Shown here piece by piece: positions 1-64,000 of a stretch of 64,000 nt of DNA. Within the stretch, counting starts at the first letter, position 1, and each line of letters begins with the position of its first letter. Source of the DNA: Chthoniobacterales bacterium (GTDB lineage: Bacteria > Verrucomicrobiota > Verrucomicrobiia > Chthoniobacterales > Chthoniobacteraceae); assembly GCA_038207335.1 (NCBI GenBank), contig JBBQZX010000023.1, positions 28,847 to 92,846 of the forward strand. The letters run 5' to 3'. Both the position numbers and the translations under genes were made by a program. A model generated the notes under the pieces. That model was not told where the DNA came from and did not search any database. It saw only the letters and a list, made by a program, of their open reading frames with translations.

Positions 1-1140
1 CCGGAGGATCGGGAGCTTCAGGCGAAAATCCTTGCGGTGCTCGCGAAGCATGATTTTACAAAGCTCGACGCGGACGGCCGCCTCCAGCTCCTGCGCGCGT
101 ACGAGCTCGCTTTCACCCGTCTCGGCAAGCCCGCGCCGGAGGTTTGCGCAAAAGTTGCCGCGCGCCTCGAACCGCTCTTCCCGAACGCCGATTGGCGCGC
201 GGATCGCGAACTTGTCGGACTGCTCGTTTTCCTCGACTCGCAGACCGTCGTGGCGAAGACAGTGCCGTTGCTCGACACGACTGTGGATACCGACACCACG
301 ATCGCCGACGACGCCGTGCTCGCGCGCAACGAAAACTACGCAAAGGCAGTCGATGCGATGCACTCGAGCCGTCCAAACAAGCAGGCGATTTACTACGCAT
401 ACGCGCTGCGCAACGCGACCGCCGGATGGACACCCGCGCTTCGAAAGAGCTTCTTTGCTTGGTTCCCGCGCACTCAGGCGTGGCGCGGCGGCAATAGCTT
501 CCCGAAATTTCTCGAGAACATCCGCACCGAGGCGCTCGCTAATTGCGTGACCGACGCGGGTGAGCGCAACGCCCTCGCAGACCTTTCCAAAGCCGCGCCT
601 CCCGCCGCGTCGGCCAACTTCGTGGCGCCGAAAGGGCCCGGCAAAAACTACAGCGTCGATGACGTGGCGGCGCTCGCGAAGGATGGCTTGAAGAAGCGCA
701 ATTTTGAGCAGGGCAAGGCGATGTTCACGTCCACGCTGTGCAGCACATGCCATCACTTCAACGGCACCGGCGGCAACATCGGCCCGGACCTCACTGGCGC
801 GGGCAATCGCTACACGCTGCGAGACCTGACCGAGAACATCGTCGAACCGTCGAAGGTCATCAGCGACCAGTACGGCAGCGAGCAGATCACGCTCAAGAAC
901 GGCGATCTCGTGATCGGCCGCGTGGTCGTGGAGGAAAATGGAAAGCTCTTCGTGATGGCCAGCCCACTCGCGCCAAACGACCTCACACCAGTCGATGCCG
1001 CGAGCGTGAAATTTCGCGCGCCGTATCCCGTCTCAATGATGCCGCCGGGGCTCATCAACACGCTGAATCCCGACGAACTCCTAGACCTTATCGCCTACAT
1101 CCAATCCGGCGGAAATCCGAACGACAAGGCCTTCAAATAG
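1..1140 (+). CDS. C-terminal part of a PVC-type putative membrane-bound dehydrogenase / cytochrome c haem-binding domain protein (5' truncated by window edge)
   Basis: Frame is open from base 1. Contains CxxCH (CSTCH), GG.IGPDLT and a terminal SMMPPGLINTLNPDELLDLIAYI, typical of PVC haem-binding domains. Confidence 0.8.
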   Translation, partial: PEDRELQAKILAVLAKHDFTKLDADGRLQLLRAYELAFTRLGKPAPEVCAKVAARLEPLFPNADWRADRELVGLLVFLDSQTVVAKTVPLLDTTVDTDTTIADDAVLARNENYAKAVDAMHSSRPNKQAIYYAYALRNATAGWTPALRKSFFAWFPRTQAWRGGNSFPKFLENIRTEALANCVTDAGERNALADLSKAAPPAASANFVAPKGPGKNYSVDDVAALAKDGLKKRNFEQGKAMFTSTLCSTCHHFNGTGGNIGPDLTGAGNRYTLRDLTENIVEPSKVISDQYGSEQITLKNGDLVIGRVVVEENGKLFVMASPLAPNDLTPVDAASVKFRAPYPVSMMPPGLINTLNPDELLDLIAYIQSGGNPNDKAFK

Positions 1141-1202
1141 TCGCTGCTTAAGACGACAAACTTGTTGCGTCGGAGCGTGCGCGTTCGCACTGTGGGCACC
1201 GC

Positions 1203-2306
<1,104 letters not shown>

Positions 2307-2337
2307 GATTTTGGTAATCCTCGGTCGCTAATTCTCC

Positions 2338-3411
2338 ATGGCCTACATCGATCAATTTTTTGAAGTGCTCATCAATGCGGGTGCGTCAGATCTTCACCTC
2401 GGCGAGGGCGAGGCACCGAAAATCCGGCGCCATGGCGAGATCGTTCCCATCCGTGACGAAGTGCTTTCGCACGACGAGATGGCATTTATGATGAGTGAAA
2501 TCTGCGGGCCCGATCGTTGGGCGCGCTACGAGGAATCCGGCGACCTCGACTTCGCGTACGAGATGGATGAGCACTCGCGTTTTCGCTGCAATTTTCTCAA
2601 GCAGACGCACGGCTACGGAGCTGTCTTTCGTCTGATCCCGACGAAAATCATGTCGCTCGATCAGCTGGGCATCCCGGCTGTGGTCAAGGAGTTCGGCCAT
2701 CTCCGCGGCGGGCTCGTACTCGTCACAGGACCTACCGGCTCGGGAAAATCGACGACCCTTGCGGCGCTGATTGATTATATCAATTCGAGCTTTCAGCGGC
2801 ACATCATCACCGTCGAGGAGCCGATCGAATTCGTGCATTCCAACAAGAAGTGCATTATCACACAGCGCGAAGTGCCCGAGCATGCGAGCAGCTTTCCCAT
2901 CGGCCTGAAAGCAGCGCTCCGCGAGGATGCGGACATCGTGCTCGTCGGTGAGATGCGCGACTTGGAAACGATCCAGCTTGCGCTCACCGCGGCGGAAACC
3001 GGCCTCCTCGTCTTCGGCACTTTGCACACGAACAACGCGCGTAAAACCGTCGATCGCATGATTGACGTTTTCCCCAGCGACCAGCAGGCGCAGGTCCGCA
3101 CGATGCTCGCGAACTCCCTCCGCGGCGTGGTCGCGCAGCTCCTCATGAAACGCTCCGACGGCGGTGGCCGAATCGCGGTGAATGAGATCCTCGTCGTCAA
3201 CAGCGCCGCGAGCGCGATCATTCGCGAAGGTGCGACGCAGAAGCTTCAGGACGTGATCGTCGGCGGCAAAGGCCAGGGGATGCAATTCATGGACGACGCA
3301 ATCTGGACGGTGATGCAGCAAGGCATCGTCAGCCCGCACGAGGCCTACATGAAAGCGATCGACAAGCCCCGCTTTCGTGTCTTCCTCCCGCCTGAAGACC
3401 AAGGCCTGTAG
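2338..3411 (+). CDS. pilT: Type IV pilus retraction ATPase, PilT family (second tandem copy)
   Basis: ASDLHL, GPTGSGKST, EEPIE, LREDADIVLVGEMRD, GTLHT. Confidence 0.9.
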   Translation: MAYIDQFFEVLINAGASDLHLGEGEAPKIRRHGEIVPIRDEVLSHDEMAFMMSEICGPDRWARYEESGDLDFAYEMDEHSRFRCNFLKQTHGYGAVFRLIPTKIMSLDQLGIPAVVKEFGHLRGGLVLVTGPTGSGKSTTLAALIDYINSSFQRHIITVEEPIEFVHSNKKCIITQREVPEHASSFPIGLKAALREDADIVLVGEMRDLETIQLALTAAETGLLVFGTLHTNNARKTVDRMIDVFPSDQQAQVRTMLANSLRGVVAQLLMKRSDGGGRIAVNEILVVNSAASAIIREGATQKLQDVIVGGKGQGMQFMDDAIWTVMQQGIVSPHEAYMKAIDKPRFRVFLPPEDQGL

Positions 3412-3475
3412 TCGCATCGCCTAGTCCGTCTGGCTTTGGGCGCCCCTCCCACTTCTGCGGAGAAAACGTCCGCCC

Positions 3476-3847
3476 TTACCGTCGCCTCGGCCCGCCTGCG
3501 AGCCCCTGCACACGCCCTGCCGCCCACCTCATCAGCACTGGCCGCAGCAGGTCGAATGTGATCTTCAACACGCCGAGCCCGAGTGCGGCAGCACCCGCTT
3601 TTTCCGCCGGCTTGCTATCCTTTTTGCCGATCGTGATCTGTTTTTTACCGCCCCCGATTTTCGACAAAATCAGCCCGAACAAACCCGCCGCGCCCATCCA
3701 TGCAAAGCGATGACGGATAAAGCCCTGCTGGATTTTCGCAGCCGGATGAAGATGCGCCCGCGCCCCGGTAGCGTGCGCGCTCAGCTCAGAGCGTGCGCGT
3801 TCGAGATCGCGGATTAAAGCGCGTTTGCGGTCTTCGAGTTCAGCCAT
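3476..3847 (-). CDS. Small membrane protein, positional YqjK analogue
   Basis: Coiled-coil N-terminus and hydrophobic segments; overlaps the upstream YqjE-like gene; third gene after DUF883 and YqjE-like genes. Confidence 0.6.
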   Translation of the reverse strand: MAELEDRKRALIRDLERARSELSAHATGARAHLHPAAKIQQGFIRHRFAWMGAAGLFGLILSKIGGGKKQITIGKKDSKPAEKAGAAALGLGVLKITFDLLRPVLMRWAAGRVQGLAGGPRRR

Positions 3848-4245
3848 TCGTGGTCCTTTTTAAACTCCTGCAACGTCGCCGGGAACATCGGTGCCGAGAG
3901 GCGCGCCTTCGCGATCAAAACGCACGCGATCGCCACGCCGAAGTGCAGCAGACCCATACTGAGCGTCACCCATATCCACGCGTGCTCGGTGCCGATCGCC
4001 CACGCGATCAAAAACACGACCGCGAGGCACAGGAAAAAGTAGCCGAAGACGACCACCACGAGCGCGATGACAGCAAGCGCGATGACGATCGCAATTCGGA
4101 TGCCGGCATCCTTCCCCTCGAGCCCGGCGAGCTCGAGCCGCGCCTTTAGGTAATCGAGAAAGGCCGAAAGAATCCCGGACAGATGCCGAAACAAGCCGGC
4201 ATCCGACTGCGAGCCTCTCGGCGAATCGTGGAGAGCTGAAGGCAC
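3814..4245 (-). CDS. YqjE-like / phage-holin-superfamily membrane protein
   Basis: RLELAGLE motif, two TM helices, FPATLQEFKKDHEWL terminus; GTG start at 4245 inferred. Confidence 0.75.
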   Translation of the reverse strand: MPSALHDSPRGSQSDAGLFRHLSGILSAFLDYLKARLELAGLEGKDAGIRIAIVIALAVIALVVVVFGYFFLCLAVVFLIAWAIGTEHAWIWVTLSMGLLHFGVAIACVLIAKARLSAPMFPATLQEFKKDHEWLNSKTANAL

Positions 4246-4250
4246 GCGGT

Positions 4251-4679
4251 TTAGCGCCGGATGACCAGCCCAATCAGGAATCCAGCGCAAACGGCGGTGC
4301 ACAGCGCGCGCATCGGATTCTGGCGCACATACTCCTCACCGTCTTCCTGGAGCGTACGCGCGCGATCCCGCGCATCGGTGTAGGCGTGCTCCGCGCGCCC
4401 CTTCAAGTCCTCGGCGCGTCCGCGCAAATCGTGCGCCGCACCCTCGGCACGAGCCCGCAGTTCGCTTGCCTTTGCTTCCGCCGCTGCGCGCAATTCCTCT
4501 GCCGCCTGCTTCACATGGCCCTTCGAGTTTTCGAGGTCTGACGTGAGCGAACCGGCCGCTTCCTTCAGATGCTGCTTCGTGCTCGCGAGGGTTTCTTTCA
4601 CGCTCGGCTGCGACGGCTTAGTCGCGCCGGGATTGTTCGATTCCGGGTTCGATCCGGGGTTGTTTTGATTGTCGGGCAT
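4251..4679 (-). CDS. ElaB/YqjD/DUF883 family membrane-anchored ribosome-binding protein
   Basis: Helical Ala/Glu-rich body ending EEYVRQNPMRALCTAVCAGFLIGLVIRR. Confidence 0.8.
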   Translation of the reverse strand: MPDNQNNPGSNPESNNPGATKPSQPSVKETLASTKQHLKEAAGSLTSDLENSKGHVKQAAEELRAAAEAKASELRARAEGAAHDLRGRAEDLKGRAEHAYTDARDRARTLQEDGEEYVRQNPMRALCTAVCAGFLIGLVIRR

Positions 4680-4781
4680 AAATGATGGATTGTTTTTGCA
4701 GCGTCGCAGCGGTGCTGCCTGCTCGACTGGCCTGCTGATAACTTTAACGGTTCTCGACCCTCGTTCGCGCTTATCGTGCGG

Positions 4782-5001
4782 TCATTGTTCGCGGAAAATG
4801 ATGCGCGCCTTCGTCAGGTCGTAAGGCGACAACTCGAGTTCCACTTTGTCCCCCGGCACTATGCGGATGAAATGCTTGCGCATCTTCCCTGAAATATGTC
4901 CGAGCACCAGCGCGCCATTCGGCAGCGCGACACGGAACATCGTGCCCCGGCAGCACCTCGCGGACGGTGCCTTCCGTTTTAATAGCGTCATCTTTCGCCA
5001 T
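4782..5001 (-). pseudogene. infA: Translation initiation factor IF-1 with a +1 frameshift (extra base in a 4-G run on the coding strand); may be a sequencing error
   Basis: [19 protein letters not shown] in one frame, [53 protein letters not shown] in the next; ATG to TGA is 220 nt (219+1); C4 run at 4945-4948. Confidence 0.85.
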
Positions 5002-5103
5002 GGCCAAAACTTCTGCGCGAAGCCGAGAAAAACGCAACGCAAGAATCGCCGAGCGCCCCGTGTGATTGCCTTCGCCCGTGCGCCTGTCTTAGCTTCCGCT
5101 GCC

Positions 5104-6399
5104 ATGCTCGATATCCGGCTCATCCGCGACCAACCCGACTTCATCAAAGCCCGCCTCGCCACGCGCGGCGGCGACGCCCATTTGCGCGTCGATGAAATCC
5201 TCGCGTGCGACCGCCAGCGCCGCGCCGCCGAGACGCAGCTCCAGCAGCTCCAAGCCGATCGTAAGCGGCTCAGCAAAGAAATCGGCGGGCGCAAATCGCG
5301 CGGCGAAGACACCGCGGAAACCGAGGCGCAAGTGCGCGGAATCGGCGATGAAATCGCACAGCTCGACGCGCAAGCCGCCACGCTCGATCAGCAGCAGCGC
5401 GACCTGCTTTTGCAAATCCCGAATCTCCCTCACGCCGCCTGCCCAGTCGGCGAAGATGCCAGCGCGAACCCCGTCGTGCGCGTGTGGGGAGAAGCGCCGG
5501 CGTTCACTTTCACTCCGAAAAGCCACATCGAGTTGAGCGAAAACCTCGGCCTGCTCGATTTCGAGCGCGCCGCGAAAATCAGCGGCAGCGCCTTTGTCGC
5601 ATTCATCGGCGCGGGCGCGCGGCTCGAGCGCGCGCTCATCAATTTCCTGCTCGACCTCCACACCCGCGAGCACGGCTACACCGAGGTCTCGCCGCCATTT
5701 GTCGTCCGCGCCGACGCGCTCATCGGCACCGCGCAGCTCCCGAAATTCGAGGAGCAGCAATACCGCTGTGAGCGCGACGAACTCTACCTCGCGCCCACCG
5801 CGGAGGTGCCCGTCACGAATCTCCACCGCGATGAATTCCTAGCGCTCCGCGACCTGCCGAAGCGCTACACCGCTTACACGCCGTGCTTCCGGCGCGAGGC
5901 GGGAGCCGCCGGGCTCGGCACGCGCGGGCTCATCCGACTGCATCAGTTCGATAAAGTTGAGCTGGTGAAAATCACGCGTCCAGAAACAGCCGAAGCCGAG
6001 CTGGAATCGCTCACCGCCGACGCAGAAAAAGTTCTGCAACTGCTCGGATTACATTTTCGCACCATCGAACTCTGCACCGGCGACATCGGATTCGGCTCCG
6101 CAAAAACGTACGACATCGAAGTCTGGGCACCCGGCCAAAACGCTTATCTCGAAGTCTCCAGTTGCTCGCATTTCGGCGACTTCCAGGCTCGCCGGATGGG
6201 TCTGCGGTTCAAAGGCGAAGACGGCAAAAACCAATTCTGCCACACACTGAACGGCTCCGGCACAGCGCTCCCGCGACTCTTTGTCGCGCTGCTCGAAACT
6301 TACCAGCAAGCCGACGGCTCCATCCTCATCCCCGAGGCATTGCGCGGGCATTTCGGAGGGGAGCGAATTTCCCCTCCCGTTGCCAGACCCACGGGGTGA
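5104..6399 (+). CDS. serS: Serine--tRNA ligase
   Basis: MLDIRLIR start, N-terminal coiled coil, [40 protein letters not shown]. Confidence 0.97.
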
Positions 6400-7352
6400 A
6401 GAGCGCGCTTGATGCCGCAGCCGTGCAGTGCGTCGCGGCACATCCGCCCGAGGCAACTTACCTCATCGGCGTCTCCGGCGGACGCGATTCCGTCGCGCTT
6501 CTGCACCTGCTCCTCGCGCACGGATACCGCTCGCTCATCGTCTGCCACATCGACCACGCCATTCGCGCCGACAGCGCCGACGATGCGCATTTCGTGGAAA
6601 GGCTCGCGTGCCGTTACGAACTCCAGCCGCTCATCTTTCGCGAAGACATCCCCGCTCGCGCCCGCGAAAGTCGCCGTTCGCTCGAAACCACTGCCCGCGA
6701 CGCGCGCTACGAAGTCTTCGCGCGAGTCTGCGCCGAACGAAAATGCGCCGGCGTCTTCCTCGCGCATCACGCCGACGATCAAGTCGAGACGATCCTCTTC
6801 AATCTCTTCCGCGGTGCCGCACCCGGCGGCCTCAGCGGGATGCGGCCGGCATCGACGCGCCAATTCAATGACATTGAACTCCGCATTATCCGTCCGCTGC
6901 TCGGCGTCACGCGCGAATTCATCGACGACTACATCGCGAGCCACGCGCTGCAATTCCGCGACGACTCCTCGAATCTCACTGCGCACCACACCCGCAACCG
7001 CATCCGTCAAGAACTCCTTCCCGCGCTTGAAGACATCTTCGGTCGCGACATCTGCGCCGCACTTTTGCGCACCGCCGCGCTCCTGCGCGATGACGAACTT
7101 TTCCTCCAAACCCAGCTCCCACCCGTCTCTGCAGACCTCTCAGTCGAGCAAGCGCGCGACCTCCCCACGCCACTCCAGCGCCGCGTCATCCACGCATGGC
7201 TGCGGGAAAACAGCGTTCGCGATCTTTCCTTCGATCTCATCGAGCGGGTCCGCTCTCTCCTCACCACGCGCACCGCAAAAGTGAATCTCCCAGACAACGC
7301 CCACGCGCGGCGACGCGCTGGACGGCTCTTCATCGAACGGGATTCAGACTGA
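6396..7352 (+). CDS. tilS: tRNA(Ile)-lysidine synthetase
   Basis: PP-loop GVSGGRDS, HIDH, ARDARY, AHHADDQVET, IRPLL, RNRIR; GTG overlaps the serS TGA. Confidence 0.92.
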   Translation: MKSALDAAAVQCVAAHPPEATYLIGVSGGRDSVALLHLLLAHGYRSLIVCHIDHAIRADSADDAHFVERLACRYELQPLIFREDIPARARESRRSLETTARDARYEVFARVCAERKCAGVFLAHHADDQVETILFNLFRGAAPGGLSGMRPASTRQFNDIELRIIRPLLGVTREFIDDYIASHALQFRDDSSNLTAHHTRNRIRQELLPALEDIFGRDICAALLRTAALLRDDELFLQTQLPPVSADLSVEQARDLPTPLQRRVIHAWLRENSVRDLSFDLIERVRSLLTTRTAKVNLPDNAHARRRAGRLFIERDSD

Positions 7353-7397
7353 CCTGCCGCCTTGCGCCTCTTCGCTTCCTTCCTACAATCCGCGCCC

Positions 7398-9053
7398 ATG
7401 CTCCCCCTCACGGATGGGACCCAATTGGTGATCGCTGCGGTTCTGGCACCGGTCATTTTCATAACTTCGCTCGCCATCGGCCGCTGGCTGAAGCGACGCC
7501 AAGGCGTGCGCCTTGGCTTCCTCTACTTTTTTTTCTGCGCTGCGATTTCGCTCTTCATACCGCTCCTCTTTTGCGGGCAGGCCATTATGCGGGAAAAAGG
7601 AAACGCGCCTCCCGCAGTCAGCGCGATCGATGCCGAACGGCTAAAACTTTTGGAGCAACAAGTCGCCGACCTTTCGGAAAATCTGAAAGTCGCTCGCGCG
7701 CAAGCCGAAGGCGCGGGCGTCTGGACCGGCTACTCGATCAGTCTCGCTAGCCTCAAACGCGACCTCGGCGCTGCCATCGCGCTGCTCGGCACATTCGTCA
7801 TCATCGCACTCGTCCGCCGATACTTTTGGGAGCTGTGGTTTGAGCGAAAACACAAGGCACCGCCGCCGAAATTTCTCAGCCAGATTTTAGGCCTCGTCTT
7901 CTTCGTCACCACCGCGCTCGTCATCGTCTCCGTCATCTACGGAAAGGACCTCGGCGGCTTCGTTTTCGGCTCCACCGTCGTCGTCGGCATTATCGGTTTT
8001 GCCATGCAGGATTTGCTCGGAAACATCATCGCCGGTGTGGCCCTGGAAATCGGCAAGCCATTCAAAATCGGCGACTGGCTCGTCATCGACGACGGGCACG
8101 CCGAAGTCATCGAAGTCAACTGGCGCTCCACCAAGCTGCGCAACAACGACGACATCTACCTAGACATTCCCAACAAGAACATCGTCGGCGCCACGATCAC
8201 CAATCTGACTTACCCGACGAAACAGCACGCCATCCGCATCCGTATTGGGTTTGAATATCACGTCGCGCCGAATTTCGTGAAGGACTGCATGGCGCGCGCC
8301 GCTGCGAACGCAAATGGCGTCCTTACCACTCCGCCGCCGAAGGTATTCCTGCGCGAGTTCGGCGACTCAGCAGTCATTTACGAGATCAAGTTCTGGATGG
8401 AAAACGAGGCGAGTTTCAACGACATCTGCGACGGAATCCGCACCAACGTCTGGTACGAAGCGCAGCGCAGCAATCTGCGCATCCCCTTCCCCATCCGCAC
8501 ATTACAAGTCGAGAAGCCACAGCCTCGCCACGAGAAGACGCTCGAAGCCGCGCAGGACTTGATGCGCAATCAAGAGTTCTTCCAGTGCCTCGACGAAGCG
8601 CAGATGAGCCGGCTGCTGCTCAATGCGAGGCTCCTCAAATTCGGAAGAAACGAGAAGATCATCCAGCAAGGACAAAGCGGCGAGTCGATGTTCATTCTCT
8701 TGAAAGGTGAGGCCGATGTTTTTGTCCGCTCGGACAAGCACGAGACACGCGTCGCGACGCTAAAGGAAGGTGACTGTTTCGGTGAGATGTCGCTGCTCAC
8801 TGGCGCCGCGAGGAATGCCACGGTCATCGCGCGCGTGGACTGCGAAATGTGGGAACTCGAGAAGCCTGTCCTGGCCGAGCTTTTACAGCAAAATCAGCGT
8901 CTTGTGGAAAGACTCGGCGAGCTGCTCGCGAAGCGCAAAATGGAAACCGAGGGAGTGATCGCAGCGACGATGGAGAAGGCCGAAATCGCCGCCAAACAGC
9001 GAGAATACACCGCAGGAATTTTGGCGAAGCTGTCGTCGTTTTTCGAGCTGTGA
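7398..9053 (+). CDS. MscS-family mechanosensitive channel with C-terminal cyclic-nucleotide-binding domain
   Basis: GFAMQDLLGNIIAG, KPFKIGDW, IPFP, then cNMP motif FGEMSLLTGAARNATV. Confidence 0.9.
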   Translation: MLPLTDGTQLVIAAVLAPVIFITSLAIGRWLKRRQGVRLGFLYFFFCAAISLFIPLLFCGQAIMREKGNAPPAVSAIDAERLKLLEQQVADLSENLKVARAQAEGAGVWTGYSISLASLKRDLGAAIALLGTFVIIALVRRYFWELWFERKHKAPPPKFLSQILGLVFFVTTALVIVSVIYGKDLGGFVFGSTVVVGIIGFAMQDLLGNIIAGVALEIGKPFKIGDWLVIDDGHAEVIEVNWRSTKLRNNDDIYLDIPNKNIVGATITNLTYPTKQHAIRIRIGFEYHVAPNFVKDCMARAAANANGVLTTPPPKVFLREFGDSAVIYEIKFWMENEASFNDICDGIRTNVWYEAQRSNLRIPFPIRTLQVEKPQPRHEKTLEAAQDLMRNQEFFQCLDEAQMSRLLLNARLLKFGRNEKIIQQGQSGESMFILLKGEADVFVRSDKHETRVATLKEGDCFGEMSLLTGAARNATVIARVDCEMWELEKPVLAELLQQNQRLVERLGELLAKRKMETEGVIAATMEKAEIAAKQREYTAGILAKLSSFFEL

Positions 9054-9074
9054 GCAGCACGCTGGCGCGTGGCT

Positions 9075-9161
9075 TTTGAACCACGAAGGCACGAAGAGGA
9101 AGAAATCGCCGCTGTGACTGGTTGTAACCCTCTCTCCGCCTTCGTGCTTCGTGGTTTCAAA
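9075..9161. repeat. REP/MITE-like inverted repeat between convergent genes
   Basis: Left arm TTTGAACCACGAAGGCACGAAG (9075-9096); right arm CTTCGTGCTTCGTGGTTTCAAA (9140-9161). Confidence 0.75.
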
Positions 9162-9173
9162 CCGCTGACCGGC

Positions 9174-10394
9174 TCAACGGTGAACGTGGAAAGTATTGTA
9201 GCGGGGGTTGGCGGTGAAGGCGGCTTTGAGAGTGCTTTTCCCGGCGGCGATTTCGCCGGAACTCATCTCGATCATTCCGGCGTGGTAGAGGATGTGCGCG
9301 TCACGCGTTCCGGTGAGCCGGGCTTTTTTTGAAAGGGCGAGCGCTTCATCGAGTTTGCCTGCTTTTTGCAATGCCCACGCGAGCGAGTCGTCTGCTTGGA
9401 TTCCGTGGCGGAGCGCAGCATCTTTTTCGGCCCACTCGACTGCTTTTTCCGGGTCTTCGACCGAGTCGGCGTAGAAGCCAGCGAGATGGTGGAAGAAGAG
9501 GACTTCGCCTTTTTCGACCGATGCGAGATAGCCAGCGAGGGCGCGCTCGTGCCACCGCTTTGCCTCCTCGCGTTTCCCGGCGAAAAGGTAGAGATCGCCT
9601 AGGGCTTGCATCAGTTCAGGGCGCTCGGTCGTCGTGATGACTTTCGTGTAGAGCGCGACGGCTTCGTCGAGTTTGCCTTGCGCGCCGCGGAGTTCGGCAA
9701 GGTGATCGAGCACGGCCCAATAGTCCGGCTGCGCGGCGAGCGCTGCGTCGTAGGACGTTTCGGCGGCGTCCCAATCGCCGGAGCGGAAGGCAATTTCACC
9801 GCGCTGAACTTCTAGCCACGCGACGGTTTCAGGCGAAGGCGGTGTTAGATTTTTCGCGGCTTCGAGCGCGGCCGTGAGCCGCTCGGTCGCTTTTGCGACG
9901 CGGCCGTGGATGAGGTCGAGTTGCGCGAGCCGCGGCTCCATTCCGATTGGATTCGCATCGGCGGCGACGGCGCGGTCCCACGCGTTTTTGCACGCGTCGT
10001 AATCGCCGAGGTTCAGGAGCGCGTCGCCGAGTTGCTGCAACGGCGCAGGGCTGCCGGTGAGAATACCAACGAGTTGGTCGGCGGTCTTGCGGGAGTCGCC
10101 GAACCGGTGCGCGGCCAGTTCGACGTGGGCGCGGGCGGCAAGACCGCCGTGATTGATATCGGGCGTGGAGACTTTGAACGTCTGCTCCACGGCCTCAGCT
10201 GCGGCGCGGAGATACTCGAGGCGGCCGGTGCTCGCGAGCAGGCGCAAGCGCGTGTCTGCGAGGCGATTCCACGAGATGAAATCGCCGGTGTCGGAGGCGA
10301 CGCGGGCTTCGAGAAAGCGAAGGGTGGCGTCCGCGGCACGGAGAGTCGCAGTGACGAAAAAGACGAAAGCGACGAGAAGGACGAGGCGGCGCAT
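9174..10394 (-). CDS. Secreted tetratricopeptide repeat protein
   Basis: Signal peptide MRRLVLLVAFVFFVTATLRA; repeated helical TPR-like motifs (LGDALLNLGDY, RGEIAFRSGDW, LGDLYLFAGK). Confidence 0.75.
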   Translation of the reverse strand: MRRLVLLVAFVFFVTATLRAADATLRFLEARVASDTGDFISWNRLADTRLRLLASTGRLEYLRAAAEAVEQTFKVSTPDINHGGLAARAHVELAAHRFGDSRKTADQLVGILTGSPAPLQQLGDALLNLGDYDACKNAWDRAVAADANPIGMEPRLAQLDLIHGRVAKATERLTAALEAAKNLTPPSPETVAWLEVQRGEIAFRSGDWDAAETSYDAALAAQPDYWAVLDHLAELRGAQGKLDEAVALYTKVITTTERPELMQALGDLYLFAGKREEAKRWHERALAGYLASVEKGEVLFFHHLAGFYADSVEDPEKAVEWAEKDAALRHGIQADDSLAWALQKAGKLDEALALSKKARLTGTRDAHILYHAGMIEMSSGEIAAGKSTLKAAFTANPRYNTFHVHR

Positions 10395-10466
10395 CGGGTG
10401 AAGATGCGACGGATCGCGCCGTGCGGCGAGTTACAAGCGTGCGTCCAGCCAGGCTGGTTGCCTGTG

Positions 10467-12284
10467 TTACGCGACTTGGGGTTGCGCGCGTTTGCGGGCG
10501 CTGGCGCTGAGGAGCTTTTTGCGGAGGCGGAGGCTCTTGGGCGTGACTTCAACGTATTCGTCGGGCGCGATGTATTCGAGCGAACGCTCGAGCGTCATCG
10601 TGAGTGGCGGGGCCAGTGAGATGCCTTTGCCGTCGCCGGTCGAGCGCATGTTGCTGAGCTTTTTCGCTCGGCACGGATTGACCGGCATGTCGTCTGGCCG
10701 GGCGTTTTCACCGATGATCATGCCTTCGTAAATCTCGGCTTGCGGCCCGATGAACAGGCGACCGCGTTCCTGGATCGTCTCGAGCGAATAGCTGGTGCTG
10801 ATGCCCTGCTCCATGGCGACGAGGACACCATTGTTGCGGGTCGGGATGTCGCCTTTGTGAGGACCGTATTCTTTGAAAATGTGCGACATGATCCCGTGGC
10901 CTTTCGTGCTGTTCACTAGGTCGGTCTCGAAGCCGATCAGGCCGCGTGTCGGCACCACCGCTTGAACGGTGACGCTGTGCGGATTGTGCTCCATGTGGAC
11001 GATGTCGGCTTTGCGGCCGGCGAGCGATTGGAGGATGTCGCCGAGCGAATCATTCGGCACATCAACGTAAAGGTTCTCCATCGGCTCGAGAAGTTTACCG
11101 TCTTCGTCGCGCTGGTAGATCACTTCCGGACGGGAGACGAGAAGCTCGAATCCTTCGCGCCGCATCTGCTCGACGATGATCGCGATCTGCATCTCGCCGC
11201 GCGCCTGCACTTCAAAGTGACCGGCGACGTCAGTGTCGCTGAAGATGATCGAGACGTTCGTGCGCGTTTCGCGGACAAGCCGCTCGCGAACCTGCCGCGC
11301 GGTGAGGAGCTTCCCCTCGCGACCGGCGAGCGGGCCGTCGTTGATGCAAATTTTCATCGTGATCGTCGGCGGATCGATATCGACGAATGGCAGCGGCAGG
11401 CGCTCCTCCGTATCGGTGAGCGTCTCGCCGATGAAGGCATCCTCAAAACCGCAGAGCCCCACGATGTCGCCGGCGCTGGCATTTTTGATTTCCACTTTTT
11501 GCAGACCGACGTGGCCGAAAAGTGCAGTGACATTTGCCCGCTCGCGCTTGCCTGCAGTGGTGATGTGCACGATTGAATCGCCGACTTTCACGCGACCGCT
11601 GATGATGCGACCGTAGGCGATTCGGCCGAGGTAATCGGAGTAGTCGAGATTCGAGATGAGCATCTGGAAGTAGCTCACGTCGGAAGGCTGCGGGGCGGGG
11701 ATATGTTTGATGATCGCCTCAAAAAGCGGTTCCATCGTCTCGCTCTTTTCGTGGATTTCCTTCATCGCGTAGCCGTCGCGGGCGGAGGCGTAAACGACAG
11801 GAAAGTCGAGCTGGATATCCGTCGCGTTGAGCTCGAGGAAGAGCTCGAAAACCATGTCGAGGACTTTGTGCGGGCGGGCGTTTTCCCGGTCGATCTTGTT
11901 GATGACGACGATCGGCTTAGCGCCATTTTCAAGCGCCTTTTTGAGGACGAACTTCGTCTGCGCCTGCGGGCCGTCGTGCGCATCGACGACGAGCAAAACG
12001 CCGTTGACCATCTTCATGATGCGCTCGACCTCGCCGCCGAAGTCCGCGTGGCCGGGAGTATCCACGATGTTGACGTGATAGTCATGCCAGCGGAACGCCG
12101 CGTTTTTCGCCTTGATCGTGATTCCTTTTTCGCGCTCCAGATCCATCGAATCCATGATGCGGATCTCCGTGGATTTCGCTTCGTTGGCGCGGAAAGTGCC
12201 GCTCTGTTTGAGCAGCTGATCAACGAGCGTGGTCTTGCCGTGATCGACGTGGGCGATGATGGCGATGTTGCGAATATGTTCCAT
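10467..12284 (-). CDS. typA: Translational GTPase TypA/BipA
   Basis: IRNIAIIAHVDHGKTTL, EREKGITI, DTPGHADFGGEVER, NKID, EVTPKSLRLRK. Confidence 0.97.
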   Translation of the reverse strand: MEHIRNIAIIAHVDHGKTTLVDQLLKQSGTFRANEAKSTEIRIMDSMDLEREKGITIKAKNAAFRWHDYHVNIVDTPGHADFGGEVERIMKMVNGVLLVVDAHDGPQAQTKFVLKKALENGAKPIVVINKIDRENARPHKVLDMVFELFLELNATDIQLDFPVVYASARDGYAMKEIHEKSETMEPLFEAIIKHIPAPQPSDVSYFQMLISNLDYSDYLGRIAYGRIISGRVKVGDSIVHITTAGKRERANVTALFGHVGLQKVEIKNASAGDIVGLCGFEDAFIGETLTDTEERLPLPFVDIDPPTITMKICINDGPLAGREGKLLTARQVRERLVRETRTNVSIIFSDTDVAGHFEVQARGEMQIAIIVEQMRREGFELLVSRPEVIYQRDEDGKLLEPMENLYVDVPNDSLGDILQSLAGRKADIVHMEHNPHSVTVQAVVPTRGLIGFETDLVNSTKGHGIMSHIFKEYGPHKGDIPTRNNGVLVAMEQGISTSYSLETIQERGRLFIGPQAEIYEGMIIGENARPDDMPVNPCRAKKLSNMRSTGDGKGISLAPPLTMTLERSLEYIAPDEYVEVTPKSLRLRKKLLSASARKRAQPQVA

Positions 12285-12329
12285 TTCTGTATCTCTCTCT
12301 GGATGGTCGTCTGAGTGCAAAGGGCGGGG

Positions 12330-12358
12330 AATATGGGGGGGATGCCCGATGGCGTCAA
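12330..12358 (-). promoter_or_regulatory. Putative sigma-70 promoter of typA
   Basis: Minus strand reads TTGACG-17 nt-CATATT, ending 46 nt before the typA start. Confidence 0.55.
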
Positions 12359-12567
12359 TGGCCGTGGACGACGAGTTTTTGCGTTGAACATCGGGCGTAA
12401 ACGCTCCCGCCGGATCGACTGCGAAGCGGCTTGGACACAGCATTCGCGGGCGATGAAGGACTGCGGAGAGGAGCGATTTTTCGCCGCGAGGCGAGACAAA
12501 GCTTCCACGCCGGACGCGAATTCGCTTCCATCACGACCCCTATTTTCAACCCACCAAACACACGACC

Positions 12568-13443
12568 ATGCCCAACCCTTGGACCGGAAAAGGAAACCCC
12601 TACACTCGCCAGGAAGTCCGCGATCGGCTCGATGCCTCGCTCAGCCGCGGGGAGCCGATCATCGCCGCGGGAGCTGGCACGGGAATCAGCGCGAAGTTCA
12701 TCGAGAAGGGCGGCGCGGACCTGATCATCATTTATAATAGCGGGCGTTTCCGCATGGCGGGGCACGGCTCGACCGCGGGACTGATGGCGTACGGCGACGC
12801 GAATCAAGTAGCGATGGACATCGGTGAATACGAGGTGCTGCCAATCGTGGAGGAGGTGCCGGTGATCTGCGGCGTGCATGCGACGGACCCGCGGCGACGG
12901 ATGTGGCACTGGCTTGGGCGGGTGAAAGAGATGGGCTTCTCCGGCGTAAATAATTTTCCGACGCACACGATCATCGATGGGCATTTCCGCGGGGTGCTGG
13001 AAGAGACGGGGATGAGCGTGAAAAAAGAGTTCGAGATGGTGTCGCTTGCGCACCGGATGGACCTTTTCACTATCGTTTACGTCGCGACGCCGGAAGAGGC
13101 GACCGCGATGGCGGAGGCGGGGGCAGATGCGATCATCGCGCACGTCGGGACGACGGTCGGCGGCTCAATCGGCGTAACCGGCGCGGTGGTGACGATGGAC
13201 CACGCGGTGAAGCGGACGAATGAGATCATAGCGGCGGCCAACACGGTGCGAAACGACATCTACTTCCTCTCGCACGGCGGCCCGATTGCGACGCCGGACG
13301 ACGCGGCTTTTGTAAATCAGAATACGGGGTGTGTGGGGTTTGTGGGGGCGTCGAGTTTGGAGCGACTTGGGGTCGAGCAGCCGCTGGTGGATTTGACGCG
13401 GAAGTTCAAAAAAATCCCGGTGCCGGCGGCAAAGAAGGAGTAG
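12568..13443 (+). CDS. Phosphoenolpyruvate hydrolase-like TIM-barrel protein
   Basis: GAGTGISAK, GADLIIIYNSGRFRMAG, GDAN, NFPT, HGGPI, GFVGASSLER. Confidence 0.85.
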   Translation: MPNPWTGKGNPYTRQEVRDRLDASLSRGEPIIAAGAGTGISAKFIEKGGADLIIIYNSGRFRMAGHGSTAGLMAYGDANQVAMDIGEYEVLPIVEEVPVICGVHATDPRRRMWHWLGRVKEMGFSGVNNFPTHTIIDGHFRGVLEETGMSVKKEFEMVSLAHRMDLFTIVYVATPEEATAMAEAGADAIIAHVGTTVGGSIGVTGAVVTMDHAVKRTNEIIAAANTVRNDIYFLSHGGPIATPDDAAFVNQNTGCVGFVGASSLERLGVEQPLVDLTRKFKKIPVPAAKKE

Positions 13444-13499
13444 CGCGGGCTCCCATCTTGCGCTGCACGTTTCGTCCGGGAGTCCGGGGAGCGCGCTAC
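13440..13499. repeat. GTAG-type REP-like inverted repeat between convergent genes
   Basis: GTAGCGCGGGCTCCC ... GGGGAGCGCGCTAC. Confidence 0.55.
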
Positions 13500-13503
13500 A
13501 CGC

Positions 13504-14382
13504 CTACGACTTCGCAGCGGGAACGGGCGCAGTGGCCGCAGGCGCGGCGACCGGATTCTCCACCGCCGGTGCCTCGGCAAAGTGGTGCTCCAAAATCCCC
13601 TCGGGCGTCGCTTCGCAGACGAACCAACCCTTCAGCGGCGAACCGTCGTGATTCATGCGGAAGCGCGAGCAGCAGCGATCGGTGAGGATCACCGCGTCGT
13701 TCACATCGCGCTCGCTCGCACCGTGCCAGTGGCCGCTGAAGACGCCGCGCAAATTCACATCGAGCAGTTTTCCGAGCAACTCCGCGCCGTTTTTTGGCCG
13801 CATCTTCACGCCCTCGCCGAGCGGGAAATGCGTGAAAACGACGGTCGGCATTTTCGGATCGAGCTTCGCTTCATCGAGAAAGTCGAACGTGCTCGCGGCG
13901 ATCATCGTGTCGCTGGCTTTCGTGCCGTCCGTCGTGTCGAGTCCGATGAATTGCCAGCCCTCGTGCGTGAAATGCCGATTCAAATGATCGGGAAAAATTG
14001 CGTCGTAGCCCGAGCGATCGGTCTGCGAAAGATAGTCATGATTTCCCGGCACGACATGGACTGGCATGTCGAGTCCGCTGAGGATCTCGCGAATCGCCGT
14101 GAGCGCCTCCGGTGTGCCCCGATCGCTGAGATCACCTGAGACCAGGCAAAATGCGGCATTCGGCGCGCTCCGCTTCATTTCGAGCACGACCTTTTCAAAA
14201 AACGGGCGGCACTCCGCGTCGAGAAAATGCAGGTCGTTCACCGCGATGAATGAAAACGGCTTGTGCTCCTTTTGCTCCGCCTCGTCGCCGAGCTTGCCGC
14301 CTTTGAAGCCGAGCCCGAGAGCGATGGCAGGCAGGAGGATGCGGAGTTGCTGACGGCGGGTGTAGTGGCGGGGGTCATTCAT
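13504..14382 (-). CDS. Calcineurin-like metallophosphoesterase (CpdA/Icc-like) with possible twin-arginine signal
   Basis: DLH, GD, GNHD, THFP and SGHWH motifs; N-terminal TRRQQL followed by a hydrophobic stretch. Confidence 0.85.
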   Translation of the reverse strand: MNDPRHYTRRQQLRILLPAIALGLGFKGGKLGDEAEQKEHKPFSFIAVNDLHFLDAECRPFFEKVVLEMKRSAPNAAFCLVSGDLSDRGTPEALTAIREILSGLDMPVHVVPGNHDYLSQTDRSGYDAIFPDHLNRHFTHEGWQFIGLDTTDGTKASDTMIAASTFDFLDEAKLDPKMPTVVFTHFPLGEGVKMRPKNGAELLGKLLDVNLRGVFSGHWHGASERDVNDAVILTDRCCSRFRMNHDGSPLKGWFVCEATPEGILEHHFAEAPAVENPVAAPAATAPVPAAKS

Positions 14383-14466
14383 GGCGGAGAGAAAGGGGTG
14401 CCGAGCGAGCGGGAATGCAAGCGGCAAATCACCTCTTCATGTTGGCAGCCGCTCCGGCTTCAAACA

Positions 14467-14763
14467 ATGTGGCTGTACTTCATTCAGCACGTTCTCATCA
14501 TCCACGAGGTCGCCGACTATCTGGCGTGGAAAAAAGTTTTCGCCGCGGCTTCCGACATCCGGCGCGAAGCCGGTGAGCGGACTTATCAAATGCTCAAAGA
14601 CCACGACGACCCGAACCACATTGTTCACTTCTCGGCGTGGACTTCAGTCGCGGACGCGCGGGCATTTTTCGAGTCTCCGAGACTGGTGAAAATCCGCTCA
14701 GACGCCGGTGTCCGATCGCCCGAGTTTATCTACCTTGACCAGCTCGAAGCCGGGACGCTCTGA
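14467..14763 (+). CDS. Small ABM-like (dimeric alpha/beta barrel) protein
   Basis: HEVADYLAWKKVF...AGERTYQ...HFSAWTSVADARAFFES pattern; start codon uncertain. Confidence 0.6.
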   Translation: MWLYFIQHVLIIHEVADYLAWKKVFAAASDIRREAGERTYQMLKDHDDPNHIVHFSAWTSVADARAFFESPRLVKIRSDAGVRSPEFIYLDQLEAGTL

Positions 14764-14765
14764 AG

Positions 14766-14811
14766 AAAAAAGCCTCCAGCTCGGCGGACTCTTGTCCGCC
14801 AAGTGGAGGCT
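14766..14811 (-). terminator. Intrinsic terminator hairpin (possibly bidirectional)
   Basis: AGCCTCCA..GGCGGAC-TCTT-GTCCGCC..TGGAGGCT preceded by an A run (U-tail on the minus strand), between convergent genes. Confidence 0.7.
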
Positions 14812-14833
14812 AATTTGCTAGGTGATGCTGCGG

Positions 14834-15073
14834 CTACTCAGTCGTAGTCTTTGTGCTTTTTTCCGTCGTGCTTCCGGCAGGAGTCGTGGTCGTCGAGGTG
14901 TTGGTCTCGGTCTTTTTGTCGGCGGGTGCTGCGGGCGTCACGATGGTCGTGTTCGTCTCCTTCGTGGGAGCCGGGTTGACGATCGTGGTGTCGCCGCCGG
15001 TTGGCGGGGCGGTGTGCTGCTCGCAGGCGACGCAGAGTGCCGCGGCTGCGACGGCGATGATGAGTTTTTTCAT
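14834..15073 (-). CDS. Small Thr-rich lipoprotein
   Basis: MKKLIIAVAAAALCVAC lipobox-like signal; low-complexity T/P/E/K body. Confidence 0.7.
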   Translation of the reverse strand: MKKLIIAVAAAALCVACEQHTAPPTGGDTTIVNPAPTKETNTTIVTPAAPADKKTETNTSTTTTPAGSTTEKSTKTTTE

Positions 15074-15175
15074 TGGTGGTATTTGGGTTCCCAAGCGGTT
15101 CATTCCGTCAGGGTGTTGAAATGTGTATCGCAACTCGCGCTCAACGTGAGCGTGCTTTGGCGGGTTTGCCTCCGC

Positions 15176-16273
15176 TCACCGCGACCCGAGGATGCGGCGA
15201 GATTCGCTGAGCACGACGCCCTTGAAAGCCATCTGCAGGCCCTCGGGATTCGCCGCGTGCGCGATCGCTTCCTCACGCGTGATGAGATTCTCGAGCACCA
15301 TGTTTTGCAACGCGCCGTCGAATGTCTGCATCCCGTCGCCGGCGCCGAGGTCCATCGCGCCGGGGAGTTTATCCATGCGGTCGTTCGCGATCAGGTTCGC
15401 GACGGCGGTGTTGTTCAGCAGGATTTCCAGCGCGGGTAAAATCCCGCCTTTCGTGCTGCGGACAAGCCGCTGGCAGACGACCGCGTGCAGCGTGTCGGCG
15501 AAAAGTTTCCGCGCGTAATCGCGCTCGTCCGCCGGGAAAAACTCGAGGATGCGCTGGACCGATTTCGTCGCGTCCGACGTATGCAGCGTCGTGATGACGA
15601 GGTGCCCGATATTCGCCGCGCTCATCGCCGCCGCCGCGCTCTCGGCATCGCGCATCTCGCCGATCACGAGCACGTCGGGATCCTGCCGCAGCACATGCCG
15701 CAGGCCGGTCGCAAAGGTCGCCGTGTCGAGTCCCACCTCGCGCTGCTCGATCACGGATTCCTTGTCGCGCAGCAGGAACTCGATCGGGTCCTCCAGCGTG
15801 ATGATGTGCTTGCGCGAAGTCGTGTTGATGTGGTCCAGCATCGCCGCCAGGGTCGTCGATTTCCCCGAGCCGATCGCCCCCGCGATGATGATGATCCCGC
15901 GCGCCGCCTCCGAGATTCGCGCCGTCGTCTCCGGCAGATTCAGCTCGGAAAAAGTGCGCACCTCCGTCTTCACGATCCGCAGCGCGAGCGTGTAGTCGCC
16001 GCGCTGCTGGAAGACATTCACGCGGAAGCGCCCTACCGTCGGCACCGCCAGCGCGAAATCCGCCTCGTGCTCGCTCGTCAGCCGCTGGCGCAGGCGCGGC
16101 GGCACGATCTCAGCAAGCAGCGCCTCCATCCACTCGGCATCCGGCTTGTCGCCATCGGCGGGCACGAGCTGCCGGTTGATGCGGAAGATGATCGCCCCGT
16201 GCGGCTTGATGTGGATGTCCGATGCGCCGGCCTCGATGCCGCCGCGGAGGATGCTGAGGAAAGTGGCGTCCAT
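15176..16273 (-). CDS. PilT/PilU-family ATPase (third paralog)
   Basis: ASDIHI, RFRVNVFQQRG, GAIGSGKST, TLEDPIE, LRQDPDVLVIGEMRD, TLHT. Confidence 0.88.
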   Translation of the reverse strand: MDATFLSILRGGIEAGASDIHIKPHGAIIFRINRQLVPADGDKPDAEWMEALLAEIVPPRLRQRLTSEHEADFALAVPTVGRFRVNVFQQRGDYTLALRIVKTEVRTFSELNLPETTARISEAARGIIIIAGAIGSGKSTTLAAMLDHINTTSRKHIITLEDPIEFLLRDKESVIEQREVGLDTATFATGLRHVLRQDPDVLVIGEMRDAESAAAAMSAANIGHLVITTLHTSDATKSVQRILEFFPADERDYARKLFADTLHAVVCQRLVRSTKGGILPALEILLNNTAVANLIANDRMDKLPGAMDLGAGDGMQTFDGALQNMVLENLITREEAIAHAANPEGLQMAFKGVVLSESRRILGSR

Positions 16274-16288
16274 GGGTGTGAGGGAAAT

Positions 16289-16906
16289 CTACCGCGCCGC
16301 CGCGAGCAAGTCATCGAGCCGATCCGCGCAAATCTGCGACCACGACTCCAGCGCATCGCGCCGGACGGCGAGTTGCGGGCGATCGAGAAATTGCAGCTCC
16401 GTGATCATCGCCTCGCCTTTCTGCACATCGTCACTTTCGAGCTGGAAAATGTGGACGATTCCGAGATGCACGCGCCCGACGTCGTTGCTGTCGTCGTTCA
16501 AAAGCGCGACCGCGTGATTCGTGTATTTCGCCCCGAGCCGCAGCTCCTCCCCGACCTCACGCTGCACCCCCGCATCGTAAGCCGCGCGATCCAGCGCAAA
16601 CAGCCCCTCGTCGTCGTCATTCATGTGGCCGCCGATGCCGATCGAGCCCTTTGCCACCAGCCGCTGCTCGCCCGCCTTTTTCCCGCGGACGTAATGCAGC
16701 ACGCGTCCCTCATGCACCAGCAGCACATACGGGATGATCTGCTTCAGCAAAGGGTCCTGCTCCGCCGGCGCGCGCGGCGTGAAAAAGTTATTCCCCCGGT
16801 CCAGCAGCGCCGGCAACCACCGCCCCACCTCAAAACTCAGCCCCTGAAACGCCCCCAACTCCTCAAAAAGCCCCCGCCGCACGACCAGGATCATTTCATC
16901 TTTCAT
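16289..16906 (-). CDS. Predicted NUDIX-family phosphoesterase (YmaB/COG4112-like)
   Basis: AEQDPLLKQIIPY, SIGIGGHMN, QREVGEEL, NDDSNDVGRVHLG. Confidence 0.8.
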   Translation of the reverse strand: MKDEMILVVRRGLFEELGAFQGLSFEVGRWLPALLDRGNNFFTPRAPAEQDPLLKQIIPYVLLVHEGRVLHYVRGKKAGEQRLVAKGSIGIGGHMNDDDEGLFALDRAAYDAGVQREVGEELRLGAKYTNHAVALLNDDSNDVGRVHLGIVHIFQLESDDVQKGEAMITELQFLDRPQLAVRRDALESWSQICADRLDDLLAAAR

Positions 16907-17196
16907 AAGGTCCGCATCTTCGCGCGCCCCAGCACCCGATGTCGAGCCGCGGCGGCGAATGCGGATTTGCAAGGCCGCGATCTTCGCCGCCCGGACCGAC
17001 GGGCCAAAAATGGCAGCCCGACGGGCCCAACCCCGCCGGGGGCTCACACCCTTTCGCCCGCCCACCCGGAGCAGGCGCTCGCGCCCCGCGCCAATCCGAG
17101 GATCGAGGACGAAACGCCGCTGGCATTGCAGCAACCCGGCATCGAAGCGACCGCCAAAGTGCACGGCAGGCTCCAAGCCGAGGCTCGTGCGGGACG

Positions 17197-17329
17197 ACAA
17201 GCCTGCCCGTGCAGGACAAGGACGCTGCCGGTGCAGGACAAGGAGGCTTCTTGTCCGGGACAAGGAGACTGCTTGTTAGCGCGGGAACTGTCGGAGGGGG
17301 TCCTGCGTTAACAAGGAGGCTCGTTGTCC
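17197..17329. repeat. Array of short palindromic ACAAG-N7-(C/G)TTGT repeats, partly at 22-bp spacing
   Basis: ACAAG at 17197, 17216, 17238, 17260 and 17311; the last three are ACAAGGAGGCTTCTTGT, ACAAGGAGACTGCTTGT and ACAAGGAGGCTCGTTGT. Confidence 0.7.
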
Positions 17330-17601
17330 ATGCAGATACCCCGCCGCGGGCAAGGTCCACTCCTGCTCCACCCCGAGCACGACTTGAAACAGGCCGGCCT
17401 CTACCCGCCGCTGCACACGCTCTGCGCTCTCACCTCCTTCAGCCTTCCGGCGAAGGTGAGCATCCCACTGTGATCGCCGGGACCGGGGAAGCTCCCGCCG
17501 AAACCGCGCTGCGCACCGGCCACCGCTCCCTCGTTGTTTCCCCGTTCCCAAGCTCAGCTCGGGACGAGCGGCAAAAGACCGACGAGCCTGCGACTCTTCC
17601 G

Positions 17602-19050
17602 CTATTTCGGGCCGGTGGCGATGAATCCGAACTGCCCGTCGGTCAGGGTGCCGTTGGTGGCAAAGGTGCTGACCTGGATTGTCGCGTTGGTGTAGTCGGA
17701 GATGATGGCGATCATGGGCACGCTCGTGCCGATCGCGGTGACCGTGGCGACGGCGTCGCCAGAGAACGGGGTATCGAAGGTGATGGTGTAAACGCCGGTC
17801 GGTTTGCCCGCGCTTCGCGCCACGGTGAAGCCGGTGCCGGCGTCGCGGCTCGGGTTGGCGAGGGTGCCGCCGACCGCGCCGCGGATGATCGCGAGGTTTT
17901 CTTTTCCAGCCGTGGCGAAGAACTGGCCGGTCGAGCCGAGCTTCACGTCGCCGCGGACGTCGAGCTTGGCGGCGGGGATGCTGGCGGTGCTGGCGCCGAT
18001 GCCGACGTTGCCATCCTTGGTGATGAACAGGCGCGCGACTCCTGCTGTGCGATCGATGATCTGGAAGGAGCCGTCGCCGAGGGCGACGCCGCCGTTGCTG
18101 CTCTGGAAGCTGTAGGTCCGCCCGTTGGTGCTGGTGCTCTGAAGGGCGAGCTGGGTGTCGCCGCCGCCGGCAACGGTGAGCTTGAAGCCGGGCGCGCTGG
18201 TGCCGATGCCGACATTGCCATTGGCGAGGACGGTGAGGCGCTCTGCGTTCCCGTTGGTGATGTCGTAGATGCTCCAGCGATTGGTATTGCCGAAGATGCC
18301 GCTGAAGTATTTCTGAGCGGAATTGTCGAAGAGCACTCCCGATCCGCCACTCCCCTTTTGCGTGAGGCCCAAGATTGCGTCGTCTCCGTCTCCCACCACT
18401 TCCAAGAGAACGGCGGGCGTGGGGGTGCCGATGCCGACGGGCCCGGTGAAGCTGGCCGTGGTGCCAGAGACGGTGCCGCCACTGGGGCTCACATCGACCT
18501 CGATGTAGGCCGGGTGGCCGCTGCCGGGGCCTTCCTTGCTGGCGATGGTCGCGGTGCCGCCGCTGCTGCCAAAGATCCCGATGCCATGCTCAGTGGTCGG
18601 GTCGGTCAGCCACGCTTTTACCTGCGTGGTGATGTCGGCGACGAAGTAGTCCTTCTTGAGAGGAGTCTGGGCCAGGTCGATCGCCGCGAGTAACGGAAAA
18701 CCCTCCGGCGCGGGCTGCGGACCGGGGCCCGCAAACGTCTCGGTGAAGCTGCTGCCGAGGTTGAAGATCGAAAGCGTGCCGGTCTTGCTCGCCTTCGGCA
18801 GGAAGAGGACCAGCCGGGCCGCGGTCACCGTCGCCGGATCGATGCCCGACGAGCTGACCGCGAAGCTGATGTAGGCGGTGCTTTTCGAGGAGATGGCCAG
18901 CGTCGTGGCCTTGCCGGACGCCGCCGAAATGTTGTGGGAGACCATCGACCCAGACGCGTCTTCAAAGATAGGGAAGGTCTCCGCCGAAGCAGAGGACAAC
19001 AGGGACGCCAGCGCGAAGCCGGCAGCGAGGAAGAAACGAGGTGATTTCAT
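17602..19050 (-). CDS. Secreted protein with a DNRLRE-like N-terminal domain and tail-fibre-like GNVGIG repeats
   Basis: Signal peptide MKSPRFFLAAGFALASLLSSASA; DITTQVKAW...SKE...P motif; repeats GPVGIGT, GNVGIGT, GNVGIGA; C-terminal GVYTITFDTPF...FGFIATGP. Confidence 0.65.
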   Translation of the reverse strand: MKSPRFFLAAGFALASLLSSASAETFPIFEDASGSMVSHNISAASGKATTLAISSKSTAYISFAVSSSGIDPATVTAARLVLFLPKASKTGTLSIFNLGSSFTETFAGPGPQPAPEGFPLLAAIDLAQTPLKKDYFVADITTQVKAWLTDPTTEHGIGIFGSSGGTATIASKEGPGSGHPAYIEVDVSPSGGTVSGTTASFTGPVGIGTPTPAVLLEVVGDGDDAILGLTQKGSGGSGVLFDNSAQKYFSGIFGNTNRWSIYDITNGNAERLTVLANGNVGIGTSAPGFKLTVAGGGDTQLALQSTSTNGRTYSFQSSNGGVALGDGSFQIIDRTAGVARLFITKDGNVGIGASTASIPAAKLDVRGDVKLGSTGQFFATAGKENLAIIRGAVGGTLANPSRDAGTGFTVARSAGKPTGVYTITFDTPFSGDAVATVTAIGTSVPMIAIISDYTNATIQVSTFATNGTLTDGQFGFIATGPK

Positions 19051-19329
19051 GGGTATGGGTGTGGGTATGAAAACCGAGCAACTGACCGCAGGCATGACCG
19101 TCGACAGGTGTGCTAACGAAGTTCCTGCCCGAACGGAAGCTTTGTTTCGCGGAGTCTTCTCATTCAGCGTCAGGTCGCCCAGGATTCGGCAGCCAACACT
19201 CCGCTAATGGCTCAGTTTGCTCCGAAGTGTAAGGCGGGCGCCCCGTCCGCCCAAGTCAACGGAAGCGACGCAAGCTGCTGGGACGTGGGAACGCGGCCGC
19301 GACTGCGGCGGCGCGTGATTTTCGATGCC

Positions 19330-22300
19330 TCAGCTCTGACGGCGGCGGCGGAGGCCGAGCAGGACGCCGGCGCCGGCGAGGAGGGTGGCGAGGGAGGCGG
19401 GCTCGGGGATGGCGGTGAGGACGACGTCGTTGCCGGTGCCGCCGCTGTAGGAGATGGTGAACTGCTGGCCGCCGGTGGCGACGAAGTATCCGTTTTGCTC
19501 GAGCCGGTTGCCGTTGTAAACGAGGCGGTTGGCGCCGAGGACGATGGCGTCGGCGGCGTCGTTGTTGAGGATCGTGAAGGTGCTGTTATTCGCCGGGGTG
19601 AAGCCGAGGCTGAGGGTGAAGGCGGTGTCGGCGGTCAGGGTGACGGTGCCGATAGTGTTGATCTGGTCGTGTTCAGTGCCTGCGGTGAGGCCGTTTAGCT
19701 CGAGTGACAGGGTGCCGCCGCCGAGGCTCAGCGCGCCGGTGTTGAGGATGCCGGGGCTGTTGCCAGGCGCGATGGTGCCACCGGCGAGGGTGAGCGCGGC
19801 AGTGGTGCCGCTGCCCATGACGGTTGCACCGGCATTTACCGTGAGGCTGCCGGTGATGGAGCCGTTGACGATCGCGGTGGCGGTGCCGCTGAGGGCGGTG
19901 CTGGTGGCGGCGAGGGTGCGGCTGGCGGCAATGTTGATGTCGCCATCGGTGACGGCGTATGCGCCGGAGATGGTTGCGTTGTTCGCCGCTACATCGAGGA
20001 GGCTGGTCTCGCCGGTCTGGGTGAGGGCGCGATTCAGGGTGCCGAGGTTGCGCAGGGTGCCGCCTGAGAAGTTGACGTTGTTGATGCTAGTCAGGTTCTT
20101 GCCCTGCATGTTCAGGACGCCGGCTGCGAGATTGAGTGTACTGGTGGAATTGGTGACCGTGCTGTTGCCGGCGATCTGGTTATTCACGGTCAGCGAGCCA
20201 CCGTTGATATTGAGCGTAGCGCTGGCGGATTGCGTGCCGCCAGGCGTCCCGTTGACGGTGCGAGGGGCGAGGTTGATGGCGTTGTTCGTGCCCGCAGAGG
20301 TGACGGTGACGTTGCCGCCGCCGATGGTGAAGGTGCCGGTCGCGGCGTTGGTGCCGCCGGTGATGGTGAGGGCGGTGTTGTTGAAGTAGCCGACTACAAT
20401 CGCGGAGGAGGCGGCAACGGTGGAGGTGAAGGACACATTGCCGCCGCCGATGATGAGGGTGCCGGTGGCTGTCTCGGTCGTGGGTTGCGTCCCGACGCTG
20501 TAGTCGAGCCCGCCGATGCGGGCAGCGAAGCCCGCGCTGACGTTGACATCGAGATTCGTCGTGGCGCTGGTGCCGAGGTTCAGGACGCCGGTGACTTTTC
20601 CCGCCCCGCCGCCGGAGCGGTAGCCGATATTGATCGCACCGACGCCGCCGGTGACCGTGCCGCCGGTCAGGTCAAATGTACTGCTCGGCGTGGTGCCGGT
20701 ATCGACCGTGTTCACTCCGACACTAAGCGCGGCGCGCCCGGCGGCGGTGCTGAAATTCAAGCTGCCGCCAGCACCGATGTTCGCAAGGGCGCTGGTTTTC
20801 ACGCCGCCGACGGTGAAGGCCGGCGTGGCGATCGTGGTGCTGCCGCCGCCGAAGTTCACGGTGGCGGTGGCGTTAGCGCCCTCATTCGGGCTGTTGCCGA
20901 CGAGGAACGCGTTGGTCGCAGTGATGAAGTTCACCGCCGTCGAGGAATTGGGCAGGCGGAGGAGGCCGGTCATTGCGCCATTCGACGCCGTGCCGAAGTC
21001 GTTTTCGATGCGGAGGTTGCCGACATTCGCCGTGAAGCCCGCTGAAGCGGCGAGGTCGAGCGTGCCATTGGTGGTCGTATTCACGGCGTTGTTGCGGCTG
21101 CCGATATTGATGCTGCTTGCAGCGCCGCTGCCGATGGAAAGCGTGGCTCCCGCGGTCCCGATGACGCTGCCGGTGCCGCCGTTCAAGCCGACATTCAGGT
21201 CGCCGCCGATCGTGGCTGCTCCATCGATGCGAAGCGTGGTGCCGGCACCGACTGTGGCGCTTCCGCCGACGCCGGTCGTCCCGCCGAGGGCAAGAGTGCC
21301 TGCCGTGGTGGCGATGTCGCCAGAAATGTTATTGGTGCCTGTGATGGCGAAGGTGCCCGCTCCCAGCTTCGTGAGTGGTCCGGCGCTCGTGATGTTTCCA
21401 TTCCAAGTGAGGACTGCGCCGCTCGTGGTGACATCGACGCTCGTCCCCGCGGAGCCTGCGGTAAGTGCGTGATCGGTGGCTGCGCTGACTCCTGTGTATT
21501 GGAGCGGGGCGAGATTCGACCCGGTGCTGAGCCGCAGGGTGGAAGATATTCCGAGCGCACTCGGCGTTCCAAGGTTGCCAACGTTCCCCAAGACGAGAGC
21601 GCCTTGATCGACGCGAATGTCACCGCTGAAGGTGTTCACTCCGCTGAGCGTGAGGGCTCCGGTGCCGGTCTTCAGGAGACTGACGACGCCCCCGCCGTTG
21701 TCGATGATGGGTGCAGCGATATTCAGCGCGGCGTTGTTCGTGAGGATGAACTCCGCAGCCGTGCCGGTGCCCGCTGTGAGCCCACCGCTGCCGGTGATGA
21801 CGGCGGCATTCGTGCCGACAATAATGCCCGCGCTTTCGATTTTCAGGGTGTTGCCCGCCACATCGACCGTGCGCGAGTCCAATGTGTTCGCAAAGCTGAG
21901 CGAATTAATGACGCGCGACGCCGTAAGGGTCGCGGTTGCGGTACCCGTGAGGCAGATGTTCTGGCCGGTCGCCCATGTGGATTCATCGGTATCGACGAGG
22001 CAATCGACAGCCGCGACACCGAGACCAAAGCCCCCGTCGAGACTGGTGGAGTATTTCGCAAACGAGCCGCCGACCGTGGCCCATGCGCCCATGAACGGCG
22101 TGCTCGTCTGATTTCCGAGGATGATGCGTGAGCTGTTGCCCGGTTGTCCGAGATTGGTGCCACCAAAGGAAACCGTAGCGCCGGACGTACGCACAAGCGA
22201 GGCGATGGTGAGTGCAGAGATGACACCCGGCGCGGTCTGCGTGGCGTTAATCGCATTCTTGCCGCTGAGAAGGGTGACGGTGCCGAGGCTTTCGGCGGTG

Positions 22301-24828
22301 TCGTTCGCGGCGCTCGCGAGGGAGGTCAGCGTGATCGAGCTGTTTGCGAGGTTGATCGCCACCCCGTTCGCGATGCGGTCGGCGGAGTCGCTTGCACTGT
22401 TGTCGATGAGGAGCGCGGCATCGGTCAGCGCGATGGAAGACGTCGCAGTGAGCTTGCCCGCCGCACCGCCGACTGAGAGCGTGCTGCCTGTCACGGTCGT
22501 CGCTCCGGTGTAGCTGCCGACCGAGGTGAAAGTGAGCGCGCCAGCACCGATCTTCGTCAGCGAACGCGCGCCGCCACTTTCACCCAATCCACCGCTGAAA
22601 CCGAGCGAGCCGGCTGTCACATTGAAAGTTGCATTTGCCGTGAGTGTGCTCGCTCCACCGAACTCAAGCCCGTAACCGTTGCCGCCGGTCACGTTCAGCG
22701 TCTGGCTTCCGTTCGTCAGGCCGCCCAGCTTGAAAACATTCCCTGCTGCGACCGTGCCGCTCGCGCGGTTCACGTCGATCGACACGCTCCCGGCGATCGT
22801 CCCCCGGGCGAAAATCCCGCTCGCAGCGACGACCGACACGTCGTTCCCATACGCGAAAGTCGTCCCAGTGACCCCACCTGCGCTGCCGTTGTCACGCAGG
22901 TTCAGCCCGCCGTCTGCCAGCACGATCGCCGCCGTGCCGATCGTCTTGCCAAAACCCGTCGTCGAGTTGTTCTCGAGGCGCAGATTTTTCCCCACCGTGA
23001 TCGTCCCCGAGTAAGTGCTCCCTGGATTCTGCACGATGAACGACCCATTGTTGAAATTGTAATTCGCCCGGTTCACCGCCACCCCGATCGCCGCGCTACC
23101 CGTCAGCAGCCCCGTGTGATTGATCGTGCGTCCGATGTTGTTCGTCGCACCAGCGGAGTCAAAGTCGCGCCAGAAGTCATTCAGGAACACATACGAATCC
23201 GCCGCCGCCGTGATCGGCCCGCTCACGATCCGGTTCCCACCCGTCGTCGCCAGTGCACCGCCATTCAGCGTGATCGCCTGCGCCACCGTCCCGCCGCTCG
23301 TGGCCAGGATGCCGCCATTGATGAGCACCGTATTCGTCGCCGAGGCATTGCCCAAATTCGTATTCAGAGCCTCCACGGTCCCGTTGTTGATGACCCACGC
23401 GCCCGAGAAATTCGGGCTCGACCCCGAGTTCAGCGTCAGCCGCCCCTGCCCGTCCTTCGTGAGCGTCCCGCTTCCCGTCAGGATGTCATTCAACGGCGCC
23501 GCCGTCGCGAACCGCAGTTGCGTGATCACCCCCACCTCCTGAAACGCCGTCAGGATGCCCAGCACCTCGATCGTCGCCCCATTTGCCCCCACCGTGATCG
23601 GCCGGTTCGTCACCGTCCGGTCCGCCGCATTCGTATCCAGCAGCCGCCCGCCATTGATCGTGATCGGATTGCTCGCGACCCCGAAGAACGTCGTGTAAGC
23701 CGCGCTGTCCGCGCCCCCCGTCGTCGTCTCCAGCGTCCCCCCGGTATTGATCGTGATCCCCCCCGCCATCGTATTCACCACCGTCGGCCGCACCGTCCCT
23801 CCATTGATCGTCAGCCCGCCCGCGAAACTATTCGCCGCCGTCAGGCTCAGAATCCCCGCCCCCGTCTTCGTCACTCCGCTCGCCCCCGACACCACCCCGC
23901 TCGCCGTCAGCGCGCCCCCCGTGGACACATCGAAAGTCACATTGTCATTCAGCGCGATCGTCCCCGAAAAAGTATTCGTCCCCGAGCCATTCGTCGCCGC
24001 GATCGTCTTCACCCCCGTCGAGCCCGCGCGCACAACGATCGGCCGCGCCACCGTCGTACCCCCATCCCCATCGCTGATCCGCAACGTCGCCCCGGCCCCC
24101 GTCGCCGCAGTATCGCCGAGCTGCAGCGTCCCCCCGCTCAGTCCCCCACCCTCCGCAAAACTCAGTGCCCCCGCATTGATGAACGTATCCCCCGAAAAAG
24201 TATTCACCGCCCCAAACACCACATTGCTGTTCTGATTGATCGACAGCGTGCTCAGCGCCCCGCTGATGACCCCATTGAAAGTCACCGTCTTCCCATTATT
24301 CCCGAAAATCCTCAACTGCTGCCCCCCCGTCACCACCACCGGCGTCGTCGCCGAGAACAGCAAATTGCCATTCACCGGATCGATCTCCGAAAATCCCCCC
24401 GCCCCGCCATTCAGCGTCAGCGCCCCCGACAAATTGAACGTCTGCAACGACGTCGAATCATTCTCGATCCGCGGAAAAGCCCCCCCGAAATCGAACAACG
24501 TGAATGCATTCCCCGTGATCGTGAACGCCGGATCGATCGCCAGCGACGTATCCTCAAACGTGATCCGATGCCCCGCATACCCCGTCAGATCATTCTGCGA
24601 GAAAATCGCGCCCGTGCTGCCCGCGGTCACCCACGCATTGCCGAAGAACAAGCTCCGTGTGTTCGTGTCGCCGCCGGGAGGTGCCCCATTGTCCCAGTTC
24701 GCATTCGTGCTCCAGAGCGTATCCGCGGCACCAGTCCAACCCGTAGCAGTTTGCGCGGAGGCAGATTCCGCGAGGAGGACGGATGCTGATGTGGCGAGGA
24801 TAAACGCGTGGCGGGAACGGAATTTCAT
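19330..24828 (-). CDS. Large PEP-CTERM surface protein with autotransporter-associated beta-strand repeats
   Basis: Signal peptide; repeats such as VTKTGAGILSLTAANSFAGGLTINGG and LLKTGTGALTLSGVNTFSG; C-terminal IPEPASLATLLAGAGVLLGLRRRR. Confidence 0.9.
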   Translation of the reverse strand: MKFRSRHAFILATSASVLLAESASAQTATGWTGAADTLWSTNANWDNGAPPGGDTNTRSLFFGNAWVTAGSTGAIFSQNDLTGYAGHRITFEDTSLAIDPAFTITGNAFTLFDFGGAFPRIENDSTSLQTFNLSGALTLNGGAGGFSEIDPVNGNLLFSATTPVVVTGGQQLRIFGNNGKTVTFNGVISGALSTLSINQNSNVVFGAVNTFSGDTFINAGALSFAEGGGLSGGTLQLGDTAATGAGATLRISDGDGGTTVARPIVVRAGSTGVKTIAATNGSGTNTFSGTIALNDNVTFDVSTGGALTASGVVSGASGVTKTGAGILSLTAANSFAGGLTINGGTVRPTVVNTMAGGITINTGGTLETTTGGADSAAYTTFFGVASNPITINGGRLLDTNAADRTVTNRPITVGANGATIEVLGILTAFQEVGVITQLRFATAAPLNDILTGSGTLTKDGQGRLTLNSGSSPNFSGAWVINNGTVEALNTNLGNASATNTVLINGGILATSGGTVAQAITLNGGALATTGGNRIVSGPITAAADSYVFLNDFWRDFDSAGATNNIGRTINHTGLLTGSAAIGVAVNRANYNFNNGSFIVQNPGSTYSGTITVGKNLRLENNSTTGFGKTIGTAAIVLADGGLNLRDNGSAGGVTGTTFAYGNDVSVVAASGIFARGTIAGSVSIDVNRASGTVAAGNVFKLGGLTNGSQTLNVTGGNGYGLEFGGASTLTANATFNVTAGSLGFSGGLGESGGARSLTKIGAGALTFTSVGSYTGATTVTGSTLSVGGAAGKLTATSSIALTDAALLIDNSASDSADRIANGVAINLANSSITLTSLASAANDTAESLGTVTLLSGKNAINATQTAPGVISALTIASLVRTSGATVSFGGTNLGQPGNSSRIILGNQTSTPFMGAWATVGGSFAKYSTSLDGGFGLGVAAVDCLVDTDESTWATGQNICLTGTATATLTASRVINSLSFANTLDSRTVDVAGNTLKIESAGIIVGTNAAVITGSGGLTAGTGTAAEFILTNNAALNIAAPIIDNGGGVVSLLKTGTGALTLSGVNTFSGDIRVDQGALVLGNVGNLGTPSALGISSTLRLSTGSNLAPLQYTGVSAATDHALTAGSAGTSVDVTTSGAVLTWNGNITSAGPLTKLGAGTFAITGTNNISGDIATTAGTLALGGTTGVGGSATVGAGTTLRIDGAATIGGDLNVGLNGGTGSVIGTAGATLSIGSGAASSINIGSRNNAVNTTTNGTLDLAASAGFTANVGNLRIENDFGTASNGAMTGLLRLPNSSTAVNFITATNAFLVGNSPNEGANATATVNFGGGSTTIATPAFTVGGVKTSALANIGAGGSLNFSTAAGRAALSVGVNTVDTGTTPSSTFDLTGGTVTGGVGAINIGYRSGGGAGKVTGVLNLGTSATTNLDVNVSAGFAARIGGLDYSVGTQPTTETATGTLIIGGGNVSFTSTVAASSAIVVGYFNNTALTITGGTNAATGTFTIGGGNVTVTSAGTNNAINLAPRTVNGTPGGTQSASATLNINGGSLTVNNQIAGNSTVTNSTSTLNLAAGVLNMQGKNLTSINNVNFSGGTLRNLGTLNRALTQTGETSLLDVAANNATISGAYAVTDGDINIAASRTLAATSTALSGTATAIVNGSITGSLTVNAGATVMGSGTTAALTLAGGTIAPGNSPGILNTGALSLGGGTLSLELNGLTAGTEHDQINTIGTVTLTADTAFTLSLGFTPANNSTFTILNNDAADAIVLGANRLVYNGNRLEQNGYFVATGGQQFTISYSGGTGNDVVLTAIPEPASLATLLAGAGVLLGLRRRRQS

Positions 24829-25015
24829 GATTGGGAAGATTGGGGTTTGGGCGGACCGGAAGAAGTGCCGGTACGGACGAGAGCATAGAGCTAAAAGGCG
24901 CGTAAGAATTGGGACATTTATTCGTCGCGACGGGAATCGCCCCGCGAAACGAGGAGCGACGAACGCATTTGGCCGCGGTCGCTTGATCGCGCATTTCGTC
25001 GCTGCCGAACGTGCG

Positions 25016-27412
25016 CTACTGCATCTCCCAAAAGACTCGGCCGGCCTCGGCCCAGTCGCGGCCTTGGACGGCTTGGTGGGCGGTGGCGCTCATTTTTTTG
25101 CGGAGCGCCGGGTCGCTGAGGAGGGTGCAGACGGCGCGGGTGAAATCTTCCACGTCTAGGGAGCGGGTGATGAAGCCGGTTTCGCCGGGGATGATGAGGT
25201 CTTTGGGCCCACCTTGGTCGGAGACGATGTTTGGAAGGCCGCTGGCGAGGGCTTCGACGACGACGTTGCCGTAGGTGTCGGTGGTGCTGGGGAAGAGGAA
25301 GATGTCGGCGGACGCGAAGGCGGTGGCGAGTTCGAGGCCGGCGAGGTATCCGGTGAAGATGGCGCCGGGGAGGAGGGTCTTGAGTTCGGCGACGTAGGGG
25401 CCGTCGCCGACGATGGCGAGGGTGGTTGAAGATGGCGCATCGTCTTTCAGGCGACGCCACATCTGCACGATGACATCAAGGTTCTTCTCCTTCGAGATGC
25501 GCCCGACGTAGAGGAGGACTGGCGAGCCCGGCACGGCGCCGCGCTTTTCCCAAAAGGACGGGTCGCGGCGGGAGGGCTGGAAGAGCGCGGTGTCGAGGCC
25601 GCGGGGAAGGATGCGAAATTTGTCGGCGGGGAGGCCGCGGTCGATCCAGGCGGCGCGGTAGCTCTCGGAATTCACGTAAATGCGGTCGAGCTGGCCGTAG
25701 AAGGCTTTCATGAAGGTCCATGTCAGCGTCTCGAGCGCGGCGTCCTCGGTTAGGATGCGAACGTACTGCGGGAAGTCGGTGTGGTAGATGCCGCTGGTGC
25801 GGAGGCCGAGGAGTTTGGCGGCGAGCAGGGCGGTGAGGCCGATGGGGCCGGGCGTGCTGATGATGAGCTCGGTGAAGCCCTCGCGCTGGACGTAGTCGAG
25901 GATCTCGAGGATGGGAGGGAAACTGAGCTTTTGCAGCTCGTACTCGGGCAGCTCGAACTCGCCGATGGGCGCGAAGTTTTTGATCGGGATTCCGGTGATC
26001 GAGATGCTGCCGCGCGAGGTGACGACGGTGAGGTCGCCGCCTTCCGCGATGGTCGCGGCGGTGAGCCTGCGGATGGTGTTGGCGACGCCGTTCACGTCCT
26101 CGAGGGTGTCGGTGAACCACGCGCGCTTGGTGTTGCGCAGCGGCGGGGCAAGTTCGCCGGTGAAGGCGCGGCTGACATCGCCGAGCCACGCGCGGTTCGG
26201 CGTCTGGCTCTGGAATGCGTAAACGTACGGCGCGAGCGTGCCGAGGATGGGGAGCATGACGCTGAGCTCCTGGATCGCGCCGATGACATTTCCCGAGGAC
26301 GCCTCGCGGACGAATCGCGTGAAGAAACGGAAGGCGAGCTGGTTGGCGAAGAAGTTGGCGATGATGAAGGCGCGGCGCTCGGGCTCTTGTACCCCGGCTG
26401 TTTCGCGGGCGAGCAGCGCTTTTACGTCGCTCTGCGAAAAGTGCGTCGCGAACTGCCGCCAGATGGACATGTTGGCGGGCTTGGCCATCTCGAAAATCTT
26501 TCCCGACGCGATCCCCTGCGCGACGAATCCCATCTTTTCGACCCACGAAAACTCGGTCGGATCCTTCCCCTCCATGAAGCGCGAGAACGCCTTGCCGATG
26601 AAACTCGAGCTTTCCGCGCCCGCGACTTTCGTGGCGATGAATTGCCGCAGGTTATTGTAAAGGCCGTGCGACAGCGCGAGCGGCGTGCCCCCTGCCCCGC
26701 GCGGCTCGCAGCGCCCGGCGCGGATGTGGGCGAGAAAATCGCGCACATTTTCGCACCGCGGAGTCTCGGTGAAGGCGGACGCCGGGAAGAGCCCGCCGTG
26801 GTCGTCGGAGCCGCCGACGAGCGCCTTTTTCCACGGCTCTTCGTGCGTCGGGGCGATGCCGTGGCGGTTCGCGAACTCCTCGATTTTTGCCGACGTGAGG
26901 CCGCTGAAAATGAAGCGGGCGACGTCGCTGAGCAGCGCGCTGCGGAGGCCGTTGATCCCCTCGAAATGCCGGAAAAGCAGCGCGAGTTTTTCGAGCTGCG
27001 CGACGCCGAGGCGCCCGTGCGTTTCGTAGAGCGGATGCGCCACCGCGTGCGCCAGGTCGTGCGCGGCGAGATATTTCTGCACGTCGACGATATTCCCGCG
27101 CAACGCCTGGAGGTCGCCATGCTGCGCCTCGCTGACCCCCCACACGAGCAGGTGCACGGCGGTGCGTTCCTCGGGAAAAAGCGCGGTGAGCTGCACGCTG
27201 AGGAACGCGCCGGGCAGGTCGGCGATTTCGAGGCAGCCGTCGATCCGGTCGTGGTCAGTGATCGTGACGAAATCCATCCCACGCGCCTTCACCGCGTCGT
27301 AAATCCCGCGCGGATCGGAGTAGCTGTCGGGCAGCCCGGCGCGGCGGAAAAGCCACTCCGGCGCGCGGTCGCTGTGGCGGGAGTGGAGGTGGAGATCGGC
27401 GCGGGAAATCAT
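25016..27412 (-). CDS. PHP-domain / GT4 glycosyltransferase fusion
   Basis: PHP motifs DLHLHS, TITDHD, AHP, GGSDDH; GT4 motifs NGVA, YHT, YVGRISKEKN, VGDGP, DTYGNVVVEALASG. Confidence 0.88.
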   Translation of the reverse strand: MISRADLHLHSRHSDRAPEWLFRRAGLPDSYSDPRGIYDAVKARGMDFVTITDHDRIDGCLEIADLPGAFLSVQLTALFPEERTAVHLLVWGVSEAQHGDLQALRGNIVDVQKYLAAHDLAHAVAHPLYETHGRLGVAQLEKLALLFRHFEGINGLRSALLSDVARFIFSGLTSAKIEEFANRHGIAPTHEEPWKKALVGGSDDHGGLFPASAFTETPRCENVRDFLAHIRAGRCEPRGAGGTPLALSHGLYNNLRQFIATKVAGAESSSFIGKAFSRFMEGKDPTEFSWVEKMGFVAQGIASGKIFEMAKPANMSIWRQFATHFSQSDVKALLARETAGVQEPERRAFIIANFFANQLAFRFFTRFVREASSGNVIGAIQELSVMLPILGTLAPYVYAFQSQTPNRAWLGDVSRAFTGELAPPLRNTKRAWFTDTLEDVNGVANTIRRLTAATIAEGGDLTVVTSRGSISITGIPIKNFAPIGEFELPEYELQKLSFPPILEILDYVQREGFTELIISTPGPIGLTALLAAKLLGLRTSGIYHTDFPQYVRILTEDAALETLTWTFMKAFYGQLDRIYVNSESYRAAWIDRGLPADKFRILPRGLDTALFQPSRRDPSFWEKRGAVPGSPVLLYVGRISKEKNLDVIVQMWRRLKDDAPSSTTLAIVGDGPYVAELKTLLPGAIFTGYLAGLELATAFASADIFLFPSTTDTYGNVVVEALASGLPNIVSDQGGPKDLIIPGETGFITRSLDVEDFTRAVCTLLSDPALRKKMSATAHQAVQGRDWAEAGRVFWEMQ

Positions 27413-28182
27413 CGGAAGATCGAGGAAAGCTGGCGCTGAGATTCGATCCACGCGGCGTAAGTGAGCGGCTCGCGCGACGCCAGCGCGCGGCGGGTGAGAT
27501 CGCCGATCTGCGCCCAGAGGGCGGGGTGCGCGACATCGACGGGATGGATGGAAATTCGCATGAGCGGGCATTCCCCCAGCCGCGAGAAAAGCCACGAATT
27601 CCAGGCCCGGCTCATCGCCCGGCGCCAGCCCGCGCGCACGCTCCAGACGAGTGATTGCGACCACATGGTGCGCCCATTTTGCAAATCCCGCACGCTGCCG
27701 AGCCGCGTCGTGTAGTCGATCCCCAGCTCTCGCAACGCAGCCTCCGCCTCCTCGCTGAGCAGCCACGCCGGCGCGATGAAGCCCGTCGGCGCGAGCCCGA
27801 TTTTGTTAAAATCCTCGCGCGCCTTCGAGACGAGCGCGTGCGCCGATGGGCGATCGAGGTCGAAGAATTCGCCTTCGTCCGCCGTGTAAAATCGCGTCGT
27901 TAGCCGATCCGCGAGCCCCTCCCCAGCGCGTCGCTCGCGCCGATGCTGCGACCCGTGAATCACGACCTCATGCCCCGCTCCCGTGAGCTCCGTCAGCCAT
28001 TCGCAAAACGCCGCATCCTCGAGAAAATGCCCGCGTCCATGATGATCCGGGATGACGAGAAGCGAGCACTTTTCCACGCCCCACTCGCGCAGCTCTGCGA
28101 GCGCCCGCGCACACTCCTCGCGCGTCCGTGGCGAGACATCGTGCAGCGAGATAACGAGATGTTTGGCCGGACGATCGAGCAT
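27409..28182 (-). CDS. Polysaccharide deacetylase family protein (DUF2334-like)
   Basis: VISLHDVSP, EVVIHG..H, EGEF, GFIAPAW, RISIHP; 4-nt overlap with the glycosyltransferase start. Confidence 0.8.
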   Translation of the reverse strand: MLDRPAKHLVISLHDVSPRTREECARALAELREWGVEKCSLLVIPDHHGRGHFLEDAAFCEWLTELTGAGHEVVIHGSQHRRERRAGEGLADRLTTRFYTADEGEFFDLDRPSAHALVSKAREDFNKIGLAPTGFIAPAWLLSEEAEAALRELGIDYTTRLGSVRDLQNGRTMWSQSLVWSVRAGWRRAMSRAWNSWLFSRLGECPLMRISIHPVDVAHPALWAQIGDLTRRALASREPLTYAAWIESQRQLSSIFR

Positions 28183-28445
28183 TGAGCGGGCAGTGAGCCT
28201 GCGCCGTGAACGCGTCGGGCGAACAGCACAAACACGCGCTGCGGGCTCACGGAATTCGCCATAGTCGCTAACAGCCACGCGACGGAAATGCTAACTGGGA
28301 CGCCGAATCCGAAATTCCAGTTGACGATGCCTATGACGGAGGATCGTTTAACGGGAGTGCGCTGCTTTCACTTCAATCGCAATTATTCGCGAGCCTGATC
28401 GGTCCGGACCGCCCGGCGATTGCCGCCCGTGCTAAACTTTTCCTC

Positions 28446-29093
28446 GTGCACGCTCTCCACTCCGATACAGCTGGCGGAGCGCTGCCGCACTCCTCGCGGA
28501 TGGTGGCTTGCCACGATTGCGACGCGCTATTCGAGACGCGCGAATTGCACCCCGGCGAGAGTGTCGTCTGCCCACACTGCTTGGCCAAGCTGCACACGTT
28601 TAGGCCGAATTCCGTGCATCGCTCCGCCGCGCTCGCGTTGAGCGCGGCGTCGCTTTTTGTCGTCGCAAATTTCTTCCCATTCATCGAACTGAAGGCGGGC
28701 GGGCAAAGCACGCGGATCGTGCTCGCGCAGAGCGTCTCGGAGCTGCAGGCACACGGCAGTCCATGGCTCGCGGCGGCGGTCGCGATGTTCATCCTCGCGG
28801 CACCGGCGATCATGCTCAGCGGGATGCTTTACGTGCTGCTGCCACTGCTCCGCGGACGCGTGCTTCCAGGTGCGCTCGTTGTGTGCCGGTGGATTTACGG
28901 GACCGATCCCTGGAATATGATCGAGGTCTTTCTGATCGGCGTACTCGTGAGTTTGATGAAGCTCGGCAGCATCGCGACGGTCACGCTCGGCGTCGCGTTT
29001 TGGGCATTTGCGGGGCTCATCGTCTGCCTCACCGCCGCGCTCTCGGCGATCGACCGGCGCGATCTTTGGGAAAAGCTGGAGGCGCTGGCATGA
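28446..29093 (+). CDS. pqiA: Paraquat-inducible protein A, N-terminal half (split PqiA)
   Basis: CHDCD...CPHC, ANFFPF, WNMIEVFLIGVLVSLMKL. Confidence 0.85.
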   Translation: MHALHSDTAGGALPHSSRMVACHDCDALFETRELHPGESVVCPHCLAKLHTFRPNSVHRSAALALSAASLFVVANFFPFIELKAGGQSTRIVLAQSVSELQAHGSPWLAAAVAMFILAAPAIMLSGMLYVLLPLLRGRVLPGALVVCRWIYGTDPWNMIEVFLIGVLVSLMKLGSIATVTLGVAFWAFAGLIVCLTAALSAIDRRDLWEKLEALA

Positions 29094-29728
29094 CCGCTCA
29101 CTTTCCACCCGGGAGCGCCGCCGCTCTCGGTCTCGCGTGCTGCCATGCGTGTGGCAAAGTGCAGCCTGTCGAGCTCGGTGCCTGCGCGCGGTGCGGAGGA
29201 GCACTGCATTTGCGAAAGGCGCACAGTCTCCAGCGCACGATGGCGCTCACTGCCGCCGCGGTGATGCTCTACCTGCCGGCGAATCTGCTGCCGATGATGC
29301 GCACGATCGGCTTCGGCGGCGGCGAAGAAAAGACGATCCTCGGCGGCGTCATCCTCTTTTGGGAACATCAGGCCTATCCCATCGCGATCGTCATTTTCAC
29401 AGCCAGCGTGGTCATTCCGATATTGAAGCTGATCGCCATCGTAACGCTCTGCATCTCCACGCGCACCGGACGCCGCCCTCAGGCGATGACGCGCGTTTAC
29501 CGGCTCACGGAACTCGTCGGCCGCTGGTCGATGGTCGATGTCTTCGTCGTCTCAATACTCGTCGCCGTGGTGCAGCTCGGTAATTTGTTGTCCATCGAGC
29601 CCGGCCCTGCGGCGGTGGCTTTCGCAGCCGTCATCATCCTCACGATGCTCGCCGCGATGTCATTTGATCCGCGCCTGCTGTGGGATGCCGCGGGTGGCCC
29701 GCGTATGCACCCCGCTTCCTCAAAATGA
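29090..29728 (+). CDS. pqiA: Paraquat-inducible protein A, C-terminal half (split PqiA)
   Basis: CHAC...CARC, YLPANLLP, VGRWSMVDVFVV, FDPRLLWD; ATGA overlap with the preceding gene. Confidence 0.88.
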   Translation: MTAHFPPGSAAALGLACCHACGKVQPVELGACARCGGALHLRKAHSLQRTMALTAAAVMLYLPANLLPMMRTIGFGGGEEKTILGGVILFWEHQAYPIAIVIFTASVVIPILKLIAIVTLCISTRTGRRPQAMTRVYRLTELVGRWSMVDVFVVSILVAVVQLGNLLSIEPGPAAVAFAAVIILTMLAAMSFDPRLLWDAAGGPRMHPASSK

Positions 29729-31398
29729 CCGATCCAGCTCCACCCCCTTCATCGCCGCTTCCAAAGGCCACCGTGGTGAAGAAAAAGGCCGCGCGACTTT
29801 CGCCCGTCTGGATCATCCCGCTCCTCGCCGCGTTGCTCGGCCTGTGGCTCGTCTGGCAGCACTATTCCTCGCTCGGGCCGCTCATCGAAGTCCGGTTCGA
29901 GACAGCGGAGGGCGTCGTCGCTGGGAAGACTGGCGTGCTCTGCCGCAGTGTCGGCATCGGCATGGTGGAAAGTGTGCGGCTTTCGGAGGACATGAAGGGC
30001 GTCGTCATGATGCTGCGCATTGACCACAAGGCGGCGGAGCTTTTGAAGAAGGACGCGCGATTTTGGGTCGTGCGTCCGCGGTTCGGCGGGAGCGGGATTT
30101 CGGGCCTCGGGACGCTCGTCTCGGGGAGCTACATCGAACTCGATCCGGGTGCATCGTCGATCACTTCGCGCCGGTTCATCGGGCTCGAAAATCCGCCGGT
30201 CACGCCGCAAGGAGTGCCGGGGCTGCACGTCACACTCGTCGCTGATACCGCGGGATCACTCGGACCTGGGTCGGCAGTCTCGTACAAAGGGATCAAGGTC
30301 GGGCGGATTGAGAGCCGCAAGTTCAGTACGGAGAATCAGCGGGTGGAATTCGGGGCTTTCATCCAAGCTCCGTACGGCCCGCTCGTCACGGATCGCTCGC
30401 GATTTTGGAATGTGAGCGGGATCGATCTCGACGTGAGTTCGGCGGGGGTGCGGCTGCGCACGGGCACGCTGGAGTCTCTGGTCGCGGGCGGCGTGGCCTT
30501 CGCGGCTGACGATACGGGCGTGGCAGCGAACCCCGCCGCCGATGGCGCGGTCTTTCCCCTCTACGAAAACAGGGACAGCACCGAAGAGATGACTCTGAAT
30601 CCGCGGCTAACGTATCTTCTGCTTTTCAAAGACAGCGTGCGCGGTCTGGCGAAAGACGCTCCGGTGGAGTTCCGCGGCATCCGTGTCGGCACCGTCGCGG
30701 ACATTTCGTTCGACTATCTACCTGACGACTTGGAGCGCCGAGTGCCCGTGCTCATCAAGCTCGACCCAACGCTCATCGCCGACCTGCCGAAAGGCGACCT
30801 CTCAGCGGGGCCCGAGCTTATCGCGAAACGCGTGCAAGACGGCCTCCGCGCCACCCTGCGCACCGGCAGCCTCATCACCGGCCAGCTCTTTGTGGACCTC
30901 GATATTTCAAAAGACGCACCGCCCGCCGAGGTCACGATGATCGGTGACTACCGCATCATCCCGACCATCTCCTCCGGCCTCGGCCAACTCCAGGACAAGC
31001 TCACCGCCCTCCTCGACAAACTCCAGGCGCTGCCGCTCGACGAAACGGTGAAAACCGCGAACGGCGCGCTCGCCGAAATCCGAGGCACCGCCGAGGAGGC
31101 CAAGACCGCCGTCGCCGGGCTGAAATCCGCCTCCGAAAACCTCGACAAACTCCTCGCCTCGAAGGACACGCAAAATTTGCCCGCCGACCTCAAAGCCTCG
31201 CTTGCATCGCTTCGGAAAACATTGGACGGCTTCAATCAAAACTCCGCCGTCTATCGCGAACTCGCCGTGACGATTCAGGACCTTAGCAGCGCCATGCGCT
31301 CCATCGACTCCCTCGCAAGCACGATCGAGCGAAAGCCCAGTTCGCTCCTCTGGGGAAATCCCAAAGGCACGGTCTCGCCTCCGAAAGCCAAACGCTGA
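29725..31398 (+). CDS. pqiB: Multi-MCE-domain intermembrane transport protein PqiB
   Basis: VWIIPL, FWVVRPR, SGLGTLVSGSYIELDPG, RFWNVSG, APVEFRGIRVG, LRTGSLITGQLFVDL. Confidence 0.9.
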   Translation: MTDPAPPPSSPLPKATVVKKKAARLSPVWIIPLLAALLGLWLVWQHYSSLGPLIEVRFETAEGVVAGKTGVLCRSVGIGMVESVRLSEDMKGVVMMLRIDHKAAELLKKDARFWVVRPRFGGSGISGLGTLVSGSYIELDPGASSITSRRFIGLENPPVTPQGVPGLHVTLVADTAGSLGPGSAVSYKGIKVGRIESRKFSTENQRVEFGAFIQAPYGPLVTDRSRFWNVSGIDLDVSSAGVRLRTGTLESLVAGGVAFAADDTGVAANPAADGAVFPLYENRDSTEEMTLNPRLTYLLLFKDSVRGLAKDAPVEFRGIRVGTVADISFDYLPDDLERRVPVLIKLDPTLIADLPKGDLSAGPELIAKRVQDGLRATLRTGSLITGQLFVDLDISKDAPPAEVTMIGDYRIIPTISSGLGQLQDKLTALLDKLQALPLDETVKTANGALAEIRGTAEEAKTAVAGLKSASENLDKLLASKDTQNLPADLKASLASLRKTLDGFNQNSAVYRELAVTIQDLSSAMRSIDSLASTIERKPSSLLWGNPKGTVSPPKAKR

Positions 31399-31414
31399 AC
31401 CACTTTTCACCAAA

Positions 31415-31984
31415 ATGAAGACTCTGCTCCGCCTCACCGCACTCGCCGCCGCGCTCACCCTCTCCGCGTGCAGCACGCCTGAACAATATTACCGGCTCAG
31501 CGCCGATGGTCCGCCGCCGGCGAACAGCTCCGGCTTCGCGCTCGGTGTGGGGCCGGTGACACTTCCCGATTACATCGACCGCGGCGAGTTGGTCTTTCAA
31601 AGTTCCGACACGCGCTTCGAAATCCCCTACGAGCAGCGCTGGGCTGGGTCCCTCCGCGACACCGCCACGCGCGCCATTGGCACGAACCTCGCTCGCCGCC
31701 TCGGCACCGGAAACCTGCACATCTACCCGTGGCCCCCGGCCACACCGCTCCGGTATCAAGTGCGCGTCGATGTGCGTCAGTTTCACGCTCGCTCGGGCGG
31801 CGATGCAATCCTCGAAGCCTCATGGAGCATCGAAAATGGCGCCACCGGCCGGGTGCTGGTGAGGCGCAGCGGAAATTTCAGCGAACCCGTTCTGCGAAAC
31901 GGCTACGAAGGAATCGTCGCCGCGGAAAGCCGCCTGCTATCGCGATGCAGTCGAGCAATCGCGGAGTCTTTCCCAGGGCGGTAA
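31415..31984 (+). CDS. pqiC: PqiC-family outer-membrane lipoprotein
   Basis: Lipobox LSAC, YYRL, VGPVTLPDYIDR, RWAGSL; follows pqiB. Confidence 0.85.
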   Translation: MKTLLRLTALAAALTLSACSTPEQYYRLSADGPPPANSSGFALGVGPVTLPDYIDRGELVFQSSDTRFEIPYEQRWAGSLRDTATRAIGTNLARRLGTGNLHIYPWPPATPLRYQVRVDVRQFHARSGGDAILEASWSIENGATGRVLVRRSGNFSEPVLRNGYEGIVAAESRLLSRCSRAIAESFPGR

Positions 31985-32033
31985 GTTCGCGGTTCGCAGT
32001 GAGGCAGGTACTAACAAATTTCGAAATAAACTC

Positions 32034-32061
32034 TTGCGGTATGGCATGGATGCCATACCAT
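32034..32061 (+). promoter_or_regulatory. vapBC promoter overlapped by a perfect palindromic operator
   Basis: TTGCGG-16 nt-TACCAT with inverted repeat GGTATGGCAT-GG-ATGCCATACC (32038-32059). Confidence 0.7.
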
Positions 32062-32067
32062 CCATGC

Positions 32068-32310
32068 ATGAAGATGACGATGCACATCGATGAGGGTGTT
32101 CTCTCCGAAGTCATGAGGATTACGGGCGTTGCCAGCAAAACTGGCGCGGTCGAAGTCGCGCTCACGGAGATGGTGAGGCGGAGTCGTTTCAAAGAACTCG
32201 CAAAAGCGGGACTCGGGTTGAACTCCGAGGAACTTAAAAACGTGTGGGAAGATCCGTTCGAGGAAAGGCTCCTCCGGGTCGCCGAAACTCCTCCCGACTA
32301 TGCCAGCTAG
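32068..32310 (+). CDS. vapB: VapB-type antitoxin
   Basis: MKMTMHIDEGVLSEVMRITG..SKTGAVEVAL ribbon-helix-helix-like pattern; overlaps a PIN gene. Confidence 0.8.
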   Translation: MKMTMHIDEGVLSEVMRITGVASKTGAVEVALTEMVRRSRFKELAKAGLGLNSEELKNVWEDPFEERLLRVAETPPDYAS

Positions 32311-32692
32311 CGTGGTCGTCGATAGCTGTTTTTACATTGATCGACTCCGCGCGGGCATCGATCCATTCAAGGAGCTTGCTACTTACGCCGATACTTGGGA
32401 GTTCGCGACTTGTGGGGTCGTAACGCTCGAGGTGCTGCGTGGCGTCAAGCATAAGGCGTCGCATGACCGCATGCAGCAGCTTTTCAGCTCGATGATCTAT
32501 ATTCCCACCACTAATCCGATATGGGAGGGTGCCGCGGCCTTGGCTTGGCAGCTCGACCGCCTCGGGCGTCCGATGCAAGTGACTGACCTCCTCATCGCAG
32601 CCAGCGCCCTCCATTCCGAAGCTGTACTGCTAACCTTCGACCGCGATTTCAACGCCGTCCCCGGCTTGCGCGTCCTCTGCCGACTGAGCTAA
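32300..32692 (+). CDS. vapC: PIN-domain toxin VapC
   Basis: VVVDS, EVLRG, DLLIAASAL, LLTFDRDF. Confidence 0.88.
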   Translation: MPASVVVDSCFYIDRLRAGIDPFKELATYADTWEFATCGVVTLEVLRGVKHKASHDRMQQLFSSMIYIPTTNPIWEGAAALAWQLDRLGRPMQVTDLLIAASALHSEAVLLTFDRDFNAVPGLRVLCRLS

Positions 32693-32873
32693 AATTGCAC
32701 GAATTGTGGCGAAGGCGGTTTTGCGTGACACACGCTTTTAGCGGTGCTATGTGGTGCCCATGGTTCACGATGGCATGAGAAAGCTCAAAAGCTCCGGGAG
32801 GAGTGTTGGAGGTAAGTAAATCCCGCTGACGAAATTGCTTGCGCGTTTTTGCAACCAACCCAGAACCGCCACA

Positions 32874-33371
32874 ATGGATCACGCGCTGCCTCGCCATTTG
32901 CAAACGAGCGTATGCATACTAGCGCTCGCGGGAGGCGGTTATTTGTCGCGGACAGCATGTTCCGTAGCGCAAGCATCTGAAGTCCCTCCCTTGGCGGCCG
33001 CGGAAGCCACAGCAAAGGATGTGGCTGAACTGGAACAGGAGAAGGCGGCGCGGACTGAGGCTCAAAAGAAGCTGGATTCGCAAATCGTGCTCGCTCTCAA
33101 GAAAGCGCGGGGCGAACCGCCATTCGACAAACCGACCACCGTGCAGCCAGATCTCACGATCCGACCCGATGGGCGCGTTTCGGTCGATATGGATGCCGCT
33201 GTGTCGCAGGAGCTTTTGGAACAAATCGAGCGCGCAGGCGGAAAAGTCGTGAGCAGCTTTGCGGCTTCTCGGACGATCCGGGCATGGATTCCGCTGGAAA
33301 AAATCGAGTCGCTGGCGGCGCGCGACGATGTGAAATTCATTTCCCCTGCGGCTACGGCCGCGACGAACTAA
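32874..33371 (+). CDS. Stand-alone protease propeptide-like protein (putative inhibitor or chaperone of the downstream protease)
   Basis: Aligns by eye to the prodomain of 33431..40816 (EKAARTEAQKKLDSQ vs EKESRTPAQRKLDSQ; LAARDDVKFISPA vs LAARRDVRFVAPA); hydrophobic N-terminus. Confidence 0.75.
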   Translation: MDHALPRHLQTSVCILALAGGGYLSRTACSVAQASEVPPLAAAEATAKDVAELEQEKAARTEAQKKLDSQIVLALKKARGEPPFDKPTTVQPDLTIRPDGRVSVDMDAAVSQELLEQIERAGGKVVSSFAASRTIRAWIPLEKIESLAARDDVKFISPAATAATN

Positions 33372-33430
33372 GCAGACCACGAGCGGGCGCGGCGGGCGCG
33401 ATTTGACCGGAAGCAGCAGGCAAAAACCCC

Positions 33431-36400
33431 ATGAACACAACTCACAATCTTCGGCGCGCTCTCTTGGGCGTGAGGATCACCTGCATTCTCACGGCAGTAG
33501 TGCTGCTCCTCGGAAAAGCATTCGCCGCGGAGAGCATCGGCGCGAATACCCAGGCACAAATCGCGTCGCTGCTCGTGGAAAAAGAGTCACGCACGCCGGC
33601 CCAGCGGAAGCTGGATTCGCAGTTGATTTACTTTTCAAAGCAGACCCGAAATCAAGCGATCACGCCCGCGGTGGTTGCCCTGCAAACGAGTATTGAAGCG
33701 GACGCCGTGAAGCGTGTGCTGGTGGACATCAAGGCGACGGTTTCGCAGCCGCTGCTGGATTTCATCGCCGCGTCGGGCGGCTTAGTGGTGAATGAATTCG
33801 CGGCGTTCGACGCCATCCGCGCGCAATTGCCCGTCGGCTTTCTCGAGACGCTCGCGGCGCGCCGCGATGTTCGTTTCGTAGCGCCTGCGGGGAGGGCTCA
33901 GACGAATCTGGGTTCGGTCACTTCCCAAGGCGACCGCACCCATCGCGCGGATACGGCGCGCACGGACTTTCGGACCAACGGCGGCAGCGGCGTGAAAATC
34001 GGTGTGATGTCCGACGGGGTGGATTCGCTCGCGGCGTCGATCGCGAGCGGAAATCTCAACCCGAATACCACAGTCATCTCCGGTCAGGCGGGCTCAGGGG
34101 ACGAAGGGACTGCGATGATGGAAATCGTCCAGGACCTCGCACCGAACGCGCAGATTTATTTCGCAACCGCTTTCAACGGTCCGGCGAGTTTCGCATCGAA
34201 CATCCTCGCGCTCCAAGCTGCCGGCTGCACCGTCATCGTGGACGACGTGACTTATTTCAACGAGTCGCCGTTTCAGGATCAGCAAATCTCGCAGGCGGTG
34301 AATACCGTCTCGGCGGCTGGCGTGATGTATTTTTCCTCCGCGCGAAACTCCGGCAGCAAGGACAAGGGAACGTCGGGGACGTGGGAGGGAGATTTCGCGG
34401 ACGGCGGCGCGGCGGCGGTCGGCTCGAAGGCGGGACGGCTGCACGATTTCGGGGGAGCGGTCACTTTCGACACGGTGAACTCCGGCGGCAGCAGCCGGCG
34501 TGTGGATTTGTTCTGGGCCGATCCGGTCGGAGCTTCGACCAACGATTACGATTTGTTCGTAACCGATGCGGCCGGGGCAGTGCTTCGCAGCTCGACGAAT
34601 ATCCAGAGTGGCACGCAAGACCCGTACGAATCCACAGGCACGCTGAATGTCGGCGAACGGATAGTGATCGTGAAAACAACGGCGGCGGCGAGCAGGTTCC
34701 TGCATCTGGATACCGGCCGGGGGGTGATCGCAATCAGCACGCCAGGCAATGTCCGCGGGCATAATGCGGCAGGGGCTGCCAATGCATTCAGCGTCGCCGC
34801 GACCGACGTGAACAACTCGCCGAGTCCGAATTTCTTCGTCGGTGGCGCGAGCAATCCGGTCGAAGGCTTCAGTTCCGACGGCCCTCGGCGCATTTTTTTC
34901 AATCCGAATGGCACGGCGATCACCCCTGGCAATTTCTCCTCAACCGGCGGGACGGTGCTGCAAAAGCCCGATTTCACCGCGGCTGACGGCGGGGCGACTA
35001 GCGTGAGCGGATTCACCACTTTCTACGGCACGTCTGCCGCGGCACCACACGCCGCAGCCATCGCTGCGCTCATAAAATCGTACAATCCTGCGCTCACTCC
35101 CGCGCAGATTCGCAGCCTCCTCAGCAGCACCGCACTGGACATCGAGGGCGTCGGTTACGACCGCGATTCCGGCAGCGGGATCATCATGGCGCGAGCCGCG
35201 ATCCAGGCGGCACCCGTCCCGCCGACAGCGATCATCACGCTCCCGCCGAGCGTGATGGAAGGCGGCGCGGCCGGCAGTGGCACCGTGACCATCAACCCGG
35301 TGCCCACTTCGGCGGTGACCGTAAATCTCACCAACAGCACACCCACGCGGCTCACCATCCCGGCAAGCGTCGTCGTCAGTGGCGGCCAAGCGTCGGTCAA
35401 TTTCTCCGTTTCCGCTGTGAATGATGCGCTGCTCAATGGATCGCCGAGCGTGAGCGTCAATGCCAGCGCCGCCGGTTACACGGGCATCCCCGCAAATATC
35501 ACAGTCATCGACAACGAGACGACGACTCTGAGCGTGACGCTTCCCGCGACCGCCGCGGAAGGGGCTCCCGGGCTCACGGGAACGGTTACGACCGCCGCAA
35601 ATGTGGGTGCCAACGTCGCCGTGTCACTTTCCTCGAACGACTTGACGGAGCTGACCGTGCCCGCGACCGTCACGATTCTTTCGGGTCAAAACTCGGCGGC
35701 TTTTCCGCTGACGATCGTGGATGACGGAATCGTGGACGGAACGCAGACGCCGACGATCACGGCGCAGGTCACGGGGTGGACTTCGGGCAGCGGGTCGATG
35801 TTGGTGACGGACGTCGGAGCGCGGAATTTTCTCACAGAGCTCTTCGACGATTCCGCAAACGACACGGCCGGCGCGACCTACACATTCGTGCCCATCGCGA
35901 CATCAAGCGGATACACCGCGACGCGTGGAGTGGCTGCCGTTTTTCCCACCGATCCGACCGGCGGCACCGCGATCTCCGCAGACGACGACACGAGCACTGC
36001 GGTGACGCTCTCCGGCGGCGCACTGGTGAAACTTTTCGGCGTCAGCTACGGCACCCTCTACGCGGGCAGCAATGGCTACCTCACTTTTGGCAGTGGTGAC
36101 ACGCAGTACGCCGAATCCGTCGCCGCCCACTACACGCTCCCGCGCATTTCAGCACTTTTCGATGACTTGGATTTCTCCGCCGGCGGTACCCTCACGTATC
36201 GCCAGCTCGGGGACCGCGTCGCGGTGACCTGGCAGAACGTGCCGGAATACGCCACGACCAACTCGAACAGTTTTCAAATCCAAATGTTCTTCGACGGACG
36301 CATCACGATCACGATTCTCTCGATCGTCGCGACCGATGGGCTGATCGGCGTTTCACCCGGCGGTGGCGTCCCGGCGAATTTCGTAGAGACCGATTTTAGC

Positions 36401-39400
36401 GCGCTCGGCACAGGCTTCATCATTGGGCCGACGGTGTCGTCGATCGCGAATCAAACAATCCTCGAAGATCAGCCGACTATCGCGCTCGCCTTCACGGTCA
36501 GCGACGATCGGACGGCGTCCTCGAGCCTCATCGTGAGCGCGCTTTCGTCGAACACGACGCTGGTGCCGGTAGGCAGCATCGCATTCGGCGGAAGCGGCGC
36601 GAACCGCACGGTGACCGTCTCGCCCGCAGCGAATCAGATCGGCTCGACGACAATCACCATGCAAGTCACCGACGGCGACGGAAATACCACGAGTGTGCCA
36701 TTTTCGGTGACAGTGACGGCGGTCAACGACGCTCCCAGCTTCACGCGGGGCTCGTCGCAAATCGTGCTCGAAGATGCGGCGGCGCAAACGGTCGCTGGAT
36801 GGGCAACCGCGCTCAGTGCCGGGCCGGCGAATGAGGTTTCACAGGTGCTAAATTTCATCGTCTCCAACAGCAACAACGCGCTTTTTTCCGTTCAACCGAC
36901 GGTCGCGGCAAATGGCACGCTGACATTCACGCCTGCCGCGAATGCCAGCGGCTCAGCGATCGTCTCCGTGCAAATCCACGACAATGGCGGCACCGCGAAC
37001 GGCGGGGTGGACACCAGCGCCGTGCAGACTTTCACGATCGCGGTCACTGCGGTGAACGACGTCCCGGCATTCACGAAAGGCGCGAACCAGTCCGTGCTCG
37101 AGGACGCTGGCGCGCGCACGGTCGCCGCGTGGGCGACGGCAATTAGCGCGGGAGCCGCGGATGAAAGCGCGCAGGCGCTGGACTTCATCGTGAGCAATAC
37201 GAACAACGCGCTTTTCTCCACGCAGCCAGCGGTCGCAGCGAATGGCACGCTGACTTTCACGCCCGCCGCGAATGCCAGCGGCTCGGCCATCCTCTTCGTG
37301 CAAATCCACGACAACGGCGGCACGGCGAGCGGCGGCAGCGACACAAGTGCCGCGCAGACCTTCACGATCACGGTCACCGCGGTGAACGACGCGCCACGCT
37401 TCACCAAAGGCGCGGATCAAAGTGTGCTCGAAGACTCGGCCGCGCGGACCGTCGTAGGCTGGGCGTCAGCACTCAGTGCGGGGCCGGCGGATGAAAGCGG
37501 GCAGGTGTTGGACTTCATTGTGAGCAACACGAACAACGCGCTCTTCTCCGCACAGCCGTCGATCACAGTGAACGGGACACTGACCTATGCGCCCGCTCCA
37601 AACGCAAACGGCAACGCAATCGTGACCGTGCAGCTTCACGACAACGGCGGCACCGCGGGCGGTGGCGTGGACACGAGCGCTGCGCAGACTTTCTCGATCG
37701 TCGTGGACGCCGTGAACGACGCGCCGACGCTCTCGGCCATCGCGAATCCCGCCGCTATTCTCGAGGACGCGCCGGGCATGCAGACGATCGATCTCAGCGG
37801 AATTTCGACGGGGTCTGTGAACGAATCGCAAGTCCTCACCATCACCGCCGCGTCCGATAATCCGGCGCTCATTGCGACGCCATCCATCGCCTACACAAGC
37901 CCCGGCGGGACGGGTTTGCTGAGCTATGCGCCAGCGGCGAACATGAGCGGCACCGCGACAATCACGGTCCGCGTGCAAGACGATGGCGGCACTGCGAATG
38001 GCGGCGTGGATGCCGTCACTCAGACTTTCACCGTGACGGTGACAGGCGTGAATGATGCGCCGAGCTTCACGCGCGGGCCAGACTCAACGGTGCTCGAAGA
38101 TGCCGGTGCGCAGATGATTCCCGGCTGGGCGGGCGCCCTGAGCGCCGGGCCAGCGGATGAAAATGGGCAATCGCTCAACTTCATCGTTTCCAACGACAAC
38201 GCCTCCCTTTTTGCTTCCGCACCAGCGATCTCGCCGGGCGGCGCGCTGAGTTTCACCACCGCTTCCGATGCAAATGGAACCGCGACGGTTACAGTGAAAA
38301 TCCACGATGACGGCGGCACCCTAAACGGCGGTGCGGATACCAGCGCGGCACAGACTTTCACGATCAACGTGACGCCGGTGAACGACCCGCCAACGCTCAA
38401 CGCTCTCGCGCCCATGACTGTGGCGGAAGACGCCGCCCAGCAGAGCGTGCCGCTCGCAGGAATCGGCACCGGTGCCGCGAATGAAGTCCAGACGCTCGTC
38501 GTCACCGCGACCTCCAGCGATCCCGCGATCATCGCGGCGCCGGCCATCGACTTTACGAGTCCGAATGCGACGGGCACCCTGCGCTTCACGCCAGTCGCGA
38601 ATGCCAACGGTTCGGCGACGATCACCGTCACGGTCAACGACGGCGGCGCGGAAAATCCGACAACCACTCGCACCTTCACCGTCGGGGTCACCGCGGTCAA
38701 CGATGCGCCGGTATTCACGAAAGGCAGCGACCAAACGGTGAACGAAGACTCCGAGACGCAGACAGTCGCCATATGGGCAGGAGGCGTCTCCGCGGGTCCG
38801 CATGATGAAGCAGCGCAAGCGCTCGATTTCAGCGTCAGCAATGACAACGCGGCGCTCTTCACCTCTCCGCCGACATTGAGCGCGACTGGCGCGTTGAGCT
38901 ACTCTCTCGCACCCGATGCAAACGGCTTTGCGACCGTCACGGTGCTGCTGCACGACGACGGCGGCACGGCGAACGGCGGCGTGGACACGAGCGCGCCGCA
39001 GACCTTCACGATCACGGTCGTGCCCGTGAACGATCCGCCGTCGTTTCTGAAGGGCGCGGATCAAAGCGCGCGGCAAAATGCGGGCGCTCAGAGAGTGCCA
39101 GGCTGGGCCACAAATCTGAGTGCAGGACCCGCGGACGAAAGCGGACAGGCGCTCGATTTCATCGTCTCAAACGACAACCCGGCGCTCTTCAGCGTGCCGC
39201 CAGCGATCGGCCCGGATGGCGCACTCACTTTCACTCCAGCGGCAGACGCGAGCGGCACTGCGACCGTCACCGTAATGCTTCACGACAACGGCGGGACGGC
39301 TCCCGGCATCGACACCAGCGCCGCGCAGACCTTCCTCATCAGCACGACATTTGTGAATGACGCGCCGAGCTTCACCGCCGGCGGCGACCAATCGGCCGCG

Positions 39401-40816
39401 GAGGAGACCGGCCCGCAAACCATTGCTGGATGGGCATCGGCGATCTCGCCGGGGCCCGCGGACGAGGCTGCGCAGGCCGTGAATTTCATCCTGGATGTGA
39501 ACGATTCCACGATCTTCACCACCGCGCCGACGATCGCCCCTGACGGCACGCTCACCTTCACCCCGCGACCCGGCGCAAGCGGCAGTTCGATCGTCACCGT
39601 CCGCCTGCACGACAACGGAGGCACCGCAGACGGCGGAGTGGACACAAGCGATCCCGTCACCTTCACGATTTTCGTCACATCGTTCCGCGAGGAGACGGGC
39701 ACCTACAACGGCCTCGTCCGCGCTCCCGATTCCGCCGCACGCGAGAACCGCCGCGCCGGACTCATCCGCGTCACACTCGCAAAGAGCGGCGTTTTGACCG
39801 GTAAGCTCGTGCTCGGCGGCGTGAGCTACGCATTCAAAGGCAGCGTAGATAACGGCGGCGTCGCGCACTTCGGTCGCGACCGCGCGACTTCGTTTGCGCT
39901 CGTCCACCGAGGCCAGCCCGCGCGTTCGCTTTCATTGAAAATCGACGTCGCCCGCGGCACCGACACCCTCACCGGCGAGGTTTCCGAAGGTGCCGGAGCC
40001 TTCGCAAAAATTGACGCCGACCGCGCGCTCTTTTCCTCGAAGAAAAATCCAGTCGCACCGCTGATGAATGTCGCGTCCGATCTTCTCGGAAAATACACAG
40101 TTCTTTTCGCCGCGAAGTCTCCAGCGGAGGAAGGCCGCGATGCCACCACGTTCCCGCAGGGCGACGGATTCGGCTTCGTCAAAGTGCTCAAAAGTGGGGT
40201 CGTGAAGCTCACCGGCACACTCGCAGACGGCACGAAAATCAGTTGCTCGAACGCGCTTTCCAAAAACCGAACTTGGCCATTTTACGTCCGCCTCGCCAGC
40301 GGCGGGGGGTCCCTCAGCAGCCCGATTACGTTCCGCCCGCAACCCGACATCAGCGACCTCGACGGCCTCGATCTCGATTGGTTCAAACCCATGAGCTCAC
40401 ACGGAAAACGCTACACCGCCGGCTGGCCCACTGGCATCCACCCCGACCTCATCGGCGCGAAATACACCAAGCCTGCCACGAGCGAAAACCGCAGCGTCCT
40501 GCCCGGCCTTGCGCTCTCCGCGCCAGCCGGCAACGCAACCGTGACGCTCACCGGTGCCGACCTCCCGCCCGCCGGAATCGTTAAAACCGTGAACATTGAT
40601 CCGAAGAACAAAGTCTCCGTCGTCGCGCCCGGTTCGGACAAAATCGAACTCACGATCTCCGGTGCGACCGGCGGCTTCCACGGGGAATTCAAAGACCCGC
40701 TCACGAGAAAAACGCTGATCTTCAAAGGCGCGATCCTGCAATCGCAGCAACTCGGCTCAGGCTTTTTCCTCACACCGACCGGTTCCGGCGCAGTGACCGT
40801 CGAGCCGCAATTGTAG
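33431..40816 (+). CDS. Giant secreted protein: prodomain, S8/S53-like serine protease, two Calx-beta-like domains, nidogen-like domain, 10 cadherin-like repeats and ~380-aa C-terminal domain
   Basis: Signal peptide; GVMSDG, DEGTAM, FYGTSAAAPH; repeats delimited by VND(A/P/V)P with LED and GPADE motifs. Confidence 0.88.
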   Translation: MNTTHNLRRALLGVRITCILTAVVLLLGKAFAAESIGANTQAQIASLLVEKESRTPAQRKLDSQLIYFSKQTRNQAITPAVVALQTSIEADAVKRVLVDIKATVSQPLLDFIAASGGLVVNEFAAFDAIRAQLPVGFLETLAARRDVRFVAPAGRAQTNLGSVTSQGDRTHRADTARTDFRTNGGSGVKIGVMSDGVDSLAASIASGNLNPNTTVISGQAGSGDEGTAMMEIVQDLAPNAQIYFATAFNGPASFASNILALQAAGCTVIVDDVTYFNESPFQDQQISQAVNTVSAAGVMYFSSARNSGSKDKGTSGTWEGDFADGGAAAVGSKAGRLHDFGGAVTFDTVNSGGSSRRVDLFWADPVGASTNDYDLFVTDAAGAVLRSSTNIQSGTQDPYESTGTLNVGERIVIVKTTAAASRFLHLDTGRGVIAISTPGNVRGHNAAGAANAFSVAATDVNNSPSPNFFVGGASNPVEGFSSDGPRRIFFNPNGTAITPGNFSSTGGTVLQKPDFTAADGGATSVSGFTTFYGTSAAAPHAAAIAALIKSYNPALTPAQIRSLLSSTALDIEGVGYDRDSGSGIIMARAAIQAAPVPPTAIITLPPSVMEGGAAGSGTVTINPVPTSAVTVNLTNSTPTRLTIPASVVVSGGQASVNFSVSAVNDALLNGSPSVSVNASAAGYTGIPANITVIDNETTTLSVTLPATAAEGAPGLTGTVTTAANVGANVAVSLSSNDLTELTVPATVTILSGQNSAAFPLTIVDDGIVDGTQTPTITAQVTGWTSGSGSMLVTDVGARNFLTELFDDSANDTAGATYTFVPIATSSGYTATRGVAAVFPTDPTGGTAISADDDTSTAVTLSGGALVKLFGVSYGTLYAGSNGYLTFGSGDTQYAESVAAHYTLPRISALFDDLDFSAGGTLTYRQLGDRVAVTWQNVPEYATTNSNSFQIQMFFDGRITITILSIVATDGLIGVSPGGGVPANFVETDFSALGTGFIIGPTVSSIANQTILEDQPTIALAFTVSDDRTASSSLIVSALSSNTTLVPVGSIAFGGSGANRTVTVSPAANQIGSTTITMQVTDGDGNTTSVPFSVTVTAVNDAPSFTRGSSQIVLEDAAAQTVAGWATALSAGPANEVSQVLNFIVSNSNNALFSVQPTVAANGTLTFTPAANASGSAIVSVQIHDNGGTANGGVDTSAVQTFTIAVTAVNDVPAFTKGANQSVLEDAGARTVAAWATAISAGAADESAQALDFIVSNTNNALFSTQPAVAANGTLTFTPAANASGSAILFVQIHDNGGTASGGSDTSAAQTFTITVTAVNDAPRFTKGADQSVLEDSAARTVVGWASALSAGPADESGQVLDFIVSNTNNALFSAQPSITVNGTLTYAPAPNANGNAIVTVQLHDNGGTAGGGVDTSAAQTFSIVVDAVNDAPTLSAIANPAAILEDAPGMQTIDLSGISTGSVNESQVLTITAASDNPALIATPSIAYTSPGGTGLLSYAPAANMSGTATITVRVQDDGGTANGGVDAVTQTFTVTVTGVNDAPSFTRGPDSTVLEDAGAQMIPGWAGALSAGPADENGQSLNFIVSNDNASLFASAPAISPGGALSFTTASDANGTATVTVKIHDDGGTLNGGADTSAAQTFTINVTPVNDPPTLNALAPMTVAEDAAQQSVPLAGIGTGAANEVQTLVVTATSSDPAIIAAPAIDFTSPNATGTLRFTPVANANGSATITVTVNDGGAENPTTTRTFTVGVTAVNDAPVFTKGSDQTVNEDSETQTVAIWAGGVSAGPHDEAAQALDFSVSNDNAALFTSPPTLSATGALSYSLAPDANGFATVTVLLHDDGGTANGGVDTSAPQTFTITVVPVNDPPSFLKGADQSARQNAGAQRVPGWATNLSAGPADESGQALDFIVSNDNPALFSVPPAIGPDGALTFTPAADASGTATVTVMLHDNGGTAPGIDTSAAQTFLISTTFVNDAPSFTAGGDQSAAEETGPQTIAGWASAISPGPADEAAQAVNFILDVNDSTIFTTAPTIAPDGTLTFTPRPGASGSSIVTVRLHDNGGTADGGVDTSDPVTFTIFVTSFREETGTYNGLVRAPDSAARENRRAGLIRVTLAKSGVLTGKLVLGGVSYAFKGSVDNGGVAHFGRDRATSFALVHRGQPARSLSLKIDVARGTDTLTGEVSEGAGAFAKIDADRALFSSKKNPVAPLMNVASDLLGKYTVLFAAKSPAEEGRDATTFPQGDGFGFVKVLKSGVVKLTGTLADGTKISCSNALSKNRTWPFYVRLASGGGSLSSPITFRPQPDISDLDGLDLDWFKPMSSHGKRYTAGWPTGIHPDLIGAKYTKPATSENRSVLPGLALSAPAGNATVTLTGADLPPAGIVKTVNIDPKNKVSVVAPGSDKIELTISGATGGFHGEFKDPLTRKTLIFKGAILQSQQLGSGFFLTPTGSGAVTVEPQL

Positions 40817-41052
40817 AGCGGCGAAATTCGCCTTCCGCAACCGCCTCGGCATCGACGGTGCGATGGCCCGCTTCCGGCAGCCGGGGGTCAGTTTTGCAAT
40901 CGATTCACGATGAAGGTTGCACGGTTGCAATGGGTGGAAAATTTGTTTGTCAAAGTGCTTCTATTTTACTGGGACCTCGGCACATCGTCGCAACCGTGAG
41001 GGTCTTTGTAAGGGTGCGCGGCTCTCTTGGTTGACGGTCTGAATTTTGAATT

Positions 41053-44000
41053 ATGAACCTCCTCCCTTGTTCTCTCCGGCTAGCACGTTTTTCGGCGGCA
41101 GCCATTTCACTTAGTCTGCTCTGGGCTGCGCCGATGGCGCGGGCGCAGCAGCAGGGTTTCCCGGCTCCGGTATTCGCGAAGCCGGATGGGGCGGAGCTGG
41201 CGCGGAGGGAGGCGGCACCGGAGGCTTTCGCGCCGAATCTGCCACCGATCCCGACAGCGCAGGTGGGCGGGGTGTGGACTTCGATGGGGCCGGCGCCGAC
41301 GCGGAGTGGCCAGGTGACGGTGCCACCGAATAACGAGATCGCCGGGGCGATCCAGGCGATCGCGGTGCATCCGACGAATCCGGCGATTTTGTATATCGGA
41401 GCGGTGAATGGGGGCGTGTGGCGGACGGCGAATGCGACGGCTGCGACGCCGACATGGACGCCGCTGACGGATACGCAGGGGTCGCAATCGATCGGGGCGG
41501 TGGAGTTCGACCCGACGGATGCGACTTTTCAGACGCTCGTAGCGGGGAGCGCACGGACGAGCAGCTACGGCGCGGTCGGCGGGGCGACAATCGGGGTGCT
41601 GCGGACGACGGATGGAGGAAATACGTGGACGGCGCTGGGAGGCTCGACTTTCTCGAATGAACACCTGACGAGCGTGGCCGCGCGCGGGAATATCATCATG
41701 GCGGGGTCGGACAATCAGTGGTCGGGAGGCGGGGGAAACGGGCTTTTTCGCAGCACGGATGGAGGAGCGTCATTTATACGAATTTCCGGCGGAAGCGGGA
41801 CGGGACTGCCGACGGGGCCGGTGAGCGATCTGGTGGGCGATCCGACGGTGACGACGCGCTTCTACGTGGCGGTGCGGACGGCGGGGATTTATCGCAGCGA
41901 TGACTCGGGGGCGACGTGGACGAATGTGACGACGGGGATCACGGGCATCACGAGCGCGACGACGAAGGTGGAGATGGCGGTTCACAATAATGGGACGACG
42001 AACGCGGTGTGGGTGGGGGTGATCAACAACAACGTGCTTGCGAGTGTGTGGCGCTCGACGACGCTGGGCGCATCGTGGACGCAACTGGATACGCCGCCGG
42101 CATTCAATGGGGCGCAGGGCCAGATTCACTTTGGGATCGCGGCGGATCGGGCGAGTGCGAACATCGTCTATATCTCCGGCGACCGGATCGCGGCTTCGCC
42201 TTTCACGGGGAATATTTTCCGGGGAGATGCGACGCTGGCCACTGGGAGCCAATTCGTGACAATCGTGAACGGGAACGCGGGGAACACGACGCCGCACGCG
42301 GATTCGCGTGAGCTCGTGATGGATGCGAATGGGAATCTCATCGAAGGGGACGACGGAGGCCTGTATCGACGGACATCGCCGCTCTCGAGCGCCGGGACGT
42401 GGGGCTCGGTGATCGGGAATCTGGCGGTATTCGAGGCGCACGATGTGGCCTACGACAGCGTCGCGCATGTGGGAATGGTGGGGACTCAGGATAATGGGAC
42501 GCACATCGAGTCGGCGAATGGATCGCTGATTTGGACTTTCATCGCGGGCGGCGATGGCGGCGACGTGGCGATCGACGATCGGAGCACGCCCGGGCAGTCG
42601 ATCCGGTATGGGAGTTCGCAGAATCTGGGCGGCTTTTTCCGGAGGACTTACAATGCCGCGAATGCGCAAGTGAGCAGCACATCGCCTGCGCTGACGGTGC
42701 TGAATGGCGGAGCGGCCATCGGGGTGCAATTCACGACGCCGATCGAGCTGAACGAGGTGGATGCGACGCGGCTGATCATCGGCGGCTCGAATTCGGCGTA
42801 CGAGTCGCTGAACCGCGGCGATACGGTGACGGCGCTGGCGGATGGCTTCGGAGTGAATGGAACCTTCACCGGAAATCCGATCGCGTATGGCGGGATGCTC
42901 ACCGGGGTGCCCAACCCGGACGTGCTCTACTACGGCTCGGGCTCGGCGGTGCGGGTGCGGACGACGGCAGGCGGGGCGATCACGAATACGACGGCGGCAT
43001 TTCCAGGCGGGACGGTGCAGGACATCGTGCTGGACACGAATGACTGGCGACGGGTTTTTGCGGCGGGCAGCTCGAGCGTCTATGTCAGCGCGAATTCAGG
43101 CGGCGCGTGGACGAATATCACGGGGAATCTGACGGGCGTGGGGTCGATCCACACGCTCGAATTTTTCCGGCTGAGCGGCGTGGACTGCGTGGCGGCAGGG
43201 ACGGACGTGGGGGTGTTTTGTTCCTTCGTGGATAATCTCGGGACGTGGTCGCGGCTCGGGAGCGGCCTGCCGAATGTACTGGTGTACGACATGACATTCA
43301 GCGCGGTGGACAGCGTGCTGGTGGTAGGCACCTTGGGGCGCAGCACCTTCCGCCTGCCGATCGTAAATAACACGGCGACCGTGACGCTACCGGCGAGTGT
43401 GACGGAGGGCGGAGCGTCGGGGACCGGCACGGTGACGCTGAATCCGATCCCGACTGCAAATGTGACGGTGACGCTGTCGGCGAGTGTGCCCGCGCGCTTG
43501 AGTGTGCCGGCTACCGTGGTGGTGACGAGCGGACAGGCGTCCGCAAATTTCACGGTGAGCGCGGTGAATGACGCCATTTTGAACGGCTCGACGACGGTGC
43601 AGGTGGACGCAACGGCGGCGAGCTACGGCAGCGTGCCGGGGTTCATCACGGTCATCGACAACGAGACGACGACTCTCACCGTGACGCTCCCGGCGACCGC
43701 CGTGGAAGGAGCGACGGGACTCACAGGCACGGTGACCACCGCGGCGAATGTGGGCGCAAACGTCGCGGTTTCGCTTTCCTCGAATGACACGACGGAACTG
43801 ATCGTGCCCGCGAGCGTCACGATCCTTTCGGGTCAAAATACCGCGACTTTCCCGCTGACGATCGTGGACGACGGGATCGTGGACGGCACGCAGACGCCGA
43901 CGGTCACGGCGCAGGTCGCGGGGTGGACCTCGGGCAGCCGTTCGATGTCGGTGACGGACGCGGGGGTGCGGAATTTTCTGACGGAGCTTTTCGACAATCC

Positions 44001-47000
44001 GACGACGGATGTGAACGACACGGCGGGGGCGACTTACGCCTTCACGCCGGTGGCGACCTCGAGCGGATACACCGCGAGCCGCGTGGTGACCTCCACCTTT
44101 CCCACCGATCCCACCGGCGGCACGGCGGTCGCCGCGGGCGACGACACGAGCTCTGCGGTGGCACTGACCGGCGGCGCGCTGGTGCGGCTTTTCGGGGTGG
44201 ACTACGGCACGGTCTTCATCGGCAGCAACGGATACCTCACCTTTGGCAGCGGCGACACCACGTTCGGCGAATCGATCGCCGCGCACTATTCGCTGCCGCG
44301 AGTCTCCGCGCTTTTCGACGATCTCGATGTTTCCGCGGGGGGCAGCCTCACATATCGGCAGCTCGCCGACCGGCTTGCGGTGACCTGGCAGGCGGTGCCG
44401 GAATTCAACACGTCAACCTCGAATAATTTCCAGATCGAGATGTTCTTCGACGGGCGCATCTCGATCACGATCCTCGCGATCGGTGCGGTCGATGGTTTGA
44501 TCGGCGTTTCACCCGGCGGCGGGACTCCGGCGAATTTCGTGGAGACGAATTTCAGTGGGCTCCCGGGGCCGTTCTTGATCGGGCCGACGGTGTCGTCGAT
44601 CGCAAATCAAACGATTCTCGAAGACCAGGCGACCAGCGCGCTCGGCTTCACGGTCAACGACGATCGGACGGCGTCCGCGAGCCTCGTACTAAGCGCGCTT
44701 TCGTCGAACACGACGCTCGTGCCGGTGGGCAATATCGTATTCGGCGGAAGCGGCGGGAACCGCACCGTGACTGCCTCGCCCGCGGCGAATCAGAATGGCT
44801 CGGCAACGATCACAGTGCGCGTCACCGACGGCGACGGGAATACCACGAGCGTCCCATTTTCGCTGACAGTGACGGCGGTCAATGACGCTCCGAGCTTCAC
44901 GCGCGGCTCGTCGCAGATCGTGCTCGAAGATGCGACGGCGCAAACGGTCTCGGGATGGGCCACCGCGCTCAGCGCCGGGCCGGCGGATGAGAGTTCGCAG
45001 GTGCTGAATTTCATCGTCTCCAACAACAACAACGCGCTCTTTTCCGCGCAGCCTGCTGTCGCGGCAAATGGCACGCTGACATTCACGCCCGCGGCAAACG
45101 CCAGCGGCTCGGCCACCGTCACCGTGCAAATCCACGACAACGGCGGCATAGCGAACGGTGGCGTGGACACCAGCGCGGTGCAGACTTTCACGATCGCGGT
45201 CACGGCGGTGAACGACGTCCCGACATTCACGAAAGGCGCGAATCAGTCCGTGCTCGAGGATGCAGGCGCGCGCAGCGTCGCCGCGTGGGCCACGGCAATC
45301 AGCCCGGGTCCCGCGGATGAAAGCGGGCAGGCGCTGGACTTCATCGTGAGCAACACGAACAACGCGCTCTTCTCCGCGCAGCCGGCTGTCGCGGCGAATG
45401 GGACGCTGACATTCACGCCCACGGCAAACGCCAGCGGTTCAGCCACCGTCACCGTGCAAATCCACGACAACGGCGGCGGCGTGGACACCAGCGCGGCACA
45501 GACTTTCACGATCACGGTGACGGCGGTGAACGATGCTCCGAGTTTCGTAAAAGGCGCGAACTCGACGGTGCTCGAAGATGCCGGTGCGCAGACGATTCCC
45601 GGCTGGGCGACTGCGCTGAGCGCAGGGCCCGCGGATGAAAGCGGACAGGCGTTGAACTTCATCGTCTCCAATGACAACGCTCCGCTTTTTGCCTCCGCAC
45701 CCGCGGTGTCGGCGGGCGGCGCGCTGACTTTCCTCCCGGCTCCCAATGCCAATGGAACCGCGACGGTTACAGTTCAAATCCATGACAATGGCGGCACTGC
45801 AAACGGCGGCTTGGACACCAGCACGGCGCAGATTTTCACGATCAATGTGACGCCGGTGAACGATGCGCCGACGCTCTCGGCGATCGCAAATCCGGCGGCG
45901 ATTCTGGAAGATGCGCCGGGCGTGCAGACGGTCTCACTCGCGGGCATTTCCACCGGGCCGGTGAATGAAACTCAGACGCTCACGGTCACCGCGACTTCGG
46001 ACAATCCGGCGCTCATTCCGACGCCGTCCATCGCCTACACGAGCCCCGGCGCAACGGGCTCGGTGAACTACGCGCCGGCGGCGAACATGAGCGGCACCGC
46101 GACGATCACGGTCCGCGTGCAAGACGATGGAGGCACCGCGAATGGCGGCGTGGACGCCGTCACACAGACTTTCACCGTGACGGTGACCGGCGTGAATGAT
46201 GCGCCGAGTTTCACGCGCGTGCCGGACTCGACGGTGCTCGAAGATGCCGGTGCGCAGACGATTCCCGGGTGGGCGAGCGCCCTGAGCGCCGGGCCTGCGG
46301 ATGAAAATGGGCAGTCGCTGAACTTCGTCGTCTCGAGCGACAACGCGGCGCTTTTCTCCTCCGCTCCCGCGGTGTCGCCGACTGGCGCGTTGAGCTTCAC
46401 GGCAGCTCCCGATGCAAATGGAACCGCGACGGTTACAGTGCAAATCCACGACGACGGCGGCACAGCGAATGGAGGCGTGGATACCAGCGCGGCGCAGACA
46501 TTCACGATCAATGTAACTGCGGTGAACGACCCGCCGACGCTCAACGCGCTCGCGCCGATGACCGTGGCGGAAGATGCCGCCGAGCAGAGTGTGCCACTCG
46601 CGGGAATCGGCACCGGCGCGGCGAATGAATCGCAGACGCTCGTCGTCACCGCGACCTCCAGCGATCCCGCGATCGTCGCCACGCCGTCGATCGACTTCAC
46701 GAGTCCGAATGCGACGGGCACGCTGCGCTTCACGCCGGTCGCGAATGCCAACGGCTCGGCGACGATCACCGTCACGGTCAATGACGGCGGCGCGGAGAAC
46801 CCGACGGCGACCCGCACATTCACGGTGAACGTCACGGCGGTGAACGACTCACCGGCCTTCACGAAAGGCACCGACCAAATCGTGAACGAAGACAGCGGGG
46901 CGCAGACCGTCGCCGTCTGGGCGGGAAGTATCTCTGCGGGTCCGCCGGATGAAGCGGCGCAGGCGCTCGATTTCATCGTGAGCAACGACAACGCGGCGCT

Positions 47001-48957
47001 CTTCACCTCGCCGCCGGCAGTAAGCGCGACTGGCGCGTTGAGCTACACTCTCACGCCCGATGCGAACGGCTTTGCGACGGTAACGGTGCTGCTGCACGAC
47101 GACGGCGGCACGGCGAATGGCGGCGCGGACACGAGCGAGCCGCAGACCTTCACGATCACCGTCGTGCCCGTGAACGACCCGCCGTCGTTTGTCAAAGGCG
47201 CGGATCAAAGTGCGCGCCAAAACGCGGGCGCGCAACGGGTGCCGGGGTGGGCGACGAATCTCAGCGCAGGACCCGCGGATGAGAGCGGACAGGCGCTCGA
47301 TTTCATCGTCAGCAACGACAACCCAGCGCTCTTCAGCGTGCCGCCCGCGATCGGCCCGGATGGCGCACTCACCTTCACTCCATCGGCAGGCGCGAGCGGC
47401 ACCGCGACCGTGACCGTGATGCTGCACGACAACGGCGGCACGACGCCCGGCATCGACACGAGCGCCGCGCAGACCTTCCTCATCAGCACGACATTTGTGA
47501 ATGACGCGCCGAGCTTCACCAGTGGCGGCGACCAATCCGCCGCGGAGGAGACCGGCCCGCAAACCATTGATGGATGGGCATCGGCGATCTCGCCTGGACC
47601 GGCGGACGAGGCCGCGCAGATCGTGAATTTCATCCTCGATGTGAGCGATCCCACGATCTTCACGACCGCGCCTGCGATCTCGCCGAATGGCACTCTCACC
47701 TTCACTCCACGCCCCGGCGCGAGCGGCAGTGCGGTCATCACCGTCCGCCTGCACGACACTGGCGGCATCGTGGACGGAGGCGTGGACACGAGCGATCCCA
47801 TCACCTTCACGATCTTCGTCACCTCGTTCCGCGAGGAAATCGGCACCTACAACGGTCTCGTTCGCTCTCCCGATTCGGTCTCGCCGGCGCACAGCCGCGC
47901 GGGGCTCATCCGCGTCACAGTCGCGAAGAGCGGTGCCCTGACCGGCAAGCTCGCGCTCGGCGGCGTGAGTTACAAATTCAAAGGGCGCGTCGATAACGGC
48001 GGCGTCGCGCACTTCGGCCGCAACGGTGCGACATCGTTTGCGCTCGTCCATCGCGGCCAGCCCGCGCGCTCGTTTTCATTCAAAATCGACGTCGCCCGCG
48101 GCACCGACACCCTCACCGGAATGGTCACCGACGGCACCGGCACATTCGCGAAAGTCGAAGCCGACCGCGCGCTCTTTTCCGGTAAGAAAATCCCGGTCGC
48201 ACCGCTGATGAGCGTGCCCTCTGATCTTCTCGGTAAATACACCGTCCTCCTCGCGGCGAAGTCGCCCGCCGAAGAGAGCCGCGCCGCCATGACGTTCCCG
48301 CAGGGCGACGGATTCGGCTTTGTGAAGGTGATCAAAAGCGGAGCCGTGAAGATAGTCGGCACACTCGCGGACGGCACGAAGTTCAGCTACGCGAACGCGC
48401 TTTCCAAAAACGGAACCTGGCCATTTTACGTCCGGCTCCTCAGCGGTTCAGGCTCGATCAGTGGACCGGTTGCGTTCCGCTCGCAACCCGGCATCAGCGA
48501 CCTCGATGGCCTTGATCTCGATTGGTTCAAGTCCGCAAATCCGCGCGCAAAACGCTACCCCACCGGCTGGCCGACTGGCATCCATCCCGACCTGATCGGG
48601 GGAAAATACATCAGGCCAGCAAAGAGCGAGAACATCAGCGTGCTGTCCGGCCTCGCGCCCTCCACGCCGACCGGCAATGCCACCGTGACGCTCAGCGACG
48701 CCGGCCTGCCGCCCGCCGGAATTGAGAAAGCCGTGAACATCGATCCGAAAAACAAAGTCACGGTCGTCACACCCGGATCGGACAAACTCGACGTGAACAT
48801 CTCGCCCGCAAACGGCGGATTCAGCGGCAAGTTCAAGGACCCGGGCACCGGAAAGACGCTCACGTTCAAAGGCGCGATCCTGCAAACGCAGCAGCTCGGC
48901 TCCGGCTTCTTCCTCACGCCGGCCGAGTCCGGCGCGGCGACCGGCGAGCCACGCTGA
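41053..48957 (+). CDS. Giant secreted protein: Asp-box (BNR) beta-propeller head on the same stalk and C-terminal domain as the upstream paralog
   Basis: Signal peptide; Asp-boxes RTTDGGNTW, RSTDGGASF, RSDDSGATW, SANSGGAW; colinear with 35234..40816 from 43381 onward. Confidence 0.88.
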   Translation: MNLLPCSLRLARFSAAAISLSLLWAAPMARAQQQGFPAPVFAKPDGAELARREAAPEAFAPNLPPIPTAQVGGVWTSMGPAPTRSGQVTVPPNNEIAGAIQAIAVHPTNPAILYIGAVNGGVWRTANATAATPTWTPLTDTQGSQSIGAVEFDPTDATFQTLVAGSARTSSYGAVGGATIGVLRTTDGGNTWTALGGSTFSNEHLTSVAARGNIIMAGSDNQWSGGGGNGLFRSTDGGASFIRISGGSGTGLPTGPVSDLVGDPTVTTRFYVAVRTAGIYRSDDSGATWTNVTTGITGITSATTKVEMAVHNNGTTNAVWVGVINNNVLASVWRSTTLGASWTQLDTPPAFNGAQGQIHFGIAADRASANIVYISGDRIAASPFTGNIFRGDATLATGSQFVTIVNGNAGNTTPHADSRELVMDANGNLIEGDDGGLYRRTSPLSSAGTWGSVIGNLAVFEAHDVAYDSVAHVGMVGTQDNGTHIESANGSLIWTFIAGGDGGDVAIDDRSTPGQSIRYGSSQNLGGFFRRTYNAANAQVSSTSPALTVLNGGAAIGVQFTTPIELNEVDATRLIIGGSNSAYESLNRGDTVTALADGFGVNGTFTGNPIAYGGMLTGVPNPDVLYYGSGSAVRVRTTAGGAITNTTAAFPGGTVQDIVLDTNDWRRVFAAGSSSVYVSANSGGAWTNITGNLTGVGSIHTLEFFRLSGVDCVAAGTDVGVFCSFVDNLGTWSRLGSGLPNVLVYDMTFSAVDSVLVVGTLGRSTFRLPIVNNTATVTLPASVTEGGASGTGTVTLNPIPTANVTVTLSASVPARLSVPATVVVTSGQASANFTVSAVNDAILNGSTTVQVDATAASYGSVPGFITVIDNETTTLTVTLPATAVEGATGLTGTVTTAANVGANVAVSLSSNDTTELIVPASVTILSGQNTATFPLTIVDDGIVDGTQTPTVTAQVAGWTSGSRSMSVTDAGVRNFLTELFDNPTTDVNDTAGATYAFTPVATSSGYTASRVVTSTFPTDPTGGTAVAAGDDTSSAVALTGGALVRLFGVDYGTVFIGSNGYLTFGSGDTTFGESIAAHYSLPRVSALFDDLDVSAGGSLTYRQLADRLAVTWQAVPEFNTSTSNNFQIEMFFDGRISITILAIGAVDGLIGVSPGGGTPANFVETNFSGLPGPFLIGPTVSSIANQTILEDQATSALGFTVNDDRTASASLVLSALSSNTTLVPVGNIVFGGSGGNRTVTASPAANQNGSATITVRVTDGDGNTTSVPFSLTVTAVNDAPSFTRGSSQIVLEDATAQTVSGWATALSAGPADESSQVLNFIVSNNNNALFSAQPAVAANGTLTFTPAANASGSATVTVQIHDNGGIANGGVDTSAVQTFTIAVTAVNDVPTFTKGANQSVLEDAGARSVAAWATAISPGPADESGQALDFIVSNTNNALFSAQPAVAANGTLTFTPTANASGSATVTVQIHDNGGGVDTSAAQTFTITVTAVNDAPSFVKGANSTVLEDAGAQTIPGWATALSAGPADESGQALNFIVSNDNAPLFASAPAVSAGGALTFLPAPNANGTATVTVQIHDNGGTANGGLDTSTAQIFTINVTPVNDAPTLSAIANPAAILEDAPGVQTVSLAGISTGPVNETQTLTVTATSDNPALIPTPSIAYTSPGATGSVNYAPAANMSGTATITVRVQDDGGTANGGVDAVTQTFTVTVTGVNDAPSFTRVPDSTVLEDAGAQTIPGWASALSAGPADENGQSLNFVVSSDNAALFSSAPAVSPTGALSFTAAPDANGTATVTVQIHDDGGTANGGVDTSAAQTFTINVTAVNDPPTLNALAPMTVAEDAAEQSVPLAGIGTGAANESQTLVVTATSSDPAIVATPSIDFTSPNATGTLRFTPVANANGSATITVTVNDGGAENPTATRTFTVNVTAVNDSPAFTKGTDQIVNEDSGAQTVAVWAGSISAGPPDEAAQALDFIVSNDNAALFTSPPAVSATGALSYTLTPDANGFATVTVLLHDDGGTANGGADTSEPQTFTITVVPVNDPPSFVKGADQSARQNAGAQRVPGWATNLSAGPADESGQALDFIVSNDNPALFSVPPAIGPDGALTFTPSAGASGTATVTVMLHDNGGTTPGIDTSAAQTFLISTTFVNDAPSFTSGGDQSAAEETGPQTIDGWASAISPGPADEAAQIVNFILDVSDPTIFTTAPAISPNGTLTFTPRPGASGSAVITVRLHDTGGIVDGGVDTSDPITFTIFVTSFREEIGTYNGLVRSPDSVSPAHSRAGLIRVTVAKSGALTGKLALGGVSYKFKGRVDNGGVAHFGRNGATSFALVHRGQPARSFSFKIDVARGTDTLTGMVTDGTGTFAKVEADRALFSGKKIPVAPLMSVPSDLLGKYTVLLAAKSPAEESRAAMTFPQGDGFGFVKVIKSGAVKIVGTLADGTKFSYANALSKNGTWPFYVRLLSGSGSISGPVAFRSQPGISDLDGLDLDWFKSANPRAKRYPTGWPTGIHPDLIGGKYIRPAKSENISVLSGLAPSTPTGNATVTLSDAGLPPAGIEKAVNIDPKNKVTVVTPGSDKLDVNISPANGGFSGKFKDPGTGKTLTFKGAILQTQQLGSGFFLTPAESGAATGEPR

Positions 48958-49005
48958 TCGCCGCGCGCCCTTTACTGGCGGGCGTTCCGCGGCTTACACT
49001 CACGG

Positions 49006-50118
49006 ATGCCCACTGCTGCTCTCGACGACTCCATCGCCGACCGCGTACTCGCTGGCGACCGCGTGACGCCCGACGACGCGCGCGCGCTCTATCGCCTCCC
49101 GCTGAATGAACTCGGCGCACTCGCCGACCACCGCCGCAAGCTCGCGAGGCGCGACGCCTTCGATGGGCGCGGCAACGAAATCGTCACCTACATCATCGAC
49201 CGCAACATCAACTACACGAACGTCTGCAACGTGTACTGCAAGTTCTGCGCGTTCTACCGCACCGAGCGCGACGACGACCACTACGTCCTCACCCTGCCCC
49301 AGCTCGATGAAAAGCTCGACGAACTCAGCGCGATCGGCGGCGTGCAAATCCTGCTGCAGGGCGGGCACCATCCGCGGCTCGGGATCGACTGGTATTTGGA
49401 AATGCTCGCGCACATCCGCGCGAAATATCCGCACATCAACATCCACGGTTTCAGCCCGCCGGAGTTCAATCACTTCGCCGAGGTCTTCAAAATGCCGCTG
49501 CGCGAAGTCATCGCGAAATTCAAGGAGGCGGGGCTCGGCAGCATTCCCGGCGGCGGCGGCGAAATCCTCGTGGATGAAGTCCGCAACCGGATCGCGCCGC
49601 TGAAATGCAACAGCGACCAGTGGCTCGAAGTGATGGCGATCGCGCACGAACTCGGGCTGAACTCCAGCGCGACCATGATGTTCGGGCACGTCGAGACGGT
49701 GGACGATCGCATCGCGCATTTGCAGCGGCTGCGCGATCAGCAGGACGCCACGGGCGGCTTCACGGCGTTCATTTGCTGGACGTTTCAGCAGGGCACGCCG
49801 GGCACCGGCACCGGCCACACGCACCTCCGCGCGGAGCCCGTCGGCAGCGCCGAGTATCTGCGGACGCAGGCGCTCAGCCGCATCTACCTCGACAATTTTC
49901 CAAACGTGCAAAGCTCTTGGGTCACGCAAGGCCCGCGCATCGGCCAGGTTGCGCTGAAGTATGGCGCGAACGATTTCGGCAGCGTGATGATGGAGGAAAA
50001 TGTTGTCAGCAGCGCGGGCACGAGCTTCCGCCTCGCCGCGCAGGAGATCGAAGATCTGATTCGCGACGCCGGCTACGAGCCGCATCGGCGTGATAACTGG
50101 TACGAGTTGCTCGACTGA
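49006..50118 (+). CDS. mqnC: Cyclic dehypoxanthinyl futalosine synthase (radical SAM)
   Basis: RNINYTNVCNVYCKFCAFYR, LQGG, SIPGGGGEIL, ATMMFGH, QSSWVTQG, GANDFGSVMMEENVV. Confidence 0.9.
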   Translation: MPTAALDDSIADRVLAGDRVTPDDARALYRLPLNELGALADHRRKLARRDAFDGRGNEIVTYIIDRNINYTNVCNVYCKFCAFYRTERDDDHYVLTLPQLDEKLDELSAIGGVQILLQGGHHPRLGIDWYLEMLAHIRAKYPHINIHGFSPPEFNHFAEVFKMPLREVIAKFKEAGLGSIPGGGGEILVDEVRNRIAPLKCNSDQWLEVMAIAHELGLNSSATMMFGHVETVDDRIAHLQRLRDQQDATGGFTAFICWTFQQGTPGTGTGHTHLRAEPVGSAEYLRTQALSRIYLDNFPNVQSSWVTQGPRIGQVALKYGANDFGSVMMEENVVSSAGTSFRLAAQEIEDLIRDAGYEPHRRDNWYELLD

Positions 50119-50192
50119 GCGGACCGTGGAGTCCGGGGACTGCGCTCTCCTGAGACAATTGACCGCCTCACGTCCCTCTCTTACTTAACTTT

Positions 50193-51131
50193 ATGCCCAC
50201 ACTCGGCGTCGATTTGGTCGAAGAAATCCTGGAACTCAAGCGCGAACGGAATGCCGTGATCCTAGCGCACAACTACCAGGTGCGCGAAATCCAGGAACTC
50301 GCGGATTTCGTCGGAGACTCACTCGGGCTCAGCTACGAAGCAGCGAAAACCGACGCCGAGGTGATCGCATTTTGCGGCGTACACTTCATGGGCGAGACGG
50401 CGAAAATCCTGAACCCGAACAAGACGGTGGTCATCCCCGACCTTGATGCGGGCTGCTCGTTGAGCGAGTCGTGCCCGGCGGAAAAGCTCGCCGGTTTTCT
50501 CCGCGAGCACGCCGAGAAAAACTACTACGTCATCGCCTACATCAACTGCTCCGCCGGCGTGAAAGCGCTCAGCGACGTGGTCGTGACCAGCGGAAACGCG
50601 GTGAAAATCGTCACTGCCGCGCCCGCGGATCGGAACATCCTTTTCGTCCCGGATCAAAATCTCGGCGCGTGGGTGATGGAGCAGACTGGACGCAAGATGG
50701 AGCTGTGGAAAGGCGCGTGCTACGTGCATGTGGAATTCACGCGCGACTCGATCGAGCGTGCGCGCGCCGAGTGGCCGGACTCGCCGATCGTCGCGCATCC
50801 CGAGTGCACCTACGCCGTGCGCATCCTCGCGGACGAAGTCTGCTCGACGGAGAAAATGATCACGTATTGCCGCGAGTCGCCGTCGAAGTCGTTCGTCATC
50901 GTGACGGAATCCGGGATGCTCCATCGCTTGCGCCGCGAGATGCCGGACAAAGTTTTCATCCCCGGCCCCACCGACCATTGCGCGTGCGCCGATTGCCGTT
51001 TCATGAAGATGAACACGCTCGAAAAACTGCACGCCGCGCTGCTGAATCTCGCGCCCGAGATTATCATTCCCGAGCCGATCCGCGCGCGAGCCGAGTTGCC
51101 GATTCGACGGATGCTCGAGTTGAGCCGGTGA
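50193..51131 (+). CDS. nadA: Quinolinate synthase
   Basis: ILAHNYQ, GDSL, FCGVHFM, AGCSL, YINCS, CYVH, AHPEC, C.FMK. Confidence 0.95.
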   Translation: MPTLGVDLVEEILELKRERNAVILAHNYQVREIQELADFVGDSLGLSYEAAKTDAEVIAFCGVHFMGETAKILNPNKTVVIPDLDAGCSLSESCPAEKLAGFLREHAEKNYYVIAYINCSAGVKALSDVVVTSGNAVKIVTAAPADRNILFVPDQNLGAWVMEQTGRKMELWKGACYVHVEFTRDSIERARAEWPDSPIVAHPECTYAVRILADEVCSTEKMITYCRESPSKSFVIVTESGMLHRLRREMPDKVFIPGPTDHCACADCRFMKMNTLEKLHAALLNLAPEIIIPEPIRARAELPIRRMLELSR

Positions 51132-51154
51132 GGTTTTCGGAGGTTGTTTTTCGC

Positions 51155-51976
51155 ATGAAGATGTCACGGCTTTTTGCGCCGCTTTTCCTTCTCGTTGCCG
51201 CGTTTGCCTTCGCTTCGTGCGAAAAAAAGAACGACCCGGCGGAAGCAGCGACCGCTTTTTTCCAGCAGATCGGAAACGGCCAGCTCGAGGAGGCGTACGA
51301 CAGCGCGGCGTTCGGCTTCAAGGCGCAGCAGAACACGAAACTCTTCGCGCAGACTGCGAAGGAAATGGCACTCACGGAGTTCGCGTCCGCGAGCTGGAGC
51401 GCCCCTGAGATCGAAGATCGCACGGCGAAAGTCACCGGCGAAGTGACAACGAAAAATGGCGCGAAAATCCCGCTGGTGCTGACATTAAGCGACGAGTCCG
51501 ACGCGTGGCGCATCTTCTCGATCAAGAAGCCCCGCGACGTTGAAACGGGCGTGACTGCGAACATTTTTGGGGCGGTTGGAAAAGGCGCGAGCTTTGCCGG
51601 CGCGGTCGATCGCACGCTGCCGCCCGAGCCGATTGTGAAAGACCTCGTGCTCGAGACACTGCTCGCTTTCGACGATGCGATTCGCGCCGGGTCGTTCGAG
51701 GATTTCTACGCGCAGACTTCGAAGCTGTGGCAAGGCCAGCTCACCGTCGGCCAACTCCAGCGCACGTTTCAGCCGTTCATCGACAAGAAAATCAGCCTCG
51801 CGGGAGTCCGTGAATTGGAGCCGGTTTTCGACCAGCCGCCGGAGGTCAACACCGAGGGGCTGCTCATCGTCTCCGGCTACTTTCCGACGAAGCCTTACCG
51901 CGTGATTTTCTCACTGAAATACACGTACGAGCTGCCGAAGTGGCGGCTCTTCGGCATCGACGTGAAGCTGCAATAG
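51155..51976 (+). CDS. Lipoprotein of unknown function (two internally similar domains)
   Basis: Lipobox FASC after a hydrophobic stretch; both halves end in a W-R-(I/L)-F motif. Confidence 0.65.
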   Translation: MKMSRLFAPLFLLVAAFAFASCEKKNDPAEAATAFFQQIGNGQLEEAYDSAAFGFKAQQNTKLFAQTAKEMALTEFASASWSAPEIEDRTAKVTGEVTTKNGAKIPLVLTLSDESDAWRIFSIKKPRDVETGVTANIFGAVGKGASFAGAVDRTLPPEPIVKDLVLETLLAFDDAIRAGSFEDFYAQTSKLWQGQLTVGQLQRTFQPFIDKKISLAGVRELEPVFDQPPEVNTEGLLIVSGYFPTKPYRVIFSLKYTYELPKWRLFGIDVKLQ

Positions 51977-51978
51977 TT

Positions 51979-52902
51979 CTAGTCGCGGAGCTGCGGTAGA
52001 GCGGTTTCGAGGCTGGCGCGGTCGGTGATCGAGATGCACGGTGTTCCTTTCCGCGTGCGGTTGAGGAGCCCGGTGAGGATGCCGCCGGGGCCGAGCTCGA
52101 TGAAGAGCTCACACTTTTCGTGGTCGAGCAGGTATTCCATCGTCTCGGACCAACGGACAGTTCCGGTGACCTGATCCTGCAGCGACCGGCGAATTGCATC
52201 CGGCTCGGAAACGGGGCGCGCATCGACGTTGCAGACGACGGGGAATTTCGGCGTGTGGAACGTGGTGCGCTCCAGTTCTTCGCCGAGTTTGACGTATGCG
52301 GAATCCATGAGGCGCGAATGGTATGCGCCCGCGACATTGAGCATCTTTGCCATGCGGACTCCGTGCTCTTTTGCCAAGCCGACCGCGAGCGCGACTTTCG
52401 TGGCCTCGCCGGAGACGACGATCTGGCCGGGGCTGTTGAGATTTGCGACATCCACATCGGTCTGCGCGGCGAGTTCGCGGATGACGTTTTCATCCGCGCC
52501 GATCATCGCGGCCATCGCGCCGGAACTTTGCTCACAAGCCTCCTGCATGAAGCGCCCGCGCCGAGCGACGAGCTGCAGACCAATTTCAAAATCGAACGTC
52601 CCTGCTGCTGCGTGCGCGGTGAATTCGCCGAGCGAAAGGCCAGCCGCAGCGTGGATGGGAAAGTCGCCGATCTCTGCTCGCAGCGCGGCGAGGCACGCGA
52701 GACCGTGGACAAATAGCGCGGGCTGGCAGTTTTTCGTTTCGGTCAATTCCTCCACCGGGCCGTCGAATGCGATACGACTGAGCGGGAAACCGAGCGCTTC
52801 ATCTGCGCGAGAAAAAAGCTCGGCGGCGCCAGGAAGATCGCGGCCCATGCCGACGTGTTGCGCCCCCTGTCCGGCGAAGAGAATTGCGATGCGTTTGTTC
52901 AT
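51979..52902 (-). CDS. fabD: Malonyl-CoA:ACP transacylase
   Basis: FAGQGAQ, QPAL, GLSLGEF, ANLNSPGQIVVSG, GAYHS, ELGPG. Confidence 0.95.
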   Translation of the reverse strand: MNKRIAILFAGQGAQHVGMGRDLPGAAELFSRADEALGFPLSRIAFDGPVEELTETKNCQPALFVHGLACLAALRAEIGDFPIHAAAGLSLGEFTAHAAAGTFDFEIGLQLVARRGRFMQEACEQSSGAMAAMIGADENVIRELAAQTDVDVANLNSPGQIVVSGEATKVALAVGLAKEHGVRMAKMLNVAGAYHSRLMDSAYVKLGEELERTTFHTPKFPVVCNVDARPVSEPDAIRRSLQDQVTGTVRWSETMEYLLDHEKCELFIELGPGGILTGLLNRTRKGTPCISITDRASLETALPQLRD

Positions 52903-54023
52903 AATGGCAGTGAAAGTTGGATAAGCCGAGCGGCGCGACGGGCCGCGCGTTCGAGGAATTCGGCGCCGCGGCGCATGGCTTCGTCGAGGGGAATCGACTC
53001 GTCGATGATAGCGCAGTCGGCGTCGAAGACCGCGCGCACGGCGGGGTCGTCGGCGATGGAGCCGGCAAATGCGAGCACGGGTTTTCCGAGGGATCTCGCG
53101 AGAGCGGCGACGCCCGCAGGGCCTTTGCCCTCCAGCGTTTGCGCGTCGATGCGCCCTTCGCCGGTGATGACGAGATCGCACTCGGCGATGCGGGCGCGCA
53201 AGCCGATCGCATCGGCGACGACGTCGAAGCCGGACTCGATTTTCGCCCCGCAAAACGCGAGCAGGCCGAAGCCGATTCCGCCCGCCGCGCCCGCGCCGGG
53301 GTGGGCGCGGAAATCGGTATCAAGGTCCTGCGTCACCACGTCCGCGAGATTTTCCATGCACAGCTCGAGCGTCTCGATGGTCTTTGCGTCCGCGCCTTTT
53401 TGCGCGGCGAAAACGCGCGCGGTGCCTCTCTCGCCGAGCAGCGGATTTTGCACGTCGGAGGCGGCAACGATCTCGGGAAATGGGATCGCGTTTTCCGCGA
53501 CGATCCGCGTCAGCGAGAGCAAGTTCGACGGGATCGCAGCGAGCGGTTCTCCGTAGCTGGTGAGGAACTCGTAACCGAGCGCTTCGGCCATCCCGATGCC
53601 GCCGTCGGTCGTCGCGCTGCCGCCCAGACCAACGAGGATTTTCCGCGCGCCGCGCTCGATCGCGGCGCGCATGAGCTGGCCGGTTCCGAAAGTCGTCGCC
53701 CGCAGCGGCGCACGCTCCGCGGGTTGCAGACGCCACAAACCGGACGCCTCGCTCATCTCGATCGCCGCAAGTTTTTCCCGCTCAACCCAGACGTATCGCG
53801 CGTCGATTTCGCGACCGATCGCGTCGGTCGCTTTCGCCACGATCCATTCGCCTCCGAGCGCCTTGCCGAGCGCTTCGGCAAAGCCTTCGCCGCCATCGGC
53901 GATCGGTGCGAGCTGGATTACCGCCTCGGGCCAGACGCTGTGAAATCCGCGCGCAATCGCTTCCGCCACTGCGAACGCGGAGAGCGAGCCTTTGAACTTG
54001 TCGGGGGAGACGAGAATTTTCAT
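52899..54023 (-). CDS. glxK: Glycerate kinase (GlxK/GarK family)
   Basis: PDKFKGSL, ADGGEG, EMSEASGL, GLGGSATTDGG, GAGAAGG, TGEGRID. Confidence 0.9.
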   Translation of the reverse strand: MKILVSPDKFKGSLSAFAVAEAIARGFHSVWPEAVIQLAPIADGGEGFAEALGKALGGEWIVAKATDAIGREIDARYVWVEREKLAAIEMSEASGLWRLQPAERAPLRATTFGTGQLMRAAIERGARKILVGLGGSATTDGGIGMAEALGYEFLTSYGEPLAAIPSNLLSLTRIVAENAIPFPEIVAASDVQNPLLGERGTARVFAAQKGADAKTIETLELCMENLADVVTQDLDTDFRAHPGAGAAGGIGFGLLAFCGAKIESGFDVVADAIGLRARIAECDLVITGEGRIDAQTLEGKGPAGVAALARSLGKPVLAFAGSIADDPAVRAVFDADCAIIDESIPLDEAMRRGAEFLERAARRAARLIQLSLPL

Positions 54024-54051
54024 GAGCGCCGATTCGGCGCGAATCAGTCGG

Positions 54052-56625
54052 TTACTTTGCCCAGGTGATCAACCGTAGCTCGTGCGCTTGCACGAGATTT
54101 GCATGCGTCGGGATCACGCGAACGCTCAGGCCGTAGCTGCCGCTTTCGGTCGCCGGAACCGTGCCTTCGTAGAGATACGCGTCGCCCTCGAGCTTCTTCG
54201 TCTGCTTGAGATCGATGGTGCTCGCCTTGGTGATTTCGTTGTCCACTGCCTCGCCGAGATACGCCTGCACGCGGACGAATTCCGGCGCGATCGGCCCGAG
54301 ATGCGCGACCACGCTGACCGGCAGCGTTTCGCCGACAAATACATGGCTCGCATCCGCGCCGACTTTCACATCGGCGATGCGAATGTTGTCCCACGATTTT
54401 CGAATCGTGTTCTTCCATTTGCTGAGCTCTACCGCCTTTTTCCCGCCGCCAGCGGCTAGCGTGATCTGCGCGCGCGCCGCGGGTTCATACAGCCGCTCGG
54501 CGTATTCCTGCACCATGCGGTGAGTGTTAAAAACGGGCGTCACGCTTCGGATCGACTCGCGCATGAGCTGCAGCCACGCGATCGGCAGCTTGCCGTCCGG
54601 CTTCGCGTAATAAAGCGGGATGACCTGCGTCTCGAGCACTCGGAAAAGGCTCGCGACGTCGATCTCATTTTCGATTTTCGGATCGACGACTTCCGTGCTC
54701 TCGGGGATTTCCGCGCCGATCGCCCAGCCGTTTTTGCCGTTGTAACTTTCGCACCACCAGCCATCGAGCACGCTGAGATTCAGCCCTCCATTCGGCGGCA
54801 ATTTCATGCCGCTCGTGCCGCTCGCCTCGAGCGGACGCCGCGGATTATTCAGCCACAAATCGACGCCCTGATACATCCGGCGTCCGACGTAGTGGTCGTA
54901 ATTCTCAACGAACACAATGCGATCCTGAAACTCCGGCATCCGCGAGAATTTATACACCTCTTGGATGAACCCCTTGCCCGGCTCGTCTTTCGGATGCGCT
55001 TTGCCGGCGAAGATGAATTGCACAGGCCGCTCTTCATTCGAGAGCAGCTTCAGGAGCCGCGCGGGATCGCTGAAAAGCAAAGTCGCGCGCTTGTAGGTCG
55101 CGAAGCGCCGCGCGAAACCGATCGTGAGCACTTCGGGATTCAGCATCCGGCTCACATGGCGCAGTTCCTCGGGCGATTCGCCGAGCCGTTCGCGCTGCGT
55201 GCGCACGCGCGAGCGGACGAATTCCACGAGGCGATTTTTCAGCCGGGAGTGTGTGTTCCAGAGCTCCTCGTCCGGGATGTCGAAGACGCCGCGCCAGAAA
55301 TCGGGCTCGGTGAGATGCTCCTCCCAATCGGGCAAATATTTGTCGTAGAGCGCGGCGAATTCCGGCGCCATCCACGTTTTCGTGTGGACGCCGTTCGTCA
55401 CGCTCGTGATCGGCACCTCGGTCTGCGGCACACCCTGCCACACATCCTTCCACAGCCCCTGGCTCACACGCCCGTGCAGCGCGCTCACGCCATTCGCGTG
55501 GCGACTCGTGCGCAGCGCGAAGATGGTCATCGAGAACGGCTCAGTCGGGTCGTTCCGCGTCTGGCCAAAACTGACGAACGTCGGAAAATCGATGCCGACT
55601 TTCGCCGGGTAGGTCCCGAAATATTTCTGCATCAGCTCCAGCGGAAACGCGTCGTTGCCCGCGGGCACCGGCGTGTGCGTCGTGAAAATATTTCCCGACG
55701 CGACGACCTGGAGCGACGAGTAAAAGTCGAGCTTGTCCTCGACCACGCCGCGCCGGATGAGTTCGAGCGAAATGAACGCTGCGTGGCCTTCATTCATGTG
55801 ATGCACGGCGGGCTTAATGCCCATCGCGTTCAGCGCGTGGATGCCGCCGATACCGAGCACGATCTCCTGCTTGATCCGCATCTCGTGGTCGCCGCCGTAG
55901 AGCTGCGCGGTGATCTGCCGGTCTTCCTCGGAGTTTTCCGGCAGGTCGGTGTCCAGCAGGTAAAGCGTGATCCGCCCGATGGCTACCTGCCACACTTTTG
56001 CCTTCACGATTCGGCCCAAAATCTCGACGCCGACGGTGAGCGTTTTGCCCTCGGTGTCGAGCGCGCCGCTGAGCGGGAGATGGCTGAAGTTTTGATTCAG
56101 CCGGATGCTCTCCTGCCAGCCGTCCTTGTTGATCTGCTGGCGGAAATATCCGTGTTTATAGAGCAGCGAAAACGCAACGAAATTCAGGCCGAGGTCGCTC
56201 GCGGATTTGCAGTGATCGCCCGAGAGGATGCCGAGACCGCCGGAATAAATCGGGAACGACTCGTGAAATCCGAACTCGGCCGAGAAGTAGGCGATGGGCG
56301 CGTTTTTCGAAAAAGGAGAATCGGTGCGCAGCTTTCCGTATGTGTCGGGCCGCGCGAGGTATGCGGTGAATTTGTCATACACCGCGTTCATGTCGCGGAG
56401 GAAGTCGTCATCCTGCGACACCTCGACGAGACGCGCCTGCTTGCAGAGTTGCAGCATCCGCAGCGGGTTGTGATTCGTCTGGTCCCACAGTGCGGGGTCG
56501 AGATGGCGGAAAAGCGCGCGGGCTTTTGGCTGCCATGTCCACCAGAGGTTCAGGAGGATTTTGCGGAGCGGTTCGAGCTCGGTGGGCAGCTTCGGGACGA
56601 CGTTAAAAGTATGGAGTGGTTGCAT
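54052..56625 (-). CDS. glgP: Alpha-glucan phosphorylase
   Basis: AYFSAEFG, YSGGLGILSGDH, HMNEGH, FARRFATYKR, AGKAHP, EASGTSGMK. Confidence 0.95.
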   Translation of the reverse strand: MQPLHTFNVVPKLPTELEPLRKILLNLWWTWQPKARALFRHLDPALWDQTNHNPLRMLQLCKQARLVEVSQDDDFLRDMNAVYDKFTAYLARPDTYGKLRTDSPFSKNAPIAYFSAEFGFHESFPIYSGGLGILSGDHCKSASDLGLNFVAFSLLYKHGYFRQQINKDGWQESIRLNQNFSHLPLSGALDTEGKTLTVGVEILGRIVKAKVWQVAIGRITLYLLDTDLPENSEEDRQITAQLYGGDHEMRIKQEIVLGIGGIHALNAMGIKPAVHHMNEGHAAFISLELIRRGVVEDKLDFYSSLQVVASGNIFTTHTPVPAGNDAFPLELMQKYFGTYPAKVGIDFPTFVSFGQTRNDPTEPFSMTIFALRTSRHANGVSALHGRVSQGLWKDVWQGVPQTEVPITSVTNGVHTKTWMAPEFAALYDKYLPDWEEHLTEPDFWRGVFDIPDEELWNTHSRLKNRLVEFVRSRVRTQRERLGESPEELRHVSRMLNPEVLTIGFARRFATYKRATLLFSDPARLLKLLSNEERPVQFIFAGKAHPKDEPGKGFIQEVYKFSRMPEFQDRIVFVENYDHYVGRRMYQGVDLWLNNPRRPLEASGTSGMKLPPNGGLNLSVLDGWWCESYNGKNGWAIGAEIPESTEVVDPKIENEIDVASLFRVLETQVIPLYYAKPDGKLPIAWLQLMRESIRSVTPVFNTHRMVQEYAERLYEPAARAQITLAAGGGKKAVELSKWKNTIRKSWDNIRIADVKVGADASHVFVGETLPVSVVAHLGPIAPEFVRVQAYLGEAVDNEITKASTIDLKQTKKLEGDAYLYEGTVPATESGSYGLSVRVIPTHANLVQAHELRLITWAK

Positions 56626-56731
56626 GGTTCCCTTCGTTGTTTTGTGACTGCGCTACGATGACTGGGGAGGGAACGCGCGGAGGCTACAGACGGGAACCAA
56701 TCTGGCAAGCAAGGAAGAAAAATGCGGAGGT

Positions 56732-56838
56732 TTTTGTAACCGCGGCGAACGCGGCGGGCGCGGCGGGCGCGGCGGGGAAAATGGAATCGCTCGTGTTTAC
56801 GCGCCCCTTCTGTCCGCCGCGTCCGTAGCGTTTCAAAA
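56732..56838. repeat. REP/MITE-like element with 9-bp periodic arms
   Basis: TTTTGTAAC, then four CGCGGCGRR units, ... CCGCCGCGTCCGTAGCGTTTCAAAA; termini resemble the 9075-9161 element. Confidence 0.55.
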
Positions 56839-56877
56839 AGCTAGAGAAGCCCGGCCTCCTTTGAAACCGGGCTTCTC
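56835..56877 (-). terminator. Intrinsic terminator hairpin downstream of 56919..57347
   Basis: 11-bp stem GAGAAGCCCGG / CCGGGCTTCTC (56844-56877) with an A run on the left and a T run on the right. Confidence 0.65.
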
Positions 56878-56918
56878 ATTTTGGGGGGAGAGCTGGCGAC
56901 CGGGCGTTTTACGCCCGG

Positions 56919-57347
56919 TCAGATTTTCGTCATGCGCGGCTTGTCGCTCTTCAAGACGACTTTGCCCTCGCGCACATCGCTGCCGGGCATCCGCACCACC
57001 GCTTCGTCGTAGCGCACGACGAGCGACTCGCCGTCCGCCTGGATCACCTCCACCGGCGTCCCCCGCGGGAGCTGGATCCAGCCGTAATTATGACCACCGC
57101 GCATCGCCGGGACTCGCGCATGGCCGAGCCGTTGCTCGACTCCGGCAGATGTGCTCTCCTCGGGTTTGGACGCTTGCGGTGAAGAGGGCGCCAGCACGCT
57201 CAGCGCGCCGGACACGTAGCTCTTCACCGTTTGAAAATTGGTCGTGTCTCTTTTGGCCGAATCCAGTGCGATCTCGTGAGGGATCACGACGGCGGAGATC
57301 GCGGCGGCGAGAACGAGGCTGATAATAATCGGGAGCTTCCGGTGCAT
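56919..57347 (-). CDS. Hypothetical exported protein, possible SH3-like C-terminus
   Basis: Hydrophobic N-terminus; GWIQLPRGTPVEVIQADGESLVVRY. Confidence 0.55.
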   Translation of the reverse strand: MHRKLPIIISLVLAAAISAVVIPHEIALDSAKRDTTNFQTVKSYVSGALSVLAPSSPQASKPEESTSAGVEQRLGHARVPAMRGGHNYGWIQLPRGTPVEVIQADGESLVVRYDEAVVRMPGSDVREGKVVLKSDKPRMTKI

Positions 57348-57394
57348 GAGGCAAATGTTGCCCCAAAACCCTACCTGTCCAACGAAAAGATAAA

Positions 57395-59398
57395 TTATTT
57401 TTCGCTGCTTCGAATCAGTTGCAAACCATCTGCGACGACGTACCCATCCGTGCCCGCGTTACTCACCGAGACGCGTGTCCCTTTTCCCGCGGGTAGGCGA
57501 AATTTACCGAGCGATTTCGCACCCGATTTCTCCTGCTCATCGACCGTCACCAGCTTGTCGTCGCCGCCCACCGTCACCGTCACGGGAACGTTTTTCGCGC
57601 GGTTCGGATTCGGTGGAAAGTGCAGCACGATCTCATATTCACCCGATGCCGAAATGTCGGGCGCCCAAGTCAGCGCCGCCTCGCCTTTGTGCGAATTCCC
57701 ATCGTGAACGTAGCCGCCGCCGACCCGCCGCGTGTCGGGCAGGTTCCCCGCCGTCCACTCGCCGGTTCGCGTGGCTTCCGAGTCGTCGAGGACGATTCCG
57801 TCGAGCTTCGAGGAGGCGGGTTTTGCGTCCGCGGTCGCGGCCCATTCGAGCACCTGCCCGTCACGCAGGAGCGCTTCCCGCAGCTTTGAATACTCGACTT
57901 TTTGCACAGACACCGAGCCGTCGATCGCCATTGCGGCGGCGGTCGCGGACGATTGCCCGAGGATCATGAAAACCGGCTCCATGCGGATCGAGCCGTACGC
58001 GATGTGCGTCGCGGAGAGCGCGACCGGCACGAAGAGATTCGTGCATTCCTCCGCCGGCGGGATGATCGAGCGATAGGAAATCGGATACGGCTTCACGCCG
58101 ACCTGTACGTCGCCTTCGTTCAGCGCGTGCCCGTCTTTCACGAGTCGCTGGCAGTTGTGCGAATCCATGTTGTAAGCGCCGAGCCCGACCGCGTCGTCGG
58201 CCTTTTCGGTGCCGCGGCAGTTGCTCTCGGTCATCACGTAGGCGCCGATCATGCGGCGCGCCTCGCGCACATACATGGCGTGCGGCCAGCCGCCGGTGTC
58301 TTGGAATTCGTCTTTGGGAAAGCCCCATTGCTGCATCTCGCCGCGCACGTTTTCCGGCACGCGCGGATCCGTCGCGAGAAAGGTGAGCACCCCGCGGATG
58401 TAGTCCTCATGCGCCTTCCAGAGCTTTTCGCGCGTCGCGTAATCGGCGTCCGGGTAGGCGTAGTTCGCGCCTATGAAGTCGGTGGAAAACGCGCCGTTGT
58501 TGTTAATATCCGTCTTGTCCGGCGTCACCATGTCGATCTTCAGGAAGGTTTTGAGCTTCGGCTTTTCGCCCGCCGCCGCGAGCGCCTCCATGTATCGTCC
58601 GAAGAGTTCATACTGCTTCGCGTCGTAGCCCGGCGGCGGCGCGATCGGCAGACGGTTTGCCGGGTTGTTCGTCAGGCAGAGGCGAAAATTGTAGGCCTGC
58701 ACGCACTTGTCGCCATCGCCCGGCGCGCCGCCATCGCCCGGCTGCACGAAGGGCAGCAGCCCGCTTTTCGGGTCACCCGGCTTCACATACGGATCGACCG
58801 CGACGCCAAATTGATGCGCCGGCGTCTTGCCGCGCACGCCGTTCAGCGTCTCACCAAAACGCGCATTCGCCTCGCGCCCGACCATATATTTCACGCCCGC
58901 TTTCGCCATCAGGTCGCCCTCATACGTGCAGTCGATGAATTCCTTTGCGCGGAACACATCGCCACTCTCCATCGCGATTTCCACGATCCGCACACCGTCC
59001 TTTTTCACGCTCGCGAGCCGCGCTCCGAAATGCACGCGCACTTCCGCCGACAGCAGCAGCGCACGCAATTCATCCTCAGCCACATGCGGCTCGAACCACC
59101 ACGCTTCAGCGCGCCCGTAGTGCCCGCCGAGCCGTTTGTAAAAGTCGTGCGCGAAGCCTCCGATCGCGGTTTTGTTCCCGATGTCCGTCCAGCCGAGCCC
59201 GCCGCTCGTGAGCCCGCCGACGTGCCTGCCGGGCTCCGCGATCACCGCCTTTTTTCCGAGCCTCGCCGCGGTGCATCCCGCAGCCACTCCGCCCGCCGTC
59301 GCGCCGTAGATGCAGATTTCCGTTTCGATCAAGTCCGCGCGCACCGAGCCCGAGCAAAAAGCGAACGCCACGGCGAGGAGAAGAAGGGGGATTTTCAT
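57395..59398 (-). CDS. Secreted FAD-dependent oxidoreductase with a C-terminal golvesin/xanthan-lyase-type carbohydrate-binding-like domain
   Basis: Signal peptide; IYGATAGG, GGLTSGGLG, FIDCTYEGDL, YVREARR, SIRMEP; C-terminal GTDGYVVADG. Confidence 0.85.
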   Translation of the reverse strand: MKIPLLLLAVAFAFCSGSVRADLIETEICIYGATAGGVAAGCTAARLGKKAVIAEPGRHVGGLTSGGLGWTDIGNKTAIGGFAHDFYKRLGGHYGRAEAWWFEPHVAEDELRALLLSAEVRVHFGARLASVKKDGVRIVEIAMESGDVFRAKEFIDCTYEGDLMAKAGVKYMVGREANARFGETLNGVRGKTPAHQFGVAVDPYVKPGDPKSGLLPFVQPGDGGAPGDGDKCVQAYNFRLCLTNNPANRLPIAPPPGYDAKQYELFGRYMEALAAAGEKPKLKTFLKIDMVTPDKTDINNNGAFSTDFIGANYAYPDADYATREKLWKAHEDYIRGVLTFLATDPRVPENVRGEMQQWGFPKDEFQDTGGWPHAMYVREARRMIGAYVMTESNCRGTEKADDAVGLGAYNMDSHNCQRLVKDGHALNEGDVQVGVKPYPISYRSIIPPAEECTNLFVPVALSATHIAYGSIRMEPVFMILGQSSATAAAMAIDGSVSVQKVEYSKLREALLRDGQVLEWAATADAKPASSKLDGIVLDDSEATRTGEWTAGNLPDTRRVGGGYVHDGNSHKGEAALTWAPDISASGEYEIVLHFPPNPNRAKNVPVTVTVGGDDKLVTVDEQEKSGAKSLGKFRLPAGKGTRVSVSNAGTDGYVVADGLQLIRSSEK

Positions 59399-59487
59399 GG
59401 AAAACAACAGAGCTAAGAGCCTCAAAAAAGTCGAGTTCCGCCGCGCGTCTCGACGCCCGCGGGCAGCCATGTAAATTCCCCGTCCCT

Positions 59488-61293
59488 GTGCCGCTGATTC
59501 CTCCCGAGACGATCGAGCAGATTCAGACCGCCAACGACATCGTGGAGGTCGTCGAAGGGTATTTTCCGCTCAAGCGCGCGGCCGGGATGTTCAAGGCGCT
59601 GTGCCCTTTTCACTCGGAGCGGACAGCGTCGTTTTCGGTCAATCCGAAGCGGCAGATATTCAAGTGCTTCGGCTGCGGCGCGGGCGGCGGGGTCATCAGG
59701 TTCGTGATGCAATACGAGAACCTCGATTTCATTAGCGCGGCGAAGAAGCTGGCGGAACGCGCTGGGATCAAGCTCGTCGATGCCGAGATGAGCCCAGAGG
59801 ACGCGGCGCGCTTTACCATGCGGCGGCGGCTGCTGGCGCTGCACGCGGAGGCGGCGGATTTTTTCCACCACACGCTGCTGCGCAAACCGTCGGCAAAGGT
59901 GGCACGGGATTATTTGAAAGGGCGCGGGATTTCGGCCGAGGTGGCGAAGTCGTGGAAGCTGGGATTCGCGCCGGATTCGTTCGAGGCGTTTGGGAATTTT
60001 GCGAGCGATCGCGGGTTTTCGGATGAGGAAATGCTCGCGAGCGGGCTTGTGAAATTGCGCGACGAGGACCGGCCGAATGGTGGGTTTTACGATCGGTTTC
60101 GGGGACGCGTGATGTTCCCCATCTATAATCATCGCACGAGCGAGGTGATCGCATTCAGCGGGCGCGTGCTGGAGGCGGATGCGAAGGCCGCGAAATATGT
60201 GAACTCGCCCGAGACCGTGCTTTTCACAAAAGGAAAGGTGCTCTTCGGCCTGCACAAAACGATGCGCGCAGTGATTGACAAGCAGCAGGCGATCGTGGTC
60301 GAGGGGCAAATCGATTTGATCACGGCATTCGAGGCGGGTGTGAAGAATGTGATTGCGTCGCAGGGCACGGCTTTCACGAAAGAACACGGGCGGATTTTGA
60401 AGCAATACGTCGGTGAGGGGGAGGTCGTGCTGTGCTTCGATGCCGACGCGGCGGGGCAGGCGGCGGCGGAGAAATCGCTCGAAATGCTGCTGGCGGAAAA
60501 TCTCACGGTGCTCGTGGTGGAGATGCCGCGCGGGGAGGACCCGGATTCGCTGATCCGCGGGCAGGGCGCGGAGGCGTTCATCGAGCGCGTGGCGGGCGCG
60601 CGGGAGTTCTTCGATTTCCAGCTCGAGAAAATGGCGCGCGCGGAGGATTTCGCGACCGCCGGCGGGAAGCGGCAGGCGGCGCGAAAGCTAACGACTTGGG
60701 CAAGCTTTCTGACCGATGCCGTGCTGCGCGAGGCGATCGTGAACAAGGCTTCGCAACGGTTGGAAATCTCGACGGAGGAGCTCACGCGGATGCTGAAAGC
60801 GCCGCGAAAAACGGCGAAGGACGATGACGAAATCCTCGACGCGCCCGAACCCATCGCGCTCGACCCGACGCTCCGCCTGCTCGCGATCGTGGCGCTGTGC
60901 GACGACGACGCGCGCGCCTGGCTGCTTGAGGAGCCGTGGAATGAAGTGCTCGAGCGCGAGCCCGACGGCGCGCTGCTTTCAAAAATCCTCGCCGCCGATC
61001 TGCAGCCGTCCGACCAGCCGTCGGTGAATACTTTCCTCACCACGCTCGAAGCCGGAGAAGAGTCCGTCGTGTGCGATCTTCTCGAGGAAAAGCGGCCGAA
61101 TCCCGTGGCGGTCGCGCACGCGTGCTGGAACGAGCTGGAGCAGCGGCAGACGCGGCGAAAAATCGAGGGAATCAAGGCGCGGCTGCGGACGCCGGGCCTC
61201 GCGGCGGAGGATGTCGAAAAGTGGCAGAAACAAATCCTTGATTTGCAAAAGCGTCTCTCCCATATTGCGCGGCCTTTTTCCCCGCCTCTCTAG
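59488..61293 (+). CDS. dnaG: DNA primase
   Basis: CPFH..C.GC zinc finger, [34 protein letters not shown]. Confidence 0.96.
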
Positions 61294-61340
61294 GAAATGA
61301 TTCCTCGAGGAGCGGGGATTCTCTTCTCCACATCTCGAGT

Positions 61341-63362
<2,022 letters not shown>

Positions 63363-63381
63363 CCGCTCGCCTCGACCGTCC

Positions 63382-63660
63382 TCAGGTCGCCGGGAAGCTG
63401 GAGGAGGGCACTGCGGAGGTGGGGGCCGTGCCGTTCCCTGCCTTGGTCTCGTCGTCCCGCAGGTCCTCGACGACCTCACGAGCCCGCTCGACGCCGAGGT
63501 CGACCGCTGCCTTCGCCTTCTCGGTCGCCGTCTCGTAGGCGTCGCTCCTGCGTGCCTTCCCCAGGAGCTCGTTGAGCTGGTCGTACCGCTCCCGTCCCGC
63601 CTTGGTGCCGAGGTAGTACCCCGCACCGAAGCCGACGGCCAGACCGAGTCGCATGCGCAT
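63382..63660 (-). CDS. Small YtxH-like membrane-anchored protein of actinobacterial type
   Basis: GFGAGYYLGTKAGRERYDQL motif. Confidence 0.65.
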   Translation of the reverse strand: MRMRLGLAVGFGAGYYLGTKAGRERYDQLNELLGKARRSDAYETATEKAKAAVDLGVERAREVVEDLRDDETKAGNGTAPTSAVPSSSFPAT

Positions 63661-63715
63661 GCCCCGTTCCTAGCCCCTCGGCGAACTCCTGAACCGGCCG
63701 GGCGGCACCGGCTCG

Positions 63716-63788
63716 TGGGGCGGGCGGGGATCGAACCCGCGACCGAGGGATTATGAGTCCCCTGCTCTGACCACTGAGCTACCGCCCC
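63716..63788 (-). tRNA. tRNA with CAT anticodon, probably tRNA-Ile2 (lysidine type); CCA not encoded
   Basis: GGGGCGGTAGCTCAGTGGTCAGAGCAGGGGACTCATAATCCCTCGGTCGCGGGTTCGATCCCCGCCCGCCCCA; cloverleaf with loop CTCATAA. Confidence 0.88.
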
Positions 63789-63818
63789 GCGCGGCGGGTT
63801 TGGTCTGCGGGTCGTGCG

Positions 63819-63891
63819 CTCCGGGGGCGGGACTCGAACCCGCAACCTTGGGATTAACAATCCCCTGCTCCGCCTATTGAGCTACCCCGGA
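63819..63891 (-). tRNA. tRNA-Asn (GTT); CCA not encoded
   Basis: TCCGGGGTAGCTCAATAGGCGGAGCAGGGGATTGTTAATCCCAAGGTTGCGGGTTCGAGTCCCGCCCCCGGAG. Confidence 0.92.
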
Positions 63892-64000
63892 AAGAGGGCA
63901 GCGGTGAGGCTAGCAGCGCGTCGAGGTGGCCCATGATCGCTCGGTGGGTGCGTGAGCAGCAGTACCGCACTGTGGCACATCCGTGGACGTGCTTGTTGTG

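What the first reader, a model, noticed from the sequence alone, without database searches (positions are those of the whole stretch)
32874..33907. Free-standing 'pre-cleaved' propeptide gene in front of a giant surface protease: candidate dedicated inhibitor/chaperone
Seen: the 165-aa ORF 32874..33371 aligns over about 110 aa with the prodomain of the next gene (EKAARTEAQKKLDSQ...VSVDMDAAVSQELL...GGKVV...IRAWIPL...LAARDDVKFISPAATAATN* vs EKESRTPAQRKLDSQ...VLVDIKATVSQPLL...GGLVV...IRAQLPV...LAARRDVRFVAPAGRAQTN|LGSVTSQGD). Its stop codon falls right after A-x-T-N, the position where the protease prodomain meets the catalytic domain. The copies are clearly diverged yet the ORF is intact, has a hydrophobic N-terminus and is out of frame with the protease. 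Known: subtilase propeptides act as folding chaperones and inhibit through their C-terminal residues, and free I9-type inhibitors exist. Inference: a separately encoded, exported propeptide mimic that controls or protects against the tethered protease.
Basis: partly seen in the sequence, partly recalled or inferred. Interest (0 to 1): 0.8.

Follow-up and report, generated by a model that had tools for sequence, protein, structure and literature searches.

The report
Free propeptide family that switched proteases
A small, likely exported protein encoded just in front of a giant subtilisin-type protease is an old, conserved, free-standing version of that protease's own safety propeptide and likely inhibits it, and a sister branch of the same family sits instead in front of an unrelated predicted zinc protease with a rewritten tail, which suggests that one inhibitor scaffold was re-aimed at a different enzyme class.

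Summary
Observation confirmed. ORF 32874-33371 is 45% identical over 122 aa to the prodomain of the adjacent 2,461-aa S8 protease and stops at its A-x-T-N junction.

It is not a pseudogene. Stand-alone relatives form one old lineage apart from fused prodomains, with dN/dS about 0.2-0.3 and a predicted subtilase-propeptide fold.

New: the family has two branches. Type A (A-x-T-N tail) lies directly upstream of an Asp-Glu-Ser-type S8 protease in 7 of 8 informative loci. Type B (tail rewritten) lies directly upstream of a prodomain-less, metzincin-like NF038122 protein in 24 of 27 loci; the other three are cut short.

'Pre-cleaved' is overstated: 17 of 19 type A relatives carry tails beyond the junction.

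Best reading: a co-expressed, exported inhibitor of the neighbouring protease. Binding is inferred only, as co-folding was not available. This scan noted free propeptide + subtilase pairs on other DNA; the metalloprotease pairing was not in the notes or papers searched.

The parts
32874..33371 (+). Stand-alone propeptide-fold gene, type A, 165 aa (an in-frame TTG at 32835 would give 178 aa)
32874..32975 (+). Signal-peptide-like N-terminus (residues 1-34, inferred). Several homologues have lipobox-like cysteines; others look like ordinary signal peptides
   Evidence: sequence; homologue N-termini; pLDDT about 50-60 here
32988..33347 (+). [quoted passage not shown]
33114..33128 (+). E-P-P-F-D signature (residues 81-85), near-invariant in both stand-alone types, not conserved in fused prodomains
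33348..33371 (+). C-terminal tail A-A-T-A-A-T-N then stop; matches the pro/catalytic junction, N165 being the predicted P1 residue
   Evidence: (model residue 165 aligns to the last residue of the BPN', Tk-subtilisin and PCSK9 propeptide chains)
33431..40816 (+). Partner gene: 2,461-aa S8 protease with signal-like N-terminus, own prodomain, catalytic domain, Big_9/cadherin-like repeats and an unassigned C-terminal domain
33527..33907 (+). The protease's own (cis) prodomain, about residues 33-159, ending A-Q-T-N
33908..35215 (+). S8 catalytic domain, residues 160-595. D195, E225 (in place of the usual His), N306 and S535 are invariant in 8 of 8 aligned homologues

Best explanation
The small gene encodes a conserved, free-standing protein with a predicted subtilase-propeptide fold that is likely co-expressed and exported with the protease encoded next to it and likely inhibits that protease in trans. 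Shown by sequence: an intact gene, purifying selection, one old stand-alone lineage, fixed position upstream of a protease gene, and a tail that matches the protease's pro/catalytic junction. Predicted: the fold. Inferred mechanism: after the protease has folded with, and removed, its own prodomain, the free copy docks its beta-sheet on the same surface helices and lays A-x-T-N into the S4-S1 sites like a cleavage product; extra tail residues in relatives would be clipped or lie on the prime side. The E-P-P-F-D loop would make the free form stable on its own, so it persists where the cis prodomain is destroyed and protects the envelope until the enzyme is released. A sister clade (type B) kept the core, rewrote the tail and two predicted contact positions, and moved in front of a prodomain-less metzincin-like protein, which it would inhibit or serve as a prodomain in trans.
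For: 45% identity to the cis prodomain, ending at the junction. Model pLDDT 82; best fold matches are propeptides and the free inhibitor POIA1: Tk-SP 3afg Z 9.0 (rmsd 2.4, 78 aligned), 1v5i Z 7.1 (rmsd 1.9, 64 aligned). Tree: 36 stand-alone rows vs 14 fused prodomains split at 96/98; type B 100/100, and again 100 (SH-aLRT) without tail columns. dN/dS median 0.22 in type A (17 of 36 pairs usable, 19 saturated) and 0.32 in type B (301 of 351 pairs). Stand-alone copies are more conserved among themselves (61%) than the cis prodomains of the same 7 loci (51%). S8 gene directly downstream in 7 of 8 informative type A loci, gap -4 to about 80 nt, ATGA overlap in L016. Type A keeps cis-prodomain features outside the tail: F129 (62% cis, 76% A, Ser 72% in B), F155 (80/85%, Ser 72% in B) and the EKxxRT helix. 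Propeptides bind through the beta-sheet, the beta2-beta3 loop and the C-terminal tail (PMC10580911, passages). Type B and partner distances co-vary: Mantel rho 0.54, 0 of 2000 permutations, 18 loci; shared ancestry alone can give this.
Against: No binding, inhibition, export or expression data. Fold Z-scores are middling and no Foldseek match reached E 0.001. The tail is modelled with low confidence (pLDDT 64). An S8 81% identical to the window's (L002) has no small gene in the 1.3 kb held upstream, one type A gene (L033) has no protease behind it, and 7 of 8 phylum genomes with the domain have only the fused form, so the pair is not obligatory. Activity of both partners is itself unproven: the S8 has Glu in place of His, and the NF038122 protein has HExxE, not HExxH. 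The loci include near-duplicates and related organisms, so the counts are not independent events.
Confidence: 0.62

Rival explanations
1. Trans-acting folding or secretion chaperone: the free domain mainly templates folding or escorts the protease; any inhibition is incidental. Most plausible for type B, whose partner has no prodomain.
For: Subtilase propeptides are folding chaperones (PMC6993865 and PMC10580911, abstracts/passages). The NF038122 partner begins with its first catalytic-domain strand straight after the signal-like peptide. No fused type B + metalloprotease among the best 120 of 165 longer hits, all 238-299 aa.
Against: The S8 partner has its own intact prodomain in 7 of 7 pairs. 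Close S8 relatives (L002) and 7 distant NF038122-like genes (25-28% identity) have no such gene in the roughly 1.5 kb flanks held.
Confidence: 0.17
2. Non-inhibitory adaptor or tether: the domain binds the protease (or a third protein, through the E-P-P-F-D loop) to hold it at the cell envelope, without blocking the active site.
For: Lipobox-like cysteines in several type A proteins. The PFD loop is invariant in both types regardless of partner. 108 of 118 longer type B proteins carry an extra N-terminal domain. One 1,545-aa protein carries the signature domain inside a surface protein without an S8 hit (P0059).
Against: The tail, which plugs the active site in known propeptides, is the part that tracks partner class and is better conserved in type A (T164 85%, N165 94%; partly by definition of the type) than in cis prodomains (59%, 59%).
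Confidence: 0.11
3. Broad immunity protein: it guards against related proteases secreted by other cells rather than the neighbour; adjacency reflects origin only.
For: It is no closer to its own neighbour's prodomain (42%) than to others' (43%); orphan copy L033.
Against: Tight, conserved adjacency and partner-specific tails. The genome of L009 has type B with its metalloprotease and no DEG-type S8 was found at E 1e-20 (a MAG of unstated completeness).
Confidence: 0.08
4. Truncated duplicate or pseudogene remnant of the protease 5' end.
For: Same orientation, adjacent, homologous to the 5' end.
Against: dN/dS 0.2-0.3; separate lineage; own invariant signature; 37 of 39 signature-bearing representatives at 50% identity end within 45 residues of the domain.
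Confidence: 0.02

Closest known systems
Stand-alone subtilisin-propeptide-like inhibitors (MEROPS I9 and mimics): Pleurotus POIA1, yeast peptidase B inhibitor, Arabidopsis propeptide-like inhibitor 1, Toxoplasma MIC5, Plasmodium SUB1-ProM (PMC6993865, passages read)
   Same: Separate small gene, propeptide fold (model matches POIA1 1v5i at Z 7.1). SUB1-ProM also lies next to subtilase genes.
   Different: All those named are eukaryotic and the paper says the three I9 stand-alones lack significant sequence similarity to propeptides. Here the protein is bacterial, 42-45% identical to cis prodomains, has two extra N-terminal helices, has no Pfam I9 hit, and has a branch paired with a metalloprotease-like gene.
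Potempin / KLIKK-peptidase pairs of Tannerella forsythia (PMC9890683; abstract and section 2.1 read)
   Same: Small exported gene immediately upstream of its cognate secreted protease, stop and start codons overlapping or close; partners of different catalytic classes (serine and metallo).
   Different: Potempins are beta-barrels only 4-14% identical to each other and unrelated to propeptides. Here one alpha/beta propeptide-fold family, about 40-60% identical across types, is paired with both classes.
Spi-SpeB of Streptococcus pyogenes (described as 'a propeptide analogue' juxtaposed to its protease in PMC2873492, passages read)
   Same: Bacterial free-standing propeptide homologue encoded beside its protease.
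   Different: C10 cysteine protease and another fold; Spi is downstream and intracellular (recalled, not checked here); no partner switch.
Cis propeptides of subtilases (Tk-SP, Tk-subtilisin, BPN', CspB, PCSK9)
   Same: Predicted fold and tail register; ESM Atlas lists CspB_prodomain clusters at score 0.93.
   Different: Separately encoded; carries the EPPFD loop; not removed by autoprocessing from a precursor.
NF038122 (metallo_LGF) family, partner of type B
   Same: 3 of 3 tested partners pass the NCBIfam cut-off (135-158 bits vs 80); model is metzincin-like: leishmanolysin Z 12.5 (rmsd 3.1, 183 aligned), MMPs Z about 10.
   Different: HExxE motif instead of HExxH; no paper holds the accession in the library searched; activity untested.

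Membership tests
MEROPS I9 / stand-alone subtilisin-propeptide-like inhibitors | Propeptide fold: four-stranded antiparallel sheet with two helices | tested here: met
   AlphaFold2 model pLDDT 82 (96-98 in the core), top fold matches are propeptides and POIA1; predicted, middling Z
MEROPS I9 / stand-alone subtilisin-propeptide-like inhibitors | Separate gene product, not cut from a precursor | tested here: met
MEROPS I9 / stand-alone subtilisin-propeptide-like inhibitors | Sequence match to Pfam Inhibitor_I9 or another prodomain model | tested here: not met
   No Pfam hit at E 0.1 except a weak unrelated one; no NCBIfam hit; no PDB sequence hit below E 1.3
MEROPS I9 / stand-alone subtilisin-propeptide-like inhibitors | C-terminal tail occupies the subtilase active site | tested here: inconclusive
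   Tail matches the junction and aligns with propeptide C-termini, but pLDDT is 64 there and no complex was folded
MEROPS I9 / stand-alone subtilisin-propeptide-like inhibitors | Measured inhibition of a subtilase | not testable with these tools
   needs enzyme assay
Potempins | Small exported ORF immediately upstream of the cognate protease | tested here: met
   (export inferred from N-termini)
Potempins | Beta-barrel fold (OB or up-and-down) | tested here: not met
   Model is an alpha/beta propeptide fold
Classical S8 subtilisin (partner protease) | Pfam S8 domain with nucleophile G-T-S and oxyanion Asn | tested here: met
   PF00082 47.2 bits vs cut-off 21.8; S535 and N306 invariant
Classical S8 subtilisin (partner protease) | Asp-His-Ser triad | tested here: not met
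   E-G-T-A-M stands where H-G-T is expected, E225 invariant in 8 of 8; fits the Asp-Glu-Ser subset of Siezen 2007 (title seen in the reference list of PMC2605481, content recalled)
Metzincin metalloprotease (type B partner) | Metzincin-like fold | tested here: met
   (predicted; Foldseek alone gave nothing under E 0.7)
Metzincin metalloprotease (type B partner) | HExxHxxGxxH zinc motif | tested here: not met
   H164-E165-x-x-E168 in the 84-row alignment, E165 and E168 invariant

The most novel reading that the evidence does not exclude
A subtilase propeptide became a free, self-stable exported inhibitor once, and one branch was then re-aimed from a serine protease to an unrelated zinc protease by rewriting about ten C-terminal residues and a few contact positions, serving as that enzyme's inhibitor or prodomain in trans: a natural retargetable inhibitor scaffold that crosses catalytic classes.
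Probability: 0.45. Interest if true: 0.82.

Novelty: new variant of a known kind. Interest (0 to 1): 0.64.

Why it matters
Free propeptide-like inhibitors of subtilases are characterised in fungi, plants and apicomplexans; I found none described for a bacterial subtilase in the searches run. This family gives a testable bacterial case with a large natural series: 39 of the best 150 representatives at 50% identity carry its signature. The partner switch is the more surprising part. It offers a natural experiment on how a propeptide fold's specificity is set (tail versus sheet), a first handle on two unstudied protease groups (Asp-Glu-Ser subtilases and NF038122), and possibly a small scaffold for protease inhibitors. 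It also flags an annotation gap: the family has no Pfam or NCBIfam model, and such genes can be mistaken for truncated protease fragments.

Tried and rejected
Co-folding was not available, so no complex prediction exists for either pair. No RNA holder was listed: no evidence on expression either way. The promoter/terminator scan of 31900-33600 found 0 promoter-like sites and 1 terminator-like site, at chance level. Pfam, NCBIfam and PDB sequence searches give no family for the small protein. A fused type B + metalloprotease form was looked for and not seen among the best 120 of 165 longer hits; weak evidence of absence. No NF038122 partner was found in the window's genome. The N-terminal extension of type B has no Pfam hit and only sub-0.9 Atlas leads. 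In 14 of 30 loci the partner ORF is in frame with the small gene; stop codons vary and each partner has its own start and signal-like peptide, so read-through was not pursued. Rejected: pseudogene, recent duplicate of the neighbour's prodomain, and 'pre-cleaved' as a family rule. Paper searches with no relevant hit: 0 papers; 0; 2, off topic; searches did not surface the text of Siezen 2007. No supplementary files were read.

Full report
OBSERVATION. The ORF 32874-33371 (+) encodes 165 aa ending ISPAATAATN-stop. The protease ORF 33431-40816 (2,461 aa) starts 59 nt later in another frame. The two align over 122 aa at 45% identity, E 4e-25, up to T158-N159 of the protease. DNA similarity survives only in short patches, and the genome holds just these two copies. 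The protease has a Pfam S8 domain and Big_9/cadherin-like repeats. D195, E225, N306 and S535 are invariant in 8 of 8 aligned homologues, with Glu where subtilisins have His. I recall this as the Asp-Glu-Ser subset of Siezen et al. 2007, of which I saw only the title in a reference list.

A FAMILY, NOT A REMNANT. The near-length search gave 27 proteins. One is the window's own protein, 19 (P0004-P0022) are type A stand-alone proteins, and the remaining 7 are type B forms, one stand-alone form without the signature and one protease fragment. The exhaustive search found 1,671 representatives at E 0.001. Of the best 150, 39 carry a signature xPF[DE] after the KLD helix, and 37 of those 39 end within 45 residues of the domain. 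Of the 111 without the signature, 61 run on for more than 100 residues, nearly all into an S8 domain, and 38 end short; these may be fragments or other stand-alone lineages and were not resolved. In a tree of 50 domain sequences from loci (4 cut or duplicate loci left out), 36 stand-alone rows are split from 14 fused prodomains at 96/98. With tail columns removed the split has SH-aLRT 94. The root is not inferred. dN/dS has a median of 0.22 in type A (17 of 36 pairs usable, 19 saturated) and 0.32 in type B (301 of 351 pairs, maximum 0.80). In the 7 loci that hold both, the free copies are 61% identical to each other, the cis prodomains 51%, and a free copy is 42% identical to its own neighbour's prodomain against 43% to the others'. 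So the free form arose long ago and has been kept at least as strictly as the cis prodomain.

FOLD. The AlphaFold2 model (27-row alignment) has mean pLDDT 82, 96-98 in the core and 64 in the last five residues. Foldseek gave no match at E 0.001, but its top rows are almost all subtilase propeptides. The wide VIA search ranks the Tk-SP prodomain first (Z 9.0, rmsd 2.4, 78 aligned), then POIA1 (Z 7.1) and further propeptides. Residue 165 aligns to the last residue of the BPN' (77), Tk-subtilisin (69) and PCSK9 (152) propeptide chains; that these are the P1 residues is recalled. The Z values are middling, but the homology to the cis prodomain rests on sequence. No Pfam, NCBIfam or PDB sequence model covers the family.

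GENE NEIGHBOURS: TWO PARTNERS. Searches built on the stand-alone signature gave 3 genome loci (of 14 candidate stretches) and 36 metagenome loci (of 169); the relatives search added one more stand-alone locus and five fused ones. The partner gene was not part of any query. Besides the window there are 38 stand-alone loci. Nine are type A (tail P-A-A-x-A-T-T-N). Two of them have no downstream DNA. Six have a DEGTAM S8 gene with its own prodomain directly downstream, 72-79% identical to the window's catalytic domain. One (L033) has no protease. With the window that is 7 of 8. Twenty-nine are type B, two of them cut before the tail. Of the 27 complete ones (tails such as PARLTITSKI or AARPSITHRL), 24 have an NF038122-like gene directly downstream; the other three end 108-167 nt after the stop, in what reads like the same signal-peptide start. 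None has an S8 gene directly downstream. Three partners tested pass the NF038122 cut-off. The partner model (pLDDT 94) is metzincin-like (leishmanolysin Z 12.5, MMPs about 10), starts right after the signal-like peptide with no prodomain, and has HExxE rather than HExxH. Type B is one side of a branch at 100/100 and stays so without the tail. Its distances track those of the partner (rho 0.54, 18 loci), as expected for genes inherited together. Type B is abundant: the best 120 of 165 longer hits are all 238-299 aa, and 108 of the 118 new ones carry an extra N-terminal domain of about 100 aa. Caveat: several loci are near-duplicates (L025/L026, L030/L031, L013/L021), and the switch may be a single event.

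WHAT CHANGED BETWEEN THE TYPES. Comparing 61 cis prodomains, 33 type A and 122 type B proteins (17 unclassified left out; types assigned by tail, so tail columns are partly circular; type B dominated by the extended form), type A keeps F129, F155 and the EKxxRT helix of cis prodomains, while type B has mostly Ser at 129 and 155 and lacks that helix motif. P83-F84-D85 is 99-100% conserved in both free types and not in cis prodomains. In known complexes the propeptide binds through its sheet, the beta2-beta3 loop and the C-terminal tail (PMC10580911, passages). That F129 and F155 are contact residues here is inferred from their place in the model.

LIMITS. The pair is not obligatory. In 401 phylum genomes 8 have the domain and only the window's genome has the free form. 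An S8 81% identical to the window's lacks the small gene in the 1.3 kb held upstream, and 7 distant NF038122-like genes lack it in their flanks. This argues against an essential chaperone role for the S8, which has its own prodomain. The genome behind L009 has type B with its partner and no DEG-type S8 was found there, so type B is unlikely to be serving an S8 in that genome. 'Pre-cleaved' holds for the window and 2 of 19 type A homologues; the other 17 have 4-25 more residues. No complex was folded, and no expression data were found.

MECHANISM (inferred). The small protein is co-expressed and exported, in some species as a lipoprotein. It binds the matured protease at the site vacated by the cis prodomain and blocks the cleft with its tail, acting as a lasting safety catch (0.62). 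Rivals: trans chaperone (0.17), non-inhibitory tether (0.11), general immunity (0.08), remnant (0.02).

COMPARISON AND NOVELTY. It works like the stand-alone I9-type inhibitors, all eukaryotic in the account of PMC6993865 (passages), and is arranged like the potempins (PMC9890683, abstract and section 2.1) and Spi (PMC2873492, passages). It is a member of none by sequence. Searches found no description of this family or of a propeptide fold paired with a metalloprotease; most subscription journals are not covered. Earlier notes of this scan report free propeptide + subtilase pairs in at least 13 other genomes (unchecked, none a look-alike by sequence), and none of those shown reports the metalloprotease pairing. 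Verdict: real, a new variant of a known kind; interest 0.64, carried mainly by the partner switch.

Noticed in passing
window 41053-48957 (+): A second giant gene (2,634 aa) follows the protease. It has very similar Big_9/cadherin repeats and C-terminal domain but a BNR/Vps10-like N-terminal domain instead of the protease: a modular paralogue, possibly in the same operon.
   Followed up: no
window about 32070-32692 (+): A vapBC-like pair lies just upstream: PIN-domain gene 32300-32692 preceded by a short antitoxin-like ORF. Upstream neighbours differ among related loci.
   Followed up: partly
window 19330-24828 (-): A 1,832-aa repeat-rich surface protein ending in a PEP-CTERM-like tail, with a G-N-D-V-V-L motif resembling the end of the type B N-terminal extension. 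The extension profile did not hit it at E 1e-4 but hit three other genome ORFs near their C-termini.
   Followed up: partly
protein P0059 (1,545 aa), residues about 1154-1281: The stand-alone-type domain, signature included, sits inside the C-terminal region of a large surface protein with no S8 or NF038122 hit.
   Followed up: partly
L005 (527-1332, minus strand) and L029 (6406-7250): The NF038122 partner gene appears split by a frame change while the small gene is intact; may be an assembly error or decay.
   Followed up: no
L033 459-1043: Type A gene with no protease downstream; the next gene is a Fur-like regulator on the opposite strand.
   Followed up: partly
proteins P0029, P0084, P0115, P0132, P0162, P0170 and others: Short propeptide-like proteins without the PFD signature but with natural-looking Pro/Lys-rich tails: possibly further, independent stand-alone lineages.
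   Followed up: no
type A and some type B C-termini: Many tails end in K-P or I-K-P after a variable low-complexity spacer; unexplained.
   Followed up: no
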